Below are positions 1 to 64,000 of a stretch of 64,000 bases of DNA, one piece after another (within the stretch, counting starts at the first letter, position 1; the number at the start of each line of letters is the position of its first letter). Made by a program: the position numbers and the translations under genes. Below the pieces are notes generated by a model. That model made no database searches, was not told the origin of the DNA, and saw nothing but the letters and a program-made list of their open reading frames with translations. Source of the stretch: a virus; the IMG/VR virus record IMGVR_UViG_3300029825_000749, positions 253-64,252 of that record; one strand, 5' to 3'.

Positions 1-741
1 TAAACAAGGTTCATCCCAAGACATTCTACGAGCCATTCCTCTTTTACCTCCACCAGAATAAAAACTTTTACCCATATACTCCTTTTGAATATCTTCAGGA
101 AGATTTATCCAACAACCACCAGCAGGAACTAAATCTAAAACTTCTTTTTTCTTATCAGAATAAGAAGTTCCTTCGGATTCTGGAACATCTTTTAAAGCAT
201 CTTTTATTGTGGGTATGCCTTTTTTTTGTCGGGGATATTTAAAAATTACATCTTCTTTTGTTCCAATTAAGAATAATCTCTTTCTTTTCTGTGCTACCCC
301 ATAATTAGCAGCATTTAAAACTTTATATTGAACATCATAACTTAAATTTTCAAGTATATCAATCATTGTCCCTAATGTTCTTCCATTATCGTGTCGGACT
401 AATCCTTGAACATTTTCGGCTATACATATTTTTGGATCTGTTTCTTTAACACATCTTGCAAACTCATGAAATAATGTTCCTCTGATGTCTTCAAACCCTA
501 ATCTTTTTCCTGCATAACTAAATGGTTGGCATGGAAAACCACCACTAACAATATCTACATTGAATTGGGTAAAATCAACATTTTTAACATCATCATGTAT
601 TATATTCCATTCAGGTCTGTTTTTTTTTAATGTTTCAACACAATCTTTATCTATTTCCACTACTGCTACATGTTTAATTCCAGCATTTTCAAATCCTAAA
701 GCTAATCCTCCAGCTCCAGCAAATAATTCAATCCCTTTCAC
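1..741 (-). CDS. C5-cytosine DNA methyltransferase (3' end runs off the window)
   Basis: Manual minus-strand translation from GTG at 741: KGIELFAGAGG (motif I), GGFPCQPFS (catalytic PC, motif IV), AENVQG (motif VI), QKRKRLFLIG (motif VIII). Not in the ORF track. Start could be TTG at 750/753. Confidence 0.93.
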   Translation of the reverse strand, partial: MKGIELFAGAGGLALGFENAGIKHVAVVEIDKDCVETLKKNRPEWNIIHDDVKNVDFTQFNVDIVSGGFPCQPFSYAGKRLGFEDIRGTLFHEFARCVKETDPKICIAENVQGLVRHDNGRTLGTMIDILENLSYDVQYKVLNAANYGVAQKRKRLFLIGTKEDVIFKYPRQKKGIPTIKDALKDVPESEGTSYSDKKKEVLDLVPAGGCWINLPEDIQKEYMGKSFYSGGGKRGMARRMSWDEPCL

Positions 742-994
742 AATATTCAACAACCTTTTCTCCGATATCGGTTAATGTATATAATCTTCCTTTTTTATCT
801 TTTTCATTTAAACATTTTACAATACCTGTATCTTTTAAATCTGCAAGTAGATTACTTATATGATTTAATCTTATTCCAGTTTCTTTAGATATCTCTGAAG
901 GTATTTTTAAATCTTCATTTAAACAGATTATTATTTTTGCTTTGTTTTTTGAGGATTTAACTGTAGATATTGCTTTTATCTCTTCACTTTCCAT
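728..994 (-). CDS. Winged-helix (MarR/ArsR-like) transcription regulator
   Basis: 88 aa; PSEISKETGIRLNHISNLLADLKDTGIV helix-turn-helix plus GRLYTLT wing; overlaps the MTase start. Confidence 0.8.
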   Translation of the reverse strand: MESEEIKAISTVKSSKNKAKIIICLNEDLKIPSEISKETGIRLNHISNLLADLKDTGIVKCLNEKDKKGRLYTLTDIGEKVVEYCERD

Positions 995-1555
995 GTTGTT
1001 ATATTATTATATCTTTTTTATTAATCATTTAACACAAGATACACACATTTTAATACATAAATTATTTTTGTTAATTTTATTATTTAAATCCATTTATTAA
1101 TATTAAATTGAACAGTTAATATTAGATTATATGCTTTCTTGTTTTAATGTTAATCAGTTTTTTTATTTTATTATTTTTTTTAGTGTTTTGTTCATTTTTT
1201 CTTGGTTTTTTTTCTTTTTGTGAACGACTGTAAAATTTCTTAAGTTTTTTTTAGTCATGGTTTTTTAAAACATATGTGTTTTAATTTTCATAATTGTACA
1301 TTGTTTTAAGAATAAGGATTTATTATTGAACAGTTATCATATTTTATTATAGAATTAGTGAACAAAAAGATTTATATATTATTAGTTACTAAGTAAAAAT
1401 TAGAGTTTAAAAAAAATGGGAAGGTTCAAACGGCATACACAACTATACCTTACCTTCCCTGTTACTTGTAAAAAAAGAATTTTTACCTGAGATGATAAAA
1501 AACTTTAGTAAAAGTAAGTAACAAGTATATATCTTCTATGAATATTATTTATACT

Positions 1556-1732
1556 TTATGCTTTTTTTACTTTTACAGTTACTTCATCGTTTTGTATTTC
1601 AACGGTCCATTTCAGGTAATCCCCATTTTTTAGGTTTAGAAATTGTGTTACTTCTTTGGGGACTGTTGTGCGGACTGATGAGCTTTTGTCGCGTGATCGT
1701 GATAATTTTGTTATGTAATTGAATGGTTTCAT
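1556..1732 (-). CDS. AbrB/MazE/SpoVT-like small DNA-binding protein
   Basis: Manual translation, 58 aa: MKPFNYITKLSRSRDKSSSVRTTVPKEVTQFLNLKNGDYLKWTVEIQNDEVTVKVKKA; GGAGG RBS; TVPKEV..L.L..GD.L.W swapped-hairpin pattern. Confidence 0.75.
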   Translation of the reverse strand: MKPFNYITKLSRSRDKSSSVRTTVPKEVTQFLNLKNGDYLKWTVEIQNDEVTVKVKKA

Positions 1733-1739
1733 GGGTATA

Positions 1740-1930
1740 CCAAACCTCCTTGTAATTGTATATTTGTATTGCTATTATATATACTTTAACATTTAATAGG
1801 CAATTATATATACAATATTAAATATATATAGACATATTTATATACTAGTAGCCATATATATAATATTACAAATTAGACAAAACAGAACACACAACCTGTA
1901 ATGTCTGAAAAAAATTCCTGAGATGATATA
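1740..1930. promoter_or_regulatory. Divergent promoter region
   Basis: Several TATATATA-like boxes between the minus-strand AbrB-like gene and the long plus-strand operon. Confidence 0.5.
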
Positions 1931-1932
1931 AA

Positions 1933-2112
1933 ATGCAAATATCTAAAAAAGAATACAACGAACTTCTCAACTATAAGAAGGCTGCACTTGAATTCCTGAA
2001 TGAAGAAGATATTGAGGACATGGAAAGTGCACGAGCATGGTATAAACATGATGTAAATGAAGAAAATCTCATGTATGATGAATTCGGAAATGTTGTGGAG
2101 AGTGAAATATAA
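1933..2112 (+). CDS. Hypothetical acidic protein (59 aa)
   Basis: Manual ORF MQISKKEYNELLNYKKAALEF...VESEI, preceded by the CTGAGATGAT motif. Confidence 0.6.
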   Translation: MQISKKEYNELLNYKKAALEFLNEEDIEDMESARAWYKHDVNEENLMYDEFGNVVESEI

Positions 2113-2231
2113 TGAAAATCTTAACCTACATTTACAATTCCATCAGATCTTGGAAAATCTTATTAAATAATTTCAAGAGAAATGCAGACAATTTTGAAAA
2201 AACAAAAAGTTTGTACCCTGATGATGATTAA
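2112..2231 (+). CDS. Small hypothetical protein (39 aa)
   Basis: Manual ORF whose ATG overlaps the upstream stop; ends YPDDD. Confidence 0.4.
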   Translation: MKILTYIYNSIRSWKILLNNFKRNADNFEKTKSLYPDDD

Positions 2232-2407
2232 AAAAATTTTTTTACAAAGAAGCAGAAATCCCCCACACAAAAAAAGTGTAGGAGATGTCCTTTTTGAACT
2301 TACATAATCCATCTAAGGATGGAGGTAATTCCCATCCGTAAAAACTTTGGGAAATTACATCCTCTTTCTATGGTTTTATAAAATAAGTATTTGGAGGAAA
2401 AAATTGT

Positions 2408-2530
2408 ATGAATAAATGTAAAAATTGTATAAAAAGTAATTTTTATGCAGCACCTAATGATGAGGGTGAATTTGAAGTAATTTACACTTGTCAAAATGAT
2501 AAAATCTGCATACATGAAGATGATGATTAA
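2408..2530 (+). CDS. Small Cys-containing hypothetical protein (40 aa)
   Basis: Manual ORF MNKCKNC...YTCQNDKICIHEDDD; upstream GGAGG. Confidence 0.45.
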   Translation: MNKCKNCIKSNFYAAPNDEGEFEVIYTCQNDKICIHEDDD

Positions 2531-2595
2531 TAATTTTTTTAAAAATAAACATGAGGAATGTGGAGGTTAAAATGAATTTGAGGTGAAAATTTTTT

Positions 2596-2841
2596 ATGAT
2601 GAAAACAACAAGTGTAAAGATTGATTCTCAAAAATGGGAATTAGTAAAACTGCGAGGATATAAACTGCAAGATCTTGTTGATACTGCCTTTACAAATATA
2701 ATACAAAATGAGTACACAGATCCTGAAGAGATTGAAGAACTTAAAAAAATGATATTAAAACAGCAAAAACAAAGCAAAAATAAATATAAACAGCAAACTG
2801 AGAATCACAACACTCAGTTAGCTGCCTTACAAAAAATCTGA
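2596..2841 (+). CDS. Ribbon-helix-helix-like DNA-binding protein
   Basis: N-terminal KTTSVKID strand followed by two helices; GAGGTGA RBS. Confidence 0.5.
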   Translation: MMKTTSVKIDSQKWELVKLRGYKLQDLVDTAFTNIIQNEYTDPEEIEELKKMILKQQKQSKNKYKQQTENHNTQLAALQKI

Positions 2842-2852
2842 GATGATAAAAA

Positions 2853-3338
2853 ATGGAAAAACTTGAAAAAATGGAGTCAGTGCCTGTGGAAACAGAGGTA
2901 CTGTCTAATGAAACTACAGCAACTGTAGAGAAAATTGATTCTAACACTTTAATTGATAATGCTTTACAAGAATGGGCTGCATATCAATTAATTACAAAAA
3001 AAATCCTTGATGAAACTGATTATCTTACAATTAAAGGTAAGAAGTTTAAGAAGAAATCTGCTTGGCGTAAATATGCACGAGCCTTTAACATTACTACTGA
3101 AATAATTAAGGAAAATATTGAGAAGAATGATAAGAATCGTGTGATTGAAGCAACCTTTATCATCCGTGCTACTTTACCTGATGGTCGTTTCGCTGATGGA
3201 TGGGGAAACTGTAGTCGTGGTGAAGGATCTAAAAATCATCCAAATCATGATATTCCTGCAACTGCATGTACTCGTGCAACAAATCGTGCAATAAGTGATC
3301 TTATTGGTGCAGGTGAAGTAAGTAGTGATGAAATCTAA
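2853..3338 (+). CDS. Putative single-strand annealing protein (Rad52/Erf-like fold)
   Basis: KSAWRKYARAFNI...ATACTRATNRAISDLIGAGEVS pattern; early replication context. Confidence 0.5.
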   Translation: MEKLEKMESVPVETEVLSNETTATVEKIDSNTLIDNALQEWAAYQLITKKILDETDYLTIKGKKFKKKSAWRKYARAFNITTEIIKENIEKNDKNRVIEATFIIRATLPDGRFADGWGNCSRGEGSKNHPNHDIPATACTRATNRAISDLIGAGEVSSDEI

Positions 3339-3341
3339 TTC

Positions 3342-3366
3342 AGTTATTCGAATTTTTCGAATAACT
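3342..3366. repeat. Perfect 11-bp inverted repeat (terminator or operator)
   Basis: AGTTATTCGAA-TTT-TTCGAATAACT immediately after the stop at 3338. Confidence 0.7.
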
Positions 3367-3440
3367 TGATTTAATATTTAAGAATAAAAAAAATAATACA
3401 AAAAACAGTATAAATTCATAAAAAATTATATAAAAACCTT

Positions 3441-3995
3441 ATGGAGCATAAAAACATGAACGAAGAAAATTACATTACAGATATAGCAGATGAAGTAGAA
3501 CAAGAAAACAGAACCTTTTTCCCATCACTTGAACTTGATGTGGATGAATCTATTGAAGCAGTTCCTATGGAATATGATCGTGTGGGTTTAAAAGAACTTG
3601 ATGATGAAGAAAAATTCAGTGGAAATCCTTACTTAAGTCCTGTTGAAAGTTTCCAGATTGATGAAGATGGTGAAACAGTAACAAAATATCGATGCAATCT
3701 TTATATTGTAGATCATAGTCAAGAATTATATTTACAAGCACGAATCAACCTTAAAAAAGAGGGGGATATTCAAGTAGGTATACGTAAAGGCAGTGTATTA
3801 TATGATATATTAGGAAGTGTTGCAAGAATGGAGTATCCTAATCGAAAATTTAACATTATTAAAAAAGCTAATTTGGAGGAGTATAGAAGTTTCATAAATG
3901 ATATTTCAAATTGTGAAGTACAAGCAGTTGAACACTCATTTGGAAATGGGGATACAACTTATAATGGTCTTGTTTTTACAAAATTATCAAACTAA
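3441..3995 (+). CDS. Hypothetical acidic protein (possible ssDNA-binding protein)
   Basis: 184 aa, beta-rich core, located between the SSAP-like gene and the primase; function inferred from position only. Confidence 0.4.
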   Translation: MEHKNMNEENYITDIADEVEQENRTFFPSLELDVDESIEAVPMEYDRVGLKELDDEEKFSGNPYLSPVESFQIDEDGETVTKYRCNLYIVDHSQELYLQARINLKKEGDIQVGIRKGSVLYDILGSVARMEYPNRKFNIIKKANLEEYRSFINDISNCEVQAVEHSFGNGDTTYNGLVFTKLSN

Positions 3996-4040
3996 ATTAT
4001 CTTTTTTTATATATATTTTTTTTAAGGAGTTTATGGAAAA

Positions 4041-6842
4041 ATGGGTATGTCTAGGAAGAAAACATTTGCTATACTTCAAGAACAAATACTTGATGTTGAA
4101 GAGCAAATCATGAATGATACTATTAAATTAATACCCTTAGGTTTAAATAAGAAATTCCCATCTAAGAAAGATTATTATAATACTGAGTATGATCTTCCAA
4201 CTTTAAAGAATAATAATGGGAATCTTGGAGTTTGTGTTGGATATAATCATGAAGAAAATGGGCGAAGCTTAGCAGTTATTGATGTGGATGGTTATACACT
4301 TGATTGTGAGGATGAAGCTGAGAAAAGTGAAGTTAAGCGTGAAACTGCTGATGCAATCTATGAAATTTTAAAGAAGATTCCAGGTGCGATACATGTGCGA
4401 ACACAATCTGGTGGACATCACTTATACTTCTGGAATAAAACATTCATTGAAAACATTCATGAAATCAGTAAGAATCTACATTTCCCAGAAGACTATAAAA
4501 TCCAAAAATTACAGGGTAAGAGTCTGGATCAGAGTATTGAAATATTCACTAAATGGCAGAGCAAACAATGTGTATTACCAGGAAGTAGGATAAAAAAGAA
4601 TCATTACACTGTTGTGGATGATACCTGTAACTTTGGAGATATGGCTACTGTAAGTAACATACATGAAACCGTTAAAAAAGCAATGGTTGATGCAGGATAC
4701 AAATACTACCAAGAAAAAACTGAAAGTAAAATCACATCTTCATCATCTACCATTATGCCTGTAAGAAAGTTGAAAGAGTTAAACAAAAAAGAGGTGAAAC
4801 AACTAGCTAGTCTACTAAGCCCATACTTCAAAACCTTCGATGGTATAAAACACTACTCCTACCTATATCTCGGAGGATACCTCTGCCAGTTCATCACAGC
4901 AAAATCTGCAAAACATGTAACAAAAGAAATCTTAAAACAAACCAAGGATAACTACCAAAAACATGTTACAACTGTACTTAAAAATTATCAACGAAACAAC
5001 AATAATAAAAAGGGTTTACGCAGCTTAATTGATAATATTAAACAAAAAAATCCTGAATTCAACAGTTTAAGTGAAGATAAACTAAGATTCCGATTAAACC
5101 GACTTGTAAACTTAAGTTTCAAATATGACATAATTATAGGTAAGCCTAAACCTACAAGTGAAACCCACTTAAGATTAGATTACCAAAAATGCACAATAGG
5201 AACAAGACTTGTTGAATACCATAAAGACAAAGATCCAGTAATCAAAAATGATAGGATTATTGCAAATTTCATTCCAGAAAAAATATTCTTAAGCTATGAC
5301 TTATTACATCCTCAAAACAAAGCCAAACTTTGCTTAACCTACTACAGTAACGGGATGCCTTACAAGCAAACCATTGAAGCAGACAGTATAAAAAGTATTG
5401 AGAATGAATTATCAGATCGTGCAGGTATAATTTTAGAACCCCGAGATTTCTCAGGTATCCTAAACAAGGTTATAAAAGAATATGAGAAATTAAATCTTAT
5501 AGAAATTGTGACTGATATTCCGGTTCCTGGTGTGTTTACAAATCCTAAAACTGGTGAATTATGTAGAGCAAATAAGAATGGTAGTGTTCCCATCACTTGC
5601 CCTAGAAAGGAAAAAGTATTAGAAGCTTTGGATATTTGGAGAAAATTACATGAAATTTATCCTGGGGATCCAACTAAATTATCTCATATCATTCGGTGGG
5701 GTTTAGCTTCTCCTTTTAGTTTCATCAAGAAAACAGAGTATGAATGGTTTCCAATGCTATTTTTATATGGTGCTAGTCGTACAAGTAAAACTACTCTTGC
5801 AGAAATCTGTCTTTCACCTTATACTGAAATTACTGATGAGGTAAGTATTGGTGGTGGAGCATTTGATACAGTATACCGTATTGGTGAGGCTTTATCACGT
5901 CAGGGTTATGGTTTGATTATTAATGAACCTGGAAATGCTATTGAAACTAAGAAAACTAATTTGGATGTGATTAAAAGAGGTGTTGAGAATGCAATCTGTA
6001 GGGAGAAACAGGAGAATGGTGTTCATGTGAGAATTCCAGCTTATAGTAATATGCTTTTTACAGCTAATAGTTTCATCCCATCAAATGATGCTTTCATTCG
6101 CCGAACAGATTATATTGAATTTACAAAAAATGAACGGATGACTGAAGAGGATCAAAAAGTTTTTAATGAAACTTTTCACTTTGTAAGTCAAAAGAATAAT
6201 GATTTTAGGTTTTTACATCCTATTGGTGATTTTATTATCTTTTATGTGCATGAGAATATGGAATTGTTAAAACTTAGCCGTGATGACTTTGTAAATACCT
6301 TACTTGATGCTTTATTTAAATGGTGTGGGGTTGAACCTATGGAATGGTTGTACCGTACTGCTGAATTAATGACACTTGGTAATAGTGATGATGAAGTGTT
6401 AACAATATTCCGCTTAATGATACTTGAAGATTATAATCGAAGTGTGGGAAACAATCCTAAACTATTAGAAGCACTTGACACCTTAGAAGAATTTCATGCC
6501 CCTACAATAAATAATGAATACAAACTTGATGAAATAGACTTAAGTAATGATGAAAGTGAAGCTGCATTTAAAAGTTTATTTACAGGAGTAGTGAGTTTAG
6601 ATAAAATCCCTTACTTACATTTTGCAAAACTACATAATGGGTGTGAATATATTTATGTGACAAGTGCAGTTAAACAAGCAATCACATCCTATTCTAATCG
6701 TAATGGGTTGAATTTTAATATTACTTGTAAAGGACTTGCAGATTACATGAAAGAAGAATATAAAAATTATAAATATAAAGGTAAGGCAGTGAAATGTTTT
6801 CGTATTGAATATAATGTATTTAGGGAATTTTTAAATAGTTAA
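4041..6842 (+). CDS. Primase-polymerase (Prim-Pol/AEP) fused to a helicase/ATPase (DUF927/SF3-like)
   Basis: VIDVDG, TQSGGHHLYF and VLPGS Prim-Pol motifs; Walker A GASRTSKT and Walker B LIINE in the C-terminal half. Confidence 0.88.
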   Translation: MGMSRKKTFAILQEQILDVEEQIMNDTIKLIPLGLNKKFPSKKDYYNTEYDLPTLKNNNGNLGVCVGYNHEENGRSLAVIDVDGYTLDCEDEAEKSEVKRETADAIYEILKKIPGAIHVRTQSGGHHLYFWNKTFIENIHEISKNLHFPEDYKIQKLQGKSLDQSIEIFTKWQSKQCVLPGSRIKKNHYTVVDDTCNFGDMATVSNIHETVKKAMVDAGYKYYQEKTESKITSSSSTIMPVRKLKELNKKEVKQLASLLSPYFKTFDGIKHYSYLYLGGYLCQFITAKSAKHVTKEILKQTKDNYQKHVTTVLKNYQRNNNNKKGLRSLIDNIKQKNPEFNSLSEDKLRFRLNRLVNLSFKYDIIIGKPKPTSETHLRLDYQKCTIGTRLVEYHKDKDPVIKNDRIIANFIPEKIFLSYDLLHPQNKAKLCLTYYSNGMPYKQTIEADSIKSIENELSDRAGIILEPRDFSGILNKVIKEYEKLNLIEIVTDIPVPGVFTNPKTGELCRANKNGSVPITCPRKEKVLEALDIWRKLHEIYPGDPTKLSHIIRWGLASPFSFIKKTEYEWFPMLFLYGASRTSKTTLAEICLSPYTEITDEVSIGGGAFDTVYRIGEALSRQGYGLIINEPGNAIETKKTNLDVIKRGVENAICREKQENGVHVRIPAYSNMLFTANSFIPSNDAFIRRTDYIEFTKNERMTEEDQKVFNETFHFVSQKNNDFRFLHPIGDFIIFYVHENMELLKLSRDDFVNTLLDALFKWCGVEPMEWLYRTAELMTLGNSDDEVLTIFRLMILEDYNRSVGNNPKLLEALDTLEEFHAPTINNEYKLDEIDLSNDESEAAFKSLFTGVVSLDKIPYLHFAKLHNGCEYIYVTSAVKQAITSYSNRNGLNFNITCKGLADYMKEEYKNYKYKGKAVKCFRIEYNVFREFLNS

Positions 6843-7219
6843 AGGTGACATTTTTTGGTAGGGTTACTATAAAGTTACCTAAAAATTACCTGAAAAAAAT
6901 AACCTTTAGGAGCTTTCTCTTTCCTTTATTTTTAATTTCCTTTTATTATATTATTATTTTTTTAAAAGTTACATTATTTATTATATAAGACCCCTTTATA
7001 GAAAAAAGATGGATATATTTTTATAATATTTAATGTATATAGAGGGGGAGCCTTTCAAAAAAGGGTAACCTTGTAACTATTATATAAAATTAGGATATAA
7101 AAAAATAAATTAATTAAATATTCATGTTAATGATTAAATAATATATCAAAAAGTATAAATAGAGGTTAAAATTTTGAACATTAAAAAAAGTAATCCTTTT
7201 AAAAAAAGTCACCTTCAAC
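6838..7219. other. Candidate replication origin
   Basis: Non-coding; outer inverted repeat 17/19 nt (6838-6856 / 7201-7219), inner inverted repeat 9/10 nt (6991-7000 / 7038-7047) around an AT-rich core; GTTAC-type motifs on the left, GTAAC-type on the right. Confidence 0.7.
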
Positions 7220-7320
7220 CCTTTTTAGAATAAAAAGTTTATATACAAACAAAAATATTGTTCTAGTTCACAACAACAAAACAATATTAAAAAAAACAAT
7301 GCAACTGAGATGATAAAAAC

Positions 7321-7890
7321 ATGAAAAATATACAAAAAAGCAATAGTGACACATATTACATCTATCGCACTATAAATGGAAAAACTGCCTATTTTGGAGC
7401 ATATAAAACAAAAAAAGAAGCTATTCAACATTATAACTGTTTTGATAAGGAAGGTTGGAATCGTGAAAAATTAATCGAAAAAGGCCTCCTAAATGTGAAC
7501 AGTAATAATTCTATGCGACACATCCATCAAAGAGGAGAAAACTATTTTATAGACAAATTAATTGATGGAAAAATGAAGTATTTTGGATCATTTGAAACTA
7601 TTGAAGAAGCTATCAAGTTTCGTGATGAAGCTGAAGCATGTAATTGGAATATTGTCCCCGTAAGAAAACGGGCTAAATATGAAAAATCCACTAAGTATAA
7701 TCTACCTAAACATGTTTATTATAATAAGCGTTGTAAACGGTATGATGTGAAAAAATATGATTTAAAATCAAAGAAATTAGTTTTGTATGGATCTTATAAT
7801 GATTTAGAGGATGCTATAATAGATAAAAAATTATTTGAATTATGCTCTTGGGATTGGGAGAATATCTGCAACAATGAGGTAAAGGTATGA
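7321..7890 (+). CDS. Protein with three AP2-like DNA-binding repeats
   Basis: Three repeats: INGKTAYFGAYKTKKEA, IDGKMKYFGSFETIEEA, KKLVLYGSYNDLEDA. Confidence 0.75.
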   Translation: MKNIQKSNSDTYYIYRTINGKTAYFGAYKTKKEAIQHYNCFDKEGWNREKLIEKGLLNVNSNNSMRHIHQRGENYFIDKLIDGKMKYFGSFETIEEAIKFRDEAEACNWNIVPVRKRAKYEKSTKYNLPKHVYYNKRCKRYDVKKYDLKSKKLVLYGSYNDLEDAIIDKKLFELCSWDWENICNNEVKV

Positions 7891-8816
7891 TTAAGATTCA
7901 GGTCACTGTTGATAGTCGTGAAAAGAAACGAATAGAAGAAGCAACTGAATACTATGAAATGCGAAATATCCTAGTCAATAAAGAAACCTTAGAATATGGG
8001 GATTACTTGTTTGAAGCAAATAATTCTAAGAATAAAGTGATTTTTGAGTACAAAACAATGGGAGATATGTTAGCTAGTATTACAAATCATACAGTTTTTG
8101 AAGAAGTGATGAACCAAACACATGAGTACAATTATAGTTATCTAATTATTGCAGGGGATCTAGCTACATATTTAGATGTATTATGGAAGCAGGAAAATGT
8201 TAAAGTTAAATTTAAATCCTTTAAGAAGTTCCATGATTATTACTTTACCCGATTTTGGGGGGCTATTCGAAGGTTGCGTACTGCAGTAAATGTAATCATT
8301 GTCGATAGTGAAACAAGTGCGTTCTATGAGATGATGATGCAAGCAAAAAAGTGTTTTGATGTGAAATTCTATGGAGGATGTCGTAAACCAGATAATTTGA
8401 AATCTTGCCTTGATAGTGTATTGTGTGATGTGAAACTTGTTTCTGTTAAGAAATCTAGGAAAATCATTAATGATTTACATTTAAGGACTTTGCAGGATTT
8501 GGTTGATTGTAGTGAAAATGATTTTGCAAGTGTTGATACAATTGGTGAGAACACTGCAAATAAAATCTTTAAGTGGGTTCATCCTGAAGGTGCTAAACTT
8601 GAAGGGGATGTTGTTGCTGAAGAAATTAAGAAAATCTTGTATGTTGTTGATTTGATTAGTACTAATAGTGAGGCTGCTTTGGATCTTGCGGTGCGTGATG
8701 ATATTATTAATGATAAACAAAGGGAGAATTTAGAAGTGCTGAACCTGGGGGATTCTTGTAAGTTTTTTGTGGAATTTTTTGAAATTTGTCATAAAGAAAT
8801 TTTGAGGTTAATGTGA
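7887..8816 (+). CDS. ERCC4/XPF-family structure-specific endonuclease with HhH domain
   Basis: VDSRE, GDYLF and FEYKT..D motifs; HhH motif TIGENTANKI. Confidence 0.88.
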   Translation: MIKIQVTVDSREKKRIEEATEYYEMRNILVNKETLEYGDYLFEANNSKNKVIFEYKTMGDMLASITNHTVFEEVMNQTHEYNYSYLIIAGDLATYLDVLWKQENVKVKFKSFKKFHDYYFTRFWGAIRRLRTAVNVIIVDSETSAFYEMMMQAKKCFDVKFYGGCRKPDNLKSCLDSVLCDVKLVSVKKSRKIINDLHLRTLQDLVDCSENDFASVDTIGENTANKIFKWVHPEGAKLEGDVVAEEIKKILYVVDLISTNSEAALDLAVRDDIINDKQRENLEVLNLGDSCKFFVEFFEICHKEILRLM

Positions 8817-9027
8817 AGACTTTTATAAAATCAGGTGGAAATGGATTATGAAAAAGGACAAAGTTAAAATAGGATTAGTGCAGTACTATGAAAGAAAAGA
8901 TGGGGATTATACTATTGTTATACCTTTAACATTTAAACTTAAAGCTAATAATAGTAGTGAAGCTTACAAGAAAGCTTTTAAAATCTTAAGTAATGGTATA
9001 GAGTATGATTGATTTTTTATATGTAAT

Positions 9028-9282
9028 TTGTGGTATGTTATTATGATATTTAGAATAAGAAATGATGAGAATGGGGAAATCTATGATAGGCCTATAAATA
9101 TGTCTGGGGGCCTCCTTGAATTAGTTGGGATTAATTCTGAAGCAGAATTTCATTTTGAAGAATTTTGTTTAACAAGTACAGGGGCTGTTTTGATAGTGAA
9201 CTTAGATGGTAAATTATGGTATAAAACATTACCTTTCAAGTATAGTGTTATATTTGATTTACCCTCATGGGAGGATGAATAA
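9028..9282 (+). CDS. Hypothetical protein (YopX-like N-terminus possible)
   Basis: ORF in a tightly packed operon; MIFRIRNDENGEIY. Confidence 0.4.
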   Translation: MWYVIMIFRIRNDENGEIYDRPINMSGGLLELVGINSEAEFHFEEFCLTSTGAVLIVNLDGKLWYKTLPFKYSVIFDLPSWEDE

Positions 9283-9614
9283 TGAAAAAATTTATATGTA
9301 AAAGTTTTAATGAGGATACTTTACTCTGTAGAAATTGTAATAATTTTGCTAATTGTATTATATTTCCACAACTGGGAATGGATCTTGTTTGCAATAAGCA
9401 GGAGGAGTATGATAAAATACAGTGTGAGATGGAGAATGATTTAACAGTTTTTGAAAAATATTTAGAAACTGTTGATGACACCTTAAATCTTGTTTTAGCT
9501 TCAATCAATAGTAATGATGATTTAATTAAACACTTTAATGATTTAAACAGATTACTACAACAACATACAGTATTTTCTAATAATGTGAAAAATTTAAAGG
9601 AGTTATTGAGATGA
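9282..9614 (+). CDS. Hypothetical protein, Cys-rich N-terminus and coiled coil
   Basis: Overlapping start/stop operon packing. Confidence 0.55.
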   Translation: MKKFICKSFNEDTLLCRNCNNFANCIIFPQLGMDLVCNKQEEYDKIQCEMENDLTVFEKYLETVDDTLNLVLASINSNDDLIKHFNDLNRLLQQHTVFSNNVKNLKELLR

Positions 9615-9961
9615 ATCCTGAATTGAAATTTGATGAAGAATTTTATACATCTATAAAAATGGGTTTTAAGATCCAAACAATCAGGAATCATTTGAAAATA
9701 GGAATCTTGCCTGGAAAAAAATGTAATGCACTGTTTGTGAATAATAACTGTGATTATGTTGAGGATAAAAGATTATATTTAAAAATTAAGCATATTTCAT
9801 TGAAAAACTTTAAAGATTTAGATTTAGGGGATGTGTTACGGGAGAACACAACTACTGTTGAAGATTTAAAAGAAAATTTACTTAGAATTTACCCAGAATT
9901 AAACTCTGAGAGTATCATTTATTGTATAAATTTTCAGGTAATTAAATCTAAGGAAGTGTGA
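9611..9961 (+). CDS. ASCH-domain protein
   Basis: IKMGFKIQTIR (GxKxxxxR) and L..IYPEL...IIYCINF signature. Confidence 0.78.
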   Translation: MNPELKFDEEFYTSIKMGFKIQTIRNHLKIGILPGKKCNALFVNNNCDYVEDKRLYLKIKHISLKNFKDLDLGDVLRENTTTVEDLKENLLRIYPELNSESIIYCINFQVIKSKEV

Positions 9962-10518
9962 GTGTGGATAATTATTGTGAAAAATGCGTATTGATTAATG
10001 AAAATGAAAATAAGTGTGGGAGAAAAGTATGGGCTGATTTTCATAATGTGAAACTCATTCCTGAAGAATGTGAATACCTCGAAGATATTGTCTCTGCACT
10101 TAACTGGAAACAAAAATATGAACGTGAAAAATTCTTAAGATTCATCTCTGAAGATTCATCACAATTCCAGATGAAATTGTTTGAGAATATGAGTAAATAT
10201 CAGTTTAAATCTATGAAAAAAATGGAAAAACAACTAAAAAAAGTTGCAAACCGATTACATGATGCTCGAGAGCAAATACACAAGATGAGTCCTCAAACAA
10301 AACATAATGAAAAATTCCAGGAATGCTGTGAAAATTGTAAGTATAGTGCTCCTGCTTATGTGAAAATTGCAGAAAGTTTTGAAGAAATCAGCAAAGATGA
10401 TGGTTGTGCATGTATGGTTCCATGGAAACAAGGATACTATTACATCCCATTAGTTGGAGATAGCGAACACCGATGCACAGATAAAAAATGCAGTTATTAT
10501 TGCATAGGGAATGAATGA
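9958..10518 (+). CDS. Hypothetical Cys-rich/coiled-coil protein
   Basis: CxxC clusters at both ends; GTGA/ATGA overlaps with neighbours. Confidence 0.55.
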   Translation: MSVDNYCEKCVLINENENKCGRKVWADFHNVKLIPEECEYLEDIVSALNWKQKYEREKFLRFISEDSSQFQMKLFENMSKYQFKSMKKMEKQLKKVANRLHDAREQIHKMSPQTKHNEKFQECCENCKYSAPAYVKIAESFEEISKDDGCACMVPWKQGYYYIPLVGDSEHRCTDKKCSYYCIGNE

Positions 10519-10739
10519 TGAAATTTAATATAATTGAAGAAAGCATTGTAGAGGAATTAAACAAGATTTATCCTGCTTTTAAAAAGGATTATATGGATTT
10601 AAGTATCCCTGCTACTGAAGTTAAGGCAAAACATGATTTAAGTAAAAAAAAGTATGATATCTTGAGGGAGGAAGTTAAAACTCGTGAAGGATTTGCACGA
10701 AGAGCAGACAATCGAAAACTTAGATCTAATAAGGTGTAA
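10515..10739 (+). CDS. Hypothetical protein (possible HTH)
   Basis: Operon packing; basic C-terminus. Confidence 0.5.
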   Translation: MMKFNIIEESIVEELNKIYPAFKKDYMDLSIPATEVKAKHDLSKKKYDILREEVKTREGFARRADNRKLRSNKV

Positions 10740-10742
10740 AAG

Positions 10743-11225
10743 GTGAAAACAATTATGATACTACAAGAGTGTAATACTGCAATAGAAAATCTTGAAAAAT
10801 TAAGTATGATTTTGATACTTGATGATGATTTTTGTGTGAAAAAAAAGTATAATACTGCAAATAAGTATTTAGGGATGGTTAGTTCATTTTTGCATGATTT
10901 ACGAAATAATCAGACAAATGAAAGATTAATGATAGCTATGGAATTATATGCTGAGGGGCTTGTGGATTTAAAAAAAGGATCTGAAATTGCATCAGTACCT
11001 ATTCTGGACTTTACAAAGTGCTTGAATGAATTTGGAATAAAATGTGTTAAGGATAATGTTGAGAAATTTTCACAAGCAAATAATTGTTTTTTATTCTTAA
11101 AAGTTTGTATGCTAGATTTTCTAACCTATTTTGATGAATGTGAAGAAGAATTTGATGAAAAAGCTAAGGTTATACATTGTTTAAATATTTTAAATGAATT
11201 TTTTAAAGAGGAAGGTTGTGAGTGA
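10743..11225 (+). CDS. Protein containing a UPF0175-like domain
   Basis: AMELYAEGLVDLKKGSEIASVPILDFTKCLNEFGI matches the ALELY.EG.ISL.KAAE.A.....F...L...GI pattern. Confidence 0.6.
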   Translation: MKTIMILQECNTAIENLEKLSMILILDDDFCVKKKYNTANKYLGMVSSFLHDLRNNQTNERLMIAMELYAEGLVDLKKGSEIASVPILDFTKCLNEFGIKCVKDNVEKFSQANNCFLFLKVCMLDFLTYFDECEEEFDEKAKVIHCLNILNEFFKEEGCE

Positions 11226-11531
11226 ATGGAAAAAATTGAAAAATTTATAAATAGATCATGGAGTGGTACAGAACGTGAAGCCTTGTTTATTTTATGTTAT
11301 GATATTTTAACTGAACCTGAAATTCAAAATAATATAAGGGAACTTTTAAATGATTATGAAAAATTTATGGAAGTTCTTGATACTTTTATTGATGATAATG
11401 CCTTATTGTTTAATCCTATTTATGTGAAAAAAAATATTATCAGTTTATTGCACCAATTATGGAAATTGTCTGGTTCTAATTTAGAGGACTTACAAAAAAA
11501 TATTGAAATTATTTACCCTAAAATTGATTAG
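11226..11531 (+). CDS. Hypothetical protein
   Basis: ORF abutting the upstream stop; GGAAGG RBS. Confidence 0.55.
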   Translation: MEKIEKFINRSWSGTEREALFILCYDILTEPEIQNNIRELLNDYEKFMEVLDTFIDDNALLFNPIYVKKNIISLLHQLWKLSGSNLEDLQKNIEIIYPKID

Positions 11532-11772
11532 TCAAAGTGGAGTGTACTAAAAAAAGATTATGCAATTTAAAGTGAAAAAATCTTGAAACAGAAGAAATCT
11601 ACTCTAACCCCTTCTGGTATGCTTGAGGAATTGCAAGAGAAAATCTTGAAAAAAAATTGAATTTAAACAAAAGGGGCTTGGATGAATTTTGTGTGATGTT
11701 ATTTAATAGGAGATGTTGTGATAATTAATTTTCTTAGAGATAAGGGGAGATATTGCGCAATCCCCTTTAAAT

Positions 11773-12210
11773 ATGGAAAATAATAGAGGTGAAAAAACAA
11801 TGGTTAATATAGCTAAAATTGAAAGAGAATATGCAGTAAGATGTGTGGAGTGTCTTGAACCTGAAATTACAGATTGGATAAATACTTGTAAGGATGGTAA
11901 TTGGGATATAAATGATTTAAAAGTTATGGGAAAAGTTTTTACAGAATACATTGTATTACAGGAAAGAGTAGTTGACTTATACAAAGATAAAGATGATATA
12001 GTAAAACAAACAATGGATATGGGGACAGATGCACAAAATGAGATAACACAATTATTACGAAAGTATTGTACAAAAAGCAATACAACCAATTTGATGCTTG
12101 TTGAATCTGAAAACATTGAAAATCTATTTAGGAATGAAAAAAATTTATCTGAAACAGCACGAACTTACTTTGAAAATCTTATGCAACAAATAAAAGGAAG
12201 AAACAGATAA
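11773..12210 (+). CDS. Hypothetical protein
   Basis: 145 aa ORF; GAGGTGA RBS before an internal ATG. Confidence 0.55.
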   Translation: MENNRGEKTMVNIAKIEREYAVRCVECLEPEITDWINTCKDGNWDINDLKVMGKVFTEYIVLQERVVDLYKDKDDIVKQTMDMGTDAQNEITQLLRKYCTKSNTTNLMLVESENIENLFRNEKNLSETARTYFENLMQQIKGRNR

Positions 12211-12476
12211 TGATTCATGAAATAAGGTTAAAACACAAAACTTATACGAAGAATTGGTATCTAAAAAGTGAAAAGGATTACACCTATGAAGAGTTAGATG
12301 CTTTAATGTGCAAAATCTTTGATAACTTAGAATTACTTCCTTTTACTTCTACTCGCGAGGTAGATGAAGGGTATCAGAAAATCATAAACAGAATGGTGGA
12401 AAATCATGGTTTTCTTAAGGTAAGATCCACAAACGAGGCAATGGATTTTCTTATACCTATTTTTTTAATGGAGTAA
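12210..12476 (+). CDS. Hypothetical protein
   Basis: Start overlaps the upstream stop. Confidence 0.55.
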   Translation: MIHEIRLKHKTYTKNWYLKSEKDYTYEELDALMCKIFDNLELLPFTSTREVDEGYQKIINRMVENHGFLKVRSTNEAMDFLIPIFLME

Positions 12477-12635
12477 AAAAAGTGGTAATGAGGGATGATT
12501 TAGAAAAGTGTAAGAAGAAAAATAAGAAGTTGAAAAGACAAGTGCATAGGTTAGAAATTTGTTTAAAGCAGGTTTCAATTTCTTATTTGAAAGATTATAG
12601 AAAATAATTAAAAAAGAGGTTAAAATTGGAAAATA

Positions 12636-12860
12636 ATGAAAACAGGAATATATTTTTATAGATTAGACTTGTATGGGGATGTACATTTCTTTATGAACTT
12701 TAAACAGTATAACAGTGAGGAATTCTTACGACAAGTTGATAATGCAAAAAACCATTCTGAAAAATACTGGATACCCTTCTTAAAAGACTTGTATGGATAT
12801 GAATTAATCCCTATCATAGCTTATGCAAAACTGGGAGGTGAACTTGAATGGGAAATTTAA
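12636..12860 (+). CDS. Hypothetical protein
   Basis: ORF in operon. Confidence 0.5.
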   Translation: MKTGIYFYRLDLYGDVHFFMNFKQYNSEEFLRQVDNAKNHSEKYWIPFLKDLYGYELIPIIAYAKLGGELEWEI

Positions 12861-13273
12861 AAAACACATTTTTAACACATGAAAGTATTTGCACACTAAT
12901 AATATCAGTAGGAGTAGCATTACTCTTATGTATGTTACATAAACAATTACATTATGATGTATTTATGGGAGTGGCTGCAGCACTATTGGGATCATTGATA
13001 ATTCTAGCTAGTATTCTAATATCCATCCCTAAAAAGGGAAGAATAAAAGTTTTATGCTTGAATGAAAGTTATTACAAAATATTTTACACTTTTATAATTA
13101 GTATAATATCCCAGGCAGGATTATTAATTTTTAGTATTATAGGATTACTTGGTGCAGGGGGATACATTTTCAACTTCCTTTTCTTTTTTATTCTCACATC
13201 TGTAATAGGTTACTTATTATTAGATATTTATGTTTTCATACAATTATTAGACATAATATTCTTAAGAAAATAA
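12848..13273 (+). CDS. Integral membrane protein (about 4 TM helices)
   Basis: Four long hydrophobic segments. Confidence 0.65.
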   Translation: MGNLKNTFLTHESICTLIISVGVALLLCMLHKQLHYDVFMGVAAALLGSLIILASILISIPKKGRIKVLCLNESYYKIFYTFIISIISQAGLLIFSIIGLLGAGGYIFNFLFFFILTSVIGYLLLDIYVFIQLLDIIFLRK

Positions 13274-13282
13274 TAAAATGGA

Positions 13283-13519
13283 GTGTTGAGTTTGGATTCT
13301 AAAAAATTAGATAGTATTGTAGAAAAAAAGGGGGAAAGTGAAACAATAGAAATTCTAAAAAGAGATAGTCGGGTACTTGACAAGTATTACTGCCTCTTAG
13401 AAAATAGTTTAAATGATTTTAAGGGACAAAAAGAACGAACCTGTGAAATAAAAAATATGATGAGAGTACTGAATGCTCTTATGATGTTAATAGTAAAAAA
13501 GATTGAGAAATTTAAATAA
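13283..13519 (+). CDS. Hypothetical protein
   Basis: ORF in operon. Confidence 0.45.
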   Translation: MLSLDSKKLDSIVEKKGESETIEILKRDSRVLDKYYCLLENSLNDFKGQKERTCEIKNMMRVLNALMMLIVKKIEKFK

Positions 13520-13536
13520 AAAAAACATAACAAAAT

Positions 13537-15303
13537 TTGCTTGGGATGATAAAATATATGGAAGCATTAGACTTTTTTCCTTATATACATTTAAGGAAAG
13601 GCCAAGGAATTGCAATCGCTGAAGGATGTGAAGCACTTGAATGTGGATATAAACATATATCCCTTCGTGCACCCCCAGGAACTGGAAAATCTGGGGTGGG
13701 GCGAACATTAATGGAATTTATGCTTAATGTGAGGGATTGGAAATCTTTTCTCCTTACTTCCACCATCCACCTCCAAAACCAGTACCAAAATGATTACAGT
13801 CAAAATAACCCTAATTTTGTAAATTTTAAAAAAATAACGGGTAGGAGAAATTATGATTGTAAATTAAGTAAATGTGTACTACGATGTGATGATGGATTGT
13901 GCAGAGATAGATTAAGTGATGACAAGCCTTGTCCTAATTATATGCATGCAAAAGATTTATTTATTGGATCTTTACCTAATGGTTTACCTACTTGTGATTT
14001 TTATGAAGCAAAAGAAAGAGCGATTCATGCAGATATAACTTTAATGAATTACCCCCTCCTTTGTACTGAAAACTTGTTTGGACATTCATATAAGAAAAGA
14101 AATTTCATGGTCTTAGATGAAGCACATAATATTGAAGACCAAATATTATTATTTGTAAAAGAATCTGTTGCAGAATCAACTCTACAAGAAGATTTAAGTG
14201 TAGAGTTTCCATCAAATTGGAGAAAAATTAAAGATGTAAACATGTGGGCAGAATGGATGTGGAATGTGGGTGAAAATTATGAAAGATTATATAATTTCAC
14301 TAAAGATAGTAATGACCCAATAAAACAAGCGGAAATAGAAAGATTCCATGGTAAAGCTCAAACATTTAAATATAAAAGTGAAAAATTAAGTAATGTTAAT
14401 TGTGAATGGGTTGTATGTCCTGATGAACACATTAATACTGTTGAATTTAAACCAGTACTTGGACAAGATTATGTGCCTGAATTAATCCTTAAATCTGCAG
14501 ACCATCACTTGTACATGAGTGGTAGTATAAGTGATGTTGATTACCTATCAAATATGATAGGTGTGGATCCAAGTGAGATTTATGATATAAACATTGAAAC
14601 CCCTTGGAACTTACGTGAAAGAAACCCTATATTGTATTATCCAGTTACTCGTATGCATGCAAAAGGTAATGATTTTGCACTTTTAAAAAGATTTAAGAAA
14701 CTTAAACCTTACCTTGAATGGATATTCGATAGACACGCAGATGAGAAAGGATTAATACACACAAATTCCACTAAATATGCCTCTATCCTCTTAAAACTTT
14801 TTGAGGATGAACCTGAATTTTTTAATAGATTTATCACCTACCACCCATCCTCAGATAAGTATAATGATTTAAACCTTCCTACAAAAACAGAAGCAATACA
14901 TCTTTTGAAAAAATCCAATGAACCGAAAATTTTAGTATCATATAGTTTATGGGAAGGGGTAGATTTACCTGATGATGATTGCAGATTTCAAGTTTTCACA
15001 AAGGCTCCTTGGTTAAATCCTAATGATGAAGTTGTGCAAAAACATAGAACCTTAGATCCAGATTGGTATAATAAAGTTACTGCACAAAAATTCATACAAG
15101 GAGTAGGTAGAGGTATGAGAAGCGCTGATGATACTTGTATGAATTATGTTCTTGATGAAGGTTTTGAAACAATTTTAGGGGATAATTCTCCTTTACCTAT
15201 GCAAATCAGGGATTCAATTACAAAGTATCCCCTAAAAAAAGATTTCCATTTAATAAGAAATACAGATACTTATTTAACACAAGAAAAAATCATGGTGAGA
15301 TGA
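13537..15303 (+). CDS. DinG/XPD (Rad3)-like SF2 helicase
   Basis: Walker A APPGTGKS, VLDEAHN, SLWEGVDLPDD, QGVGRGMR; Cys cluster after motif Ia (possible Fe-S). Confidence 0.9.
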   Translation: MLGMIKYMEALDFFPYIHLRKGQGIAIAEGCEALECGYKHISLRAPPGTGKSGVGRTLMEFMLNVRDWKSFLLTSTIHLQNQYQNDYSQNNPNFVNFKKITGRRNYDCKLSKCVLRCDDGLCRDRLSDDKPCPNYMHAKDLFIGSLPNGLPTCDFYEAKERAIHADITLMNYPLLCTENLFGHSYKKRNFMVLDEAHNIEDQILLFVKESVAESTLQEDLSVEFPSNWRKIKDVNMWAEWMWNVGENYERLYNFTKDSNDPIKQAEIERFHGKAQTFKYKSEKLSNVNCEWVVCPDEHINTVEFKPVLGQDYVPELILKSADHHLYMSGSISDVDYLSNMIGVDPSEIYDINIETPWNLRERNPILYYPVTRMHAKGNDFALLKRFKKLKPYLEWIFDRHADEKGLIHTNSTKYASILLKLFEDEPEFFNRFITYHPSSDKYNDLNLPTKTEAIHLLKKSNEPKILVSYSLWEGVDLPDDDCRFQVFTKAPWLNPNDEVVQKHRTLDPDWYNKVTAQKFIQGVGRGMRSADDTCMNYVLDEGFETILGDNSPLPMQIRDSITKYPLKKDFHLIRNTDTYLTQEKIMVR

Positions 15304-15311
15304 TAAAAAAC

Positions 15312-15452
15312 ATGGAAAATCTTTACGAAGAAGAGTTACATGCTCTTCAAAACAGTTTGGAAATTGCACGAAAAAATGCAATTAAATGGCAAGAAAAAGC
15401 AGTCGAATATGAACAATTACTCATAGAAAAATTAGGTGAAAAACCTCAATGA
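15312..15452 (+). CDS. Small helical hypothetical protein (46 aa)
   Basis: Manual ORF MENLYEEELHALQNSLEIARK...; preceded by the GAGATGAT motif. Confidence 0.5.
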   Translation: MENLYEEELHALQNSLEIARKNAIKWQEKAVEYEQLLIEKLGEKPQ

Positions 15453-15634
15453 ATGTTGAAGAATTAGTTCATATCTTGCAGAACGCAATTGATGTAGGGG
15501 ATCTAGCTAGTGCACCTATCATGGTGGATTGTATTGATTCCTTACTTGATGTTGTAGGTGTACATGAGATTGAAATTATAGAAGAAGATAACACGGAAAC
15601 ATTTGCATTACTTCTTGAAACAGAAATCCTATGA
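15449..15634 (+). CDS. Small acidic hypothetical protein
   Basis: ATGA overlap with the upstream ORF. Confidence 0.5.
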   Translation: MNVEELVHILQNAIDVGDLASAPIMVDCIDSLLDVVGVHEIEIIEEDNTETFALLLETEIL

Positions 15635-15737
15635 GTTTTTCAATTCTTAAATGAGTAAAAAATAATTTGGATTGAAATAAATTATTGGATTTATAGTATT
15701 TGTAGATTATAATTGAAAAGAGGAGGTAAAAAGTATA

Positions 15738-16466
15738 ATGTTTAAGTGCAGTGTAATAGACACAAGTGAATTTAAAAACATTTTTGAAGGATTAGCAAGA
15801 ATTATTGATGAAACACAATTACAAGCAGACAGTGAAGGACTGCGATGTGAGGCCTTAAGCCGAGACCATGTAAGCTTTATTAACCTTGATTTTGAAAAGG
15901 ACTCTTTCATGGAATTTGTGTGTGATGAACCTATGAAATTAAACATTAGTACTGATGAATTTTATAAAGTCCTTAAAAGGGCGAAGACTAATGATGAAAT
16001 CTATTTGGAAGCTGATGAAAACAATATCATACTAACCTTTAAAGGTGATGCTACACGAAGATTCACAATAAGACAAATTGATCTTGAATACTCAAATCCT
16101 GGGATGCCTAAATTACCTTTCACCATTAAAGAAATCCATACAAATTTCAGTATATTCAAACAAGGGGTAGATGACTGTGAAATGTACAGTGACAAATTCA
16201 CACTCATGTTTGATGAAAATAATATAGTTATTGAAACTATGGAAGGAGTTGGAGAAATCAGTGAAAAGTGGGTGCATAATGAAACGAATATAAGTCCTGC
16301 AAAATCTACTTACAGTTGTGAGAAAATCAAAGACTTCCTTAAAATCAACAAGGTAACTGAAGAATTAATTTTGTCCTTAGGAGAAGATATGCCGCTCCTA
16401 TGTAATTTGATTGGGTCTTATGTGGAAATACAATTCATGTTAGCACCTAGAATTGAAGCAGATTAA
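15738..16466 (+). CDS. pcn: DNA polymerase sliding clamp (PCNA)
   Basis: 242 aa; FKNIFEGL, ALSRDHVSFINL, DMPL and FMLAPRIE hallmarks; GGAGG RBS. Confidence 0.95.
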   Translation: MFKCSVIDTSEFKNIFEGLARIIDETQLQADSEGLRCEALSRDHVSFINLDFEKDSFMEFVCDEPMKLNISTDEFYKVLKRAKTNDEIYLEADENNIILTFKGDATRRFTIRQIDLEYSNPGMPKLPFTIKEIHTNFSIFKQGVDDCEMYSDKFTLMFDENNIVIETMEGVGEISEKWVHNETNISPAKSTYSCEKIKDFLKINKVTEELILSLGEDMPLLCNLIGSYVEIQFMLAPRIEAD

Positions 16467-16660
16467 GAAGTGCCTATGAAGAGATGGAATACTGAATAAA
16501 ACTCTACAAAAATTTTATTCCATTTCAGAGGACAAAATATGGTCTGGAAAGATTGGAAGTAATTATGGAAAAAATTTATCAGTAACATAAAAAATTTAGA
16601 ATTTAGAAATTTTATACGAACAAAGATTAAAAAGAATATTATTTTAGGAAAAGAAAAATC

Positions 16661-16867
16661 ATGAAGAAGTTTGCAGCAGTATTGTTAATTATAATGTTAA
16701 TTTTTAGTTTAATCATCTCATTATTTTTAGCATTTTTATCAGTCATTGCTTCAAACTTTTTAGGATTTAATGGGATATTTTGGTGGTTATCAACTATCAT
16801 CTTATTCTTAATCTTTTCAGGCCTATTTACATTTATAAATTATTATTACTACTTTTTAAACACTTGA
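16661..16867 (+). CDS. Small 2-TM membrane protein
   Basis: Two hydrophobic segments. Confidence 0.55.
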   Translation: MKKFAAVLLIIMLIFSLIISLFLAFLSVIASNFLGFNGIFWWLSTIILFLIFSGLFTFINYYYYFLNT

Positions 16868-16882
16868 GGATTATATTTATTA

Positions 16883-17647
16883 ATGAATAACATATTTAAC
16901 AATTTAAAAAAGAAAAAATTATACATTTTCCCAATCAGTGACCTCCACTTAGGTTCACCAGCCTGCAATTTAGATTACTTTGATTATTGGAAAACTGTAT
17001 TCAAGAAAACACGGACAAAAAACAAGATTATCTACCTATTAGGTGATATGATAGATTTCCAAAGCCTCCGAGTAGGTGCATGGGATTTTGATGCTACAGC
17101 AGATGAACAAATCTTACATTTACAATACTTACTTAAACCCTACAGAAAGTATATTCGCTACATTGTCCCTGGAAACCACACACTTAGAGGTAAGAAAGAT
17201 TTCAATTTAGATATTGGTCGAGTAGTAGCAGACAGATTAAATGTACCTTACAGTTCTACTGATTTCTTCGATACCTTAGAAATAGATCACAAGCCTTTTG
17301 TAATTTATGGAAAGCATGGGACAAGGTTTAGTAAGAATCAGAAACTTGCAGAAAAAAATTTTATCGCAGATTGTGCAGGAGTAAATGCAGATCTTTGTTT
17401 GCAAGGACATAATCATTATGCTTCAGGTTTTGATAGTGTTATTAGAACAGCACAAAACTTAAAACTTAGATATTATGGTTTTACTGGAAATTATATTCAA
17501 TATTATAATAGTTATGCTCGAAGAAAAGGATCTACAGTCATGCCAGAATCATTTATGAAATTCAGCATAGATAAAAATTTGAAAGTTAATTGGCAAACAT
17601 TCAACATTATTAAAGAGCGCCCAGACCTGATTTATTATGGTGATTAA
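16883..17647 (+). CDS. Calcineurin-like metallophosphoesterase
   Basis: SDLHLG, GDMID, GNH, HG and GHNH motifs. Confidence 0.9.
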   Translation: MNNIFNNLKKKKLYIFPISDLHLGSPACNLDYFDYWKTVFKKTRTKNKIIYLLGDMIDFQSLRVGAWDFDATADEQILHLQYLLKPYRKYIRYIVPGNHTLRGKKDFNLDIGRVVADRLNVPYSSTDFFDTLEIDHKPFVIYGKHGTRFSKNQKLAEKNFIADCAGVNADLCLQGHNHYASGFDSVIRTAQNLKLRYYGFTGNYIQYYNSYARRKGSTVMPESFMKFSIDKNLKVNWQTFNIIKERPDLIYYGD

Positions 17648-17650
17648 ATT

Positions 17651-17929
17651 ATGGGAAAATGGGTTGAAGCAGTTAAAGATGGGATGGTGTTACAAGGGAT
17701 ACAATTAGACATTACAAGTATTCCTTTAGATATTTATCTTAAAGTAGGGGACATTTTACATTTTTGTTATATTGAAAAAGAAGATGATGACTTACTAATT
17801 GTAAGTGAAACAACTAGTGAATTGAATGAGGAAATTAGAATTATTAACACAAATGAAATTTCACATATTGCAATCTGCTATGTAAAACAATTAACCCTTG
17901 AGGGTGATGAAGATGTGATGTATACATGA
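17651..17929 (+). CDS. Hypothetical protein (Sm/LSm-like fold possible)
   Basis: Small beta-rich protein; IINTNEISHI resembles an Sm2-like strand. Confidence 0.35.
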   Translation: MGKWVEAVKDGMVLQGIQLDITSIPLDIYLKVGDILHFCYIEKEDDDLLIVSETTSELNEEIRIINTNEISHIAICYVKQLTLEGDEDVMYT

Positions 17930-18402
17930 ATGAAAAGGATTTACGAAATCTTGAAATTATTATACTTTTATGCATTATACTTGCAAATCTTTTAGTGGCG
18001 TATTATCTTTATACTCCTATAAATAATCCTAAAGAGATAGAAGCAGATGATGTAATAATTGTAATTGATAATAATTCTAACTTGGAGAAGGTAGCTGAAG
18101 ACCATTATGTTGACATCCATGAGGGGATGGATGTGGAGATTTATAGGAATGTATCAAGTTTGCATGCTTGGTTAGTTTCACAAAATTTCACAGGAAAACG
18201 ATTTCAAGATCACCATCAAAGAGGTGAATATCAAGGGATTTATGCACAAAAAACATCAGGAAATCAAATTACAGGTGAACAAACAATTAACACATTTGTA
18301 GTGTATTATAATCCTCGGAAACATATTATTGTCACGATTTATAGTGAGAACGATGATAACTCTGCATTAGAATATGTGCAGGATTTAAAAAATAAGGAAT
18401 AA
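17926..18402 (+). CDS. Membrane-anchored hypothetical protein
   Basis: N-terminal hydrophobic anchor. Confidence 0.55.
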   Translation: MNEKDLRNLEIIILLCIILANLLVAYYLYTPINNPKEIEADDVIIVIDNNSNLEKVAEDHYVDIHEGMDVEIYRNVSSLHAWLVSQNFTGKRFQDHHQRGEYQGIYAQKTSGNQITGEQTINTFVVYYNPRKHIIVTIYSENDDNSALEYVQDLKNKE

Positions 18403-18412
18403 AATAAACACA

Positions 18413-18679
18413 ATGAAAGGAAAAAACATAGAAAAACAAATCAAAAACATAGCAAAGGGGAAGTATGAAAATTATTTAATGAAATCAATTGATTACGAGC
18501 TACCAGCTTGTGATTTAATTATCAATAAAGGAAAAGATGAAGAGCAAATATATCCTAACCTTAATGAGGTGAACTTATTTAGTCAAGGATTCATGGTTAT
18601 ACGCAGTATTGATCCTCGAATTGATAGTACAAACATAGACTATATAGACATAGAAACATTAGAATTTCAGGTGAGATGA
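18413..18679 (+). CDS. Hypothetical protein
   Basis: ORF in operon. Confidence 0.5.
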   Translation: MKGKNIEKQIKNIAKGKYENYLMKSIDYELPACDLIINKGKDEEQIYPNLNEVNLFSQGFMVIRSIDPRIDSTNIDYIDIETLEFQVR

Positions 18680-19029
18680 TTTTTAAGAATACAGCAATGA
18701 CTGACTGGAGATGTGAGCAGAAGCTTCGACTTGCAGATATTATAGGGACACGATGTCATCTTCATGGTGAAGATAAGCAAATGCTTTACCATTTAGTGAA
18801 AACTTTCACCAATTTCCGGGAATTATGTGCAAAATGTAGTAATGAACAAATCATTGCATCCTTTTGTTTTTATATTATGAAGAATCGTGATTCAAGACGA
18901 CAAATCTCAGATTATGCTGTTTTGAATGAGTATGAGTTAACTGAGAAGGTATACCTTACAATTCTTACAAGATTATGCAATTATTATCAACGGAAACTAT
19001 TATTACAACGAAATATTGAACAAAAGTAA
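18676..19029 (+). CDS. Putative single cyclin-fold (TFB/TFIIB core-like) protein
   Basis: All-helical 117 aa; SNEQIIASFCFYIMK aligns by eye to the TFB SIEGVVAASLYAACR helix. Confidence 0.5.
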   Translation: MIFKNTAMTDWRCEQKLRLADIIGTRCHLHGEDKQMLYHLVKTFTNFRELCAKCSNEQIIASFCFYIMKNRDSRRQISDYAVLNEYELTEKVYLTILTRLCNYYQRKLLLQRNIEQK

Positions 19030-19128
19030 AGTAAAAACTGTGAGCCCTGCGACAAAGTTGCAATATAAAGTGAGGATAACTTAATTCCTCAAAATCTCAT
19101 CTACAAATTATTTTTTAAGGAGAAAACA

Positions 19129-19350
19129 TTGAGGGGTTCACAAGAAAATTATAGTATAAAAAAAATTAAATTTATGTCAGAAAAGAAAAAACAAATCATC
19201 AAATTCAAGAAATGTCCTGAGTGTGGATGCAAAAACTTGGATGATGATAAAAACGAACTAACCTGCACACAATGTGGATTAGTTCTACAAGGCACAAACC
19301 CATATGTGGGACTTAGAAAGATTGAGTACCCTCTAGGATATTATGTATGA
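19129..19350 (+). CDS. TFIIB-type zinc-ribbon protein
   Basis: CPECG...DDDKNELTCTQCGLVL. Confidence 0.8.
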   Translation: MRGSQENYSIKKIKFMSEKKKQIIKFKKCPECGCKNLDDDKNELTCTQCGLVLQGTNPYVGLRKIEYPLGYYV

Positions 19351-19440
19351 ACCTCCCATTTATTCTTCAAAAAATTATTAGATGAGCAAAATAAAACTTT
19401 TTTTAAATATAAAACAATTTTTAACGAGGAAAAAACAAGA

Positions 19441-19677
19441 ATGGATAAAAACAATTTTACAACAGCACTTACAGGAGTTTTACTTGCACTATTCTCATAT
19501 TTAGGTATTAGTCAAGCAACCAGTAATATATTACTACAAGCATTAGCTCCTTTTATCTCCATTGCAATAGCTTACATTATGAGTTATTTTAATGAAAAAT
19601 ATCCATCAAGCTGGGTAACATCTGTTTCCATCTTAAATGATATAGGAACAGGTACTGAAGACGAAGATGGGATTTAA
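19441..19677 (+). CDS. Holin-like small membrane protein
   Basis: Two TM segments with a charged C-terminus, ahead of the packaging genes. Confidence 0.5.
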   Translation: MDKNNFTTALTGVLLALFSYLGISQATSNILLQALAPFISIAIAYIMSYFNEKYPSSWVTSVSILNDIGTGTEDEDGI

Positions 19678-20164
19678 AAAAATAGATCAAAACACTAAAC
19701 ATTTCCAGAAAGGCAGTAAAATTTACAATGAAAACAATTATGGACAAATTTTATGGTTGTGTGGATTTGTAAAAACAAGCCTAAGTAATGCACTATTTGT
19801 TATAGGAGTCACCTTATTTTTTAATGGACTCACAAACGCCCCTGCTTTCAGGGGTTGGGAGTGGAGTGCTATGCTATTTGGAATAGCATCATTCATATTA
19901 GGCCTTGTAGTTATATATATGATTGATAAACGTCGTGAAACTCTTAAAAAAGAGGAATATGGACGAAGAGATGAAGATATTGACAAAAAAATAATAGATT
20001 CTCAACTCCAACAAGACTTAGATTTACATGGAATTGTTCAAGAAGCTGCAAAGGAAATGGTCAAAAAAGCAATGAAAGAAGAAATAGCAGAATTGAGGGA
20101 AGTAAACTGTGCAGACAAGAATGAGAAAGAATTGTCTAACTTCCAAAAAGATGTGCTAGAATGA
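19667..20164 (+). CDS. 2-TM membrane protein with coiled-coil C-terminus
   Basis: Hydrophobic segments at about aa 40-85. Confidence 0.55.
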   Translation: MGFKKIDQNTKHFQKGSKIYNENNYGQILWLCGFVKTSLSNALFVIGVTLFFNGLTNAPAFRGWEWSAMLFGIASFILGLVVIYMIDKRRETLKKEEYGRRDEDIDKKIIDSQLQQDLDLHGIVQEAAKEMVKKAMKEEIAELREVNCADKNEKELSNFQKDVLE

Positions 20165-20565
20165 ATAAGAGTAAATTTACAGAAGAACTGCAAAATGAAC
20201 TCATCGACAACTATGAAGCAGGATTACCTCTTACTTGGGCTTCTACAAAGGCCGGTGTAACTCGAAAAACTGTCTACGAATGGTTAAATAAGGGGAAAGA
20301 AGAACAAGAAGGAGAATATTACGATTTTTACATTAATATGCTAAGGGCTAGAGCAAGATTTGTAGCAGTACATCTTGCTGCCCTAAATGAAAGCACCTCT
20401 GATAAAACACACCGATACCTCCTTGAAGTAACAGATCCTGAAAACTTTGTAGTATCAAATAAATTAGAACATTCAGGGGGAGTTTCAAATACAAATATTG
20501 AAATAGATCCAGAGTTGCTTGATGAGATTATTGCAGAAAAAAAGAAGAAATATAGCAAAGAATGA
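20161..20565 (+). CDS. terS: Terminase small subunit
   Basis: HTH ASTKAGVTRKTVYEWL; overlaps the terL start. Confidence 0.8.
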   Translation: MNKSKFTEELQNELIDNYEAGLPLTWASTKAGVTRKTVYEWLNKGKEEQEGEYYDFYINMLRARARFVAVHLAALNESTSDKTHRYLLEVTDPENFVVSNKLEHSGGVSNTNIEIDPELLDEIIAEKKKKYSKE

Positions 20566-21947
20566 CACAAGAAGAAGATTTAGAGTATACAAGAACAGAT
20601 TTGTATGCTTTCTATCGATACTATGTTGCTAGAACATTTAAAGATAACCTACCTGCAACACACATTGATGTGCTTGCAGGAAAACTATTAGAATTATATC
20701 GGGGGGATTTTCATAGATTATGTGTAGCGATGCCTCCTCGACATAGTAAATCCAGTCTTATTACATTAGCATTTCCGCTATGGCTGATTTTTCATGATGC
20801 ATCACTGAATATTTTAATTGTGAATAATAGTGCAGCTTTATCAGAAAAATTTGGTATAGCCCTTCGAGAATTGATTAAAAAGTTTGGGAAAGAATTTAAT
20901 GTTTATTTATCTGATGTGAAATCTTCATCCACATATTTAATGTTCACAAAAGATGATGATGAATTATGTACAGGAAGTATAAGGTTGGTAGGTGCAGGAG
21001 GATCTATTACAGGGCAAGATGTAGATATGCTTATTATTGATGATCCTTACGAGGGTTTTAATGATATTACTCCTGGTCTTTTAGAGAAAAAGATTAATTG
21101 GTTTAAAACAATTATTGAGCAACGTATAGAACCCCAAACAAAACTAATACTTTTACACACACGTTGGAATAGTAATGACTTACAAGGATACTTAAAAGAA
21201 AATGAATCTGAAGATTATGAATTCATAAGTTTCCCAGCATTATACCCTGATGGTGAACCATTATGGCCTGAAAGATATACTAAAGAGGAATTAATTAAGA
21301 AGAAAGAATCTTTAGGTGAACGATTATTTAATGCTATTTACCAGCAAGAGCCATTAGATGATAAAGGTGATTTCTTTAATTTGAATAAGATTCATTGGGC
21401 AAAACCAGAAGATTATGAAATTGAAGAAAAATGTAGAGCATGGGATATAGCTTCATCTACAAATAATTCAAACGATTTCACAGTAGGAATAAAGATGGAG
21501 CGAACCAAAACTGGAAACTACATCATATCCGATATGGTTAGGGGTAAGTTTGGTGATGAAAATAAAAGTATGATACAGGATACAGCAGAAACAGATACGC
21601 CAAATACAACTATTACGATTGAAACAGGTGTAGCTGCTGCAGGAAAATTATTATTCCAAGAATGGGAAGAACAACTAGAAGGATTCTTAGTAGAAAGGGC
21701 GGAAGCTATAGGGAGCAAAATAGACCGTGCCACACCATTAAAGAATGCAATCTTGGATAAGAAAGTGTATATAAACATCTATGATGCTAAGGATAGGGAA
21801 AGTATGATACAAGAATTTAAAAGTTTTCCAGAAGGAAAGCACGATGATATAATAGATGCTTGTGCTCATGCTTACAATTACTTAGCATATGATGAAGATA
21901 ACGATTACACTCCAGGTTTTGCAGTAATACAATTAAATGGAAGGTGA
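20562..21947 (+). CDS. terL: Terminase large subunit
   Basis: MPPRHSKS Walker A, LIIDDP Walker B, RNase H-like AWDIAS ... HDDIIDA. Confidence 0.95.
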   Translation: MTQEEDLEYTRTDLYAFYRYYVARTFKDNLPATHIDVLAGKLLELYRGDFHRLCVAMPPRHSKSSLITLAFPLWLIFHDASLNILIVNNSAALSEKFGIALRELIKKFGKEFNVYLSDVKSSSTYLMFTKDDDELCTGSIRLVGAGGSITGQDVDMLIIDDPYEGFNDITPGLLEKKINWFKTIIEQRIEPQTKLILLHTRWNSNDLQGYLKENESEDYEFISFPALYPDGEPLWPERYTKEELIKKKESLGERLFNAIYQQEPLDDKGDFFNLNKIHWAKPEDYEIEEKCRAWDIASSTNNSNDFTVGIKMERTKTGNYIISDMVRGKFGDENKSMIQDTAETDTPNTTITIETGVAAAGKLLFQEWEEQLEGFLVERAEAIGSKIDRATPLKNAILDKKVYINIYDAKDRESMIQEFKSFPEGKHDDIIDACAHAYNYLAYDEDNDYTPGFAVIQLNGR

Positions 21948-21950
21948 ATT

Positions 21951-23132
21951 TTGGTAAATTTTATACAAAGAGTACAGAAAGCAGTAACAGATAGGATACC
22001 ATCTATTCGCCAACCAGCACCTCAAAGCTCTACAGAAAAATTCATGAACGAGTATGGATGGCTAATCAAACCTAAAAACAAAGGAGCAGGTGTAGGGTGG
22101 CATGTATACTATCAAGCAATGGATAATGTTTGGGTTAATGCTTGCATACAAACCTACATTGATGAAGTGATAAATTTAGGATTTACAATCAAAGATCCAG
22201 AGAAAAAATCACAAAATAAAACACATATTAACTATTTACAAGATTTATTCCATTATCCAATGGGGTACACCTCTTACGATACTTATGCAATGTATCAAAC
22301 TTTGATGTGGAAATCTTACCTGGGACTTGGTGATGCTTTCAGTGAAGTAATCTATGATTTCCAGTATTCAAATGTACCGATTGGTTTAAAACATATTCCA
22401 ACAGAATGGATGCAATACTACCCCGATACGGATCAATGGGGATTTCGTGCGGACACACACAGATTTGAAGAAGGTGAACTCATACATGTAAAAGATCCAG
22501 ATATTAGAGGTTCAGTATGGGGTGAATCTAAGATTGATGTTATAGCTAAAGATTTAACTATGGATATCCTTGGCCAAAACCATACTTTAGGAATACTTGA
22601 GAATGATGGTTTAGATCCATCAGGTGTAATTGAGTATGATAAAGATATCAAGCCACAAGTATGGGAGCGTGAACTTAAAAGATTAGAAGCTGATGCTCAA
22701 AATCATGGAAAAGGGACTATAATTTTGAAAGGTGCTAAATATAACCGTGCAGGTGTAAGTAACAGGGATATGGAGTACAGCAACTTGATGAACAATATCA
22801 GGGATAGAATTATAGCAACTTATGGTGTTCCGCCTGCTAAAGTGTCAATTATTGAAACTGCAAACCTTGGTTCTGGGTCTGGCAATAGTCAAGACAAACA
22901 ATTTAAAAAGGAATTGAAAGGTAAAGCTAAGAATTTTGAGGATGCTTTCACAAGAGTGATGGGAAAAGGAGAATTCCAAGAGATTTTTCAATATAATGAT
23001 TTAGATATTGAAGATAAATTACAAAGAGCACAAATTGAAGACATACAAATCAAAAATGGAAGCTTGACGATAAATGAAGTGAGAAGTGCTTATGGTAAAA
23101 ATCCTGTTGATTGGGGTGATGCCCCATTATGA
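21951..23132 (+). CDS. Portal protein
   Basis: After terL; IIATYGVPPAKV and LTINEVRSAYG motifs. Confidence 0.92.
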   Translation: MVNFIQRVQKAVTDRIPSIRQPAPQSSTEKFMNEYGWLIKPKNKGAGVGWHVYYQAMDNVWVNACIQTYIDEVINLGFTIKDPEKKSQNKTHINYLQDLFHYPMGYTSYDTYAMYQTLMWKSYLGLGDAFSEVIYDFQYSNVPIGLKHIPTEWMQYYPDTDQWGFRADTHRFEEGELIHVKDPDIRGSVWGESKIDVIAKDLTMDILGQNHTLGILENDGLDPSGVIEYDKDIKPQVWERELKRLEADAQNHGKGTIILKGAKYNRAGVSNRDMEYSNLMNNIRDRIIATYGVPPAKVSIIETANLGSGSGNSQDKQFKKELKGKAKNFEDAFTRVMGKGEFQEIFQYNDLDIEDKLQRAQIEDIQIKNGSLTINEVRSAYGKNPVDWGDAPL

Positions 23133-23215
23133 AGATTATACTAATTTTGAGGGGGTCGAGCCCATTGAAGTTTGAATAGGAAATCTAAAATAAGAAATAG
23201 AAGGATAAAAATTTT

Positions 23216-24532
23216 ATGGACAAAGATGAAATAAAACTAAAACAATTTAAAATCACATCACTCCTCAAAAAAGACATGCAAAAGGATGAAAAAGCAGAGT
23301 TAGAGGATGATGGTTCATTAATACTTCGAGGGGTTGCAAGTACAAATAGTCCTGATTTAGAAGGAGATGTTATTACTCGTGATTGTATTGCGAGCATGAA
23401 ACAACAAGCAGAACAACTAAACATCCATGCAGATCACATATACAACATGGACAATGTAATAGGAAATATTCTCCGAGTATGTGATACTGATGATTCTGTG
23501 CTCAAAATCGAATTCAAAATCATGCCAAGTTATGCTTACACTATAAAAGAATTCTTAGATACGGGAATAAATTTAGGTTTAAGTGTCGGAGGAATCATAA
23601 AAGATTACAAATCTGATTTCGATGATGACGGCAACTTTGTTGGTTGGACTATTAAAGATATACAATTATTAGAGGTCAGCTTAACACCTGTTCCTGCAAA
23701 CTGGGATACTTATGGTACTGTCGAAGCTAAAGATGAAGATGATGTGGTTAAAGCAAAATGTTTATCAGGTGCATGTAACTTGATACGAAAAGATGTTGAA
23801 AAAAATAATAAAGATAATAAAGATATTATGAAAACTGAAAAAGAAGAAACTGTGGAAATGACAAAAGAGATTGTCAAAGAAGCATTACAGGAAATGAAAA
23901 AGGCTGAAGAGTTTAAAGCAAATCAAGTCACCAAAGATTATGTTTCCAAAATGCTTGAAAAAGCAACAAAATCTATCAAGGATGATTTGATGAAACAAGT
24001 TACAAAACTTGTAAGTGAAAAAGAATTCGATAGTGAATCCTTTAAAAAGGACTTACTTGAAGAAATCAGCACTGAAGAAGAATTCGATGCTGATGCCTTT
24101 AAAAAGGACTTACTTGAAGAAATCAGCACTGATAAAATTGATATGACTGCTTTTAAGGAAAGTGTAATCAAAGAACTCACTAAAACCCAAGAACCAGAAG
24201 AAATCGAAGAAGTGAAAGAATTTGATGCAGAAGCTTTTAAAAAGGATTTACTTGAAGAAATCAGCACCCTACAAACCACCGATGTTGATGAACTTAAAAA
24301 ACAAATACATGAAGAAGTTGAATCTGAAATCTTAAAAGATTTAGGAGCAAAACGCGAACCAGAATCTGTTCAAAACACAAAAAACAAATCTGAAATTACA
24401 GAAGGAAACAAGATAGGAAAATTCAACCAACGTGTAATGAGCATAGAAGATATCAGTAATGAAATGTTCTCACAAAAGACTAAGAACAATCCATTCAAAC
24501 GAGTATACCAAGATATTCAAGATTCTAAATAA
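23216..24532 (+). CDS. HK97-type prohead protease with C-terminal scaffold domain
   Basis: LRGVAST, IHADH, GLSVGG, LLEVSLTPVPAN; acidic helical repeats in the C-terminal half. Confidence 0.9.
   Translation: MDKDEIKLKQFKITSLLKKDMQKDEKAELEDDGSLILRGVASTNSPDLEGDVITRDCIASMKQQAEQLNIHADHIYNMDNVIGNILRVCDTDDSVLKIEFKIMPSYAYTIKEFLDTGINLGLSVGGIIKDYKSDFDDDGNFVGWTIKDIQLLEVSLTPVPANWDTYGTVEAKDEDDVVKAKCLSGACNLIRKDVEKNNKDNKDIMKTEKEETVEMTKEIVKEALQEMKKAEEFKANQVTKDYVSKMLEKATKSIKDDLMKQVTKLVSEKEFDSESFKKDLLEEISTEEEFDADAFKKDLLEEISTDKIDMTAFKESVIKELTKTQEPEEIEEVKEFDAEAFKKDLLEEISTLQTTDVDELKKQIHEEVESEILKDLGAKREPESVQNTKNKSEITEGNKIGKFNQRVMSIEDISNEMFSQKTKNNPFKRVYQDIQDSK
24023..24268 (+). repeat. Scaffold repeats (EFD.E.FKKDLLEEIST) x3
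   Basis: Two copies 57 bp apart (24023, 24080) and a third at about 24218. Confidence 0.8.
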
Positions 24533-24554
24533 ATAGGAGAAATAAAATAATATT

Positions 24555-25514
24555 ATGTCAAGTTTAGAAGATTTAAAGACAGAATTTGCAACTAAAGAGC
24601 AAATACAAGAATTAGCAAAAGCAATGGCTACTACAAGTACTGCTAATGATATGATAACTGTTGAATATGATCCAGATTTACAAAAGAAAGTATTCCATAA
24701 AGCACCATTTCTTTCTTACTTAGAACAAAATGGATTAATCACATCTGCAGAATCATATGAAGTAGGATATAAGGTTAAAGAACAGAAAACCACTGCATCA
24801 TTTATTAATGAAGGTGAAGATATACCTGCACATGATCCTGCAGGTTTTAAGGCTGAAATAGCTAAAATGAAAACACTTGTTTATCCAATTGAAATGAGTG
24901 ATCTCCTACAAGCAGGTATGCCTGATTATGATATTTTCACAGATGAGGTTCAAGATGGTTTCCTTGATATGAGTCAAACCAAAGATATTAAATTACTCCA
25001 AGGAAATGAAACCAGTAATCCTAAAGAATTCACAGGATTTTTCAACACCATCCCCTCTGAAACTACTACAGATTTGAAAGGGGAAACAATTACTGTAGAT
25101 GCGATTGATATTGCAGCACAAGAAGTAATTGATAATGGAGGTAACCCTTCAGCAATCATCACAACTGCAAGTGTGGGAAGACAATTAAACAAACTCTTAA
25201 GTGATAAGTACAGATACTTAGACAAGTTAGAACTAACTTTTGGTGCAAGAGCAACAGCATATAATGCTCCAGATGGTAATCAAATACCTATTATCATAGA
25301 TCCAAACATAGATACTAAAACAAATGGTGAACAATTAGCATTTATTGATAATGATACTGTACGTATGAGAGAATTAGCACCTATTAGTTTAATTGAACTA
25401 GCTAAAACCAAATTAAGTACAAGTAAAGTATTATTTACCTGGTTCACATTCTATAATCGTGCAGGATACAGAAATGGTTATATTAAAAACATTGGATCTG
25501 ATATAACTCCCTGA
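24555..25514 (+). CDS. Major capsid protein (HK97 fold)
   Basis: Position after the protease; A.FINEGEDIP and DIKLLQGNET..PKEFTG patterns. Confidence 0.92.
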   Translation: MSSLEDLKTEFATKEQIQELAKAMATTSTANDMITVEYDPDLQKKVFHKAPFLSYLEQNGLITSAESYEVGYKVKEQKTTASFINEGEDIPAHDPAGFKAEIAKMKTLVYPIEMSDLLQAGMPDYDIFTDEVQDGFLDMSQTKDIKLLQGNETSNPKEFTGFFNTIPSETTTDLKGETITVDAIDIAAQEVIDNGGNPSAIITTASVGRQLNKLLSDKYRYLDKLELTFGARATAYNAPDGNQIPIIIDPNIDTKTNGEQLAFIDNDTVRMRELAPISLIELAKTKLSTSKVLFTWFTFYNRAGYRNGYIKNIGSDITP

Positions 25515-25806
25515 GGGCAATGAAGGTGCTGAGAGTAAAGGCACAGTAAGCATCACAGTAAATGATGGAACTACTGCAGTATCTGGTGCAAAAGTATTAC
25601 TTACAGATACAACAACAACTACTAAAACCTTTGAATCCAGTGCATCTGGAACAGCAGGAGGATGTAGTATAAGTGATGTACCTTATGGAACATACAAAGT
25701 AACTGTTTCAACAGTACCTTCCGGTTATACTGCAAAAACCAGTTATGATAATCTTATTGTAGATGCTGATACAGAAACATTAACAGTTGCATTAACTGCC
25801 TCATAA
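25507..25806 (+). CDS. Start-less Ig/prealbumin-like domain frame; predicted +1 frameshift extension of the capsid protein
   Basis: Open frame with no ATG/GTG/TTG, beginning under the capsid CCC TGA; EGNEGAESKGTVSITVNDGTTAVSGAKVLLTD...VPYGTYKVTVSTVPSGY...LTVALTAS. Confidence 0.85.
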   Translation, partial: LPEGNEGAESKGTVSITVNDGTTAVSGAKVLLTDTTTTTKTFESSASGTAGGCSISDVPYGTYKVTVSTVPSGYTAKTSYDNLIVDADTETLTVALTAS

Positions 25807-25854
25807 ATGGGGTAGTTAGTGCATTTTTTTTATGAAAAATGAGGGTAAAAGTAG

Positions 25855-26421
25855 ATGGTTGATATAGATTATGGTAAAATAAGAAAATATCTAAAAGCAA
25901 ACAAAGTAACAGATGAATATAATGATGAAGATCTAGCTAGTTTGTACACCTCTCACCTCAATTACATCCTTAGTACAGTAGGAATTAGCTTAAACGAACA
26001 AACACAACAAATAACTGATATAAACAATAGAAACTTTAACATTCCAAATTATTTATTACCTAATTACCCAGTGAAAGAAATTACAGTAGTGAAATTAGAT
26101 GATAAAGTTTTAGATCCTGAAGATTATTTTGTAGATAAACAGAATGGAATAATCCGATGGAAACAAGAACTAATTGGGAATGTACTAGAAATCACTTTTA
26201 TTACAGAACCAGATGAATTCATTATAAATTTAATTAGAACAATCCTTTTGGATATGATATTATACGATGCTTCCGACAACACTGATGAAATAAGCACAGT
26301 AAAAGAAGGAGATGTGAGTGTAACATACAATACAACAAACAGCACTGGAAACAGAATAAACACTAACATGAATGATTTGTTAGATGTAATCAATAGTGGA
26401 AAGGCAAGACTAATAAAGTGA
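25855..26421 (+). CDS. Head-tail adaptor/connector protein
   Basis: Position; STVKEGDVSVTY motif. Confidence 0.75.
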   Translation: MVDIDYGKIRKYLKANKVTDEYNDEDLASLYTSHLNYILSTVGISLNEQTQQITDINNRNFNIPNYLLPNYPVKEITVVKLDDKVLDPEDYFVDKQNGIIRWKQELIGNVLEITFITEPDEFIINLIRTILLDMILYDASDNTDEISTVKEGDVSVTYNTTNSTGNRINTNMNDLLDVINSGKARLIK

Positions 26422-26425
26422 TTGT

Positions 26426-26776
26426 ATGGTTTTTTTTCCAAATGAAACATTTGAATTATGGGAACCATACTTAAGTAAAAAGGATTATGATGAATACACT
26501 GGAGAATCCATAAAAAAATATGAATTTAAGGGAACTTGTCCTGCAGATTTTCAAACATTAACTCACTCTGATAGTAAAAGAGAGTTTGGAGAAATCTTAG
26601 AAGATTCATACAAAGCATACATCCCCCTCATAGCACCTATTACCCCTTACACCATTATACGGATTCAGGGAGAAGAAAGTACTTATAGTATTCGGGGAAC
26701 TCCTGTAAAAAATAATCATTTTCTCCATCATATAAAAGTCATCTTAGAAAAAGAGAGAATACCGAGCAGATTATGA
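26426..26776 (+). CDS. Head closure/stopper protein
   Basis: Position and size; MVFFPNE start. Confidence 0.7.
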   Translation: MVFFPNETFELWEPYLSKKDYDEYTGESIKKYEFKGTCPADFQTLTHSDSKREFGEILEDSYKAYIPLIAPITPYTIIRIQGEESTYSIRGTPVKNNHFLHHIKVILEKERIPSRL

Positions 26777-27120
26777 ATATTAATGTACAAATTTCACAGA
26801 GTTTAGAGCAAAAGTTAGATGCGCGATATGATGAAGTATTGAGTGATGCCCTAAATGAAGTGACAGATCAATTAGCAAGAGATATGCAGATGGAAGCTCC
26901 AGTTGATACAGGTTATCTTCAATCAAGTATAGCTGCTGAAACTGGTGGAACTACACAAAAAAGTGTCACTTGTGGGGCAGAATACTGGGTGTATGTGAAT
27001 TATGGAACATATAAAATGGCTGCTAACCCATTTGTTGATAGAGCAATAGCAAATATGGTTAGTACAGGTACAATCGATACTGCAATTATGAACGCTCTCA
27101 GGGCGCATAGTATAATATGA
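26773..27120 (+). CDS. HK97 gp10-like tail completion protein
   Basis: APVDTGYLQSSI...YVNYGTYKMAANPF signature. Confidence 0.88.
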   Translation: MNINVQISQSLEQKLDARYDEVLSDALNEVTDQLARDMQMEAPVDTGYLQSSIAAETGGTTQKSVTCGAEYWVYVNYGTYKMAANPFVDRAIANMVSTGTIDTAIMNALRAHSII

Positions 27121-27794
27121 ATATATGTGAACATACAATACTTGAAATCCTAAGAAACAATATCCTCTTTAATGGGGAAATTGTTCCAGTAATTGTAAGT
27201 AAAAGATTTAAGGATACCACTCCTTCTATCACCATTGAAACTACCACCACTAATCCTGTAAGTGAAAGATACTCGGATGTTTGGTTGTTGCCTTTAATTT
27301 CATCCCACCCTCTCTTTGATGGGACAGATCCTGAAAAATTGTATGCTCAAGAAGTAATTGTAACTGAGGAGCAAGCTACGATGAGAGTGAATGTTTGGGC
27401 AAATACTGAAAAGGAAAGACAAGACATCAAAGATGAGGTAAAACATCTTATCAATCAAGCATTAGCTTTCCATTACAAGTACTGTACAAATTTTAATAAG
27501 AAAACAGAAATCTGCAATACAACAAATGAAAAGTGCAAAGTGATTGATAATATTTCAAGTTTAGCAGTGAAAGGAAACTGCATAGAACCTGAAAAATACC
27601 AGTATGAATCTATTCTTAAAAAAAATAAGATCAAAAATGGTACAGTAGAAATCTATGCAGAATATGATCAAGATAATTATGATTTAAACCCCCCAATACT
27701 TAGAACAGTACTGAAAATGAAGATGACTTACTATGATTCCTACCAAAAAGGAGGATATGGAACTGAAGAATTTAACGTCGAAATGGATGTGTAA
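27117..27794 (+). CDS. Tail terminator/completion protein
   Basis: Position before the sheath gene. Confidence 0.6.
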   Translation: MNICEHTILEILRNNILFNGEIVPVIVSKRFKDTTPSITIETTTTNPVSERYSDVWLLPLISSHPLFDGTDPEKLYAQEVIVTEEQATMRVNVWANTEKERQDIKDEVKHLINQALAFHYKYCTNFNKKTEICNTTNEKCKVIDNISSLAVKGNCIEPEKYQYESILKKNKIKNGTVEIYAEYDQDNYDLNPPILRTVLKMKMTYYDSYQKGGYGTEEFNVEMDV

Positions 27795-27800
27795 AAAAGA

Positions 27801-28091
27801 ATGGAAGATGAAAAGAAAGTAGAAACAAAAGAAAAATCTCCTGTGAAGAAAAAGGAAAAAGTAGAGGAAAAACAATCTCTTGTAGATCTTGTTCAAAACT
27901 CACGTGAATCCAATTCCACAATTGTAGGAGCATTAGCATCAGCTGATTTGTACAACGAATATGTACAAGAAGTGAAAAACAAAGAATTAGGAATAAAATT
28001 ACCCTTAAAATATACAGAAAAAGATTTCGAGAAAATGATAACCGATTATTTAAACAAAGGTGCGAAGCTAATGATGAAAAAGGGAGAATAA
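27801..28091 (+). CDS. Hypothetical virion-module protein
   Basis: ORF between the terminator and sheath genes. Confidence 0.55.
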   Translation: MEDEKKVETKEKSPVKKKEKVEEKQSLVDLVQNSRESNSTIVGALASADLYNEYVQEVKNKELGIKLPLKYTEKDFEKMITDYLNKGAKLMMKKGE

Positions 28092-28097
28092 TTTTAG

Positions 28098-29348
28098 ATG
28101 GCAACAAAAAAAGTAAGTCCATATATAAGTTTAGGTGAAGAAGACACTAACCCCTTACTTGATGGATCTGGTAGTGAGATAGCAATATTCATAGGACCCT
28201 CAAGCAACCCCTCACCTACAACTATTACAAAAGATAGCTTAAAAAAATATGCAAAATATGCGAAAGCAGCAAAAACAGTAGAGGCTGGAGGATTAGGGTT
28301 AGATTCTAATATTGAAAACAACCCATTATTGCAGGTTGTGAAAGATTTCTTTGTAGAATCTGCAAAAACAAGTACAAATGATACTGGTGTGAGTTATTGT
28401 TATGCAATAGATTTAGGTAATGCACCTACAAATGCATTACTCCAATCTGCACTGGAATTATGCGTGATGAAACCTGAAATTACAGTAATAGCAATTACAG
28501 GATTAAAAAACACAACCGACAACACATACATCGGATTCAATTATGAATTCATGATGGCAACAGCACAATATCTCAAAGACCAACGTGATAAAACAAGATT
28601 ACAAATTGCCTATTTCCAAGCACCTGCAGATAAAACAGATGCAGACTTAATAAGCATGACAATGGGAAAACTCACAACAGATGGAAATAGAGATACTACA
28701 AACATTATTAGGAATAGTAGAATCAATATTGTAGAAAATAAGTACTTTGGAAGAACTATTGCAAGAATCTGTTTAACTCCATATTATGAGGAACCCGGAT
28801 ACAATTATTATCGTACAATAGAACCTGCAAGCACAGATGACGCAGTGGAATATTTCACAGAAAGAACACCAGATGAAGAAGACGCTTTATGTGAAGCTGG
28901 AATAATCTTTAACAGAGATGAAGAATACTTAGATCCAATACGTCCTTGTATCTGTTTAGCAACAAGTACAGCATATGCTTATGCAGATATGGATCGCCCA
29001 AACGATGCACTCCTACATGCAAGAAGAAATGCAGACCACCAATTACGTCAATTAGTTAAAATAGTAGCCATACAATTGAAACGTAATGAAACAAAAACTA
29101 ACATCAGATATGTGAAAAGTGATTGTGAATCCTACTTAGATACAGAGTACAAATCTGGTTATATACAATCTGATTATGGTGTTGAGATTACAGAAGCATT
29201 TGAAGATCCATATAAATTATATTTAAAAGCTAATATTACTCCGGTAAACAGTACACAAGCAATTATAATTAGTGCATATATTGGTTATCCTGCAGCAAGA
29301 GTATCTGATGAACTCACAAAGGTAGCAGCAACATCAGAGGAGGAATAA
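28098..29348 (+). CDS. Tail sheath protein
   Basis: 416 aa; starts SPYISLGE..AIFIG and ends ITPVNSTQAIII, sheath-like. Confidence 0.8.
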   Translation: MATKKVSPYISLGEEDTNPLLDGSGSEIAIFIGPSSNPSPTTITKDSLKKYAKYAKAAKTVEAGGLGLDSNIENNPLLQVVKDFFVESAKTSTNDTGVSYCYAIDLGNAPTNALLQSALELCVMKPEITVIAITGLKNTTDNTYIGFNYEFMMATAQYLKDQRDKTRLQIAYFQAPADKTDADLISMTMGKLTTDGNRDTTNIIRNSRINIVENKYFGRTIARICLTPYYEEPGYNYYRTIEPASTDDAVEYFTERTPDEEDALCEAGIIFNRDEEYLDPIRPCICLATSTAYAYADMDRPNDALLHARRNADHQLRQLVKIVAIQLKRNETKTNIRYVKSDCESYLDTEYKSGYIQSDYGVEITEAFEDPYKLYLKANITPVNSTQAIIISAYIGYPAARVSDELTKVAATSEEE

Positions 29349-29352
29349 GTAT

Positions 29353-29775
29353 ATGGTAACTACAGATACTAGTCAAGAATCACCATCATCCTATGACCTT
29401 GTAGAAGTACAATGTGAAGGTATAGGTAAAATTATTTGTAAAGGATTTAAATTCACCAAGAAAATCAAAGCAGATGGAAAAGAAGATTGCAGTAACTATG
29501 ATTACTATGATTGGATTTTATCTAATAGGACTTATGAATGGGAAATCACAGAACCAATGGATTATGATTGGTTCGATAGTCGATTTGATGAGCAAGTGAC
29601 AGATAAGAAAGGATTAGCAATCACAGGATATGCTGAAAACGATAGTAGTGAATGGATTCCTAAAGAAAAATTTTTAGGATGTATTATAACAGAAACCGGT
29701 CGTGAATTCAGTTCAGGGATTAAAAGAACAATAAAAGGAAGTGCATTAAGTGCACAAAACTTAAGCACTTCCTAA
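29353..29775 (+). CDS. Tail tube protein
   Basis: 140 aa, directly after the sheath gene. Confidence 0.75.
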   Translation: MVTTDTSQESPSSYDLVEVQCEGIGKIICKGFKFTKKIKADGKEDCSNYDYYDWILSNRTYEWEITEPMDYDWFDSRFDEQVTDKKGLAITGYAENDSSEWIPKEKFLGCIITETGREFSSGIKRTIKGSALSAQNLSTS

Positions 29776-29792
29776 ATTTTAAGGAGTTGTAG

Positions 29793-30545
29793 ATGGGAAT
29801 AGAAAGAAAAACGAAGGAAGAAGTAGATGTAAACAGTTTCTATAATAAGGAGATGCTGCCGCAAGACCTTAAACAAATACCAATCGAGGTCTTAGATGAG
29901 AATGCACAAATCTTAGTTGAAAGGGTGGAAGCAGGAGAAACATTAATAGATGATGAATATGCTGAAGTTAGAAAAATCTTAAAGGAGTATCGTCCTTATA
30001 TTGAAAAATACAAACCTGTAGAAACTGTAAAAGCTTATGAAAAGTTTGAAGAAAATCTTACAACTGAAAGAGAACTCTTAGACATCTTAGATTATGATGC
30101 GGGGGGAACAACTTTACACATGAGACTACCTGTGCATGGAAAAGAATACAAGGATTTATACTTCAAAATTCGTCCATTAAATGATAGTCGTGCAATAAAA
30201 TTCAGTGAAAACCATATAGATTTATTTAAAGATTTGAAACCAAATCAAAGAAGAATTTATGAGAAAAATGCACGTGGAGAACCGATAAGTAAAGAAGAAG
30301 CAGATATTTTAAACAGTATCAATGATAAAATTGTTGAAAATCGTATTGAACAAAAAGCAGAACTTATTAACGAATTATTAGCATTCCAAGTAACTCCACC
30401 AGATTTTGATGGAGATATTGAAAAACGTAAGGATTTTTGGGAGAATAGTTTTCCATTTAATGCTAAAGTTTCCTTATTCATGAAAGTGGAAAGTATATTA
30501 GGTTTAACTGACGAATTTAACGAGAAACTTTTTCCAGATAGCTAA
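29793..30545 (+). CDS. Tail assembly chaperone (gpG-like)
   Basis: Between the tube and tape measure genes. Confidence 0.7.
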   Translation: MGIERKTKEEVDVNSFYNKEMLPQDLKQIPIEVLDENAQILVERVEAGETLIDDEYAEVRKILKEYRPYIEKYKPVETVKAYEKFEENLTTERELLDILDYDAGGTTLHMRLPVHGKEYKDLYFKIRPLNDSRAIKFSENHIDLFKDLKPNQRRIYEKNARGEPISKEEADILNSINDKIVENRIEQKAELINELLAFQVTPPDFDGDIEKRKDFWENSFPFNAKVSLFMKVESILGLTDEFNEKLFPDS

Positions 30546-30735
30546 TAGTTGGCAAGGAGAAGTCTATTTTAGAATTAGTAAACATTTAAACATACCTGTG
30601 AGTGAAGTTATTAAAAAGAAATTCACTCCAGATATAAAATTTTTAATATTTAAATACCACCAACAACTAATTTTTGAAAAAGAAGAAGCAGAGAAAATAA
30701 GAGATATGCAAAGTGAGATGAGAAGTAATGCCTAG
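30508..30735 (+). CDS. Chaperone frameshift extension (gpT-like), +1 frame
   Basis: Open +1 frame FFQIANSWQGEVYFRISKHLNIPVSEVIKKKF...SNA fills the gap to the tape measure gene; no ATG near its 5' end; CTT TTT C slippery site at 30528-30534. Confidence 0.75.
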   Translation: MTNLTRNFFQIANSWQGEVYFRISKHLNIPVSEVIKKKFTPDIKFLIFKYHQQLIFEKEEAEKIRDMQSEMRSNA

Positions 30736-33700
30736 CGCCGAAGATGTAATGATTATGTTTGAGGGGGTAGATAATGTTAGTAATGTTACTTCTGGAATTA
30801 AAAGTGAAATTAATGGAATAGGGTCCAGTGCATCTGCATCTGGAGGTTCTATTACGGGAGCTTTAAGTGAGGCAGCTTCATCTTTCGGTACGCTTAATGG
30901 AATTATTGCAAGTACTGTTGGTGTTCTTGCGGGTAAAAGTTTATCTGATTTAATTGTAGGTAATGCAGAAACAAAAGAAACAAACCAAGTGCTCCTTACA
31001 GGTATGGCTGATACTGAAAGTGGTGTTAATAGTCTTTATGATACAATTGATAATGCTACTAATCAGTCATTAGTTAGTATGAATCAATTAATTCCTGCAT
31101 TAAAAACTTTCAGTGCAGAAACTGGGTTAAATGGATCTTCATTAGAAGAAGTTGTTCCACAATTTGCACAGTTTGGTTCATATATGCTTGCTATGACTGG
31201 CAGTAGTGAAATTGCTACTACTGCTATGACAAAGTTGAGTAATGGGATTTATGGGTCTTCACAATTTCTTAAGAGATATGGTATTAGTCAAGAAGTACTT
31301 AAAGAGAAAGGTTGGAGTGGTCAGGAAGATGATGTAACTGGTTATATGGATGCAGTTATCAAAGCGATTGGTAATACTAATGAATTCATGAATACGACTG
31401 AGGGTGCAGTAATGACTCTTAACAAGAGATTTAGTACTGCAGGTAAATCAATTGGTGAAGAAGTTATCCCTATGATTAAAAAAGCTGCTCAAAGTTTAGT
31501 TGCATTAAATGATTGGTCAGGAGGACAACTTTTTAAGGACTTTCTTTATTTAGCATCAGGTGTAGATATTCTTATAGCTGGTTTGGGGCAATTTACAGTA
31601 ATTGTTAAAGGTTTTGAAAGTGTAATTCAATCACTTAAAGCTTTTGGGGCTGTAGGTACTGCAATAAAATCAAAATTTGTTGGAGCAGATAAATTAGCTG
31701 AAGGTGCTTCTAAAGACAAAGAAGCAGCAGGAAATGCAAAAGTATCGGCAAGTAATAAAGAATTAACTGTAAGTAATGCAGGATTAGCTTCAAGTAATGC
31801 TGAAGTTGGTACTAGTTTTGAAGCTTTAAATGCTATTAAACAATCTACATCAAGTGTTAATGCCTCACTTATAGGTGAGAATGAAGCACTAATTGCAAGC
31901 AATCAAGCATTATCTGAAAGTAATGCTACTGCAGGTGCAACTGGAGAGGTAGATGATGTTTTAGATTTAACTGATATGGAATTAAATAGTGCTGCAAGTC
32001 ATGCGAATACAGTACCTGTTGCAAAAGCACAAAGTGTTCCTACAAATTTAGGTGCAATTGAGAGTGAAACATCACAGGTTGAAAAGAATACTTCATCAAT
32101 ACTAAAGAACAATACTGCTAAATCTGGTTTGAAGAGTAGTGAGAATAATTTAATTAATGGTGTAAAAGATACTGCAGGATCCCTAAGCAAAGAAGGGGAA
32201 ATGATGGGAGATGTAGCGGGCACAACTGGTCTTTTTGGCTCTGGTATAATGGCATCAATTGGGCCATTACTTGCTATAGTAGCAGTAATAGCAGTTGTGG
32301 TAGTCTCAGTTTATGAATTAGGAAAAGCTTTTGGATGGTGGAGTGATGTAGGATCTATGATAGATTCTATAAAATCTGGTGTTCAAAGATTATGGGCAGC
32401 ATTCACCGGTTCGTCTGCAGTTAAAGGAATTGTAAAAACATTACAGATGGGATTCCAAACCCTTAAAAATATTATTGTAGATGTAGGTAGTGTAATCTCT
32501 ACAGTTTTTGGTGAAATCTTTGGATACATGGGTAGTAGTGATCCAGTGAAAAATATAATTAATAGTTTTGGAAAATTACAACCAATAATTAATGGTATTA
32601 GTAAAGCGTTCCAAGGAGCATTTAGTTTTATTAACAGTATACTAGCTAGTTTCATGGATCAGTGGAATGTTTTTGCAAATAGTGATTCTGGTCAAGAATT
32701 ATTCGCAGCCGTTAGACAAGCTTTTCAAGCAGTAGGTCAAGCTTGGAATCAATTACAACCTGCAATAGGACAAATTGTTAGTGCTTTTGGACAATTATTT
32801 GGAGCTATTACAGGTAAAAGTAGTGGTGGGGGTTCATCCAATATTGCCGCCATAATGGTTCAAGTATTAATTTTAGCATTAAAAGGAGCAGTTGTAGTTA
32901 TACGTACATTTGCAACCGCGATACAAATAGTAGCATCAGTGATTAGTGCTGTTGCAGGAGTTATAACTAGTATTGCTGGTGCTATAAACTGGTTACGGGG
33001 AGCATTTAGGAATATAGGTGCTTCAGTACAACATGCAGGACAGATGATAGCGAACTTCCCAAAATATCTAGCTAACCTACCTGGAAAAATAGGACAATTC
33101 ATCACATCCTCTTTACAAAAGATTCTACAATTTGCATCTAAGATGAAAACAAATGCGATGAAAGCTGGAACGAATTTCCTTAATGGAATAATAAATAATA
33201 TTAAAACCTTACCTAGTAAATTATGGAATACCTTACTTAAAGCAATACAAAAGCTTTTACAATTTGATACTAAAGGAAAAGTCGAAGCAGTAAAAGCAGG
33301 GATGAATATTGTAAATGGTGTGATTAACTGGGTTAAACAATTACCTGCAAAAATAGGGCAATGGTTTACAAGTGCGGTTGGAAGAATCTTGAACTTTGTT
33401 GGACAAGCATTAGCAAATGCTCAACAAGTAGGTATGAGTGCAGTAAATGGTGTGATTAACTGGGTTAAAACATTACCTGGTAAAGTTTATAATGAATTTA
33501 TAAAAATTGGACAAAAAATTCATGATTCAGTTTCAAGTGCAGTATCAGCTGCAACAAGTTTTGGATCTGATATTGTAAATGCAGTAATGGGAGCATTACA
33601 CATTGCATCCCCTGGTATAATTCAAAGAAGTATAGCTAAAGAATTTGCAGATATACCTAAAAGAATAAGTGAAAGCAATAGTGATGCAGAAGGAAGAAGT

Positions 33701-34042
33701 AAAAGCTTTGCAGAAAGTATTAAAAAAGGATTTGGTAAACCTAAACTCAACGTTGGAACAGCATTGAACCTTAAAACAAATAATGCAAGCCCCATGGCAG
33801 ATTATCAAAAACATTTGCAGAATCAATTAAAACTTAAAACACAAGCAGTAAACCTTGCAGCTGGTGGAGTAAAAGCTATTGGTGGAACTCAAATTGTGCA
33901 AAAACATGTTCATTTAAGTAAAGGTGCCGTACCTATAGATGCAAGGAATATGACACAACGTGAAGCTGAAAAAGTTGTAATAAGTGCACTTGAACAATGG
34001 GGAAACACTTCAACAACAACATCAACAAATGGGGGTGTATGA
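30728..34042 (+). CDS. Tape measure protein
   Basis: 1104 aa, Ala/Gly-rich helical, with periodic aromatic repeats (WVKQLP..IGQW). Confidence 0.92.
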   Translation: MPSAEDVMIMFEGVDNVSNVTSGIKSEINGIGSSASASGGSITGALSEAASSFGTLNGIIASTVGVLAGKSLSDLIVGNAETKETNQVLLTGMADTESGVNSLYDTIDNATNQSLVSMNQLIPALKTFSAETGLNGSSLEEVVPQFAQFGSYMLAMTGSSEIATTAMTKLSNGIYGSSQFLKRYGISQEVLKEKGWSGQEDDVTGYMDAVIKAIGNTNEFMNTTEGAVMTLNKRFSTAGKSIGEEVIPMIKKAAQSLVALNDWSGGQLFKDFLYLASGVDILIAGLGQFTVIVKGFESVIQSLKAFGAVGTAIKSKFVGADKLAEGASKDKEAAGNAKVSASNKELTVSNAGLASSNAEVGTSFEALNAIKQSTSSVNASLIGENEALIASNQALSESNATAGATGEVDDVLDLTDMELNSAASHANTVPVAKAQSVPTNLGAIESETSQVEKNTSSILKNNTAKSGLKSSENNLINGVKDTAGSLSKEGEMMGDVAGTTGLFGSGIMASIGPLLAIVAVIAVVVVSVYELGKAFGWWSDVGSMIDSIKSGVQRLWAAFTGSSAVKGIVKTLQMGFQTLKNIIVDVGSVISTVFGEIFGYMGSSDPVKNIINSFGKLQPIINGISKAFQGAFSFINSILASFMDQWNVFANSDSGQELFAAVRQAFQAVGQAWNQLQPAIGQIVSAFGQLFGAITGKSSGGGSSNIAAIMVQVLILALKGAVVVIRTFATAIQIVASVISAVAGVITSIAGAINWLRGAFRNIGASVQHAGQMIANFPKYLANLPGKIGQFITSSLQKILQFASKMKTNAMKAGTNFLNGIINNIKTLPSKLWNTLLKAIQKLLQFDTKGKVEAVKAGMNIVNGVINWVKQLPAKIGQWFTSAVGRILNFVGQALANAQQVGMSAVNGVINWVKTLPGKVYNEFIKIGQKIHDSVSSAVSAATSFGSDIVNAVMGALHIASPGIIQRSIAKEFADIPKRISESNSDAEGRSKSFAESIKKGFGKPKLNVGTALNLKTNNASPMADYQKHLQNQLKLKTQAVNLAAGGVKAIGGTQIVQKHVHLSKGAVPIDARNMTQREAEKVVISALEQWGNTSTTTSTNGGV

Positions 34043-34428
34043 GTATGGCTAATGAAAAACATGAAGAAAATGTTGAAATTAATGGATTCTTATTCTATGC
34101 TCATGAAATCACACCAACTGAGTCATATAGTCGAAGAGAATTTAACAGGACAAATATTCTTGGAGGTAGTACCTTTGTTAGTAAAGGAGCATATGTCCCT
34201 AAAGAATTCACATTCAGTGCAGATGTAGATATAAACCCCCTCAAACCAGATATTTATGATAAAGCTTTTAGCTACATTAATAATAATCCCTGTACAGTCA
34301 CATCAAGGTATATGGGAATGTTTACAGCTGAGGTGAAGATTAGTAAAACACATAATAAATCTAGTCCAGCAAATATTAGTTTAAGTATAAGTGTTAAAGA
34401 GATTCCTGAAACAACAGTAGAGGTGTAG
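34039..34428 (+). CDS. Tail tube initiator/distal tail-like protein
   Basis: Follows the tape measure gene; ATG at 34039 overlaps its stop (ORF track starts at 33997). Confidence 0.6.
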   Translation: MSMANEKHEENVEINGFLFYAHEITPTESYSRREFNRTNILGGSTFVSKGAYVPKEFTFSADVDINPLKPDIYDKAFSYINNNPCTVTSRYMGMFTAEVKISKTHNKSSPANISLSISVKEIPETTVEV

Positions 34429-34432
34429 GTGT

Positions 34433-35608
34433 GTGATTGAGGATAAAACAAGTATAACTGAAACACCTGCAAGCACAAACAAATATGTAGACACAGTAAA
34501 ACCTGTGTATGGAGAATATCCTATAAAAAGGGTTTTAAATGAGGAGAATGTTGCTGAGAAAAAGAAGTTAGATAAAAAAAGAAAAGAAGCTGAGAAAAAG
34601 GCTAAGGAAAAAGCAAAAAATGCAGCTTCAAAATCTTCAACAAGCACTGATGAAGAGGGTAATACAGAAAGTACAAAATCTTCATCTACATCCTCATCCT
34701 CTTCAAACTCAAGTAGCTCCTCAAGTTCCAGTAGCTCCTCAACTGATTCTTCAAGTTCCAGTATGAAATCATCATCTAAATCTACAATGTCCTATGGGAC
34801 AAATACTATAGGTGCAATAGCTGCTGGTAAGAAAGGAACAGAATCTGAAAAATTAGATGAAATCTTAAAAACCATTAAAGAGGATGACACTACTTGGACT
34901 GATGAAGATGGTAAAAAGAAAAAGAAAACTTTAGTCAAAGAAGATTTATCAACATCAAAGGCGCAGAAAAATCCTTTTGTGGAAAAAATCCTAAGACCTC
35001 TACAATCTTCAATGAAAGAAGGAATGTTAGAAGTGTACGAAACTGATGAGGAAAACTTCACTCCTTATGAATCTACACCTGAAGAAGATGAAAAAGATAA
35101 GGATAAAGACACTGAAGATGAAGAGGAGGACACTGATGATGAAGAAACAAGTGGTGAAGATGCAACAAGTGATGAAGAAGAAATCACTTATCATCAAGGA
35201 GAAATCCTTAGTACCTCCTACTATCCTTTTAATTTTAGCTACACTTTTGATACGGATTACACTGAGGGAACAGGTGAATCAAAGGTAGATTCATATATAT
35301 TCACTGATGAAGATCTAAATTATATTTACAAAGGTGTACGAGTCTTATTGAAGCTGGGTTGGTTACAATTTGGTGAAAAGTTACCGACAAATGATACTGA
35401 ATTGAAGAAAATCAAAGCAGATATTACAAATAGTGTGACTGCAAAGATTACAAAATTATTCAATCAAAAATGGGCATCACAGAAGAAAGCATATAAAGAA
35501 TACGAAAAAACAAAAGCCGAACAAGAAGCAGCAAAAGCTCAAGCAGAAGCAAGTTCATTAACAAGCGACACGGATGAAGATAGTGGTACTACAACTGAGG
35601 AGAATTAG
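34433..35608 (+). CDS. Baseplate hub-like protein, fragment 1 (Ser-rich and acidic linkers)
   Basis: Ordered core YHQGEIL...YKGVRVLLKLGW among low-complexity tracts; hub position. Confidence 0.55.
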   Translation: MIEDKTSITETPASTNKYVDTVKPVYGEYPIKRVLNEENVAEKKKLDKKRKEAEKKAKEKAKNAASKSSTSTDEEGNTESTKSSSTSSSSSNSSSSSSSSSSSTDSSSSSMKSSSKSTMSYGTNTIGAIAAGKKGTESEKLDEILKTIKEDDTTWTDEDGKKKKKTLVKEDLSTSKAQKNPFVEKILRPLQSSMKEGMLEVYETDEENFTPYESTPEEDEKDKDKDTEDEEEDTDDEETSGEDATSDEEEITYHQGEILSTSYYPFNFSYTFDTDYTEGTGESKVDSYIFTDEDLNYIYKGVRVLLKLGWLQFGEKLPTNDTELKKIKADITNSVTAKITKLFNQKWASQKKAYKEYEKTKAEQEAAKAQAEASSLTSDTDEDSGTTTEEN

Positions 35609-36727
35609 ATGGTAAAGAAGATTAAAGCAGGAAAATCTAGTAATTATTACACTCGACAATCTAATGGTAATTATATCCTCAGAAAAAAATCTGGACAAAT
35701 CATAACAGTTATTAAAAAGGGTTCGGCTCGTGCTAAAAAAGTAAGTCAAAGAGCAACAACATCTTCAGCAAATAGAATAACAAAGAAAGTAAGTAGTAAG
35801 AAATCTTCAAGTAAAAAATCTACATCATCATCTTCATCAAGTTCGTCATCATCTAGATCCTCTGAATCTTCAAGTTCAACTGGAAGTACAACGAGCACTG
35901 ATGGTACAAGTACAGATTCAACATCAACTGAAGAAATTACTCCTACTGGAATTACAATAACATTAAAGCAGTCACTTAAACAAAGCAAAGAAGTGATGAA
36001 ACAAGTAATCAAAGAAAACATCGATGAGGAATATGAAGAAGCTACTACTGGATTAACACATTCCTTACATGGTTTTATATGTGATAGTCAATTTACTTTA
36101 GATGGGTCTGAATTAACACTGGGAGCTTATGATAAGTTACTAGCTAAAAGTGATAAATTAACGTATACTGAAATGTTACGTTCACAAATCCTTGATGAAG
36201 TGATTATGACTGCTGGTTTAATACCTGTAGTGGATTTCACAGATTTAACTGATGAAGTGATTAGTTGGACAAGTGTATCCTCATCAGGCAGTAAGGATAG
36301 TGGTGATGCTCAAGGTGATGGAAGTATGACAGAACAAGAGGCTTGGGATTGGGCTAAGAAAGTACCATACAATCATGGTACTAGTACTCATGATCCTAAG
36401 GAGGCTTATGATAAACTTAATAGTGGTACTGGTGCTGATTGTTATAGTTTAACAGCTGCATTGTATTATATTTTTAATTATAAGGTTGGTATTAAGGCAC
36501 GAGATATTTGTTATCATTCTCCTTATGCAAGTAGTGGTTCTCATCATACTATTCAGTTATATAGGAATGGTTCTTGGGATGATTGTGCTGATAAGTATAG
36601 GTCTTATACTAGTACTAATTTTCATGTTATTAGTTCTCGTTCTGGTGAGCATGTTTGCAGAGAATCTGGTGGTACAAGTTCTAGTTATCCTGCATATAGT
36701 AGTTGTCCTTATAGTAATAATGGTTAA
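35609..36727 (+). CDS. Hub fragment 2 plus C-terminal Cys-His-Asp (transglutaminase/Pei-like) peptidase
   Basis: HGFICDSQF...SQILDEVIMTAG...ISWTSV core; DCYSL...HHTIQLYRNGSWDD triad. Confidence 0.65.
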   Translation: MVKKIKAGKSSNYYTRQSNGNYILRKKSGQIITVIKKGSARAKKVSQRATTSSANRITKKVSSKKSSSKKSTSSSSSSSSSSRSSESSSSTGSTTSTDGTSTDSTSTEEITPTGITITLKQSLKQSKEVMKQVIKENIDEEYEEATTGLTHSLHGFICDSQFTLDGSELTLGAYDKLLAKSDKLTYTEMLRSQILDEVIMTAGLIPVVDFTDLTDEVISWTSVSSSGSKDSGDAQGDGSMTEQEAWDWAKKVPYNHGTSTHDPKEAYDKLNSGTGADCYSLTAALYYIFNYKVGIKARDICYHSPYASSGSHHTIQLYRNGSWDDCADKYRSYTSTNFHVISSRSGEHVCRESGGTSSSYPAYSSCPYSNNG

Positions 36728-36839
36728 AAAAAAACAGATTCCCATTTAATATGAAAGATATACTACTAATTGAGAAAAATAAAAATGTTCGAAATTAGAG
36801 TTAAATTATCCTAAAAATTGGTATAGATGTTTTTTCATC

Positions 36840-37190
36840 AATTTTTTTACTTCCAGGTAAGACACATTGTTTACTTTACCATTTTGTAAATATTTCCATA
36901 CTTTGATTAAGACTTTTTCCTCTCAATTGTTCAATAGAAAAAAATTTTCGAAAAAAATGTAAGTTTTTGCTTGTTTCATGGATATTATCAATGAAAGTTT
37001 TATTCCAAAAAGTACAAATGAGGATCCTTCATAAGATTGAGTGCATATATAATTATTTCAATAGGTATAATTTCAAGATTTCTACATAATTTTATTTTTT
37101 CTTAAATAGGACATTTTTAATGAGAGTGTAACAATCTCTCATTATTTTCCCTATGGTAAATTGAGCAGTTACACGCTGGTTTACCTAACA
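36840..37190 (-). pseudogene. Decayed Prim-Pol fragment homologous to the 4041..6842 primase
   Basis: 36840-37020 reads HLYF/WNKTFIDNIHETSKNLHF...LRGKSLNQSMEIFTKW*SKQCVLPGS versus primase aa 127-182; one frameshift and one stop; weaker similarity out to about 37190. Confidence 0.88.
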
Positions 37191-37395
37191 TTTTATCACC
37201 TAAAAAAAAAATAAATAAATTTATTTGAAAAAATAGAAGATATTTTTGAGTTTGAGGAGGGGAGTTTACCCCCCCTCTTTCTAAATTCTTCAATGTAACC
37301 TTTTAAGGTTTAATTCCTTAAGGTTGCTAAAAAACCCCATATATTTTATTTAAATTCATATACAATCTGGTCATGTTATAAAACAAAAAAATTGT

Positions 37396-37480
37396 GTGAG
37401 TATATCCAAGTCTGGTCAAAGGGTGCAGGTTTAGATCCTGTTGCTTTAGTGCTTCGTAGGTTCGAATCCTACTGCTTATA
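37396..37480 (+). tRNA. trnL: tRNA-Leu (TAG)
   Basis: Acceptor GTGAGTA/TGCTTAT; anticodon arm GCAGG-TTTAGAT-CCTGT; long variable arm; T arm GTAGG-TTCGAAT-CCTAC. Confidence 0.88.
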
Positions 37481-37483
37481 TCA

Positions 37484-37553
37484 CCACAGATGTCAGTTCA
37501 AATCTGGCTTAAGTAATACGTTGCTTGATAGTATAATCTGGTGATTACAGTGG
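37484..37553 (+). ncRNA. Circularly permuted tRNA-like RNA (T arm, closed acceptor stem, D arm)
   Basis: CCAC-AGAT-[GTCAG TTCAAAT CTGGC]-TTAAGTA-A-TACG-T-TGCTTGA-TA-[GTAT AATCTGGTGA TTAC]-A-GTGG. Confidence 0.65.
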
Positions 37554-37925
37554 ACAATTCATACTCCCCTTATTAGCTCGAGACAATGATAAGGGAGCTA
37601 TATGGTTGTAAATAAATTCAAATGTTTCCTCTCATGCTGAGTTTAAATCTCAGGGGAAACTATTTTTATATCAAATCTCCCGTTCTTTATGGAAAATGTA
37701 TAATGGAAAGGCATACATTAAGGGGGAATCATTTATTTTTTAGATTTCCCTATTTCCTCATACATTTAAATAAGCGATTAATAATCATATGGTATTGTAT
37801 GCCCTCTAATAATTTAAACTATTTATGCTGGGTTTGGGGGCGATAGCTCCCAGCTACCACTTTAAAATTTAGTAAATAATTTCATGAAAAAGAGTAAATT
37901 GGTAAATATTTATACTCTTTTCAAA

Positions 37926-37996
37926 GGATTTATAGTGTAATGGTAACATAGAGGATTCCAAACCCTTTAATGTCAGTTCGATTCTGACTAAGTCCA
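37926..37996 (+). tRNA. trnW: tRNA-Trp (CCA), intronless
   Basis: GGATTTA/TAAGTCC acceptor; loop TTCCAAA; T arm GTCAG-TTCGATT-CTGAC. Confidence 0.88.
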
Positions 37997-38202
37997 TTTT
38001 TTTCAAATATTCGATAATTCTGAATAGTTCAGTTGTAAACTATTAGTTGACAACTTAATTTTATCACAAAGTGGTAAAGTAAAATACCACAAAATAGTAA
38101 AGTGATTTACCCGAAAATAGTCCAGTAAAAAAAATCTTCAAACAAAATTTTAAGTAAATAAAGCACGTATGAATTCTAAAAAGTTATTTAAAAACTAAAT
38201 AG

Positions 38203-38229
38203 GGTTTATTAAGGATTCCTTAATAAACC
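38203..38229. promoter_or_regulatory. Perfect 12-bp inverted repeat upstream of the XRE gene (operator candidate)
   Basis: GGTTTATTAAGG-ATT-CCTTAATAAACC, ending about 20 nt before ATG 38251. Confidence 0.55.
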
Positions 38230-38250
38230 TCATGAAGAGATATAAAAAAC

Positions 38251-38622
38251 ATGTTTAATAATCAACATATCACACAACGATTAAAAAAACTAAGAAACCA
38301 ATACAACATCACCATCAAAGAATTATCTCAATACTTACAATTAACTCCTAAAGAAATAAGAGAATTAGAAAATGGTGAAAAAACATTAACAATAAGCATC
38401 ATGGACAAACTATGTAACCTTTATGGTTGCAGTGAAGAATACTTACTATGCCAAAACAATTTCTATGATCCCCACCATTTCATTCATAGTAAAAACGAGT
38501 TAAAAGATTTAGGTGCGATTGCAGCAATGAACACTATAATAAGCAACATACAATTCCTTGATAAAGCATACAATGATTTTAAAAGTAATCTTATAAAAGA
38601 ATTAGAAAAGAATGATGACTAA
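38251..38622 (+). CDS. XRE/Cro-C1 HTH transcription regulator
   Basis: LKKLRNQYNITIKELSQYLQLTPKEIRELENGEK. Confidence 0.88.
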   Translation: MFNNQHITQRLKKLRNQYNITIKELSQYLQLTPKEIRELENGEKTLTISIMDKLCNLYGCSEEYLLCQNNFYDPHHFIHSKNELKDLGAIAAMNTIISNIQFLDKAYNDFKSNLIKELEKNDD

Positions 38623-38800
38623 TAGTTTAGAAGCAGAATATTATTTTGGAATCAAAACAGTAATAGAAGACACTACTACTTTTGATAATTACTGGAGAAA
38701 TGTAAATGCTCATTATTTATTCAACAAATACTACACCCACTTTAAAAAGGTAAGTCATAAATCAGAACACCAATTTTATAAACAATTTCAACCACCCTAA
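38612..38800 (+). CDS. Small hypothetical protein
   Basis: Overlaps the XRE stop. Confidence 0.4.
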   Translation: MMTNSLEAEYYFGIKTVIEDTTTFDNYWRNVNAHYLFNKYYTHFKKVSHKSEHQFYKQFQPP

Positions 38801-38925
38801 AAAAAAGTATGTTGCTATGAACACATTTTGGACACTTAACATTTTAACCACACTTTATTCCTTAAATCAAATTCTAAGTAAGTTAAACCATTTTGAATGA
38901 CCATATTTTTATACATATTATATGA

Positions 38926-39000
38926 GCTATTATAACACAATTAAGTTAGTGCAATCCCTGCGTAAGGGATAGGTTGTAGGTTCGAGTCCTGCTAATAGTT
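38926..39000 (+). tRNA. trnT: tRNA-Thr (CGT), degenerate or possibly pseudo
   Basis: GCTATTA/TAATAGT acceptor, ATCCC-TGCGTAA-GGGAT arm, canonical T arm; but G33, no D-loop GG, and A10-C25 mismatch. Confidence 0.65.
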
Positions 39001-39059
39001 TTTTAAATACACTTAAAAAAGTGTAATGAAAACATGAAAATTTTAAATACACTGAAAAG

Positions 39060-39260
39060 ATGATGAATTTATTACAAAATCTTGAAACAATTCCTGCTGA
39101 CTATGGGAAAATTCAGGGCAAAAAGGATATTGAAAAATTTAGGAAGAATATAATAAACACGACAGATGAAGAGGAGTTGAGAGAGGAATATGTTGAGAAA
39201 ATTAGGAGAATTGAATTAGAAAAATCTATACTGCTAAGAGATTTAGATGAATTCTTCTAA
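39060..39260 (+). CDS. Small charged protein ending in a PIP-box-like LDEFF
   Basis: 66 aa; C-terminus ILLRDLDEFF. Confidence 0.5.
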   Translation: MMNLLQNLETIPADYGKIQGKKDIEKFRKNIINTTDEEELREEYVEKIRRIELEKSILLRDLDEFF

Positions 39261-39331
39261 GGAGAATTAAAAATAGAAAATCTAAAGTTAGTTTAGTATG
39301 GACAACTAAAAAAAGGAGTTGATGAGAAAGT

Positions 39332-40069
39332 ATGGCTGATGATACAATAACAGTGAACATGATGCCCTCTTGTGGATCTTGCAAAAATCAAAGTGATTAT
39401 CAAGGTTACAAGAAGTACACAAAAACTTGGAAAAACCTTTGTACCAGTACAACATGTAAAAGCAAAACACCAGGAACATTGCAAAACAATCCAAAAGGAA
39501 CATATGAAGGAGAATTGACTTGTAGTAAGTGTGATAGTGATTATTGTGGTTTTTGTGGTACTGAGAAAAGTGGTAGTGCAAGATTTAAACTAGTAAGTGC
39601 AACAGCATCAACTGAAAAAACAGATACTAGTGATACAGGAACAACCTCTGGCAGCACCTTTTGGGATATGATACTGGATCTTATCGGACCTTTGGATGGG
39701 GAAATTGAATGTCGAGTTGAAGGAGATAAAGTTTTCATAAATAAGATTCCAGAACCTGAAGAATCCGAGTTATGGATAAGAGAAGGTATTAATGTCACTG
39801 ATGATAGTATTACAGTAACAGATTACAATCCAGATACTTACAATACATTTGTGATTAGTTGGGCAGGTGGAACAATTGTACTCACTGATAAAAAAATGAT
39901 TGAAAGGTTCGGTGAGAAGATCCTCGAGAAAGATGCAACAAAAGAAGTTGTCACTTATGAAGCAAAAACAATCAGTACAGATACATCAACCGATAGCAGT
40001 ACTGATACTTCAACCAATAGTTCAAGTACAACAGACACAGATAGCAGTACAACAGATTCAACAGGATAA
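39332..40069 (+). CDS. Cys-rich domain plus hub fragment 3
   Basis: Eight Cys in aa 14-76; core TFWDMILDL...CRVEGDKVFINKI...DYNPDTYN; Ser/Thr/Asp tail. Confidence 0.6.
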   Translation: MADDTITVNMMPSCGSCKNQSDYQGYKKYTKTWKNLCTSTTCKSKTPGTLQNNPKGTYEGELTCSKCDSDYCGFCGTEKSGSARFKLVSATASTEKTDTSDTGTTSGSTFWDMILDLIGPLDGEIECRVEGDKVFINKIPEPEESELWIREGINVTDDSITVTDYNPDTYNTFVISWAGGTIVLTDKKMIERFGEKILEKDATKEVVTYEAKTISTDTSTDSSTDTSTNSSSTTDTDSSTTDSTG

Positions 40070-40086
40070 AAAGGTAATTTAATTGA

Positions 40087-40815
40087 ATGGTTAAGAAGAT
40101 AAAAGCTGGGAAATCAAGTAACTATTACACAAGGGAAAAGAATGGTAATTATGTCCTAAGAAATAAGAATGGTTATAAAATTGGTTCAGTAATCAAGAAA
40201 GGATCAACCCGTGCAAAGAAAATTACATCACGTGCTACAACATCTTCTGCGAGTCGAGCAACAAAAAAGGTTAGTAGTAAAAAATCTTCAAGTTCATCAA
40301 GTTCAAGTTCTGGATCTTCAACATCATCAACAAGTTGGAGCAGTGCAGATTCATCAAGCACAACTGATAGTAGCAGTAGCACCAGTACAACACTAGTTGC
40401 AGTGAAAAAAGAAGTACTCATAGATAATTATGATGATGCTTACAAGTTTGCAAAAACAGAATTCTACAAAGCACGAAGAGATAACAAACACACCCTTGAA
40501 TGTAAAGTCATTGGATCTGGAAAATGGAAACAAGGAAAATGGGCATATTGCTATATTCCAGATTACAAAATCAATATGTATATGTACATCACCAAAGCAT
40601 CACATGAAATCGATGATGATGGTAAATGGTTAACAAGTTTAACCTTACAAGATTATCCCCCATCACTTAGTTCCGGTGATAGTCATGATCCAATAAAATC
40701 TGATGATAACAGTAGTGATACAAGTAGTGAGCAAGGCACAGATGATGATGGAACAAACACAACAACTACAGACTACACTATTTCTTCAACTTCCTCAACA
40801 AGCAGTACAGGATAA
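40087..40815 (+). CDS. Hub fragment 4 (C-terminal barrel)
   Basis: KARRDNKHTLECKVIGSGKWKQGKW...TSLTLQDYPPSL; N-terminal module shared with 35609. Confidence 0.6.
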   Translation: MVKKIKAGKSSNYYTREKNGNYVLRNKNGYKIGSVIKKGSTRAKKITSRATTSSASRATKKVSSKKSSSSSSSSSGSSTSSTSWSSADSSSTTDSSSSTSTTLVAVKKEVLIDNYDDAYKFAKTEFYKARRDNKHTLECKVIGSGKWKQGKWAYCYIPDYKINMYMYITKASHEIDDDGKWLTSLTLQDYPPSLSSGDSHDPIKSDDNSSDTSSEQGTDDDGTNTTTTDYTISSTSSTSSTG

Positions 40816-41024
40816 ATATGATGATTTAATCTATAATTTTAAAAAAAATTTATTATATTCCTCTTTTGTTTTTTTATAAATTCATTAAATTGGATTGGTA
40901 TATTCAATTATTTAATTATTAAATTAACTTATAAACACTTATATTAAATCAATACTAAAAATGGGAATAAGAAAACTTAAGTTATTTAATATATTTTAAA
41001 AATATTGAAAGGGGTATTAAAAAA

Positions 41025-42758
41025 ATGGGATCTGAAAAAACACTTTGTAAATGGGAAAATAATGATTGGAAAATAAGATTAGAAGCAATATTAGAAATAG
41101 ATGATGAGCAATTGTTAATGAGTATTGCAAAAAACGATGATAGTAGCAGTGTACGTGCTGCTGCAACAGATAAAATCACTGATGAGCAATTGTTAATGAG
41201 TATTGCTAAAAATGATCCAGATGAAGATGTACGAGTAGCAGCAGTATATAATATTAATAATGAAAACTTTCTAATTAGTGTTGCTAAAAATGATAAAGAC
41301 TGGACTGTGCGCTCAGCAGCTGCAGAAAAAATCACAACTGAAAAAATCTTAATAAGTATTGCTAAAAAAGATCCAGATGAGGATGTACGAGCAGTAGCAA
41401 TAGAAAAAATCACAGATGAACAAATATTAGAAAACATTGCACAAAATGATAAAGACTGGACAGTCCGTGAAATAGCAGTAAAAAAAATAACTAATGAAGA
41501 ACTTTTAATTAGTATTGTTAAAAATGATGAGAATAATAATGTTCGAAAAGCTGCAATAGAAAAAATAGATGATGAAAAAGTTTTAATCACTATTCTAAAA
41601 AACGAGGAAGATACTGAAGTAATTAGAGCAGTAATCGATAAAATAGATGATGATGAAGTTTTAATCACATTTGTTAATAACAATCCAGATTCCTGTACTG
41701 TTAAAAGTGCAGAAAAAATATTTGATGATGAAACTTTAATCAAAATAGCACAAAAAAATACAAACAAAGAAACACGTAAAGAAGCAGTTAGTAAAATTTA
41801 TAATGAAAAAATTCTACTTAATATTGTAAAAAACGATTCTGATGTAAATGTTCGATTAGAAGCTATTAAAAATATAATTGATAATGATATTTTAAAAGAG
41901 ATTCTTTTTGATTCAGATGATTATGATGTTTGTGCTACTGTTGCATGTAAATTGGATAATGATATTTTAAAAGGTATTGCTTTAAGTTCTCATGATACGG
42001 ATGTTTGTGTTGTTGCTGTTAGTGGAATAAATAATAATTCCTATCTAAAAGATATTGCTGTAGAAAGTGATGATAGGGAGGTTTGTCTTGCTGCTGTTGA
42101 TGCGATAAGTTATAATGATGATTTAAGAGATGTTGCTTTGGAATCTGGTGATGGGGAGGTTTGTTTGGCTGCTGTTGGTAGGATGAGTGGTGATTTTTAT
42201 TTAAGTGATGTTGCTTTGGAATCTGGTGATAGGGAGGTTTGTGTTGCTGCTGCATGTAAATTGGATGATGATGATGTTTTACATGATATTATTTTGAATA
42301 ATGAAGATGGTAAAGTCCATCTTAAAGATATTGAAAAAATAAATGATAATGAAATTTTAAAAGATATTGCTTTAAGTTCTCATGATACGGATGTTTGTTT
42401 GGCTGCTGTTGGTAGGATGAGTGATGATTCTTATTTAATAGATGTTGCTTTGGAATCTGGTGATGGGGAGGTTTGTTTGGCTGCTGTTAAGAAGATAAAT
42501 GATGAGGATATTTTATTTAAGGTTGCTATGGGGTCTGATGGTAAGGTTGGTGTTGCTGCTGTTAAGAAGATAAATGATGAGGATATTTTATTTAAGGTTG
42601 CTATGGGGTCTGATGGTAAGGTTGGTGTTGCTGCTGTTGGTAGGATAGATGATAAAAATCGTTTAGTTGATATTGTTTGGGATTCTAATGATGAATGTGT
42701 AAATATGGCTGCTTTTGAGAAGCTAGATGATGAGGATATTAAAAAATTTTTCTCATAA
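41025..42758 (+). CDS. HEAT-like alpha-solenoid repeat protein
   Basis: About 20 repeats of 25-26 aa (L..IAKND.D..VR.AA..KI.DE). Confidence 0.85.
   Translation: MGSEKTLCKWENNDWKIRLEAILEIDDEQLLMSIAKNDDSSSVRAAATDKITDEQLLMSIAKNDPDEDVRVAAVYNINNENFLISVAKNDKDWTVRSAAAEKITTEKILISIAKKDPDEDVRAVAIEKITDEQILENIAQNDKDWTVREIAVKKITNEELLISIVKNDENNNVRKAAIEKIDDEKVLITILKNEEDTEVIRAVIDKIDDDEVLITFVNNNPDSCTVKSAEKIFDDETLIKIAQKNTNKETRKEAVSKIYNEKILLNIVKNDSDVNVRLEAIKNIIDNDILKEILFDSDDYDVCATVACKLDNDILKGIALSSHDTDVCVVAVSGINNNSYLKDIAVESDDREVCLAAVDAISYNDDLRDVALESGDGEVCLAAVGRMSGDFYLSDVALESGDREVCVAAACKLDDDDVLHDIILNNEDGKVHLKDIEKINDNEILKDIALSSHDTDVCLAAVGRMSDDSYLIDVALESGDGEVCLAAVKKINDEDILFKVAMGSDGKVGVAAVKKINDEDILFKVAMGSDGKVGVAAVGRIDDKNRLVDIVWDSNDECVNMAAFEKLDDEDIKKFFS
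42480..42629 (+). repeat. Exact 75-bp tandem duplication
   Basis: 42480-42554 is identical to 42555-42629. Confidence 0.85.
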
Positions 42759-43049
42759 TATTTAATGATGATCTTCGTGAATTAGCTAAAGCAAAATTGA
42801 AACAGTTAAAATAATAAGCATATTAATAATTCTTAAAGAATATTAATATGATTTTTTAAATATTTTTTTACATTTAAATTTAATAAGATAAGTTATATTT
42901 TTTTAACTTTTCTTAGAATGAATTTTTTATTTTTTTTTATTTTAAGGTGGTTGTAAAAGGCCATATTCTATTTTTTTTTACATTTTTAAAGGGAAATATT
43001 AATTTTTGAGTTAGTTTAAATAAATTTTTAAGGTTTAATATAATAATTT

Positions 43050-44438
43050 ATGGTTAAGAAAGCACAAGATGTAGTACTAACACCAGGAAGAGGACCTATA
43101 GCATTAAACAATGTTATAAATCAGATTGGTGGAAAAGTAACTGCAAAAGAAGTGAAAAGTAAAAGTGAAAACTTGAAGATCCGTACTGGAAAAGTAGTGC
43201 GTTTTTATCCTCAAACTGATAAGGTTAGTGTAAAGTTGGATGATACTGGAAAAATTGTACGATGTGTTATGCTTCATAACCTTGCAGTTTCAGGGGAAGC
43301 TACTATTAGTTTCACCCCTTCAGGAAGCATAAGTACTGATGTGGAAAATGATAATGAATATTCCATTATACCTTTTAATGAGCATATAGTAGCAGTATTA
43401 AATATTAAGGATAGTTTAAATAAATCTGAGTATTTATGTTTAGGGTTTATTAGTAGAGATAGTTCGCTTATTAAAAGTAATGGTGAAGTTGGAGAGTATT
43501 TGGTTTCTAATGATAATAGTAAAGTTAGTGTTAAGCAGTCACAGGTGAATATTGAGAGTGAAAATTTATATTTGAATGGTAATAGGATCCAAGCTACTGA
43601 TGAATTATCTAAGATTTTTGCAACTAAAGAGGATGTGGTGTGTACTGTGAAAAGTTTAGTAAGTGATAGTGCAATCACAACTCCACCATCCACACCAGCT
43701 GCTGATGAAGAAGTTCAAGTAAATACAAGCTCTCAGGTAGATACAGAAATAGAAGCTTTGAAGGAAAGATTATCAGAAATTGAAAATACTACAACAAGTG
43801 AGAAATCTGAGATTAGTTTTAATTCTAACATTTCCAATAATGAGGAGATTTTAACTGGAAAAGTTTTAATAATAATCCTAAAGAATGCAGTTACAAATGA
43901 GTTAGCAGTTGATGAGAATGTTAGTGTAATCTTAACAAGATTCAGTGATAATCAGAGTAAGACTTATGCAGGAACAACTGATAGTTTAGGAAATTATAGT
44001 CTACCTCTTAATTTATCTGCAGGGGCTTACACTTATCAAATAATTTATAATGGATCTAATATTTATAAGGCAAAAACTGGTGAAGTGGTGAAATTCATGA
44101 TAGGTGCAGGCAGTGACGATGGGAAGAAAAGTATCTGCTTTGAAAGTAATATCAAAGATAATGAAAGTATTACAAAAGGGAGTATAATCACCTGCAAGTT
44201 CACAGACTGTACAAATGGAGTAGCATTAACAGGATTAACAGGAAAATATATTTTAACACGATTAAGTGATAATCAAAGCAAAACTTATGCTGAAACAACA
44301 GATAATTTAGGAAATATGATTATAACAATTAATCTTTCAAAAGGAGATTATTCGATACAAGCAAGCTATGATGGTGATGAAATTTACAGTAAAAAAACTG
44401 GTGAAGTAATAAAATTCAAGGTGGGAATAAAAGAATGA
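43050..44438 (+). CDS. Baseplate spike (gpV/gp45-like) with two Ig-like C-terminal domains
   Basis: N-terminal OB-like TGKVVRFYP..DKVSVKL; two repeats of LTR.SDNQSKTYA.TTD.LGN...NLS.G.Y....Y.G. Confidence 0.7.
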   Translation: MVKKAQDVVLTPGRGPIALNNVINQIGGKVTAKEVKSKSENLKIRTGKVVRFYPQTDKVSVKLDDTGKIVRCVMLHNLAVSGEATISFTPSGSISTDVENDNEYSIIPFNEHIVAVLNIKDSLNKSEYLCLGFISRDSSLIKSNGEVGEYLVSNDNSKVSVKQSQVNIESENLYLNGNRIQATDELSKIFATKEDVVCTVKSLVSDSAITTPPSTPAADEEVQVNTSSQVDTEIEALKERLSEIENTTTSEKSEISFNSNISNNEEILTGKVLIIILKNAVTNELAVDENVSVILTRFSDNQSKTYAGTTDSLGNYSLPLNLSAGAYTYQIIYNGSNIYKAKTGEVVKFMIGAGSDDGKKSICFESNIKDNESITKGSIITCKFTDCTNGVALTGLTGKYILTRLSDNQSKTYAETTDNLGNMIITINLSKGDYSIQASYDGDEIYSKKTGEVIKFKVGIKE

Positions 44439-45391
44439 TAAATAATGAAGAACAAGAATTTTACATCACTCAAGGCCATGATATAGAAATACAATCATCT
44501 CCAGAAGGCCATATTCATGATTATAATCATTGGGATTTAGTAATGGAGAATGATGATTACACCATCACTTCAGGGGAGGATACCTTGTTTAATGCTTGTG
44601 CAATTGCAATACTTACTGGTTATAATGAGATGGGTGATAGGTATGAGAATAGTACTTATTCAATGTTTGGTAATCCGGCTTATGGATTATTAAAAACTAA
44701 TAAATCTGAATTGGTCAAATTTAAGATTGAGGAATACATTAAGAAAGTTTTAAAAAGTATTCGTAGAGTAGGGGAACTTGTAGAGGTAGTGGTAAGTGAG
44801 GATGAGTTTAATCCTTATGCGTATAATGTGTTCTTTCATGTGATTGGATTGGATGATGAGCATGCAAGTGGTGAAATCAATTTAGGGAAAGCCAGAGATG
44901 GGAAGTATGGAACTACCTGCAGGATACGAGATTTAACAAATAATAATATAATAATCATCAAATCCATAGAAGGAGCAGTTATACAAGCCTTACTCAAGGA
45001 CAGTAGAAATAGAGGAGTAAGTAAAGAATTATTAACCCTAAATTCCCTTGCAGATTTAGATGAAGATACTAAACTTACAAACAATACTGGATCTGTAACT
45101 TATCATTATACACCTAAACCTGGTATTGGTAAAGATTATATTTATGTAAGTTATAATGGTAGTTCTAGTTTTAAACCATGTAAGAGTAATACTTTAAAAG
45201 TATTGTATTTGTTTTTTTCTTTGAAAATTGTAGATGGTGAATTAATTTTTACTTATGATGATGATTATTACTATCCTGATTTTAGGTTAAATAGTGAGGG
45301 TGAGTTGATTATGACTTATGATGATGAAAAGATAAGAATAAGAAATGTATACATTAATGATGATGGGTATTTAATATTTGAGGTAAATTAA
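44435..45391 (+). CDS. gp25/gpW-like baseplate wedge protein with Ig-like extension
   Basis: IEEYIKKVLKSIRRV lysozyme-like wedge pattern; C-terminal TNNTGSVT..Y...YNGSSSF. Confidence 0.6.
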   Translation: MINNEEQEFYITQGHDIEIQSSPEGHIHDYNHWDLVMENDDYTITSGEDTLFNACAIAILTGYNEMGDRYENSTYSMFGNPAYGLLKTNKSELVKFKIEEYIKKVLKSIRRVGELVEVVVSEDEFNPYAYNVFFHVIGLDDEHASGEINLGKARDGKYGTTCRIRDLTNNNIIIIKSIEGAVIQALLKDSRNRGVSKELLTLNSLADLDEDTKLTNNTGSVTYHYTPKPGIGKDYIYVSYNGSSSFKPCKSNTLKVLYLFFSLKIVDGELIFTYDDDYYYPDFRLNSEGELIMTYDDEKIRIRNVYINDDGYLIFEVN

Positions 45392-45401
45392 AAAGAATTT
45401 T

Positions 45402-46313
45402 ATGGTTAAACAGAATGTTAATTTAGGAATTGTGAAACTCTTATACTCTTCTTTAAGTGATAAAGAAAAAAAGGAGATTACAGGTAGGAGTATTGAGTAT
45501 ATTATTGATAATGCGAATCATAGGGTTGGTTTTCGTGTTGAGGGGGAAACAAGTTATACTTATACGGATTCTCTTAAAGGAGATACTGGTATTCAGGGTA
45601 ATCCTGGATACTTTTTTACTCCTGTAATTAGTAGTGATGGGATATTATCCTGGAGGAATAATGGGGATTTAAGTAATCCTGAAAGTGTGAATGTTAAAGG
45701 TGATAAAGGTGATGCTTTTAAGTATTCTGATTTCACCTTAGAGGAATTAGCTAGTCTTAAAGGGGAAAAGGGTGATACTGGAGGTATTGGTCCTCAAGGT
45801 GAGAAAGGTGAAACTGGTAGTACTGGTCCTCAAGGTATTCAAGGTGAACAAGGAATACAAGGAGAAAAAGGTGATACGGGTGTTATTAAAATAGAGAAAA
45901 GTATTGTTAAATCCTTTAATGATTTACCAAGTACTGGTGATGATAGTATAATATATCTTGTACCGATTACTGGTGAGGATGTGAATGTTTATGAGGAATA
46001 CTTTTATATTAGTGAAACTGGTAAGTATGAGAAGGTAGGTAGTAGTAAAACTGATTTAACTGATTATTATAATAAATCTAGTGTTGATAGTGCCTTAAGT
46101 ACTAAGGTTAATACTAGTGATGTTTACAGTAAATCTGAATTGGATACTAGTTTAAGTACTAAGGTTAATATTGGTGATGTGTATACGAAAAATGAAGTTG
46201 ATACTAAGTTATCTGGTGTTAGTGTTGATTTAAGTGCTTATTATACGAAAAGTGAAGTTGATGCAATGCTGGGTGATGTTAATGCGAGTATGGATAGTAT
46301 TTTAGGAGTCTAA
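45402..46313 (+). CDS. Collagen-like tail fibre protein
   Basis: Gly-X-Y run KGEKGDTGGIGPQGEKG...; DLTDYYNKS.VD coiled repeats. Confidence 0.8.
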   Translation: MVKQNVNLGIVKLLYSSLSDKEKKEITGRSIEYIIDNANHRVGFRVEGETSYTYTDSLKGDTGIQGNPGYFFTPVISSDGILSWRNNGDLSNPESVNVKGDKGDAFKYSDFTLEELASLKGEKGDTGGIGPQGEKGETGSTGPQGIQGEQGIQGEKGDTGVIKIEKSIVKSFNDLPSTGDDSIIYLVPITGEDVNVYEEYFYISETGKYEKVGSSKTDLTDYYNKSSVDSALSTKVNTSDVYSKSELDTSLSTKVNIGDVYTKNEVDTKLSGVSVDLSAYYTKSEVDAMLGDVNASMDSILGV

Positions 46314-46317
46314 AATT

Positions 46318-47904
46318 ATGAGTTTAGCAGATAAGTTAGTTTTACTAAATAGTGAGAAATTGTCTTTGAAAACATGTTTTAAGGTTTTAGGTTTTGATAT
46401 GACTAGTACTCCTTTTACTAGTTATCATACTTTGATTAGTAAATTGCTTACGGGTCTTGTTGGTGATTATTATCTTAGTAGTATTTGGGGTAAGGATACG
46501 AATGATGGTTTAAGTCCTTTAAGTCCTTTTTTAACTTTATCTAAAGCCGTAAGTAGTGCTAGTGATGGTGAAACTATTGTGGTGATGAGTGGTGTTTATA
46601 AAGGTGTGGATAATTGTGATTTTAAGATTAATAAGAGTTTAACGATTATTGGTGGGCCTATTACTTTTTTTGATGGTGAAACAGTTCGTAGAAGTGGTTG
46701 GACTTTGAATTATCCTAATATTATCACTGTTAAAGGTATTAGTTTTATTAATGGTTTTAGTAATGGTAGTCGTGGTGGTGCTGTTTATAATTATAATACG
46801 GGTAATAGTTTTATTGATTGTAGTTTTATTAATAATATTGGAGGTCAAGGGGGTGTTTTGTATCTTCGAAGGTCTAATGTGAGTAATTGTAGTTTTATTA
46901 ATAATGCTGGTGATTATGGTGGTGCTGTTTATGTTGATCAGTCTAGTGGTGAGGTTGGTACTAGTATAAGTGATTGTAGTTTTATTAATAATTCATCTAA
47001 TTTTGATGGTGGGGCAATTTATCATCGTTTTTCATATAATACTGTTAAGAATAGTGTTTTCACTAATAATCATGCAGAGGGTACTGGTGGTGCTGTTTAT
47101 GATTATTATTTGGATACTATTATGAATTGTACATTTACTGGTAATAATAGTATTAAAGAGGGTGGTGCTGTTTATAATCAGACAAGTTCTACTATAAGTG
47201 ATTGTAGTTTCACTGGTAATGCTAGTAATAGTGATGGTGGTGCTGTTTATAATTATGGTGTTATGGGATCTTATACTGGTAATACGATTACAGCTTGTAC
47301 TTTTACAGCTAATACTTCACAGACTAATGGTGGTGGGATTTTTAATAAGAAAACTAACATTATAAATGATTCCACATTCACCGGTAATAGTGCAAGTAAT
47401 CTTGGAGGTGCAATTTATAATGGTGAGGCTAATACTTTAAATAATATTGATTTACTCACTCTTATTGGTTCATATATTTATAATGAAACTACAGGTACTG
47501 TTATGGATAATACTTATTGGAATACTAGTACACCTACAAGTACGGATTATTATTCTACTTTAAATGATTGTATACCCTCAAATGATCGTAATAGTCCTAA
47601 TCATCCTGAAAGGTTAAATCAAACCAGTTTAACTTTAAGTGTGGATAATACTAGTATAAGTAATGGATCTAAGTTAACTTTAACTGGAACTTTAAAAGAT
47701 TTAAACAATACTTTGATTTCTAATGCAGGTATTAATTTCTATAAAGATGGAGTTCTTATTGGTACTAGTAAAACCAATATCTCAGGAATTGCAAGTTTCA
47801 CATACACCACAACCACTACTGGGGATTGTGTTTTTAAAGCAGATTATCAAGCAAAATCTTATATTGGAAGTACAAGTGGAAATATTACAGTAACTGTAAC
47901 ATAA
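46318..47904 (+). CDS. Beta-helix (pectin-lyase/Pmp-like) adhesin with Ig-like C-terminus; receptor-binding candidate
   Basis: G.DTNDGLS..SPFLTL.KA start, repeated CSF.NN....GGA(V/I)Y, terminal Ig-like domain. Confidence 0.8.
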   Translation: MSLADKLVLLNSEKLSLKTCFKVLGFDMTSTPFTSYHTLISKLLTGLVGDYYLSSIWGKDTNDGLSPLSPFLTLSKAVSSASDGETIVVMSGVYKGVDNCDFKINKSLTIIGGPITFFDGETVRRSGWTLNYPNIITVKGISFINGFSNGSRGGAVYNYNTGNSFIDCSFINNIGGQGGVLYLRRSNVSNCSFINNAGDYGGAVYVDQSSGEVGTSISDCSFINNSSNFDGGAIYHRFSYNTVKNSVFTNNHAEGTGGAVYDYYLDTIMNCTFTGNNSIKEGGAVYNQTSSTISDCSFTGNASNSDGGAVYNYGVMGSYTGNTITACTFTANTSQTNGGGIFNKKTNIINDSTFTGNSASNLGGAIYNGEANTLNNIDLLTLIGSYIYNETTGTVMDNTYWNTSTPTSTDYYSTLNDCIPSNDRNSPNHPERLNQTSLTLSVDNTSISNGSKLTLTGTLKDLNNTLISNAGINFYKDGVLIGTSKTNISGIASFTYTTTTTGDCVFKADYQAKSYIGSTSGNITVTVT

Positions 47905-47925
47905 AAAAGGGAGTTTAAAATTTTA

Positions 47926-48081
47926 ATGTTTAAAACACAAGAAAAATATCGTTATCAATTAGTTTATGCAAATCAATGTGTAAACTGTAAATATGAACAA
48001 ACAAACCATTGTGATGTAGGTTTGTATAAAAACAAGAATAATACTTATGAATGCTTTAATTATGAAGAGGAAAACTTATGA
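47926..48081 (+). CDS. Small Cys-containing protein (51 aa)
   Basis: Manual ORF with CVNC...C...C; GGGAG RBS; stop overlaps the next start. Confidence 0.5.
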   Translation: MFKTQEKYRYQLVYANQCVNCKYEQTNHCDVGLYKNKNNTYECFNYEEENL

Positions 48082-49328
48082 GTGAAGATGTGAACTTCCG
48101 AAAAAAGGAGTATAGTGAACTATTTTATGCTTACCTTAAAGATGCTTATCAGCAAGGTTTATTATCTGATGATTCACAATTCATAAATTATATTAGTAAT
48201 CGTGAGGATATTGAAAGTAATTATATAATGCAGGCAAGTGTACATAATAAGACACTTGAAAAAGCATACACGGATATGGGTTTAATTTATAATGCACTAA
48301 GTGTTAATACTGCTAAGGGGTCTGATTTAGATAATCTTGGTGAAAAGCTTGGGATTTATCGTAGACCAGCTACCCCTTATTTCATTGAGGTACTCTTTGA
48401 AGTTAAAAACCCATCAAATACTAATATCACAATACCAGCTGAAACCATTATAACAACACGTTCTGGTAATACTAGTAAAGCTTATTATACAGTTGAGGAT
48501 GCAGTTATACTTGCAGGAGAATATTACGTTTTAAGTTCAGCTTTAAGCCTAGAAACTAATATAAATGCAAAGGTAGGAATAGGTGAAATACAACACATTT
48601 CAAGTAATCTAAATATAGCAAATCCAATTACAGTAAGAAACACTACAGTGAGTTCTGGTGGTAAATCTGTTGAAGGTGATGAAGATTACAGGTCAAGAAT
48701 TTTAAATTGGACTTACACCCTTAAACGTGGCACTATAGATTCCTACCTAAATTACTTAGATAGTCTTCCTGGTTTAATTGCATATAATTTTATCCCTGAA
48801 TGGGATGGGGCAGGAACCATTAAAATCATAATAGACCCTGGAACCAATTATTTAATCAACAAGGTTTATAATGGTTTAATAAGTAATGTGTGTAATGCTG
48901 ATGAAGACTTAACAGTAGTAGCAGCACAAGAAAAACCTATAGATTTAAATCTAGGAGTGAATGTAAGTATAGATAATCCAACTACTTACACTACAAGTGA
49001 GAAATTAGAGATTAAAAATTTAATTGAAAATCTAATAAGGATTTACATTGATGGTGGAGATAGTTTAGAATTTAGTGAGGTAGGGGATGGGACTTATCAA
49101 TTAGAAACAGTAGACTATCCAGGATTAATGATAGGGGAGAATTTCATACCATCACAATGCACTACCTTCATCAACCAACAATTAGACTTACAAGGAAACA
49201 ACCTAGTTAAAAACTTAGAATTCACCATACCAAAATCTTATCTACCTAGTTCTGATACTGATTACTACGGAAATATCACCGGTGAGGAAGTTGCTACTAC
49301 TGGAAATATTACAATAACAATAACATAA
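48078..49328 (+). CDS. Baseplate J/gp47-family protein
   Basis: AKGSDLDNLG..LGIYRRPA, GGKSVEGDEDYRSRI, GAGTIKI. Confidence 0.92.
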   Translation: MSEDVNFRKKEYSELFYAYLKDAYQQGLLSDDSQFINYISNREDIESNYIMQASVHNKTLEKAYTDMGLIYNALSVNTAKGSDLDNLGEKLGIYRRPATPYFIEVLFEVKNPSNTNITIPAETIITTRSGNTSKAYYTVEDAVILAGEYYVLSSALSLETNINAKVGIGEIQHISSNLNIANPITVRNTTVSSGGKSVEGDEDYRSRILNWTYTLKRGTIDSYLNYLDSLPGLIAYNFIPEWDGAGTIKIIIDPGTNYLINKVYNGLISNVCNADEDLTVVAAQEKPIDLNLGVNVSIDNPTTYTTSEKLEIKNLIENLIRIYIDGGDSLEFSEVGDGTYQLETVDYPGLMIGENFIPSQCTTFINQQLDLQGNNLVKNLEFTIPKSYLPSSDTDYYGNITGEEVATTGNITITIT

Positions 49329-49337
49329 GGGTGATTT

Positions 49338-52300
49338 ATGAGAATACCGCGAATAAATAAATTATTACATCAATACCCATCATTTTTGGATCGTTGTAAG
49401 ACTAGTAATCATTACCGTGTTAATAATGTGATGAATGATTCTTATAATCATTTAAGAATGGGTTTAAACAAGTTAGATTTAAGCAGAACACTCGATAGGC
49501 CAATACTTATTTGGAAAGAACAGAGTCAAAGCAAACATTACACCATCCACTTTCAGGTACATTTAAAGAATATTAAAGAAGTAAAGATTTACAAGTTAGA
49601 TCCATCCACTCAAGATTCTGTACTTTTATATAATGAAAGGTTCTCTGATGAGAGTGAAACTGAAATATTTACTTATGAAACTAGTGAATCTTCATCTTCT
49701 ATTATTCCTAAAACTGAGTATTTAATTAGTGTGGAGACTTGGGATGAATACAAATATGTTAAGGGTTTTCCTGAAAATGAGGAATGTACTGGTTTATGGC
49801 ATAATACCTACTTAGATCCAGATACAAGCCAGGAGGATTATAAGATTCATGTTGATTTGTACCCGGATGAAATAGATGGTATGGGTGATGTGAAAGTCTT
49901 CCAATTACATAATAAGGTTTGGGAGGAGCAAAGTCTTACTTGGCAAAAACAATACCTAAAATCCTACAGTATAAGTGAAATCAACACAATTCATAACAAG
50001 TTAACTAATATTTTAGAGTATGAGGAGCAATGGAAAGATATAGATTTAACCTTATTCAAGGAGAATCGTGAATATATTTCCAGTATTCTAGCTAGGGTTA
50101 GTCCTTTTTGGGAGGAAAACTTTATTACTTATTTGGATTCTAATCCTAATTACTTAAAAGTTTTATTACATAATAATCAGGACATTATAATTGAAAACCT
50201 AGAAAAGTATCAAGGAACCATAAAACAAGTATGGGTGGATGTAGGGGATAATGAGTATATTCCACTAGGCAGTGAAGTTAAATTAACCACCGTGGTTGAA
50301 AAGAGGGAGGAAACTTATACTTCAGGAGATGAATACTTCGACCGTGATGAGGGATACACCTGTGATTATCTACTTTATATCGAATCTAGTGATGATTACT
50401 TTATGACTACCTATTTTGGAGTTCAAGATGAATGTATGAGTGTTAGTTGTTTTAATCATGATCAAGTTTTAGATTTAATAGGTGGAAACTTAGATATTAG
50501 AAGATTACAACTAAACCCTGTATACCATACTGAATATCCTACTACTTATCCCTCTTTTTGTAATCGATTTGAGGAGGATGATTACCATTATCATAATAGG
50601 ATCCAGGAGTACATTTTAAGATTACCCTGCAACATTTATAGTAAGGATGATGTTGATGAAGGAGTACCACAGGAGATTGTGAAGAATATTATATGTAATC
50701 CGACTCGTAATTTAACTGAGTTGGAGATTTGGAAAAATCACTTAGTAACTCCAAAATTGTATAATCGTAAACGTTACATCCTTGAACAAGATCAGGATTA
50801 TATGTGGGAAAATAGTTGTGATGAGGTAAATGAGGAGCAAAGTATTCCAACTAGTTTAAGTTTCATTACAAGTCCAGATGCTACTATTTTAGATAGGAAA
50901 CTTGTTAAAGTCCATGTAACAAGCAGTGAAAACAGTAGTGAAACAAGTGAAATTGTAATTGATGATGTACTTGAAGGTAATGTGACTTTCACCCTTTACA
51001 CTGATAATACAAGGAAAACCGTAAAAGAAGCATGGACCACACCATTATTTGATGGTTATGCAAGTATAAACTTTATACCTGAATCTTTTAAAGAAATACC
51101 AATAAGTGCAGTATACTCAGGTAGTGATTTATACAGTAGTACTGAATTAGTAAATCAGGACCTAAAAGTTCATCAAAGAACACCCCAATTAACTGCTCCA
51201 ATAGTGATGGGAAATCAAGGAGACACAGATCCAGAATATAATTTAAATTCTGTAGATTTAAATGTGAATGTTAGTTATAAGAAAAAACCAGTAAATGTTG
51301 GGAAAATTGTTTTCTTATATGGGAATAATCAAAGTGTAGGAACTGCAGATGTGATAAATGGATTAGCTACATTTAAAGATTTCAAAATACCATCATCTTG
51401 GGGTGTTGGTGAGCATTATCTTAAAATTAAATACTTTGATGAAGAGGATGGAATCTATGCGGACCTTGATGATATTATTAAAGTTTTTATCCTTAAAGTT
51501 CCAGATCACTCAAGATTAGATAGTGTGTATTATTTTAATTCAGGGATTAGTTTAAGATTACTAAGTTCACCAGCAAATACTGAAGATTACACATCTTTAA
51601 GTGATAGTACTTTACATTTATACCAGAATGAAACTGAAATTGCACATAATAAAACAGATAATAATGGGTACTGTTTTTTTGAATCTAAGGGTACTGGTGA
51701 AGAGTTTGATTTTACAGGTGAAGATATTATTAGTGTATATTATCATGGTGATGATGAGCATAGAAAGATTAGAGAACAAATTTATCCAATAGCAACACAA
51801 TACACACCAATTACTAGTATTAATATGGTTTTCATAAACCCTAAAACAGTTTTCTTTAAGTTAAGTGATGGTGATGGTTACACTTTAAAAGGTAAGCCTT
51901 TAATGATTTATTGTAATGGTAAACCTTTATTAGATGATTATATTAGCCAGACTAATAATTGGATTCGATGGGACTTACCAAGTGACGTTAGTGATGAGGA
52001 TATTTATAGTATAAAATATAATGGAGATAAGTATTATGCTCCTTGTATTCGTACAGTACCTACTAGTAATATTAGTGATGGTTATAATCTCTTTTTACCA
52101 GATGTTCGTGGAATTGTAGGGGGTACTGCAAGTATTTATGCTAAACTCCGTAATAAGAATGGTTATCCTGTTACTGATAAGTATATTAATTTTTATGTGG
52201 ATGATTATAATTTTGCAGGTGCATGGACAGGTACAGATGGAATAAGTAACATTAATTATCCAGTAAACACCATCAATGCTGATGGGGATTTCATAACAGA

Positions 52301-55300
52301 TAATGTATTCACAGAAGAGGGAAAATACACACTCAAAGCTGAGTTTATTGAAAATGAGGTTACAGTTACTAAAACGGCAAGTTTAACAGTAAGTAAAGGT
52401 ACTCCTACAAAGATAAAGTGTAGTGATACTGGGATTGAATCTGAAGATATTATAAGTGCACAATTATTGGATGTTTATGATAATCCAATACCTGATAAGG
52501 TGATAAGTGCTTTTGCTGAGAATGAATTTGTAGGGAAAGCAAGAACTGATGAGGAGGGTAAGGCTTTAATTCCTGTTGATTATGGTGTTAAGAATGTATC
52601 CTTTGATGAAGTGCATTTAGCCTTAAAATTTAAGGCAGATACAGTGTATGCTTCATCTTATTTGAATATTACTGATTTTAGGATAAGTAAAGCTCAAATG
52701 TGTATTCACACTACTCCTGAACCTAATAGTAATGTTAATTGTGGATTTCAAGTAGAAACCTATGTTTATGATTGCAAAACAGGTAAAGGAATAAATGATA
52801 TTCAAGTTGAATGGTACTTTGAGCGTGTAACTAATGGTGATAATCCTAGTCAATGGTTAAAACCACGTACTACAAGAGACAATTTGAAAGGTGAGAAAGG
52901 TTATGCAAGGATGCCAATCTTTTATGCAGTTGGAAAATACTTCCTGGGTGTTACTGTTACAGATCCAAAAGGTAGGTATGCAACAAGGAGTACTGTAATT
53001 AATCCTAATACAGGTAAAGAATGGTTAAAAGATGATGGTACACCAGGAAAATATTTATACTCAATTAATATTGTAGATAATCGTGAACCAACTAGTATAA
53101 AAATCAACAGTACCACTGTTGAATCAGGAGATAACCTTTTAGTTACTTTGGTTGATAGTGGTGGTAAGCCTTTAAGTGATAAGGAGATTCATTTCTATGA
53201 TCCAAATCATAAAGAGTTCCAAACTAGTACTACTGATGGTAATGGTCAAGCCATGGTAAGGTTTACTTGTATGACTCCTCGTGAGAATGTTACAATGTAT
53301 TATGGTTATGCTGCCTGTAAAAACATGAATAGTGATGATCCAATATGGGATAAAGTTTATGCTCCCTGTGAATCAAAAAGCCTAATTACCATTACACCAA
53401 GAAACTTAGAATTCAGAGATTTAAACATTAAAAGTGGTACAACAGTAGAAAACAATGAAATAGCATTATCTGGGAAAATCACAGATACTAAGGGGAATTG
53501 TACTATAAATTACACTGATTATGTTGTTACTTTGAAGTTTCAACAATATTTTAAAACTACTGGTGAGGTTTCTAAGGAGTGGGAGGAAATACCATTACAT
53601 TGTGAAAGTGATGGATCATTCATGATGAATTCCACAATAAGCCTACCAGATATTAACACAGTATACTACACCTACACTTTAAGCTTCCAGCATAAATATA
53701 ATTCTGCAGATCCTTGGTTCTTGGATAAAATCTCTGCTCCTGTTAAGTTCTTTATTACACGGGGTGAGGGTACAAATGGTGTTACTATTGATTTAGATAC
53801 TAATCCTAATTTAACAGTTGCTCAAGGTTCAAGTTTTGATTTAATCGCAACAATCAAAGGAGACCTATTAGAAACAGGACAATATGATATTCCTAAAGGT
53901 TATGTTAAATTCATAAACAAAAACAATGTAACTGTAGGACAAGCTGATGTGGATAATAGGACTGGTCAGGCATCTTGTAATATCTTTGCTGATGCTCCTA
54001 TTGGTGAAACATTAAACTTTTATGCACAATTTATTAGTACTGATTATCATTATCATGATTATTTGTCTACTGCTGAGTATAATCGGAAGTATACTTATAT
54101 TAAGGTTGTGGATAAGAAAGGTTTAGCTTTAACAAATTTAAGTGTTAATCAAGGAGATACTGTTCTTGTTGGTCAAACTAAACTTTCAGGAGTATTATAT
54201 AATAGTAATAATTATATGAGTGGATTAGAGGATAAAACCTTAACTAATCCGCAGAAAACAGATTATGGTGTAAATGATGTGAAACTAAGCATCACATTTA
54301 GTCGGTATGTTAAAGGTTTTAAGACTGGTACTACTCATGAATACATTGTAACAAGTCATAGTAGTGATGGTCAAGCTGGTTATTGGACTATGAGTACACC
54401 AATAACATTAGATCCTGGAAAAGATGGAGAGTATAAGTATACTTATACTATTAAATATTCGCATGAGAATAATTTAAATGATACTTATTATGCTGATATG
54501 GAAACTAATCCTGTATGGTTTTCAACTGCCCACGTGAGTGTTACTACTCCTATTGTGAATTTATATGCTTCACCTAACACAGTAAGTGAGGGTGATACTT
54601 ATACATTAACTGCACGTGTGGATTCAAGTATTACTGGTACGATTTATATTGAAAATCAGAATAAAGTAGTACTAGTAAATGATACAATAAAAAATGGTAT
54701 TGTATCAACAAGTGGAGTGGTTAGTTCTAGTCAAGTTAGTACTTTTGTTTTCACAGCTCACTTTATAAGTGATACTGGAGATTATAATGATGCAACCTCA
54801 AATCAAGTTACAGTAAATGTAGTAAAAGCAAGTACAACCCCAACATCAACTACAGTAAAAGTGAATAATTCTAATGGTACTTCTAATCAATTAGTTAAAG
54901 GAGATACTTATACCATTACAGCAAGTACCATAAGTGAGGATGGTGTTATTGGTACAGGTAAAGTTAGTATACGTTTAACAGGTGATGGTGTTGATAAGGT
55001 TGTTAGTAGTGGTACTTTAGTTGCAGGTTCTTTTACATCTGATAGTTTAACTTTTAGTGAAGAGGATGGTACTTATATTTTCTATGCTGATTTTACTAGT
55101 TCTAATGAAACTTATGCGGATAGTACTGGTCAAACCCCTCAAATTAAGGCTTCTTCAACAGCTAAAACTACAACAACAAGTTTAACTAGTATATCACCTT
55201 ATTCTGGTTCAGCTACTGGAAGTTTTAAAGTAGGAGTAAATGTTACTTCCTCATCAGGCACTCCAACTGGTAAAGTATTAATTTATATGGGTGGAGAGTA

Positions 55301-56933
55301 CATAAGTGAGGATACATTATCAAATGGTACTGTAACTGTAGAATGTAATTATTCTAATAAGAGTTCTGGTTCATATCTTATCACTGCTCATTATGAGGGT
55401 GATAGTACTTATGGTAATAGTGATAGTAGTAATTCTTATTCATTTGGAGTTACTGGTTCAGGTCAGGATGCTGGTTTATCAATTGCTGCTCCATCATTTT
55501 TAACTGTTGATGAGGAGGATAGTGCTTATGCAAGTGTTAAGACTGGTGCTTATGGTAATATTACAATTTATGTTGATGGTGTAGAACAAGTTACTCAAGG
55601 TTGTGGTGATGGTATACCAATAACAGCTGATTTAAAATTTACAAGTACTGGTACTCATACAGTATCAGCTAAATATGTATCCAATAATGATGAGTATGCT
55701 TCATCATCCTCGAATGTGTCCCGGACAATTACTGTTAAAAGTGCAAGTTCAACTAGTACTCCAAGTGTAAGCTTGTCTGGTGTTTCTAGTGCTTATACTG
55801 TTGGTGATAGTGGTACTTGGACTGCAAATGTAGTTAATCGTAGTGGTGGTACATTATATATTTATTGGAAAGGATCAAGTGTTGCTTCTACAAGTTCAAG
55901 TGATCAATTAACTTATGGTTTTTCAGCAAGTAGTGCTGGTACTTGGAGTGTTTATGCTAGATATACTTCATCAGCAGGTGTAAACTATGATAGTAGTACT
56001 TATACTGTTACAATTTCAAATCCAGCTTCTTCAAGTGTTGTTAGTTTACCTATTAGTGTTAGTAGTAATGCTTCAGGTTTGGTTGAGGGGTCTGCTGCTA
56101 GTTTTACTGTAACAGCTTATTCTTCTAATTCTGCTGCTAATGGTAAAACGATTTATTTAGAAGGTCCATATGCAAATAGTACAAGGACTATGAGTGGTGG
56201 TTCTTGTTCATGGTCTATTAGTGTACCTGCATCAGAGGTTAATAGTGGTAGTTTTACTTATACTGCTAGTGTTTATGGTTATGATAATTATACGGGTAGT
56301 GGTTCTACATCTGTAAGTGTTAGTTCTTTAGTTAATCCTAATCTTAGTTTAAGTGTTACAAGCCAAGCAGTATACATTGGACAAGCAGTAAGCTATACTG
56401 CAAGTGTTCCATCAGCGAGTGGTACTTTAACTATACTTCAAAACAATTACACAGCTAAATCAGGAACAGTTAATGGTGGAGGTAGTATAAGTACTGGTAC
56501 ATCAAGTGCAACTTCGGATTACTTAGGATCTAATAGTATAACAGCTACTTTCCACTATAATAATAATATTAAAGTATTTAATGCTGGACCTACTACAGTA
56601 AATGTACTTGCAAATGAATTAAAGACTTTTACTATTACCCCTTCAACTAGTACGGTTTATAATGGGACAAATTATAGTTTCAGTATAGAACTCAGACCTC
56701 AAAGTTGGTGTGAAGCAAAAGGAACAGTAAGTGTATACCTACAAAATAGTAGTAATGATTTAACTGGTGGTGGATGGGCTGCAAGTGGAACAGGTGGAGT
56801 GATGAGTACAAGCACATATACCGCAAGTGGAATGACACAGAATGGAACATTTACTTTCTATGCAGTATTTACACCATCTAATAGTAACTATAACGCTAAA
56901 ACTGCTACTTGTACAATTCAAGGTAAGGTATGA
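49338..56933 (+). CDS. Giant (2531 aa) baseplate wedge/fibre protein with tandem Ig-like domains
   Basis: N-terminal gpI-like LDLIG..LDIRR...EDDYHY.NRI; many Ig-like repeats (V.F......G.A....G.A......Y.G...Y..S). Confidence 0.8.
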   Translation: MRIPRINKLLHQYPSFLDRCKTSNHYRVNNVMNDSYNHLRMGLNKLDLSRTLDRPILIWKEQSQSKHYTIHFQVHLKNIKEVKIYKLDPSTQDSVLLYNERFSDESETEIFTYETSESSSSIIPKTEYLISVETWDEYKYVKGFPENEECTGLWHNTYLDPDTSQEDYKIHVDLYPDEIDGMGDVKVFQLHNKVWEEQSLTWQKQYLKSYSISEINTIHNKLTNILEYEEQWKDIDLTLFKENREYISSILARVSPFWEENFITYLDSNPNYLKVLLHNNQDIIIENLEKYQGTIKQVWVDVGDNEYIPLGSEVKLTTVVEKREETYTSGDEYFDRDEGYTCDYLLYIESSDDYFMTTYFGVQDECMSVSCFNHDQVLDLIGGNLDIRRLQLNPVYHTEYPTTYPSFCNRFEEDDYHYHNRIQEYILRLPCNIYSKDDVDEGVPQEIVKNIICNPTRNLTELEIWKNHLVTPKLYNRKRYILEQDQDYMWENSCDEVNEEQSIPTSLSFITSPDATILDRKLVKVHVTSSENSSETSEIVIDDVLEGNVTFTLYTDNTRKTVKEAWTTPLFDGYASINFIPESFKEIPISAVYSGSDLYSSTELVNQDLKVHQRTPQLTAPIVMGNQGDTDPEYNLNSVDLNVNVSYKKKPVNVGKIVFLYGNNQSVGTADVINGLATFKDFKIPSSWGVGEHYLKIKYFDEEDGIYADLDDIIKVFILKVPDHSRLDSVYYFNSGISLRLLSSPANTEDYTSLSDSTLHLYQNETEIAHNKTDNNGYCFFESKGTGEEFDFTGEDIISVYYHGDDEHRKIREQIYPIATQYTPITSINMVFINPKTVFFKLSDGDGYTLKGKPLMIYCNGKPLLDDYISQTNNWIRWDLPSDVSDEDIYSIKYNGDKYYAPCIRTVPTSNISDGYNLFLPDVRGIVGGTASIYAKLRNKNGYPVTDKYINFYVDDYNFAGAWTGTDGISNINYPVNTINADGDFITDNVFTEEGKYTLKAEFIENEVTVTKTASLTVSKGTPTKIKCSDTGIESEDIISAQLLDVYDNPIPDKVISAFAENEFVGKARTDEEGKALIPVDYGVKNVSFDEVHLALKFKADTVYASSYLNITDFRISKAQMCIHTTPEPNSNVNCGFQVETYVYDCKTGKGINDIQVEWYFERVTNGDNPSQWLKPRTTRDNLKGEKGYARMPIFYAVGKYFLGVTVTDPKGRYATRSTVINPNTGKEWLKDDGTPGKYLYSINIVDNREPTSIKINSTTVESGDNLLVTLVDSGGKPLSDKEIHFYDPNHKEFQTSTTDGNGQAMVRFTCMTPRENVTMYYGYAACKNMNSDDPIWDKVYAPCESKSLITITPRNLEFRDLNIKSGTTVENNEIALSGKITDTKGNCTINYTDYVVTLKFQQYFKTTGEVSKEWEEIPLHCESDGSFMMNSTISLPDINTVYYTYTLSFQHKYNSADPWFLDKISAPVKFFITRGEGTNGVTIDLDTNPNLTVAQGSSFDLIATIKGDLLETGQYDIPKGYVKFINKNNVTVGQADVDNRTGQASCNIFADAPIGETLNFYAQFISTDYHYHDYLSTAEYNRKYTYIKVVDKKGLALTNLSVNQGDTVLVGQTKLSGVLYNSNNYMSGLEDKTLTNPQKTDYGVNDVKLSITFSRYVKGFKTGTTHEYIVTSHSSDGQAGYWTMSTPITLDPGKDGEYKYTYTIKYSHENNLNDTYYADMETNPVWFSTAHVSVTTPIVNLYASPNTVSEGDTYTLTARVDSSITGTIYIENQNKVVLVNDTIKNGIVSTSGVVSSSQVSTFVFTAHFISDTGDYNDATSNQVTVNVVKASTTPTSTTVKVNNSNGTSNQLVKGDTYTITASTISEDGVIGTGKVSIRLTGDGVDKVVSSGTLVAGSFTSDSLTFSEEDGTYIFYADFTSSNETYADSTGQTPQIKASSTAKTTTTSLTSISPYSGSATGSFKVGVNVTSSSGTPTGKVLIYMGGEYISEDTLSNGTVTVECNYSNKSSGSYLITAHYEGDSTYGNSDSSNSYSFGVTGSGQDAGLSIAAPSFLTVDEEDSAYASVKTGAYGNITIYVDGVEQVTQGCGDGIPITADLKFTSTGTHTVSAKYVSNNDEYASSSSNVSRTITVKSASSTSTPSVSLSGVSSAYTVGDSGTWTANVVNRSGGTLYIYWKGSSVASTSSSDQLTYGFSASSAGTWSVYARYTSSAGVNYDSSTYTVTISNPASSSVVSLPISVSSNASGLVEGSAASFTVTAYSSNSAANGKTIYLEGPYANSTRTMSGGSCSWSISVPASEVNSGSFTYTASVYGYDNYTGSGSTSVSVSSLVNPNLSLSVTSQAVYIGQAVSYTASVPSASGTLTILQNNYTAKSGTVNGGGSISTGTSSATSDYLGSNSITATFHYNNNIKVFNAGPTTVNVLANELKTFTITPSTSTVYNGTNYSFSIELRPQSWCEAKGTVSVYLQNSSNDLTGGGWAASGTGGVMSTSTYTASGMTQNGTFTFYAVFTPSNSNYNAKTATCTIQGKV

Positions 56934-57934
56934 ACACAGAACATAAAATTGTAATTGGGAATTCTCAAAACCTTGAAGACATAAGAGATGAGAGTGTGGA
57001 TTTAGTAGTAACATCTCCACCTTATCCAATGGTTGAAATGTGGGATTCCCTCTTCATCAGTTTAAACCCATTAATCAAGGAGTATTTAGATGAAAATAAT
57101 GGGGGCAGAGTATACTATTTAATATGGGAGGAGTTAGATAAAGTTTACATGGAACTAGCTAGAGTGATTAAACCTGGAGGAATCATATGCATAAATATAG
57201 GAGATGCAACCAGAAAAATTGGGAGGGATTTTCAATCCTACCCTAATCATTCACACACTATAGAATTTTTCACCAAACAAGGCCTACAAGTCCTACCAGA
57301 GATTATTTGGAGGAAGAAATCTAATAAACCTAATAAATTCATGGGCTCAGGTATGCTACCACCAAATGCATACATTACCCAAGAACATGAATACATCCTA
57401 ATCTTCAGGAAACAAGGAAACAGACAATTCACCACAAAGGGGAAACCAAACAGGTATAGTAGTGCTTATTTCTTTGAGGAGAGGAATAAATGGTTTACAG
57501 ATTTATGGACTGACATTACTGGAACGCCTCAAAAAATGAATGGTGCATCAAGAAAACGTAACGGTGCATACCCTCTTGAAATACCATACAGGTTAATAAA
57601 TATGTTTAGTGTGAAAGGAGATACTATTCTTGATCCATTCCTGGGTACAGGTACCACTATGACAGCAGCTATATTACATCAGAGAAACAGTATTGGATAT
57701 GAAATCGACTCCAGTTTTAAAGAGGTAATACTTGAAAATATTAAAGAAAACTTAAAAAAAAATAATATAAACAATTATAGGTTGGAGAATCATTTAAAAA
57801 ATCAAAAAGATTGTAAATATGAATCACAAGTTTATGATTTTCAGGTGAAAACACGACAAGAAACTAAACTTAAGATTCCAGAAGTTAAAGACATTAAAAT
57901 TAGGGAAAATAATTTAATTACAAGATACAATTAA
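56930..57934 (+). CDS. Beta-class amino (N4-cytosine-type) DNA methyltransferase
   Basis: VVTSPPY catalytic motif precedes the DPFLGTGTT SAM-binding motif. Confidence 0.92.
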   Translation: MNTEHKIVIGNSQNLEDIRDESVDLVVTSPPYPMVEMWDSLFISLNPLIKEYLDENNGGRVYYLIWEELDKVYMELARVIKPGGIICINIGDATRKIGRDFQSYPNHSHTIEFFTKQGLQVLPEIIWRKKSNKPNKFMGSGMLPPNAYITQEHEYILIFRKQGNRQFTTKGKPNRYSSAYFFEERNKWFTDLWTDITGTPQKMNGASRKRNGAYPLEIPYRLINMFSVKGDTILDPFLGTGTTMTAAILHQRNSIGYEIDSSFKEVILENIKENLKKNNINNYRLENHLKNQKDCKYESQVYDFQVKTRQETKLKIPEVKDIKIRENNLITRYN

Positions 57935-57958
57935 AAGGAGAAAAATAGGATAAAGATT

Positions 57959-58510
57959 ATGACTGATAATAAAACAACAGCAACAATAGATGTAGGAACC
58001 GACAGTGAAACAAATAGTAACACAGCTACTATTACAATGAAGGATCATGATGGAAACCCATTAGATACAGTAGTTATGAGCACAGGTTCGACTAGTACTG
58101 ATATGAGTGAATTATTATATGACCCTGAAAGTGTTGGGGTGAATCATAGTAATACAATAACAGTGTCTCGTAAAGGTGATATGGTGATTTATAAAGCTAT
58201 TAACCTAGCTAATATTTCAGTGGGTAATCTTGCAGTTCAAGGTTCTACTAATGGTTGGCATAAAGTAACAGAAGTGCCAAGTGTTCCTAGTGAGTATCTT
58301 TCAGGACAAATTGAATGGTTCTACAAACACGCCGTCTTGCATGTTGAACCTGCAAGTAATACTAGTTATGCTTATCCTGTAAGTATGGCTATAGGGAGTG
58401 ATGGTAGTTTGAATTTAAGATTAGAGCGAAGTAAGGATTTAAGTAAAGCTACTTATACGGTTTCTGGTTTAAACTTCACATTAGTCTGGTTTGTAAACAC
58501 TAAAGGTTAA
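57959..58510 (+). CDS. Putative tail fibre tip or accessory protein
   Basis: ITVSRKGDMVI...IGSDGSLNL resembles fibre C-terminal domains. Confidence 0.5.
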   Translation: MTDNKTTATIDVGTDSETNSNTATITMKDHDGNPLDTVVMSTGSTSTDMSELLYDPESVGVNHSNTITVSRKGDMVIYKAINLANISVGNLAVQGSTNGWHKVTEVPSVPSEYLSGQIEWFYKHAVLHVEPASNTSYAYPVSMAIGSDGSLNLRLERSKDLSKATYTVSGLNFTLVWFVNTKG

Positions 58511-58512
58511 AC

Positions 58513-58767
58513 ATGGAAAATGAATGTAATACTTTGCCGGTTTGTAATCAGAAGTATCAGAAAACTAAATGGGAATGGAACAGTAATGTGTGTGATGTGT
58601 ACTTAGATTATGATAAAATACCATCAAATCTTAAAATCACTGTAAATGAGGATATTAGTGCCTTATTAGGGAGGACTTTACCTGCAAGTAAACATGGGTA
58701 TTTAAATTTAACTAAAACCATTCCGAAATATTATTTGAAACTTAAAGGAGATTATACTTTAGAATGA
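58513..58767 (+). CDS. Hypothetical protein
   Basis: ORF in operon. Confidence 0.5.
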   Translation: MENECNTLPVCNQKYQKTKWEWNSNVCDVYLDYDKIPSNLKITVNEDISALLGRTLPASKHGYLNLTKTIPKYYLKLKGDYTLE

Positions 58768-59492
58768 TAAAAGGAGAATACAATATAAAGGATAAGGATG
58801 GTGAAATTTTACTTCATCATTTTAACCTCATCACACGATCTGGTGAGGAGTACTTTCTTCGTCGATGGATAAGTCAAACAAGTGAAGTAATAAACAGTGT
58901 AGGTGTAAGTACAGGAACCAACACTCCTACATGGAATGATACTGGATTAAATATAGTATTTGAGAATGATGAAATAGTATATCCTAAATTTGTAACACCT
59001 TCAAAGAAAATAGATTTAACTAATAAAGAGGTAATCTTAGAAGCAACTTTTCCTGCAGAAACCATTAATAACACTACTGAGATTGGAGTTTATGCTTCAA
59101 ATGGAACACCCACTTATAATAAGACTACTGGAACATATAATAATGCTATCCTTATTAGTCATGATGTTTATTCTAAGATTACTGCTCCAAGTAATAGTGA
59201 ATTAACCTTAAATTACAGGTTTAGTATTGATAATTCAAGAGAGGTTAAATCATGGACAAATTACTACATTGAAACCAGTACTGGAATGATAAACACTAAT
59301 GTTTATTATATTAATTTAAGTGAAACAGTAATAAGTATTAAAGAGGATAATTTCACCACTTACACCTTAGTAGACAGTTTAGATGTTGTTATAAATCAGA
59401 TGGGAACCTATATTCAACAGGATGGGGAAGTTTACATTCACACTACAGATAGTAAAAGTCCTGATGAACATGAAATTAAGATAGAATACTAA
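58764..59492 (+). CDS. Tail-fibre/baseplate-attachment protein
   Basis: NLITRSGEEYF...GVSTG...TEIGVY pattern of fibre N-terminal attachment domains. Confidence 0.65.
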   Translation: MIKGEYNIKDKDGEILLHHFNLITRSGEEYFLRRWISQTSEVINSVGVSTGTNTPTWNDTGLNIVFENDEIVYPKFVTPSKKIDLTNKEVILEATFPAETINNTTEIGVYASNGTPTYNKTTGTYNNAILISHDVYSKITAPSNSELTLNYRFSIDNSREVKSWTNYYIETSTGMINTNVYYINLSETVISIKEDNFTTYTLVDSLDVVINQMGTYIQQDGEVYIHTTDSKSPDEHEIKIEY

Positions 59493-59508
59493 AGGAGAAT
59501 TTGAGATT

Positions 59509-62055
59509 TTGACTAATTGTGATAAAAAATATACTTATATTCAAAGTGAGAATTTTGGTAATCGTAGAAAAGTAACAAGCAAACTCCTTCAAACCTATGC
59601 TGAAAACGATACATGGTTAAAAGAAGAAATTGAGAAATTATGGGATAGTACAGACCCTGAAAATCGTCACGTATTCCACCCACCCCTTGTTGATCCAAAT
59701 CTTAGTTATGGTGTAATACCAAATGGAAGTGATGCCTATAGTTTCAGTAATAACACTCAATGGACTGGTAGTACAGATTTTAAAAACTACCTCTCCATTG
59801 ATACTATTAAAACTGATGCTTATATTAACCTTGAATCAGGGGTGGCTACACTTAGACCTGTGCAAGATGAAGATGTAAGTAGTGTTGAGTTTCAAGGACC
59901 ATGGCCTACCGGTATAAGTGGATGTAATGAACACTGGTATATTAGTTACAATAGGAGTAAAACTTATGAAGCTAAGGATGATTGGATAAAAAATCAGGAT
60001 AATGTGGAAATACCCTGCACATCCAGGGCTCAAACCTTTAATACTGGTGATGTTGAAGGATACTTGGAAACTTTAAACCTTAATCTTATCGGTACCAGTA
60101 AAGCAGAATACCCACTTATAATTGAAGTTAGGGATGCAACGATGAAGAGTGTTTTAGCTAGGGCTGAGTGGAAACCTGAAACTACAAGTTTTGGTGGAAT
60201 CGTAAGTATAATATTTAAAGATCCAGCCAAACTAGAAAAAAACACCACATATTCATTTACTCTTAGAAGCCCATTAACAAGTTACAATAACCATTACAGT
60301 ATTGGGGGATGGAGTAAACCCTGCTTCGACACCACTAAAAAAGACACCACAGGAACAATAATCACCCCATACACTAAGGGACAAGCATATTTATCGGAGA
60401 ATAATTTTGCAAGTACTATAAGTTTTGGAAAAAGTGAAAAGTTAGATTATCATGAGGGTCAGAATGCTCCAGTAGATTTCGCATTCCAATGTATCATCAG
60501 ACCCAGCATACACTACACAGCTAATACTACTGAGTATGTGTACTTTAAACCTCAAGAAATGAATCCCATCATTGATACTTATCTTGTAGATCCAGTTTAT
60601 TCAGAGTTTGCAAGTACGAATGTTACTTTTGAGGTTTCAAGTACAGGTAAAGAGAATAGTTGGAAAACTTTAAACAAGGATAATGCAGGTGCAATACAAT
60701 GGGAAAGTAAATATGGAATCACACCAACCAGAATATTCCTACGTATAGGTTTACAAACAACTAACACTACTATTACTCCAATGGTGGATTATTTAAGATT
60801 ACTTTGTCATACTAAACCTGCATTAGAGGGAAGGATTAGGACTTATCCTTGGTGTCCTGAAAAACGTGACATCCTCGGAGCATCCTGCTGGAGCCGGATA
60901 GATGCACCTTACTACTTTGACCCTGGAACCTTCGATGCAACTGGTAATTCAGTAGCTCCACAAATTGATGGAGAAGATGCAGTAGATATAAAAATAGATA
61001 TAGTAAGAGACAAGGTAAACATTGAAAGATTTAAAATAATAGACATTTCAGATTTATCCTCATATTTTACTAATCCAGAACTAATAACTGCATTCCTGAA
61101 TAAGGTTTATGGTAAAAGTTTTGATTATAGTAATCCTGAGGATGCAAAAACTATAACAGATTATATTAATACTTTGATTTCTGAATTGAAGGAGATTACT
61201 GCTGATGAAACTACAATTTATGATACAAGTAAGATTCAAGAATGGGTAGGTGGAACCAGTAATAGTAAAGATATAAATGGTGATTACACAAAAACAGAAG
61301 GAAAAGATTTTATTGAATACCTTAAAAGTTTAAGTATATATTTAACTGCAGATTCCAGTACTTTTAAATTTAATCAATCACCTGCATATCCTATCATTAA
61401 TGTAAGCTACCAATCAAATACTGAAAATAGTAGTATTGAAAACTTAACCGAGTTTGTAAATTACCACATAGATTATGATAAAGACACCATCACCTTCATC
61501 AATGAAGACAATACAACAAGGAATATTAGTGCTGGTACAATTACTTTAGAATACAATCCATTATTTGTTAAAGGATTAAACACTTACAGTCTACCTTTAG
61601 CTTTAGATTTATTTATTGAAAACTTCACCATCGGCGACACCACAAACAGTAAACTAACAGTAAATGATTCAGGGGATAGTGTTTACTCTTTAGCAGTAGA
61701 ACCATTAAATGCAATACGGAAGATTGTAGTTAATCCAGAAACCAACAATGAAATAGAATTAATAGAAAACTTAGACTACAATGTAGATTACCAAAACCGA
61801 TTAGTAACCCTCCATCCTGTAAGGACAATAAATAGAACAGTACAAAAGGTAAGTGAAACTGAAGACAATACGGAATGTCCATATAAAGTAATTGTAGAAA
61901 GTAACACTACAGTATTAAACAGTGATGATAATGTGGAAATCCATTACACCCCATACCTTCCAGATAATGGATTGAGCATAGTATACCGACTCAAACGTTA
62001 TAGTAAGGATTATGATGTGATAATTCAACCTAATTATTTACAATACAGAATCTAA
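59509..62055 (+). CDS. Large virion structural protein (beta-sandwich, carbohydrate-binding-like domains)
   Basis: 848 aa beta-rich; SRAQTF, YPLIIEVR, FEVSSTG...W patterns. Confidence 0.55.
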   Translation: MTNCDKKYTYIQSENFGNRRKVTSKLLQTYAENDTWLKEEIEKLWDSTDPENRHVFHPPLVDPNLSYGVIPNGSDAYSFSNNTQWTGSTDFKNYLSIDTIKTDAYINLESGVATLRPVQDEDVSSVEFQGPWPTGISGCNEHWYISYNRSKTYEAKDDWIKNQDNVEIPCTSRAQTFNTGDVEGYLETLNLNLIGTSKAEYPLIIEVRDATMKSVLARAEWKPETTSFGGIVSIIFKDPAKLEKNTTYSFTLRSPLTSYNNHYSIGGWSKPCFDTTKKDTTGTIITPYTKGQAYLSENNFASTISFGKSEKLDYHEGQNAPVDFAFQCIIRPSIHYTANTTEYVYFKPQEMNPIIDTYLVDPVYSEFASTNVTFEVSSTGKENSWKTLNKDNAGAIQWESKYGITPTRIFLRIGLQTTNTTITPMVDYLRLLCHTKPALEGRIRTYPWCPEKRDILGASCWSRIDAPYYFDPGTFDATGNSVAPQIDGEDAVDIKIDIVRDKVNIERFKIIDISDLSSYFTNPELITAFLNKVYGKSFDYSNPEDAKTITDYINTLISELKEITADETTIYDTSKIQEWVGGTSNSKDINGDYTKTEGKDFIEYLKSLSIYLTADSSTFKFNQSPAYPIINVSYQSNTENSSIENLTEFVNYHIDYDKDTITFINEDNTTRNISAGTITLEYNPLFVKGLNTYSLPLALDLFIENFTIGDTTNSKLTVNDSGDSVYSLAVEPLNAIRKIVVNPETNNEIELIENLDYNVDYQNRLVTLHPVRTINRTVQKVSETEDNTECPYKVIVESNTTVLNSDDNVEIHYTPYLPDNGLSIVYRLKRYSKDYDVIIQPNYLQYRI

Positions 62056-62058
62056 AAA

Positions 62059-63933
62059 GTGACAGATGAATTATTTTTTTTCGAAAAATTTATGATAGAA
62101 ACAAAGAACAAGAAACAAGAAACAGTAGGAATACAAGTAGATGAATTAAATAATTTGATTAGTAATGGTAATCAGAGTAATGCGAATATGATGCATAATC
62201 CTGAAACCATCCACAAGTATGTGGCAGATGCAAGCCTCCGACAATACACATTACAGCACTTATTACCATCTCATTTAGCACAAGCACACTTAAAAGGAGA
62301 TATCCACATTCACGACCTTGAATACTTCGCTCCGAGGGGACTTAACTGCTGCCAACATGATATAAGAGCTTTTATTAAGCATGGATTAAGAGTAGATGGC
62401 AGTGGTGATCATACTAGTGTTGCAGGTGCTCCATCACATATGGAAACCTTAATGAATCATACTGGTGAAGTGATGTTAGCCTCTCAACAGAATATGAGTG
62501 GTGGACAAGCAATGAGCCTATGGAATGTATTTGTAGCACCATTTGCTACAGGTAGATCTTATGAGGAAGTGAAACAGTGTGTGCAAATGTTAATCTATAA
62601 TTTGAATATGGCTTATGCTGCTCGTGGATCTCAGGTACCTTTTACAAGTATGCAATTAGAATTCGGAGTACCGAAATTCTTAGATGATGTAACTGCATAT
62701 GGACCCAATGGATTAAAAGTTGGAACATATGGAGATTTCGAAGATGAAGCACGAATGATTACTAGAGCTTTTACTGAAATCCTCTTACAAGGTGATGCAG
62801 AAGGAAAACCTCACCTCTTCCCAAACACCATCTACACCTTAAGACCTGAAACATATAAAGGAGATTACGTTGAAGATTTAAGATTAGTCCATGAATTAAG
62901 TGCAAAATACGGTTCATCCTACTTTGTAAATATGTTTCCAGATTATAGGGGAAATATGGCTAATTATATGGGGTGCAGAACATCTTTAAATGATAACTGG
63001 ACAGGTGACTGGGAAACCGATTGCCTGCGTACAGGAAATCTTGCATACTGTACAATGAACCTACCAAGAATGGGATACATTGCACAAAAAGATGAGGATT
63101 TAATCTTTGAAGAATTAGATGCTAAGATGAGTTTAATCCAAGAAATCCTAATGATAAGAAGAAACCACACCCTTAAATGTTTAAATGAGTATAAAATCTT
63201 CCCTTTCCTTTCACAGGATTATGAAGGAGAACAATACTACCAAATAGATAATGCAACACTATCATTCGGTTTTAATGGATTAAACGAAATGCTACTAAGC
63301 TTATTTGGTGCCGGTATAGAAGACCCTGACAGTAACCGGTTTGGAATTAAAGTCATCAAATACATTAATGACCATGCACACAACCTACAAAGTGAAACAG
63401 GTTTAAGATGGAGTACAATACAAACACCAGCAGAATCAACAGCATACAGATTTGCAAGTTTAGATCATGAAATGTATCCCGACCAAGTAATCAGTAATGG
63501 AGTACCAGGAGCCTATTATTACACTAATAGTAGTCATGTGCCAGTAGATACCAACAAGAGCATAATAAGTAAGATTAGAACTGAGGAACCTTATCATAAA
63601 TACACATTAGGTGGACATATTTTCCATGCTTTCATGGGTGAATCCTACAGTGACCCAGATAGTCTTATGAGTTTAACTGAAAAGATTGCTAAAAATAGTG
63701 ATATAGGATTCTGGGCATACAGTAGTGCTTTAAGTTTTTGTTTAAAATGTAAAACATTAATGAAAGGTTTAAACAATAAATGTCCAAACTGTGGAGAAAC
63801 TGATGAAGTTGAATGGTATGATCGTATTACAGGGTATGTTCAACAAGTAGGCCATGCACAATCTAGTAATGGTGGATGGAATGCTGGTAAAAAACAAGAA
63901 CTAAAGGATCGTAGAAGATTTCAACAAAAATAA
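62059..63933 (+). CDS. nrdD: Anaerobic (class III) ribonucleoside-triphosphate reductase, no ATP cone
   Basis: GDIHIHDL, NCCQHD, YMGCRT, CLKC..CPNCG zinc site, glycyl-radical loop RITGY. Confidence 0.95.
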   Translation: MTDELFFFEKFMIETKNKKQETVGIQVDELNNLISNGNQSNANMMHNPETIHKYVADASLRQYTLQHLLPSHLAQAHLKGDIHIHDLEYFAPRGLNCCQHDIRAFIKHGLRVDGSGDHTSVAGAPSHMETLMNHTGEVMLASQQNMSGGQAMSLWNVFVAPFATGRSYEEVKQCVQMLIYNLNMAYAARGSQVPFTSMQLEFGVPKFLDDVTAYGPNGLKVGTYGDFEDEARMITRAFTEILLQGDAEGKPHLFPNTIYTLRPETYKGDYVEDLRLVHELSAKYGSSYFVNMFPDYRGNMANYMGCRTSLNDNWTGDWETDCLRTGNLAYCTMNLPRMGYIAQKDEDLIFEELDAKMSLIQEILMIRRNHTLKCLNEYKIFPFLSQDYEGEQYYQIDNATLSFGFNGLNEMLLSLFGAGIEDPDSNRFGIKVIKYINDHAHNLQSETGLRWSTIQTPAESTAYRFASLDHEMYPDQVISNGVPGAYYYTNSSHVPVDTNKSIISKIRTEEPYHKYTLGGHIFHAFMGESYSDPDSLMSLTEKIAKNSDIGFWAYSSALSFCLKCKTLMKGLNNKCPNCGETDEVEWYDRITGYVQQVGHAQSSNGGWNAGKKQELKDRRRFQQK

Positions 63934-64000
63934 AAAAAATTGGAGGATTAAAACTAAATTATGAGTACAGATATAAGTAAAAGCACAAGTAGAATAACAT

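Follow-up and report, generated by a model that had tools for sequence, protein, structure and literature searches.

A putative +1 frameshift site at the end of the major capsid gene in tailed viruses of methanogens

The major capsid gene considered here ends in ACT CCC TGA, and the +1 frame across this end stays open for a further 97 codons that contain no start codon. The gene lies in a window of 64,000 nucleotides, by which we mean the whole stretch of DNA that was analyzed, and the record from which the window derives represents one 69,309-bp virus genome. The original prediction read the site as a +1 shift at CCC-UGA, and this reading is supported, as every sequence-level prediction for a shifty stop holds. 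The sequence evidence makes it highly probable that a programmed +1 ribosomal frameshift at this shifty stop would yield two capsid proteins from one gene, with predicted lengths of 319 and 416 aa.

The capsid gene and the open frame behind it

The frame-0 gene at 24555–25514 (plus strand) encodes a 319-aa protein with Pfam matches to SU10_MCP (1.5e-18) and Phage_capsid (4.4e-6); the former match (SU10_MCP / DUF5309) scores 67.7 bits against a curated cut-off of 24.1, and the protein also matches PHROG major head protein families. Foldseek searches with the core of the capsid model matched the capsids of SPO1, SU10, and HK97, as well as encapsulins, with E-values of 1e-15 to 1e-10 for the three phage capsids, though the model of the fused protein was itself only moderate (pLDDT 66.6). 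Upstream lie a portal gene (21951–23132) and then a prohead protease/scaffold gene (23216–24532), and downstream a head–tail adaptor-like gene (25855–26421) and a sheath-like gene (28098–29348). By profile, structural model, and gene neighborhood, the product is assigned to the HK97-fold major capsid proteins. Three viral tRNA genes, tRNA-Leu(tag), tRNA-Trp(cca), and tRNA-Thr(cgt), are located at 37395–39001, within the tail/baseplate region. The stretch in question occurs in public sequencing runs from 12 studies; fermentation, wastewater, sludge, soil, and groundwater are the sample types that yielded it.

A separate observation concerns the tail genes of the same virus. A tail chaperone-like ORF (29793–30545) ends in AAA CTT TTT CCA GAT AGC TAA, and within the region 30508–30735 its +1 frame is open from before the stop to approximately 30735, with the tape measure gene starting at 30728. 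The end of this ORF would be a second candidate for +1 recoding in this genome.

The layout at the end of the capsid gene could in principle reflect a sequencing or assembly indel that splits one in-frame gene, and an indel error at 25509–25512 had been named from the start as a finding that would overturn the frameshift reading. Contigs from four independent studies, compared over 25200–25900, agree base for base and contain no indel at these positions, which, as far as public data reach, excludes such an error; one spanning contig represents a variant strain that differs by substitutions only. The same CCC-stop and +1 layout also recurs in independent assemblies of relatives. All that speaks for an artifact is the a priori frequency of such errors, and its probability as an explanation is practically negligible.

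The proposed shift site, ACU CCC UGA, occupies 25506–25514 on the plus strand, with ACT beginning at 25506, CCC at 25509, and TGA at 25512; the triplet that overlaps CCC in the +1 frame is CCT. In the +1 frame, a TAA at 25504–25506 on the plus strand is separated from the extension by just two codons (CTC CCT), and the relative L001 has the same layout. This stop confines any change of frame to ACT or CCC, and of these two codons only CCC permits re-pairing, with CCU. From here the extension runs over 25513–25806 (plus strand), comprising 97 sense codons (25513–25803) and a TAA (25804–25806), with no ATG, GTG, or TTG among the 97, so that both the gene ending and the start-less frame that had been noted earlier are confirmed in sequence and translation. 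Translation with a four-base step at the site reproduces the 416-aa product (P0060) and the junction originally predicted for it, ...SDITPEGNEGAESK; the predicted tryptic junction peptide is NIGSDITPEGNEGAESK. The −1 frame is shut after 11 codons, and the two-codon overlap lacks a −1 heptamer of the A AAG GAA type. CCC is itself a rare codon in the long ORFs of the window, where it accounts for 8% of proline codons (43/520) or 2.4 per 1000 codons; among 54 long ORFs, an ending in CCC-stop is unique to the capsid gene.

The open +1 frame is not a product of chance. Stop-free runs of at least 97 codons did not occur among 4160 off-frame runs within 49 long plus-strand ORFs, where the longest was 90 codons and the medians for the two off-frames were 6 and 3 codons. 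When the extension stretch was shuffled 20000 times, a stop was lacking in no more than 16 of the shuffled sequences. Measured against the codon usage of the window, the extension has a log-likelihood of +56.8 bits in the proposed frame, versus −97.6 and −131.3 bits in the other two, and is per codon as gene-like as the capsid gene. Eight T residues at 25824–25831 on the plus strand, behind the extension stop, form a possible archaeal transcription terminator. Among nine loci inspected, the majority have an oligo-T tract 3′ of the extension stop (for L070, 3′ of the stop that ends the fused gene), most clearly the window, L043, L044, L003, L051, L069, and L070, and is absent or weak in L001 and L002; its position is consistent with a single transcript that carries both capsid gene and extension.

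The product of the extension is an acidic linker followed by a predicted domain, with Pfam matches to the SpaA prealbumin-like fold (7.5e-8) and CarboxypepD_reg (1.5e-5). An AlphaFold2 model, built with an alignment of nine homologous extensions, is an eight-strand beta-sandwich (pLDDT 90.7); among PDB structures it comes closest to a CnaB2 domain, to the pilin BcpA, and to B domains of SdrD (TM 0.68–0.76). At the level of profile and model, these results confirm a transthyretin/CnaB-type sandwich and bear out the CnaB/prealbumin-like fold first proposed from the translation. A covalent isopeptide bond, as found in pilin CnaB domains, was also considered and is not supported, as the extension alignment contains no conserved Lys or Asp/Asn; only G46, G59, and Y61 are invariant. 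Fraser et al. are said to have distinguished in 2006 three classes of phage Ig-like extension, namely I-set, FN3, and Big_2. As a C-terminal beta-sandwich on a major virion protein, reached by predicted frameshifting, the present domain corresponds to these extensions in arrangement; it lies outside these three classes, with SpaA prealbumin-like and CarboxypepD_reg as its best Pfam families. It is like the phage Ig-like extensions in how it works but belongs to a different fold family.

Purifying selection acts on the extension: its dN/dS is 0.36 (window vs. L001), 0.40, and 0.33 in three pairs of close relatives, against 0.07–0.10 for the capsid core, and the extension evolves approximately four times faster than the core; a domain that is constrained yet fast-evolving is as expected for an exposed position. 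This rate also bears on the view that the extension is the dead, unexpressed relic of an in-frame fusion (such as P0005, described below) that was broken by a 1-nt insertion. Such a history would account for the faster evolution, and for the fact that the in-frame fusion known in the family differs by a single base at the junction. It is difficult to reconcile with the dN/dS of 0.33–0.40, or with the approximately seven stops expected per 97 codons at 33% G+C, given how short off-frame runs are in this genome. Moreover, none of the relatives examined has lost the open frame, not even one at 32% capsid identity, and the break always falls at a CCC-stop and not at random positions. We therefore regard a dead relic as very improbable. 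As a side observation, the extension of the window (25513–25803) and that of L043 (L043:3453–3740) differ by a dS of 0.59, far below the dS of 1.39 between their capsid genes, a hint that lineages may have exchanged the extension module or that the RNA itself is constrained.

Shift site and extension among relatives

Protein and locus searches recovered approximately 30 distinct relatives, mostly in Methanobacteriaceae MAGs and viral contigs. In ten lineages, including the window, a CCC-stop is followed by a +1 extension that lacks a start codon and encodes a domain of one shared family (window, L001, L003, L051, L043, L044, L002, L013, L065, and vir080), and all ten end in [AT]C[TA] CCC followed by TGA, TAA, or TAG. 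The most distant named member is GenBank BK063677, "Caudoviricetes sp. vir080" (L069), a virus from human gut with a Methanobacteriales host and 31.6% capsid identity. Conservation of the CCC-stop in homologs had been proposed as a check on the prediction, and it separates the lineages cleanly: the 15 lineages that lack the extension end in GAA, GCT, GCA, or GAC, and CCC occurs in none of the 15. Extension-bearing lineages are interleaved with extension-less sisters on the capsid tree, indicating that shift site and domain have been gained and lost together.

Three more lineages end in GGG TAA, and in one (L059/L060) eight consecutive G precede the capsid stop. The capsid gene of L059 (L059:3572–3598, with the same sequence in L060) ends in AGT GGG GGG GGA AAT TAA, with neither a CCC- nor a GGG-stop, although L059 and L011, which ends in GGG TAA, have identical capsid cores. 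Judged from the sequence, the eight G could allow slippage of another type, by the ribosome or during transcription, into the same +1 tail.

One relative carries the domain without any change of frame. L070 (L070:3001–4272) encodes a natural in-frame fusion of capsid protein and CarboxypepD_reg domain (P0005, 423 aa), with the junction ACA CCT AAT (T-P-N); its sister L051 reads TCT CCC TAA T, with a predicted shifted product of S-P-N, and the two junctions differ by exactly one C. L070 adjoins both frameshifting and extension-less relatives, a placement that, on the sequences compared, shows recent switching among three states by a one-base change or by loss of the module. The extensions of L003 and L051 themselves end in CCT TAA with nothing open behind. 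A nested second frameshift at this point was considered and set aside, the final proline codon being CCT and no open frame following it; as a negative control, these endings indicate that a terminal proline without CCC carries no extension.

Database records give a different picture of the gene. The close homolog at NCBI is a 319-aa "DUF5309 family protein" from which the extension is omitted. For vir080, the stretch behind TCT CCC TAA (L069:3438–3710; BK063677.1 24167–24439) is recorded as a separate hypothetical protein with a GTG start inside the capsid gene; to judge from the sequence layout, this annotation is most likely a gene-caller artifact by which a frameshift extension is masked. 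Searched by megablast, a phage collection gave no match to the region, and a tblastn of the fused protein against the same collection returned vir080 only.

The vir080 annotation nevertheless corresponds to a second reading of the locus, namely that the extension is a separate small protein, for which ribosomes would use a non-canonical start or re-initiate once they have passed the capsid stop. Purine-rich, GGAG-like tracts that follow the stop in several relatives would suit such a route, as would a sister clade, described below, in which most of the domain is encoded as a separate ORF. Against it stand the lack of any ATG, GTG, or TTG in a frame that opens only two codons upstream, the lack of a start codon conserved among relatives, and the existence of the natural in-frame fusion in L070; separate initiation also leaves unexplained why a terminal CCC codon constantly accompanies the extension. 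On balance we consider separate translation very unlikely.

Proposed decoding and the split-domain relatives

The site combines the features described for shifty stops: CCC would sit in the P site with an overlapping CCU, the frame-0 stop is adjacent, the shift codon is rare, the +1 ORF is long and start-less, the overlap of the two frames is minimal, and site and extension are co-conserved. Beyond the established site anatomy, sequence integrity, fold, purifying selection, and comparative pattern, we infer the slip itself, its efficiency, the outward display of the domain, and its function, as follows. Most ribosomes would terminate at UGA and release the 319-aa HK97-fold capsid protein. While the stop codon is slowly decoded in the A site, the peptidyl-tRNA-Pro of a minority would slip from the rare CCC to the overlapping CCU; GAG would be read next, and the 97 further codons would give the 416-aa capsid protein with its acidic linker and CnaB/prealbumin-like beta-sandwich. 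The efficiency of the shift could be very low. The longer subunits would co-assemble into the head, and the domain would be exposed at the surface on a constant share of the subunits, where it would probably mediate weak adhesion to host or environmental surfaces.

A 5-bp hairpin (GUGCU-N9-GGCAC) can be drawn at 25526–25544 on the plus strand, at the rather large distance of 11 nt after the stop, and its role as a stimulator is putative. Its nucleotides are kept within a subclade comprising the window, L001, L043, and L044, including a rare GGC codon, and in L001 a U-G pair is changed to U-A; the hairpin is missing from L003, L051, and L069. When the 95 nt that begin at the shift site were folded for eight loci, the result was no structure common to the eight and no conserved pseudoknot, with z-scores of −3.1 to +0.6; the value for the window was +0.36, and the folding energy of its hairpin was not significant. 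A scan of viral contigs with the hairpin 19-mer returned only the contig of L001 and one unrelated chance match. A Shine–Dalgarno stimulator similar to that of prfB was sought as well, and GGUGGU Gly-Gly codons lie 3–6 nt upstream in some relatives, though not in the window. All three stop codons are used among the relatives, which argues for a slowly decoded A site as the main stimulator. The L043-bearing MAG, which is incomplete, contains 27 tRNAs, and a proline tRNA is not among them.

The same 416-aa fusion could be made by other machinery, through a tRNA that reads CCCU as a quadruplet or through slippage of RNA polymerase that leaves the mRNA one base short. Product and comparative pattern would be identical under either route; in addition, the virus has tRNA genes of its own (Leu-tag, Trp-cca, Thr-cgt), and the eight-G run of L059/L060 could support slippage by either machine. 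However, tRNA-Pro is absent among the three viral tRNA genes, and transcriptional slippage as it is known requires runs much longer than three C. The strict placement of a stop after CCC, with all three stops in use, fits instead a ribosome pausing at its A site. We give quadruplet decoding and polymerase slippage together only a slim chance, and ribosomal slippage at CCC is the reading carried forward here.

The sister clade mentioned above presents the domain in two parts. L011, L012, L063, L013, and L059 form a group with 97/100 support on the capsid tree, and L065, which is not on the tree, has the same layout (L013:3225–3861, L012:3557–4120, L011:3572–3997, L059:3572–4150, L063:1571–2134, and L065:657–1253). 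The +1 extension in these loci is only 26–30 codons long and ends in TGG TAA; following a CCC- or GGG-stop, it encodes only strands one and two of the CarboxypepD_reg/CnaB-like domain. What remains of that domain, together with a second domain, is encoded by a frame-0 ORF of 109–174 codons, which in Pfam alignments starts at approximately position 30 of the 82 in the CarboxypepD_reg profile. In 6/6 split-domain loci, the +1 stop and the ATG of this ORF overlap (A ATG GTA A), and a GG(A/G)GGTG tract lies approximately 10 nt upstream of this ATG.

Complex prediction with the 30-aa tail and the first 60 residues of the ORF gave a score of 0.60, versus 0.02 for the best control, which falls under the mark "weak support." This mark was reached by 51/78 solved complexes and 2/108 mismatched pairs; at scores of 0.60 or below, however, only 5 of these 78 complexes reached it, as did each of the 4 passing mismatches. 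The prediction shows, as a model, that the two pieces fit together as one domain, and says nothing on whether they are separate chains. As one alternative, the split clade could make a second, unexplained shift back to frame 0. A −1 frameshift at the second site was considered in particular and appears unlikely, the codons before UGG UAA (AAA, AGA, UCA) being without conserved re-pairing.

More speculatively, CCC-stop +1 sites may be an old, mobile cassette of shift site plus domain operating on archaeal ribosomes, which in the split clade would have become a frameshift-gated split-domain dock; we put this forward tentatively, as a reading that is possible but somewhat doubtful. Under such an arrangement, a decoration protein would clip, by strand complementation, only onto frameshifted capsid subunits, and termination–reinitiation would possibly provide the two parts in 1:1 amounts.

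Relation to known recoding systems

A close parallel in site and layout is the tail tube protein pair gp17.1/gp17.1* of Bacillus phage SPP1, in which a +1 shift at CCCUAA moves the ribosome from a rare CCC to CCU, produces the two forms in a 3:1 ratio, and adds a non-essential FN3 extension (PMC6316719). Both systems place a rare CCC directly before a stop, with a slip onto CCU, and both use a start-less +1 ORF of approximately 90 codons to add a beta-sandwich to a fraction of a major virion protein. They differ in that the present gene encodes the capsid rather than the tail tube protein, that the added domain is CnaB/prealbumin-like rather than FN3, and that the host is archaeal rather than bacterial; the SPP1 shift is experimentally proven, whereas the one described here is predicted from sequence.

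Listeria phages provide the identical shifty stop. According to Zimmer (2003) and Dorscht (2009), as related in PMC5009743, the tsh gene of phages PSA, A118, and A500 shifts +1 at CCC_UGA, while the PSA capsid gene cps shifts +1 at ACA_CCC_UCC with the aid of a pseudoknot. Like cps, the present gene belongs to a low-G+C genome in which CCC is rare, and the +1 shift falls at a CCC near the 3′ end of the major capsid gene; the cps site has a sense codon and a pseudoknot, whereas the site described here is of the stop type and no conserved pseudoknot was found for it. The original prediction cited PSA and SPP1 as precedents for capsid and tail extensions at CCC followed by a stop. This stands for the tail tube gene of SPP1 (CCCUAA; PMC6316719) and for PSA tsh (CCC_UGA) but requires correction for the PSA capsid, where the site is CCC_UCC with a pseudoknot (PMC5009743). 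Capsid extensions by −1 frameshifting are known from gene 10A/10B of T3/T7 and gp5A/5B of Lactobacillus phage A2 (PMC5009743); these genes likewise specify two capsid proteins each, the longer with a surface extension, and differ from the present case in shift direction and type of site.

Among archaeal viruses, the nearest case is that of the MSTV1-like "Usuviridae" of Methanobrevibacter smithii, for which a −1 shift at A AAG GAA is predicted to add an Ig-like domain to the capsid protein (Baquero et al., 2024, PMC11375127). Both are tailed viruses of Methanobacteriales, and for both it is predicted that recoding places a C-terminal Ig-like domain on some of the capsid subunits; both groups include one relative that is directly fused instead; both cases are predictions. 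Unlike MSTV1, the family described here would use a +1 shift at a CCC-stop, and the window genome has a sheath gene, whereas MSTV1-like viruses are siphoviruses. The tblastn search with the fused protein found vir080 alone, and the MSTV1 capsid family is therefore not detectably related at that threshold. A +1 frameshift has also been suggested for the haloarchaeal myovirus HSTV-2, with gene and site not given (PMC8211752). The two cases are alike in that a +1 frameshift is suggested from sequence in an archaeal tailed virus, and unlike in that no capsid protein extension is described for HSTV-2. The HSTV-2 frameshift reportedly involves a tail assembly chaperone pair.

A 2021 review lists one proven archaeal frameshift (−1, in fucA1) and no proven +1 case (PMC8211752). 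Our literature search, outside of which lies the methanogen virus compendium (Medvedeva 2023), brought up no description of an archaeal virus whose capsid gene has a CCC-stop +1 site. The novelty first assumed for the locus holds for this type of site but not for the extension as such, given that an Ig-like capsid domain added by frameshifting had already been predicted for MSTV1 (PMC11375127); the CCC-stop capsid site is best described as a new archaeal-virus case of a known form of recoding.

Recoding in Archaea is barely documented. The +1 site of this capsid family is compact and has good phylogenetic support, and natural controls are available in the extension-less relatives and the in-frame fusion relative; +1 frameshifting on archaeal ribosomes is therefore directly testable. 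Public records under-annotate such genes, as the 319-aa DUF5309 protein and the separate hypothetical protein of vir080 illustrate. For the viruses themselves, the predicted extension would carry the idea of an adhesive beta-sandwich that decorates the heads of methanogen viruses beyond the MSTV1 group of the gut.

Follow-up and report, generated by a model that had tools for sequence, protein, structure and literature searches.

A methanogen provirus that probably encodes its baseplate hub as four separate polypeptides

The baseplate hub is the protein on which the tail tube sits and which bears the spike. Known examples, which include XkdQ/YqbQ-like hubs (PF24032), Mu gp44 (1WRU, 9KI1), MuSo2 3CDD, Neisseria 3D37, P2 gpD, and T4 gp27, are single chains of ~300-390 residues, with one polypeptide per protomer in a trimer. 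Closer to the locus analyzed here are the two-gene hubs of Methanobrevibacter / Methanobacteriales proviruses (GenBank BK063677.1; L003 and L005-L033). Both hub genes of BK063677.1 (vir080_00051 and vir080_00052) are annotated as “hypothetical protein”.

Here, we analyze a 64,000-nucleotide stretch of DNA (hereafter, the window; positions 253 to 64,252 of IMG/VR record IMGVR_UViG_3300029825_000749). This DNA is a complete, myovirus-like provirus from a Methanobrevibacter-type methanogen (a methane-producing archaeon), and CheckV rates the virus record as complete. It has the same order of hub segments as the known hubs and, as for XkdQ/YqbQ-like hubs, these segments lie 3′ of the tape measure and tube-initiator-like genes and 5′ of the spike, gp25-like, and Baseplate_J genes. 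In contrast to the known single chains, the window distributes them over four genes with their own starts (1,250 residues in sum) and adds two basic leaders, a zinc ribbon, long linkers of low complexity, and a predicted peptidase domain. We propose that the central baseplate hub, usually a single protein, is probably encoded in this provirus as four co-assembling polypeptides. The features of the locus are:

33997-34428, + strand: 143-aa gene (marker “UP143”), context, directly 5′ of the hub pieces
34433-35608, + strand: hub piece 1 (P0001), 391 aa, GTG start; its N-terminal extension of 185 aa has Lys-rich and Ser-rich tracts
34997-35080, + strand: piece 1 F0 strand motif, residues 189-216 (HMM architecture scan)
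35195-35395, + strand: piece 1 F1 core, residues 255-321 (HMM architecture scan)
35609-36727, + strand: hub piece 2 (P0002), 372 aa
35609-35758, + strand: piece 2 basic leader (Nmod), residues 1-50, followed by a Ser-rich linker
36065-36283, + strand: piece 2 F2 core, residues 153-225 (BLASTP to relatives)
36329-36724, + strand: piece 2 transglutaminase (TGase)-like Cys peptidase domain (predicted), residues 241-372, after F2
36728-39331: variable island, 2.6 kb, at the old N-half/C-half hub gene boundary
37395-37482, in island: tRNA-Leu(UAG) (ARAGORN, Rfam)
37926-37996, in island: tRNA-Trp(CCA) (ARAGORN, Rfam)
38251-38622, in island: XRE-type HTH / HTH_3 regulator (Pfam HTH_3 E 1.6e-12)
38612-38800 and 39060-39260, in island: small ORFs
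38925-39001, in island: tRNA-Thr(CGU) (ARAGORN, Rfam)
39332-40069, + strand: hub piece 3 (P0003), 245 aa
39332-39586, + strand: piece 3 Cys-rich zinc-ribbon-like domain, residues 1-85, followed by a Thr/Ser linker
39647-39946, + strand: piece 3 F3 core, residues 106-205, followed by a Ser/Thr/Asp tail
40087-40815, + strand: hub piece 4 (P0004), 242 aa
40087-40236, + strand: piece 4 basic leader (Nmod), residues 1-50, followed by a Ser-rich linker
40399-40671, + strand: piece 4 F4 core, residues 105-195, followed by a Ser/Thr/Asp tail
43050-44438, + strand: spike-like gene (marker “SPK”), context, 462 aa

A first-pass annotation of the window had described four ORFs with ordered blocks, each ORF with its own ribosome-binding site and start, and both observations hold. 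All four ORFs are present on the + strand, and their translations each contain a conserved core with Ser/Thr/Asp/Glu-rich tracts on either side. A purine-rich Shine-Dalgarno-like motif (GAGGTG, GAGGAG, AGGAG, and AAAGGT) lies 6-13 nt 5′ of each start. Piece 1 also has an acidic linker between F0 and F1 and a Lys/Glu/Ala-rich tail with an acidic end, while the leaders of pieces 2 and 4 are paralogous (75% identical). The four-gene layout is not an assembly artifact, since it recurs on further contigs and its junction is bridged in unrelated runs. Specifically, the four proteins are identically called on 2-3 more contigs (ENA, NCBI, and Logan), and contigs from two unrelated DNA runs bridge the stop/start junction at 35606-35611 without any difference. 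All hub pieces are identical between independent assemblies, and the window sequence was found again in runs of 10 studies.

That the four ORFs carry consecutive segments of a gp27/gpD/Mu gp44/YqbQ-type hub (F0-F1, F2, F3, and F4, respectively) is largely supported. Among the window’s own pieces, the Pfam YQBQ profile (PF24032) is matched by the F4 piece alone (positions 232-293 of 294, E 1.7e-4), below threshold (21.6 bits; gathering score 27). Piece 4 also matches phrog_400 “tail protein” (E 2e-5), and the only Pfam matches of piece 3 are weak IBR-like ones. The predicted family membership of the window pieces rests on the sequences of fused relatives that are 30-70% identical to them. Two of these relatives, P0013 (F3F4; positions 120-294, 43.8 bits) and the single-ORF P0075 (positions 101-286, 37.3 bits), exceed the gathering score for YQBQ, and matches to positions 3-97, below threshold, come from the F1/F2 regions of single-ORF relatives and the N-terminal regions of P0098, P0141, P0117, and P0104.

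The fold test was likewise run on AF2 models of relatives rather than on the window’s own chains. The model of P0005 (F0-F1-F2-TG; pLDDT 72) retrieves Mu gp44 (1WRU), 3CDD, 3D37, 9KI1, VgrG, Pvc8/Afp8-type proteins, and phage baseplate hubs with Foldseek (E 3e-5 to 1e-2). Using VIA, it aligns with the gpD-like hub 3D37_A (Z 9.4, rmsd 5.1, 129 aligned, model 12-197 to chain 6-148) and with 9B45_d (Z 8.8). As modeled, the N-terminal half has a hub fold, corresponding to the first 150 residues of solved hubs. The model of P0023 (fused F3-F4) is poor in its F3-F4 part (pLDDT below 50), and its Foldseek matches to 3CDD, 3D37, and 1WRU are weak (E about 1e-3). Given the YQBQ profile matches and the AF2 model of fused relatives, the pieces read as one hub, as first suggested, and not as unrelated folds.

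The genomic position also fits the hub slot originally assigned to the pieces, between tube-initiator-like and spike-like genes, with the identities of the flanking genes being leads only. The UP143 gene is immediately upstream of the hub gene(s) in 30/30 related loci. It has no match in Pfam or PHROG searches, and in an Atlas feature search it falls with phage tail tube, DNA_circ_N (Mu gp43 N), and P2 gpU clusters (0.91-0.94; lead only), suggesting that it may be tube-initiator-like, resembling tube/DNA_circ_N/gpU-type initiators. The SPK marker occurs after the hub genes (in most relatives) or between them in all related loci that reach far enough. The same search places the spike-like gene with Phage_base_V clusters (0.93-0.94; lead only), and its C-terminal part has Big_3_5 Ig-like domains.

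Hub genes of this family occur as one to four genes in the same slot. Our HMM architecture scan took in 30 related viral or genomic loci plus L038/L039, and the loci that reach far enough all show the order UP143 / hub / SPK / gp25-like / Baseplate_J. One-gene hubs are found in L038 (P0075, 601 aa, F1-F2-Zn-F3-F4-TG) and, in a compact form, in L039 (P0167, 343 aa). Most loci, and also BK063677.1, have the two-gene form F0-F1-F2-TG / Flav-F3-F4, and the spike gene separates the two hub genes in eight loci. Three genes are found in L004 and L014, and four in the window and L002/L013, with L006 partial.

These intact and less divided homologues (P0075, P0167, and the two-gene and three-gene forms) are collinear with the window pieces. 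By pairwise BLASTP, the four pieces fall in order on P0075: piece 1 residues 261-312 on residues 32-82 (E 9e-5), the F2 core on 93-179 (E 1.5e-13), piece 3 residues 30-204 on 201-396 (E 3e-26), and the F4 core on 398-477 (E 3e-16). This core order is far beyond chance (E 9e-5 to 3e-26). Partial fusions give the same picture: piece 1 residues 188-321 match P0005 residues 7-120 (E 4e-11), the F2 core matches P0005 residues 125-194 (E 1e-14), and piece 3 residues 1-206 are 69% identical to residues 18-219 of the Zn-F3-F4 fusion P0012. The inserted domains are swappable, as had been supposed, with a zinc ribbon or a flavodoxin-like domain in the F2/F3 slot and a TGase-like domain after F2 or F4.

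The distribution of boundaries separates old from young cuts. The F2/F3 boundary is common to about 30 relatives and is old; only the 1/2 and 3/4 cuts are young. Among the relatives sampled, the F1/F2 cut is confined to this lineage. The F3/F4 cut arose several times: other lineages (L040, L042, and L014) have it with unrelated leaders, and a 50% representative library contains 37 F4-only clusters and 24 F3-only clusters.

The pieces are real genes under purifying selection. Relative to L002, dN/dS is 0.06-0.33 for every measured module (piece 1, 0.20; piece 2, 0.06-0.33; piece 3 Zn domain, 0.06, and F3, 0.20; F4 core, 0.18), compared with 0.17 for the tube and spike controls. dS reaches about 1-2, and is saturated for the F4 leader, whose ratio is not computable. 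At 14-30% protein divergence, L002 retains these four ORFs together with their individual starts and their leaders. It is conceivable that the pieces are real but that the single hub was lost, with a subset of them building the ring and others having taken on roles as a free or tethered wall-degrading enzyme or as baseplate decoration. The pieces did gain a leader, a zinc ribbon, a TGase-like domain, and a 185-aa extension. We nevertheless consider this unlikely, as the hub cores are conserved as strongly as other tail proteins, all four segments occur together in the same slot in every relative, and a second hub candidate was not found in the interval from the tape measure gene to Baseplate_J.

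The first-pass annotation had also described the hub as split across an island. A 2.6-kb tRNA/regulator island does separate pieces 2 and 3, but it did not split a gene: its site is a gene boundary already present in nearly all relatives, some of which carry the spike gene there. Among the related loci compared, the island is unique to this virus; neither blastn nor tblastx found a match to it in any of them, and relatives L002-L004 have no tRNA at this position.

A further alternative is that one or two long polypeptides are restored through frameshifting, RNA or protein splicing across the gaps, or read-through of the TAG at 35606-35608. P0001 and P0002 do share a frame, with one TAG between them. 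However, pieces 3 and 4 do not share a frame and are separated by a 17-nt spacer, pieces 1 and 2 of L002 lie 120 nt apart, and the downstream pieces all have an RBS-like motif and a conserved start, with leaders under purifying selection. The tRNA-Leu is not a suppressor because its anticodon, UAG, reads CUA. The island also has its own tRNA and regulator genes. A split intein or trans-splicing was rejected: Hint/intein families were absent from all pieces at Pfam E values up to 10, and the leaders of pieces 2 and 4 lack the terminal His-Asn and following Cys/Ser/Thr. Restored long chains are improbable. Even less credible is that the four ORFs are functionless remnants of a hub gene that was broken by stops and an insertion and is decaying in a defective provirus: the element is a provirus, its island is peculiar to this virus, and a single in-frame TAG parts pieces 1 and 2, but the dN/dS values resemble those of the controls, L002 keeps all four ORFs, starts, and leaders despite its divergence, the F2/F3 boundary recurs in about 30 relatives, CheckV indicates completeness, and the sequence recurs across 10 studies.

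Under the favored reading of a four-piece hub, an ancestral single gene would first have expanded its surface loops with long Ser/Thr/Asp/Glu-rich linkers and with accessory domains, namely a zinc ribbon or flavodoxin-like domain between F2 and F3 and a TGase-like peptidase at a C-terminus. Later cuts would have fallen within the linkers, the F2/F3 cut being the one common to nearly all sampled relatives. At both young cuts in this lineage, the downstream piece begins with the same basic ~50-residue leader. The four proteins, at three copies each (12 chains in all), might then form a non-covalent trimeric hub, a co-assembly and stoichiometry that we infer, with linkers looping out and the peptidase domain riding at the tail tip and possibly opening the pseudomurein wall of the host.

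Linkers of 40-110 residues and extra domains must fit round the crowded center of the baseplate, which counts against such an arrangement.

More speculatively, the gp27-like hub fold may be split-tolerant in general, having been cut repeatedly in viruses of Methanobacteriales at expanded loops of low complexity, with as many as 12 chains rebuilding it. In this lineage, the portable basic ~50-residue leader, copied onto both young downstream pieces, would serve as an assembly or docking tag that gathers the fragments; we regard this broader idea as possible but doubtful. If it holds, virions would contain a natural split-protein system of several pieces, with exchangeable peptidase, zinc ribbon, and flavodoxin-like domains hung on the tail tip. 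The one-, two-, and three-gene relatives show how a structural protein can be cut at flexible linkers.

The C-terminal domain of piece 2 is a predicted peptidase. It matches Pfam Transglut_core at E 0.027, compared with E 4e-12 for the equivalent domain of relatives, to which hhalign links it (90% probability, E 1.5e-6), placing its Cys (GADC) and His (SHH) in register, with an Asp candidate in WDD. The window domain matched no PDB chain at the sequence level. Using VIA, the domain of P0005 is most similar to 3ISR_B (Z 12.2), followed by PeiP (Z 10.9) and PeiW (Z 10.7) (PDB 8JX4 and 8Z4F = PeiW / PeiP). PeiW and PeiP are pseudomurein endoisopeptidases (peptidase C71) and, with other TGase-like Cys proteases, are the nearest known counterparts of this domain. 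Unlike PeiW/PeiP, the window domain is fused to a hub segment and lacks pseudomurein-binding repeats (PMBR, PF09373), which Pfam did not find in P0002; one is present in the single-ORF relative P0180.

The two-gene provirus hubs belong to the same virus group as the window, occupy the same slot, and likewise have all four cores plus a TGase-like domain following F2, at 30-55% identity to the window pieces. They differ in having F1-F2 in one gene and F3-F4 in the other, a flavodoxin-like domain rather than a zinc ribbon before F3, and neither the basic leader nor the island. P0075 and P0167 are collinear with all four window pieces, with the same neighboring genes and a zinc ribbon between F2 and F3, but they are single chains, and the TGase-like domain of P0075 follows F4 instead of F2. 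Natural fusion or fission of a tail-tip protein is known at the hub-spike boundary, where VgrG of type VI secretion systems (T6SS) corresponds to phage gp27 plus gp5. There, as in the window, a tail-tip protein is encoded by one or several genes depending on lineage. However, the VgrG and gp27 plus gp5 cut lies between an autonomous hub and spike, whereas those in the window lie inside the gp27-like hub protomer itself.

This archaeal virus encodes its hub as four collinear pieces, and the main reading of the first-pass annotation, a hub divided among four genes, holds. The annotation is also correct on the four open reading frames (ORFs), on where they start, on the low-complexity tracts, and on the 2.6-kb island, which carries three tRNAs and an XRE-type regulator. 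Small HMMs were built from window segments, and all ORFs of the window and of related loci were scanned. F0 to F4 denote consecutive core segments of the gp27/gpD/Mu gp44/YqbQ-type baseplate hub. The genes and their modules, in order, are:

33997-34428, tube-initiator-like gene (143 aa)
34433-35608, + strand, hub piece 1: 185-aa extension, short strand motif F0, acidic linker, core F1, Lys/Glu/Ala-rich tail
35609-36727, + strand, hub piece 2: basic leader, Ser-rich linker, core F2, transglutaminase-like domain
36728-39331, island
39332-40069, + strand, hub piece 3: Cys-rich zinc-ribbon-like domain, linker, core F3, Ser/Thr/Asp tail
40087-40815, + strand, hub piece 4: second copy of the basic leader, linker, core F4, Ser/Thr/Asp tail
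43050-44438, spike-like gene

The basic leaders of pieces 2 and 4 are 75% identical. Their likeness starts at the ATG, and the DNA upstream is unrelated. Pfam returned only insignificant matches to the leader (DUF5766 at 0.048, PBCV_basic_adap at 0.06).

The hub assignment has consistent support from sequence, fold, and the genes on either side. The excised window cores F1, F2, and F3 had no matches in Pfam or PHROGs, while F4 matches the last 62 positions of the Pfam family YQBQ (the XkdQ/YqbQ hub family), below threshold. Above-threshold matches come from P0013, a relative in which F3 is directly joined to F4 (positions 120-294), and from P0075, a single-ORF relative (positions 101-286). The F1-F2 region of several single-ORF relatives adds sub-threshold matches to positions 3-97. 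Thus, the whole profile is covered in order. Sequence searches of the PDB with an F3-F4 profile and with the window's transglutaminase-like domain found nothing relevant.

An AlphaFold2 model of P0005, a relative with fused F0-F1-F2 and transglutaminase-like domain (pLDDT 72), has two kinds of structural neighbor. The first comprises hubs: Mu gp44, MuSo2 3CDD, Neisseria 3D37, VgrG, Pvc8/Afp8-type proteins, and recent phage baseplates. Here, model residues 12-197 align with residues 6-148 of 3D37_A (Z 9.4). The second comprises transglutaminase-like proteases, including PeiP and PeiW. The model of P0023, an F3-F4 relative, is poor over F3-F4 and gave weak hub matches only; in a second VIA structure search, its list was taken up by matches to a flavodoxin/CheY-like N-domain and so was uninformative on F3-F4. 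Language-model features provide a lead that the flanks resemble a tube-type initiator (DNA_circ_N/gpU-like) and a gpV-type spike.

Core searches recovered 30 related loci and about 180 protein clusters. Every related locus has the same gene order (the tube-initiator-like gene, the hub gene or genes, then spike-like, gp25-like, and Baseplate_J genes), and only the number of hub genes varies. The relatives supply the full series from one to four genes.

Hub gene number among the window and related loci
One gene: L038 (P0075, 601 aa, F1-F2-zinc-ribbon-F3-F4-transglutaminase) and L039 (P0167, compact, 343 aa)
Two genes: most loci (F0-F1-F2-transglutaminase plus flavodoxin-like-F3-F4)
Three genes: L004 and L014
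Four genes: the window, L002/L013, and, as a partial locus, L006

L002 and L013 are one contig, with hub pieces 70-96% identical to those of the window. P0012, a fusion of the zinc-ribbon-like domain, F3, and F4, is 62-69% identical to window pieces 3 and 4. By BLASTP, the four window pieces fall in order on the single ORF of P0075 (residues 32-82, 93-179, 201-396, and 398-477), which bears out their predicted collinearity with an intact hub. The window's peptidase module matches P0075 residues 528-575; the module has therefore moved from behind F4 to behind F2. Accessory domains are indeed exchangeable among relatives, in line with the earlier suggestion of swappable inserted domains. In L004, F1 and F2 lie within one ORF, joined by a Thr/Ser-rich linker of ~110 residues, which shows an intermediate state for the cut between pieces 1 and 2. 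Gene fission may plausibly begin with growth of low-complexity linkers, the cut coming after.

Other features of these loci vary as well. The F3 and F4 proteins of L004 (8704-9678 and 9680-10612) share the same basic C-terminal tail of ~48 residues, the second type of terminal module found duplicated on hub pieces. The flavodoxin-like-F3-F4 genes of two-gene relatives (e.g., L003 9080-10663) encode an N-domain of ~160 residues with a confidently modeled alpha/beta fold of the flavodoxin/CheY type; against receiver and cobalamin-binding domains, this predicted structure reaches a Z of about 9. The two hub genes, N-half and C-half, flank the spike-like gene in eight two-gene relatives (L003, L009, L010, L017, L022-L024, and L028). 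The spike-like protein itself has 462 aa in the window, with two Ig-like (Big_3_5/CarboxypepD_reg-like) domains at its C-terminus, 246 aa in L002 (10415-11155), and 800-850 aa in other relatives.

The island has no counterpart in any relative, and relatives carry no tRNAs at the same place. The site holds ~790 nt in L002, ~200 nt in L004, and the spike gene in several others. The island is thus a lineage-specific insertion at an old intergenic site, which rules it out as the agent that split the hub. Within it, 174 nt (36848-37021) are 73% identical, in inverted orientation, to 4418-4587 of the same provirus, inside an ORF for a 933-aa primase-helicase-like protein (4041-6842). One contig of DNA run X7 (depth 16, shorter side 40 letters) skips the island, joining the end of piece 2 to the start of piece 3 (36734 to 39395). 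This contig, possibly from a related strain, is a weak hint of island-less variants. Piece 4 and the spike are separated by a gene for a 577-aa HEAT-repeat protein (41025-42758); as the close relative L002 lacks this gene, it is probably a second lineage-specific insertion.

Several results indicate that the hub pieces are functional genes. Compared with L002, dN/dS is 0.06-0.33 in every measured module (dS 0.2 to above 1), similar to the value of 0.17 for the tube and spike controls; the F4 leader yielded no ratio owing to saturated dS. Other lineages have the cut between F3 and F4 too, and their leaders are unrelated (hydrophobic in L040, acidic in L042, and short in L014). In a library of 50% representatives, 37 clusters have F4 alone and 24 have F3 alone, though contig ends may have truncated some of them. 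That the same loop is cut repeatedly, and the cuts conserved, speaks for fragments that still cooperate. A complex prediction for the four window cores, with F2 as partner, scored 0.81, and a control with chain 1 replaced scored 0.75, a result that speaks neither for nor against binding. It is unlikely, on balance, that some hub pieces have diverged to other roles. The stand-alone F4 proteins P0078, P0080, P0084, and P0108 have a hydrophobic, transmembrane-like start followed by a Gly/Ser/Thr linker, an odd feature for a baseplate-center protein.

Restoration of a long polypeptide by read-through or splicing is conceivable only between pieces 1 and 2, which share a reading frame and are separated by one TAG directly followed by the ATG of piece 2 (35606-35611). 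Contigs of two unrelated DNA runs bridge this junction with zero differences. L002 has 120 nt between the two genes and does not keep this arrangement, pieces 3 and 4 lie in different frames, and there are no intein signatures, which makes such restoration improbable. In RNA runs X18 and X19, a few short contigs match parts of piece 1 exactly and most of the region is uncovered; RNA libraries can contain DNA, and these contigs are evidence neither of transcription nor of an absence of splicing. Decay of the hub in a defective provirus is highly improbable, being contradicted by selection, conservation, and recurrence.

The source record is a 69.3-kb IMG/VR provirus rated complete by CheckV, nearly all of which is covered by the window (~31% G+C). 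Its head-tail module comprises terminase, portal, SU10-type capsid, sheath, tube, chaperone, and a 1,104-aa tape measure, with a Baseplate_J gene further down. The virus's own sequence was found again in fermentation, sludge, wastewater, and bioreactor metagenomes (10 studies), and identical hub-piece proteins were called on two to three other contigs from independent assemblies. Megablast of window 28000-48000 against phages gave 0 matches. In genome collections, relatives of the hub genes are all on Methanobrevibacter/Methanobacteriaceae MAG contigs, bar one short Clostridiales-binned contig. These genes are shared by one deposited virus, BK063677.1, whose recorded host is Methanobacteriales; in this record, the one checked, the two-gene hub is annotated "hypothetical protein."

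The C-terminal domain of piece 2 weakly matches Transglut_core (Pfam). In hhalign, it matches the relatives' domain, itself clearly Transglut_core-positive, at 90% probability with the Cys and His residues lined up, and it carries no pseudomurein-binding repeats. Given a host with a pseudomurein wall, it is reasonable to infer that this putative peptidase would open the wall at the tail tip. The hub series points to a candidate enzyme, borne on the tail, with which viruses infecting the main methanogens of gut, rumen, and digester would cut pseudomurein.

Searches of the accessible literature, which excludes the 2023 methanogen-virus compendium, found no account of a gp27-like hub split inside its fold. 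The graded series is of interest to specialists in tail structure and archaeal viruses and is useful for tail-tip engineering and archaeal virus annotation. In all contractile injection machines (phage tails, pyocins, T6SS, and eCIS), the baseplate hub is regarded as a single-chain building block; a series of one to four genes in the same slot reveals where the hub fold can open and what its loops tolerate.

Follow-up and report, generated by a model that had tools for sequence, protein, structure and literature searches.

A duplicated basic mini-domain on fragments of a split baseplate hub in a virus of Methanobacteriales: a candidate exchangeable envelope-binding module

The window analysed here, a stretch of 64,000 nucleotides, originates from a provirus record of 69.3 kb, and the nearest GenBank relative of the virus is vir080, whose recorded host belongs to the Methanobacteriales. 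Its + strand encodes a baseplate hub in four fragments, whereas relatives encode the hub in two unsplit genes; locally, the tape measure gene is followed in turn by those for a small protein, the hub, a spike-like protein and a gp25-like protein. ORF1 (34433..35608), the upstream fragment of the first hub gene, includes a helical segment and an acidic Ser/Thr tail of about 21 residues (35543-35605). ORF2 (35609-36727) and ORF4 (40087-40815) exist as first described, and each begins with a copy of the basic module that is the subject of this study. Copy 1 spans ORF2 residues 1-52 (35609..35764; HMM score 90.5 bits), a predicted folded core whose fold is modelled on that of copy 2; it is followed by a basic Ser-rich extension and Ser/Thr linker (about residues 53-113; 35765..35947), delimited by charge, Ser/Thr profile and translation, then by a hub part (35948..36283), and finally by a putative C-terminal Cys-peptidase-like domain of transglutaminase-core-like type (36284..36727), for which the match to PF01841 (E 0.027) is below threshold. 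ORF3 (39332..40069) is the upstream fragment of the second hub gene, with a tail (39953-40066) recognised as acidic and Ser/Thr-rich from its charge. ORF4 opens with copy 2 of the module (residues 1-53; 40087..40245; 80.8 bits), for which an AF2 model was obtained, continues through the same kind of extension and linker (about residues 54-104; 40246..40398; from translation and charge and Ser/Thr profile) and closes with a hub C-terminal domain that has a YqbQ/XkdQ-like end and an acidic Ser/Thr tail (40399..40815). The ending STG that had been remarked on in both ORF3 and ORF4 is indeed encoded in each as ACA GGA TAA; among relatives it is kept for ORF4 only, ORF3 of L003 ending in VSTN.

That the two carriers are hub fragments, as originally proposed, is supported by fused homologues and by YqbQ/XkdQ-like matches. 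ORF4 matches PF24032 over profile positions 232-293 only, at E 1.7e-4 and 21.6 bits against a cut-off of 27; five of 15 ORF4 homologues match the same family, the best at E 4.9e-8, and ORF4 also matches phrog_400, annotated 'tail protein', at E 2.3e-5. A sequence search of the PDB with the hub alignments gave no match. ORF1 is fused with the ORF2 body in L004, L005, L006, L012 and L013, and ORF3 with the ORF4 hub domain in P0005, P0013 and vir080. The hub part of ORF2, which is 91% identical to its counterpart in L003, has fused homologues in P0025, P0026 and the 350-aa gene of L004, and in fused relatives it is continuous with the C-terminal part of ORF1, so that the split between ORF1 and ORF2 falls inside a hub domain. 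Where the window virus has a stop and a module, the unsplit relatives L004 and vir080 have plain Ser/Thr linkers. As for the sub-threshold peptidase domain of ORF2, its positional homologue in L004 matches PF01841 at 38.8 bits (E 1.2e-9).

The original prediction of a shared basic module at the start of ORF2 and ORF4, with a peptide under selection, holds on closer analysis. The two N-termini are identical at 49 of 64 positions (77%; BLASTP E 7e-25), and the likeness is confined to residues 1-64. The module, about 52-64 aa long with a pI of 11-11.6, contains 18-19 Lys/Arg, 0-1 acidic residues and conserved Tyr/Trp, and has a net charge of +14 over its first 50 residues in the window. It is present in exactly two copies, an HMM scan of all six frames of the genome having found no third. 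The first 16 residues are identical although eight of their codons differ, all synonymously (GTA/GTT, ATT/ATA, GCA/GCT, GGA/GGG, TCT/TCA, AAT/AAC, ACT/ACA and CGA/AGG), which gives 9.0 synonymous and 0 nonsynonymous differences; omega is ~0.05 for codons 1-29, and over codons 1-49 pS is 0.83 and pN 0.16. At degenerate codons of identical residues, 22 of 36 differ against 18.7 expected under independent draws. Codon choice is thus close to random, which means that synonymous sites are saturated and the likeness is held at the protein level; recent gene conversion between the copies is excluded on the same grounds. The peptide is under strong purifying selection. That the two paralogous copies stay alike within the genome would fit a shared target.

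These values bear on whether the module has a function at all. It could in principle be a neutral remnant of duplication or insertion, an artefact of a wrongly called start, or one element of a recoding mechanism such as a split intein, bypass or read-through, and the locus has features that invite such a reading: ORF1 and ORF2 share a frame with only a TAG between them, ORF3 and ORF4 both end in GGA TAA, and the module motif bears what we take to be a faint resemblance to the C-terminal half of a split intein. We consider this very improbable and largely refuted, given the omega of ~0.05 with saturated synonymous sites and the retention of the module in three virus lineages. Each ATG lies immediately 3' of an in-frame stop (TAG 35606-35608, the end of ORF1, for ORF2; TGA 40084-40086 for ORF4), which fixes the start of the module. 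Nor is the in-frame arrangement conserved: in L003 the gap is 119 nt and the frame differs, and at the ORF3-ORF4 junction a gap of 17 nt comes with a change of frame. A split intein was rejected specifically, as there is no intein match in Pfam (E up to 10), no terminal Asn (the conserved end of the module being V-x-K-x-G-S), no upstream N-intein, and nothing but low-complexity tails upstream.

AF2 models of copy 2 reached a pLDDT of 84.7 in all five models with a pTM of 0.66, from an alignment of six sequences, and place strands at residues 4-6, 13-16 and 22-25 and a helix at 41-52. The module is thus confidently predicted to fold on its own as a mini-domain of about 50 residues in which a basic helix comes after a beta-meander, and this argues against a disordered charged tag. 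Foldseek searches with this model returned no match with E < 0.1 in the PDB or BFVD. The VIA wide fold search peaked at Z 3.8, with single propeller blades, and the hits in the ESM Atlas, again single blades of this kind or else WG-type hairpins, had TM values of ~0.5-0.6, none of them being a relative; no CBM-like fold appeared in these searches, which for a domain of 56 residues have little power.

Searches by sequence were similarly unproductive outside the immediate clade. Against Pfam and NCBIfam the module alone gave only noise (DUF5766, E 0.056; Ntox21, 0.04; YdeI, 0.049). None of four module copies matched the pseudomurein-binding repeat PMBR (PF09373) when scanned against Pfam-A with hmmscan at E up to 10, the window module had no Pfam match to GW (PF13457), and no similarity was found to SH3b, LysM or CBM families or to known nucleic-acid-binding families and folds. 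Among 5.8 billion proteins the module was located in only 7 protein clusters, all of them hub fragments from a narrow clade of Methanobacteriales viruses. An exhaustive profile search of 1.84 billion representatives, a kind of check that the original prediction had named, yielded one true cluster; its other three matches (an Ig-repeat protein, B_lectin repeats and a low-complexity repeat) reflect short motif likeness summed over many repeats. Thus the match to P0022 (B_lectin) is the sum of six repeats of a short resemblance, and a bulb-type lectin (PF01453) was rejected, the module having one motif-like stretch against the three tandem QxDxNxVxY beta-prism subdomains required. Pattern scans with the module profile found no match in genome or metagenome contigs, and in IMG/VR matched only L003/L014 and L015. 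A literature search found no paper describing the module or the split hub. Judged from these searches, the module is a new orphan domain family, and the earlier statement that it belongs to no known family still stands with respect to Pfam, NCBIfam, the PDB, BFVD and the ESM Atlas.

The description of the module as a leader has to be given up. It is N-terminal in the window, L003 and L006/L015, but in L013 it sits at the C-terminus of an ORF4-type protein after a Ser/Thr linker (E 2e-9), the same protein carrying a second, divergent copy at its N-terminus (E 1e-5). Wherever it occurs, it is joined through a Ser/Thr linker. At the same junctions, relatives whose hub cores are 48-92% identical have modules of other types, in most cases two to a genome: a KKGERY...NGK type in L010 and L012, a WYVNLGN type in L006 and a YYEKPS type, not markedly basic, in L005. 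A comparison by hhalign did not relate the leader family to the L010/L012 type. The L010 module gives a weak match to GW (E 0.015-0.021, below the Pfam threshold), and its AF2 model was not used because of its low confidence (pLDDT 61). As non-homologous modules occupy the same sites in related viruses, the module behaves as an exchangeable cassette. In L005, L006 and L013 modules also occupy the C-terminus of ORF4-type proteins, a natural end that no fission produced. At the loci examined, a split junction always has at least one module and a fused junction never has one.

This last regularity is what keeps alive a reading of the module as an assembly or docking tag for the products of the split hub, whether by binding a partner fragment in the manner of the charge zipper first suggested or by cross-linking of module to module. 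Since the split between ORF1 and ORF2 lies inside a hub domain the halves must reassemble, and in the window the tails upstream of the two modules, Ser/Thr-rich with pI 4.3 and 4.1, have a net charge of -6 each, opposite to that of the module. The pairing of an acidic tail with each basic module is, however, peculiar to the window: the corresponding tails carry +3 and 0 in L003, +10 in L006 and +7 in L013, which weakens the charge-zipper idea. In addition, the same module is found at two different junctions and hence lacks pairing specificity, ORF1 and ORF3 resemble each other only in their low-complexity tails, self-pairing of two highly basic domains is unlikely, and the modules at natural ORF4-type C-termini have no fission to repair. 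A complex prediction of the module with ORF3 and the ORF4 hub domain returned a score of 0.00, which is no answer and weighs neither way. We therefore regard docking as unlikely, if still a live rival.

A second alternative places the ligand inside the virion: the module might bind the electronegative lumen of the hub or tube and plug it until infection sets the module free, or else bind the tape measure protein or a DNA end. Its extreme positive charge (pI 11-11.6), its location on the hub and a tether long enough to reach the channel would suit such a role. Set against this, close relatives carry unrelated replacement modules, a pattern more characteristic of parts that face the host than of parts with conserved internal partners; L005 has a YYEKPS module that is not markedly basic, and there is no likeness to known DNA-binding folds. 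We think internal binding distinctly improbable.

The explanation we tentatively put first, while stopping short of calling it probable, is that the module is an accessory, interchangeable, linker-tethered domain that binds the host envelope, with both the ligand and the role in adhesion proposed by inference. The hub genes are split at Ser/Thr linkers, and modules occupy the free ends so created. Each module hangs from one of two baseplate hub fragments on a Ser/Thr tether of 40-50 residues; if the hub is trimeric, a tail tip would present six copies. The presumed target would be a negatively charged envelope component, the pseudomurein wall or an associated polymer, and binding may hold the tail tip, together with the Cys-peptidase-like domain of ORF2, against the wall during infection. 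This is compatible with the evidence, as is the putative cell-wall or DNA binding raised as an alternative in the original prediction. Wall hydrolases that have a binding domain are usually laid out as ORF2 is, where the module accompanies a transglutaminase-core-like peptidase, and we directly observe a duplicated, strongly selected module with an AF2-predicted fold that occurs on hub fragments only, is independent of position and is replaced in relatives, all of which speaks for adhesion. Against adhesion, the module resembles no known wall-, sugar- or nucleic-acid-binding family, a domain so positively charged might just as well bind DNA or an electronegative tube lumen, and its presence, at the loci examined, at every split and no fused junction is as consistent with fragments re-associating as with free ends accepting modules. 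Two bolder proposals strike us as doubtful: that this module and the unrelated ones of sister viruses are natural 'fission tags', sticky domains required for reuniting the pieces of a hub gene product broken at a Ser/Thr linker, in a protein-fragment complementation that arose repeatedly in baseplates of archaeal viruses, or that the module founds a new class of pseudomurein- or wall-polymer-binding domains for targeting methanogens.

Almost nothing is known of how tailed viruses recognise and breach pseudomurein-walled methanogens. The analysis defines a new, strongly constrained domain of about 50 residues and several analogous ones, putatively displayed at the tail tip. If they bind the envelope, they would be candidates for targeting Methanobrevibacter of the gut and rumen, for instance in combination with PeiR-type lytic enzymes, and archaeal viruses would share with Gram-positive phages the principle of accessory binding modules on the baseplate. 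That hub genes have repeatedly broken at Ser/Thr linkers and bear modules at the ends so formed clearly illustrates how, in nature, structural virus genes split and acquire domains.

The carriers themselves resemble hubs of the YqbQ/XkdQ (PBSX) and P2 gpD type, as parts of a hub, in gene order and in the match of the ORF4 C-terminus to the end of PF24032, but the known hubs are single polypeptides that lack tethered basic modules. GW and SH3b domains are wall-anchoring modules with a basic, aromatic-rich and beta-rich character like that predicted for the module, and the analogous L010 module gives a weak GW match; the module differs in that the sequence and fold searches returned no GW or SH3 match, and hhalign does not link it to the L010 module. 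The pseudomurein endoisopeptidases PeiW and PeiP combine pseudomurein-binding repeats with a transglutaminase-like Cys peptidase. ORF2 is similar in its N-terminal putative binding module, its C-terminal transglutaminase-core-like peptidase and its pseudomurein-walled host, and dissimilar in having no PMBR match, a hub domain between module and peptidase, and a sub-threshold peptidase match. In Gram-positive phages, binding modules decorate Dit, Tal and other tail proteins, with the CBM decorations of siphophages found on 'evolved' Dit, Tal and neck passage structure proteins (PMC6669499, PMC7291167, PMC7533335). In both systems small accessory modules are added to a conserved tail-tip scaffold, vary between close relatives and occur, or in our case presumably occur, several times in each virion, close to a tail-associated wall hydrolase. 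The CBM decorations, however, have recognised CBM- or BppA-like folds, are inserted into loops of a Dit or Tal that is not split, and have been shown to bind saccharides, whereas the putative binding module described here is a basic, predicted orphan fold of about 50 aa on a Ser/Thr tether, at termini that fission created in an archaeal virus hub of myovirus type (YqbQ/gpD-like).

The small basic module that opens both ORF2 and ORF4, two of the four fragments (ORF1 to ORF4) into which a pair of baseplate hub genes is divided, proved to be shared as the original prediction had it: 49 of 64 residues are identical (E 7e-25), the two proteins show no similarity beyond it, and these are its only copies in the genome. 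In the first 16 residues the copies agree throughout, yet eight codons differ, with nine synonymous and no nonsynonymous differences. Across 49 codons, pS amounts to 0.83 and pN to 0.16, and 22 of 36 identical residues use different codons, against 18.7 expected from random draws on the virus's codon usage. As codon choice is as good as random and synonymous divergence so high, the duplication is old, and recent gene conversion between the copies is ruled out; with codon differences saturated, the similarity is held by selection on the protein. Each copy has 18–19 Lys/Arg and 0–1 acidic residues (pI 11.0–11.6). Beyond the folded core, codons 48–68 (35750–35812 in ORF2; 40231–40293 in ORF4) encode a basic, Ser-rich extension, RATTSSAxRxTKKVSSKKSSS, which is 90% identical between the window's copies, unlike both copies in the relative L003, and randomised in codon choice; this pattern suggests protein-level co-evolution within the genome, or an old conversion event.

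The window covers almost all of a 69.3-kb provirus record, whose nearest annotated GenBank relative, Caudoviricetes sp. vir080 from the human gut, has Methanobacteriales as recorded host. The module-bearing genes lie within a myovirus-type tail module, in which the tape measure gene (30728–34042) and a 143-aa ORF precede ORF1 (34433–35608) and ORF2 (35609–36727), followed by ORF3 (39332–40069) and ORF4 (40087–40815). In ORF4, the C-terminal domain aligns with the last part of PF24032, the YqbQ/XkdQ-like hub profile (E 1.7e-4; 5 of 15 homologues match it, best E 4.9e-8); a second match of ORF4 is to phrog_400, 'tail protein'. Between ORF2 and ORF3 the hub cluster is interrupted by a 2.6-kb island (36728–39331) with tRNA-Leu(TAG), tRNA-Trp, tRNA-Thr(CGT) and an HTH gene; at this place L003 has just ~790 nt and L010 has one 90-aa ORF. 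The N-terminus of ORF3 (39332–39600) is Cys-rich and zinc-ribbon-like (CxxC ... C ... C ... CxxC ... CxxC) and 86–92% conserved in L003 and L010; in L004, L005 and vir080 its place is taken by an N-domain of ~170 aa that is unrelated to it. Downstream, the interval 40816–43049 holds a HEAT-repeat gene (41025–42758) with AT-rich flanks, which looks like an inserted moron since ORF4 and the spike-like gene are adjacent in L003. The window's spike-like protein (43050–44438) has 462 aa and two C-terminal Ig-like (Big_3_5) repeats, and is shorter in relatives (246 aa in L003, 229–245 aa in L006 and L010).

That both hub genes of the window virus are broken follows from relatives in which they are not. 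L004 and vir080 have two unsplit hub genes, neither with a module: the first (350–355 aa) corresponds to the C-terminal part of ORF1, the ORF2 body and a transglutaminase-core peptidase, the second (421–435 aa) to ORF3, a Ser/Thr linker and the ORF4 hub domain. Two further homologues (P0025 and P0026), 70–73% identical to the ORF2 body, are likewise fused. Each break in the window virus consists of a stop, then the module, then a Ser/Thr linker, and the IMG/VR relative L003 shares this four-ORF organisation, both modules included. At 35606–35611 the TAG of ORF1 is followed at once by the ATG of ORF2 in the same frame, so that read-through would give a 764-aa fusion, but this arrangement is not conserved, L003 having a 119-nt gap and another frame. 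In the L005 clade hub gene 1 is broken elsewhere, after a VYETDEENF segment (L005:5222–5479 and L005:5497–6609); no recognisable module lies at this extra split, upstream of a GFxLHQGEI segment, and a Gly/Leu-rich motif stands on both sides (GGLLGGIL / LEGILGGG). Many homologues (P0035–P0039) begin MGF(L)D..TGG.

Other relatives carry other modules. L010 is close to the window virus (hub cores 48–92% identical) and split at the same two junctions; its downstream fragments begin within the linker (MPDTT...), and its upstream fragments each end with a different ~90-aa basic module of KKGERY...NGK type (7680–7967 and 9903–10190), for which hhalign found no relation to the window module and which gave a weak, below-threshold GW-domain match. 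The L010 copies are 95% identical as protein with many synonymous differences: 56 of 87 identical residues have different codons, where random draws would give 43.8 (z 2.7). Copy 1 prefers G/T-ending and copy 2 A-ending codons. Separate origins of the copies, or selection against direct-repeat DNA homology, might explain this. L012 has a module related to the L010 type on ORF3 only; in L006–L009 and L015, ORF4 carries a divergent leader, and ORF3 and ORF4 both end with a third basic module (...WYVNLGN..KKSIGWK); in L005 a YYEKPS-type module occupies both C-termini. Other small basic/aromatic modules can thus replace that of the window. In L013, a member of the leader family (E 2e-9) follows a Ser/Thr linker at the C-terminal end of the ORF4-type protein, whose N-terminus bears a divergent copy (E 1e-5). 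These layouts show that the 'leader' is a position-independent domain, in every case tethered by a linker to a hub fragment.

From a six-sequence alignment, AlphaFold2 predicts a small, confident fold (pLDDT 84.7, pTM 0.66; all five models 82–85) with short strands at 4–6, 13–16 and 22–25, extra bridges at residues 31 and 36, and a helix spanning 41–52. Turn residues N19, G20, G29, G38 and S39 are invariant in the wider family, and aromatic positions are kept as Tyr or Trp. Family and fold searches matched nothing known, binding families included. One true cluster was found among 1.84 billion representatives and seven among 5.8 billion proteins, and every cluster carrying the module is an ORF2-type or ORF4-type hub fragment. 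The module is a new orphan domain family; the prediction of a constrained, novel module was borne out, but its reading as a leader, and possibly a charge zipper, was not.

A charge zipper predicts an acidic tail upstream of every leader, and such tails (pI about 4, net charge -6 at both junctions) occur in the window only; the corresponding charges are +3 and 0 in L003, +10 in L006 and +7 in L013. Alternatively, the modules could help the split hub fragments to reassociate. Among the loci examined, each split ORF1/ORF2 or ORF3/ORF4 junction bears at least one module and fused junctions bear none, an association among related lineages and hence not a set of independent events. It fits equally well with free ends simply being where modules can be added. 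Against specific docking, one module type occupies two different junctions, ORF1 and ORF3 have no element in common that it might recognise, and ORF4-type proteins also bear modules at their natural C-terminus. Modelling the module in complex with ORF3 and the ORF4 hub domain yielded nothing that weighs either way.

We favour a role in envelope adhesion, in which the module would bind a negatively charged wall component, because its properties together match those of the accessory host-binding decorations present on phage baseplates (PMC6669499, PMC7291167, PMC7533335). Like these, it is at the tail tip on a flexible tether; there are two copies of the same type per genome, both strongly constrained, so that a trimeric hub would carry six; close relatives bear different modules at the same sites; and a wall-peptidase-like domain (PF01841; E 0.027 in the window, 1.2e-9 in the L004 homologue) shares a polypeptide with it. 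That baseplate proteins can carry accessory modules is already known; here this theme takes a new form, joined to hub gene fission in archaeal viruses.

What the first reader, a model, noticed from the sequence alone, without database searches (positions are those of the whole stretch)
37484..37553. Circularly permuted tRNA-like RNA with a UACG-capped acceptor stem
Directly behind tRNA-Leu, a tRNA 3' half (CCAC, T arm, TTAAGTA-A) precedes its matching 5' half (TGCTTGA, T8-A9, D arm with GG, GTGG). The acceptor stem pairs 7/7 (two G-U) plus A-T and is closed by UACG; CCAC/GTGG form the anticodon-stem base; no anticodon loop is evident. The order matches permuted tRNA genes (Thermofilum, red algae) and, as I recall, the tRNA-mimic domain of bacterial YrlA Y RNAs. 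I found no bulge-helix-bulge, so a tRNA mimic or decoy (for example against anticodon nucleases) released by tRNA-Leu 3' processing is my leading inference. tRNAscan would probably miss it.
Basis: partly seen in the sequence, partly recalled or inferred. Interest (0 to 1): 0.8.

Follow-up and report, generated by a model that had tools for sequence, protein, structure and literature searches.

The report
Back-to-front tRNA look-alike behind tRNA-Leu
A virus of a methane-producing archaeon carries, right behind its leucine tRNA gene, a complete tRNA body with its two halves in swapped order and no anticodon loop; it cannot decode, and it is either a tRNA mimic or a leftover of tRNA-gene shuffling.

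Summary
Window 37484-37553 holds a tRNA 3' half, a 5-nt linker and the matching 5' half. When the halves are swapped and given a generic anticodon loop, ARAGORN calls a normal cloverleaf. This is the only such place in four related viral genomes (about 815,000 junctions tried).

The window is a tailed provirus of a pseudomurein methanogen (PCNA, XPF, XPD, pseudomurein-binding repeat).

It is not a permuted tRNA gene: no bulge-helix-bulge forms at the open end, and no combination of flanking bases gives a usable anticodon loop. It is not a YrlA Y RNA: no hit to Rfam RF02553, no Ro60 gene and no Ro-binding motif. This scan has noted many permuted tRNA look-alikes in bacterial phages, mostly beside DUF7873 or Ro60. 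This one has neither partner.

One RNA-library contig covers exactly 37295-37573, so tRNA-Leu and the element are probably co-transcribed.

The sister lineage keeps only the first 20 nt after its own tRNA, because a 240-bp deletion removed the rest. Other relatives lack the whole tRNA island.

My verdict is a real, non-decoding, permuted tRNA body. Functional tRNA mimic or processing module (about 0.42) and neutral rearrangement scar (about 0.40) are nearly even.

The parts
37396..37480 (+). tRNA-Leu(UAG), a type II tRNA; its discriminator A37480 lies 3 nt before the element
   Evidence: ARAGORN and Rfam RF00005 at 43.7 bits. In strain X7, 37401 T>C and 37477 T>C both turn G.U pairs of its acceptor stem into G-C.
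37484..37516 (+). tRNA 3' half: CCAC (3' strand of the anticodon stem), variable AGAT, T arm GTCAG-TTCAAAT-CTGGC, acceptor 3' strand TTAAGTA and discriminator A
   Evidence: Sequence and the ARAGORN cloverleaf after rearrangement. Most similar to the 3' part of the virus's own tRNA-Trp, 21 of 24 aligned bases.
37517..37521 (+). 5-nt linker TACGT that caps the acceptor stem; T37521 can pair with A37516
   Evidence: The loop is polymorphic: 37517 T>C in strain X7.
37522..37553 (+). tRNA 5' half: acceptor 5' strand TGCTTGA, U8 A9, D arm (GTAT / AATCTGGTGA / TTAC), A26 and GTGG
   Evidence: RNAfold prefers an alternative D hairpin, TAATC-TGGT-GATTA.
37554..37609 (+). Long hairpin (domain B) that directly abuts GTGG: ACAAU..CUCCCC..UUAU / AUAA..GGGAG..GUUGU
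   Evidence: RNAfold of 37481-37680. Absent from G003-type relatives.
37624..37667 (+). Domain C. A 7-bp stem GTTTCCT/GGGAAAC encloses a 6-nt linker and a T-arm-like hairpin CTGAG-TTTAAAT-CTCAG, giving the shape of a tRNA top half. T5 at 37663-67 is the likely archaeal terminator.
   Evidence: repeat D3: AGTTCAAATCT / AGTTTAAATCT. The terminator role is inferred.
37295..37573 (+). Extent of the single contig from RNA library X15. It has 0 mismatches and spans the leader, tRNA-Leu and the element.
   Evidence: read laying, record 8. No other virus-matching piece from that library lies within 37150-38150; its other six laid pieces are low-identity fragments on the A/T-rich stretch 37198-37245.
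37445..37503 (+). Block shared at 80% identity with G003-type relatives: the T arm and 3' end of the tRNA, then the first 20 nt of the element up to TTCAAAT

Best explanation
The element is a tRNA-derived, circularly permuted tRNA body that cannot decode. It forms the head of a roughly 190-nt structured trailer (37481-37667) transcribed together with tRNA-Leu(UAG) in a provirus of a pseudomurein methanogen. The element presents an intact acceptor/T-arm stack (7 + 5 bp, canonical T loop, A73) together with a D arm bearing G18G19, so host tRNA enzymes should treat it as a tRNA. By inference, four steps follow. (1) tRNase Z cuts after A37480 of tRNA-Leu, which sets the element's 5' end at U37481. 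(2) RNase P and tRNase Z can cut on either side of the 5-nt cap, before T37522 and after A37516. (3) The CCA-adding enzyme can then extend A37516. (4) The product is a two-piece, anticodon-less tRNA look-alike. It would act either as a tRNA mimic that binds a tRNA-recognising host or viral factor, or as a processing handle for the downstream RNA. Shown here: the sequence architecture, its uniqueness, probable co-transcription, and an age predating the split from the sister island. Inferred: all processing steps and any function.
For: The architecture and its uniqueness rest. All tertiary-contact bases of a tRNA core are intact, including the A15-U48 Levitt pair. Its stems are as good as those of the three bona fide tRNAs of the same virus. 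Both open ends are flush with the 4-bp stem, and the 5' end lies 3 nt after the tRNA-Leu discriminator. The junction of a tRNA 3' end with CCAC..TTCAAAT is shared with an island whose noncoding DNA is about 20% diverged, so the arrangement is not brand new. All seven differences seen inside the element are neutral to the structure. Strain X7 contributes 37489 in the variable loop, 37510 T>C turning G6.U67 into G-C, and 37517 in the cap. The stub contributes two changes in the variable loop and two transitions in the T stem that still pair. One RNA-library contig covers 37295-37573 and no other virus-matching piece from that library lies in the kilobase laid. There is precedent: M. smegmatis YrlA has the same arm order and a 7-bp capped acceptor stem, is cut by RNase P and receives CCA in vivo (PMC4201824). 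Earlier scan notes report permuted tRNA look-alikes as recurrent RNAs in bacterial phages, some inside tRNA clusters. Those notes are unchecked leads.
Against: No homologue was found anywhere other than near-identical strains. The sister lineage lost everything after the T loop, and other relatives lack the island altogether, so the element is dispensable there. No partner protein was found: no Ro60, and no DUF7873 among the 56 ORFs scanned. The seven neutral differences are too few to be significant, roughly P = 0.003-0.03 under crude assumptions, and some may have arisen in the dead stub lineage. The folding z-score is -0.82. A rival fold has almost equal energy. The RNA evidence is one low-depth contig (3.3x), which cannot show ends or processing.
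Confidence: 0.42

Rival explanations
1. Neutral rearrangement scar. A tRNA gene was duplicated in tandem with a 5-nt spacer, or a unit-length piece of such an array was captured. The outer halves were then lost, leaving a 3' half and a 5' half from the same tRNA. It is transcribed only because it lies in the tRNA-Leu trailer, and it does nothing.
For: This island is a zone of tRNA-gene turnover. The sister island carries a degenerate type II tRNA-like gene (only 21.6 bits, to tRNA-Sec) followed by a truncated stub. L024 has deleted that gene and its neighbour. Homology between the islands begins inside the conserved T arm, as expected for recombination between tRNA genes. A D-arm-like fragment, TACAATCTGGTCAT, lies upstream of tRNA-Leu. 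The element exists in only one virus lineage and has no partner gene. The YrlA authors note that dimeric tRNAs mimic this arm order (PMC4201824). Its three G-U pairs and two mismatches are also what mild decay would produce.
Against: This origin needs two deletions, each flush to within 1 nt of the anticodon stem. No remnant of an anticodon loop lies on either side. No relative with intact tandem tRNAs was found. The arrangement is older than about 20% noncoding divergence, yet every stem and every tertiary-contact base is still intact. All observed substitutions spare the structure.
Confidence: 0.4
2. True permuted tRNA gene. The precursor's ends pair into a bulge-helix-bulge, the host splicing endonuclease and RtcB circularise it, and RNase P and tRNase Z open the acceptor stem to give a decoding tRNA.
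For: The 3' half lies upstream of the 5' half on one strand. The 5-nt intervening sequence is within the known range of 1-85 nt (PMC3218864). The host is an archaeon, so EndA and RtcB are available (plus established knowledge).
Against: No BHB can form between leader and trailer next to CCAC/GTGG, even with a relaxed definition. Distant BHB-like hits occur at the chance level, 21 observed against 23.9 in shuffles. No mix of natural flanking bases gives a loop with both U33 and a purine at position 37. The leader is the folded tRNA-Leu, which leaves only 3 free nt. Euryarchaeal alpha4/alpha2 endonucleases accept only the canonical BHB (PMC4090602). No joined form was seen in the RNA contig.
Confidence: 0.04
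3. The cloverleaf does not form. Instead ATCACCA (37480-86, starting with the tRNA-Leu discriminator) pairs with TGGTGAT (37539-45), and CTACTG (37469-74) pairs with CAGTGG (37548-53). This gives a three-way junction that competes with tRNA-Leu folding and so modulates its 3' maturation.
For: This is the RNAfold minimum-energy structure once flanks are included, at -44.2 kcal/mol against -43.0 for the enforced cloverleaf. The 7-bp helix is perfect and longer than CCAC/GTGG.
Against: The X7 change 37489 G>A breaks the GAU/AUC extension of this helix but is neutral in the cloverleaf. The pairing consumes G18G19 and would have to unfold the T arm of a good tRNA-Leu. Such complementarity is common between tRNA-derived sequences. 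It is not exclusive of the mimic or scar readings.
Confidence: 0.1
4. YrlA-type Y RNA that tethers a Ro60 (Rsr) ring to an effector.
For: It has the same order of T arm, loop-capped 7-bp acceptor stem and D arm as YrlA (PMC4201824).
Against: There is no match to RF02553 at E <= 10 in the whole virus. There is no TROVE-domain gene. No GNCGAAN0-1G motif and no Ro-binding helix flank the 4-bp stem. The host is an archaeon; to my knowledge Ro60 has not been described in archaea, and I could not test this here.
Confidence: 0.01

Closest known systems
tRNA-like domain of YrlA Y RNAs (Rfam RF02553; Chen et al. 2014, PMC4201824), especially M. smegmatis YrlA
   Same: The arm order is variable region, T arm, loop-capped acceptor stem, D arm, with the RNA ends where the anticodon arm would be. 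The acceptor stem is 7 bp. [quoted passage not shown]
   Different: It has no Ro-binding helix or motif, no Ro60 gene and no covariance-model match. It is an archaeal virus element. Its 5' end is set by an upstream tRNA gene. Only a 4-bp closing stem is present.
Permuted tRNA genes of Cyanidioschyzon merolae and Thermofilum pendens (Soma et al. 2007; Chan et al. 2011, PMC3218864)
   Same: The 3' half lies upstream of the matching 5' half on one strand, with a short intervening sequence and an archaeal setting.
   Different: Known cases are complete tRNAs with an anticodon, and a BHB at the termini allows circularisation. Their junctions lie in loops, such as 59/60. Here the whole anticodon loop is missing and no BHB exists.
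Permuted tRNA-like modules in bacterial phage RNAs beside DUF7873 or Ro60-like genes
   Same: A permuted tRNA body without an anticodon loop, sometimes inside phage tRNA clusters, embedded in a longer structured RNA that ends at a terminator.
   Different: Those RNAs are about 360-400 nt, usually carry two modules, and follow a DUF7873 gene. Here there is one module, no DUF7873 among 56 scanned ORFs, and an archaeal virus. The scan's word index shows no shared sequence.
tRNA-like processing signals such as the element upstream of Haloferax volcanii 5S rRNA cut by tRNase Z, and mascRNA of MALAT1 (recalled from memory, not checked here)
   Same: A tRNA-shaped, non-decoding structure in a longer transcript that recruits tRNA end-processing enzymes.
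   Different: Those elements are in normal arm order and define the end of a known functional RNA. No such neighbouring RNA is established here.

Membership tests
Permuted tRNA gene | 3' half upstream of the matching 5' half on the same strand, with a short intervening sequence | tested here: met
   The intervening sequence is 5 nt.
Permuted tRNA gene | Bulge-helix-bulge formed by leader and trailer at the junction | tested here: not met
   Strict and relaxed BHB scans found none next to CCAC/GTGG. Distant hits are at the chance level.
Permuted tRNA gene | The joined product has a normal 7-nt anticodon loop (U33, purine 37) and an anticodon | tested here: not met
   No combination of trailer and leader bases gives such a loop.
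Permuted tRNA gene | Circular RNA intermediate or joined mature form | tested here: inconclusive
   The one RNA library shows no joints, but it is held as contigs at 3.3x depth.
YrlA / bacterial Y RNA | Arm order of T arm, capped acceptor stem, D arm | tested here: met
   against the description in PMC4201824.
YrlA / bacterial Y RNA | Match to the family covariance model RF02553 | tested here: not met
   No match at E <= 10 in the region or in the whole virus.
YrlA / bacterial Y RNA | Ro60/Rsr (TROVE) gene nearby | tested here: not met
   PF05731 is absent from the 69-kb record, while the control genomes ring. The host genome could not be searched.
YrlA / bacterial Y RNA | Ro-binding helix with the conserved GNCGAAN0-1G motif | tested here: not met
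   The motif is absent on both strands of 37281-37720. The closing stem is only 4 bp.
DUF7873-associated double tRNA-mimic RNA (scan-internal) | Lies just after a DUF7873 gene and carries two permuted modules | tested here: not met
   No DUF7873 in 56 ORFs scanned with Pfam. The permutation scan finds a single module.
Canonical tRNA (RF00005) | Cloverleaf in normal order with an anticodon arm | tested here: not met
   Not called by ARAGORN or by Rfam at E <= 10.

The most novel reading that the evidence does not exclude
This is the first tRNA-mimic RNA of an archaeal virus. A Ro-independent, YrlA-topology tRNA body is made from the trailer of a viral tRNA-Leu. [quoted passage not shown] That product binds or titrates a tRNA-recognising host factor, such as a defence or a modification/processing enzyme, during infection of a methanogen.
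Probability: 0.25. Interest if true: 0.75.

Novelty: new variant of a known kind. Interest (0 to 1): 0.45.

Why it matters
If the element is functional, tRNA mimicry with the inside-out YrlA topology would extend from bacteria and their phages to archaeal viruses. It would do so without Ro60, and it would show a simple route to such mimics from tandem tRNA genes. It would also give a handle on tRNA-directed virus-host conflict in methanogens, for which almost nothing is known. If it is a scar, it still documents how tRNA genes in methanogen viruses recombine, decay and move as an island between structural gene modules. It also shows that permuted tRNA look-alikes can arise without function, which is a caution when reading the many similar calls in phage genomes.

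Tried and rejected
1. The search for relatives of the element gave nothing useful.
- The phage collection gave no blastn match.
- Four exact-pattern scans of viral contigs found nothing (and the protein-based ones below).
- The genome-contig pattern scan and protein scan both gave 0.
- The metagenome scan with a degenerate 20-mer gave 12 hits, all chance.

2. Protein-anchored relatives gave three outcomes.
- L002, L045 and L046 lack the island.
- L003, L004 and L025-L031 have the 20-nt stub.
- L024 has a larger deletion, and L044 is identical to the window.
Covariation analysis was therefore impossible.

3. An att-site reading was rejected. The integrase-like gene lies at the end of the record, about 30 kb away, and the element sits inside a contiguous virus.

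4. tRNA-Leu as an intron of a split tRNA was rejected. No GTGG partner lies upstream, and the D-arm-like fragment at 37361-74 has only 4/7 acceptor complementarity (and inspection).

5. A C/D-box sRNA in 37583-37653 was rejected. The C-box-like ATGATAA lacks the second GA, and there is no Rfam hit.

6. The long-range BHB candidates (37597/37350 and 37662/37314) were rejected as chance.

7. The host genome could not be reached, so the host tRNA set, EndA type and Ro60 status were not tested.

Full report
**What the window is.**
- The window is bases 253-64252 of a 69,309-bp IMG/VR provirus record that is rated complete. It has about 31% G+C.
- It encodes a tailed-virus morphogenesis set: terminase, portal, prohead protease, SU10-type capsid protein, tape measure and baseplate J.
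- It also carries archaeal hallmark genes: PCNA, an ERCC4/XPF nuclease and an XPD-like helicase.
- The rest of the record adds a protein with pseudomurein-binding repeats, an HNH endonuclease and a weak tyrosine-integrase match near the record end.
- The host is therefore a pseudomurein methanogen of the Methanobacteriales type.
- Near-identical DNA occurs in sludge, fermentation, wastewater and soil metagenomes from about a dozen studies. It also occurs as a 70,222-bp ENA contig that is identical over the region of interest.

**The observation.**
- ARAGORN and Rfam find three tRNA genes: Leu(UAG) at 37396-37480, Trp(CCA) at 37926-37996 and Thr(CGU) at 38926-39000. They find nothing at 37484-37553, even at E <= 10.
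- I tested it by rearrangement. For every position on both strands of the genome I took 33 nt, skipped 5 nt, took 32 nt, swapped the two pieces around a generic anticodon loop, and ran ARAGORN at its default threshold. The only position called a tRNA was 37484 on the + strand.
- A flexible version allowed spans of 62-87 nt and required only a 4-of-5 closing stem. It covered this virus and three related viral records, about 815,000 junction candidates in 237 kb on both strands. It again hit only this element.
- The resulting cloverleaf has these features:
  - a 7-bp acceptor stem with two G-U pairs;
  - a 3-bp D stem plus T.T;
  - a 5-bp T stem with loop TTCAAAT;
  - a 4-bp anticodon-type stem topped by A.A.
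- All the usual tertiary-contact bases are present: U8, A14, A15-U48, G18G19, A21, G53-C61, T54 T55 C56 and A58.
- Its stems are no worse than those of the three real tRNAs of this virus. For example, tRNA-Trp has an A.C mismatch in its anticodon stem.

**Why it is not a permuted tRNA gene.**
- Known permuted tRNA genes are complete tRNAs whose leader and trailer form a bulge-helix-bulge. The precursor is circularised there and then opened at the acceptor stem (PMC3218864).
- Here only UCA (3 nt) separates the tRNA-Leu discriminator from CCAC.
- No BHB, strict or relaxed, can be drawn next to CCAC/GTGG.
- BHB-like pairings further away occur as often as in shuffled sequence: 21 observed against 23.9 expected.
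- No mixture of natural flanking bases yields a loop with both U33 and a purine at position 37 (and inspection).
- Euryarchaeal splicing endonucleases accept only the canonical BHB (PMC4090602).
- The RNA contig shows no joined form.

**Why it is not a YrlA Y RNA.**
- The arm order is indeed that of YrlA: variable region, T arm, capped acceptor stem, D arm (PMC4201824).
- However, the Rfam model RF02553 finds nothing in the virus at E <= 10.
- There is no TROVE/Ro60 gene.
- There is no GNCGAAN0-1G motif and no long Ro-binding helix.
- Earlier notes of this scan describe many permuted tRNA look-alikes in bacterial phages, mostly following a DUF7873 gene or a Ro60-like gene.
- None of the 56 ORFs I scanned with Pfam is DUF7873. 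The permutation scan finds one module here, not two.

**Expression.**
- One RNA-seq library (X15) holds a single 279-nt contig that equals 37295-37573 without a mismatch.
- Its other six laid pieces are low-identity fragments on the A/T-rich stretch 37198-37245. No other virus-matching piece from X15 lies within 37150-38150.
- This suggests a precursor that spans the leader, tRNA-Leu and the element. At 3.3x depth and as a contig, it cannot show ends, strand or processing.
- The trailer 37481-37667 folds into three domains:
  - the permuted tRNA body;
  - a long hairpin, 37554-37609, that abuts GTGG;
  - a third domain, 37624-37660, in which a 7-bp stem encloses a T-arm-like hairpin (CTGAG-TTTAAAT-CTCAG), followed by T5.
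- The third domain has the shape of a tRNA top half placed in front of a likely terminator.

**Relatives.**
- The tRNAs lie in a 2.6-kb island between tail-hub genes.
- Relatives L002, L045 and L046 have the flanking genes but no island.
- A second lineage (G003 type; L003, L004, L025-L031) has a related island between the terminase and portal genes. That island holds:
  - a degenerate type II tRNA-like gene, which scores 21.6 bits to tRNA-Sec and is not called by ARAGORN;
  - then TC(C/A)-CCAC-GAAT-GTTGG-TTCAAAT;
  - then, directly, a promoter-like block that in the window lies 240 bp further on, at about 37746.
- Because the stub ends inside an unpaired T-arm strand, that lineage has suffered a deletion. 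The window has not gained an insertion.
- The placement of the 3' half directly behind a tRNA is therefore older than the split of the two islands. Their noncoding DNA differs by about 20%.
- L024 has deleted the tRNA-like gene, the stub and the next gene.
- The element is thus old but dispensable, in a region where tRNA genes recombine and decay. Homology between the islands starts inside the conserved T arm. A D-arm-like fragment lies upstream of tRNA-Leu.

**Signs of constraint.**
- A second strain in run X7 differs at three places in the element:
  - 37489, in the variable loop;
  - 37510, where T>C turns G6.U67 into G-C;
  - 37517, in the cap, changing UACG to CACG.
- The stub differs from the window at two variable-loop bases and at two T-stem transitions that would still pair.
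- All seven differences spare the cloverleaf. This is suggestive but far from significant, and some may belong to the dead stub lineage.
- The folding energy is not better than that of shuffles (z = -0.82).
- A rival three-way junction uses a perfect 7-bp helix, ATCACCA/TGGTGAT, and has almost the same energy. The 37489 change disfavours its extension.

**Reading.**
- The element is a non-decoding, permuted tRNA body in the tRNA-Leu trailer.
[quoted passage not shown] This matches what was shown for M. smegmatis YrlA, which has the same 7-bp capped stem.
- I put a functional mimic or processing module at about 0.42 and a neutral scar of tandem tRNA duplication and loss at about 0.40. A regulatory alternative fold is at about 0.10, a true permuted tRNA at about 0.04, and a Y RNA at about 0.01.
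- A decoy for anticodon nucleases is unlikely, because there is no anticodon loop.
- The decisive data are small-RNA ends, circular RT-PCR, enzyme assays, structure probing, and a covariance-model scan of digester metagenomes.

Noticed in passing
L004:3582-3697 (also L003 and L025-L031): A type II tRNA-like gene with a good acceptor stem and T arm, but a 14-nt 'anticodon loop' (TACAATGGTTGYAT) and a very long variable region. ARAGORN does not call it, and it scores only 21.6 bits, to tRNA-Sec. It may be a decaying tRNA or an unusual one.
   Followed up: partly
window 37624-37667: A hairpin shaped like a tRNA top half: a 7-bp stem GTTTCCT/GGGAAAC encloses a T-arm-like hairpin CTGAG-TTTAAAT-CTCAG, followed by T5. 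Its loop region is 10/11 identical to the element's T arm.
   Followed up: partly
window 37361-37374: TACAATCTGGTCAT, just upstream of tRNA-Leu, is 12/14 identical to the element's D arm (37532-45) and shares TCTGGTCA with the tRNA-Leu D loop. It may be another tRNA 5'-half fragment, or part of the promoter region.
   Followed up: partly
window 36750-39330 versus L004:3480-5550: The island of tRNAs, an XRE-type HTH gene and tRNA-Thr(CGU) sits between tail-hub genes in this virus but between terminase and portal in the G003-type relatives. It is absent from L002, L045 and L046. It behaves as a mobile cassette whose homology starts inside a tRNA T arm.
   Followed up: partly
L024:2530-2600: In GCA_043956595.1 a deletion joins the first 6 nt of the tRNA-like gene (GTGGAT) to the end of the DUF4325-like gene. 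It removes the tRNA-like gene and the stub.
   Followed up: yes
G000 64213-65244, 66324-67148 and 67677-68840 (L033): A protein with pseudomurein-binding repeats, an HNH endonuclease, and a weak tyrosine-integrase match (E = 1e-4, below the Pfam cutoff) near the right end of the provirus record.
   Followed up: partly
window 37926-37996: The viral tRNA-Trp(CCA) has an A.C mismatch at the bottom of its anticodon stem. None of the three viral tRNAs encodes CCA.
   Followed up: no
window 9611-9961: A small ORF with an ASCH (PUA-like, RNA-binding-type) domain, E = 3e-4, just at the Pfam cutoff.
   Followed up: no
window 37478 (run X7 loose end): A DNA contig in X7 matches tRNA-Leu up to 37478 and then continues with unrelated sequence (CATTTCCGGATTCACGG TTTTTT...). 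It is probably another genome's tRNA-Leu with the same T arm.
   Followed up: no
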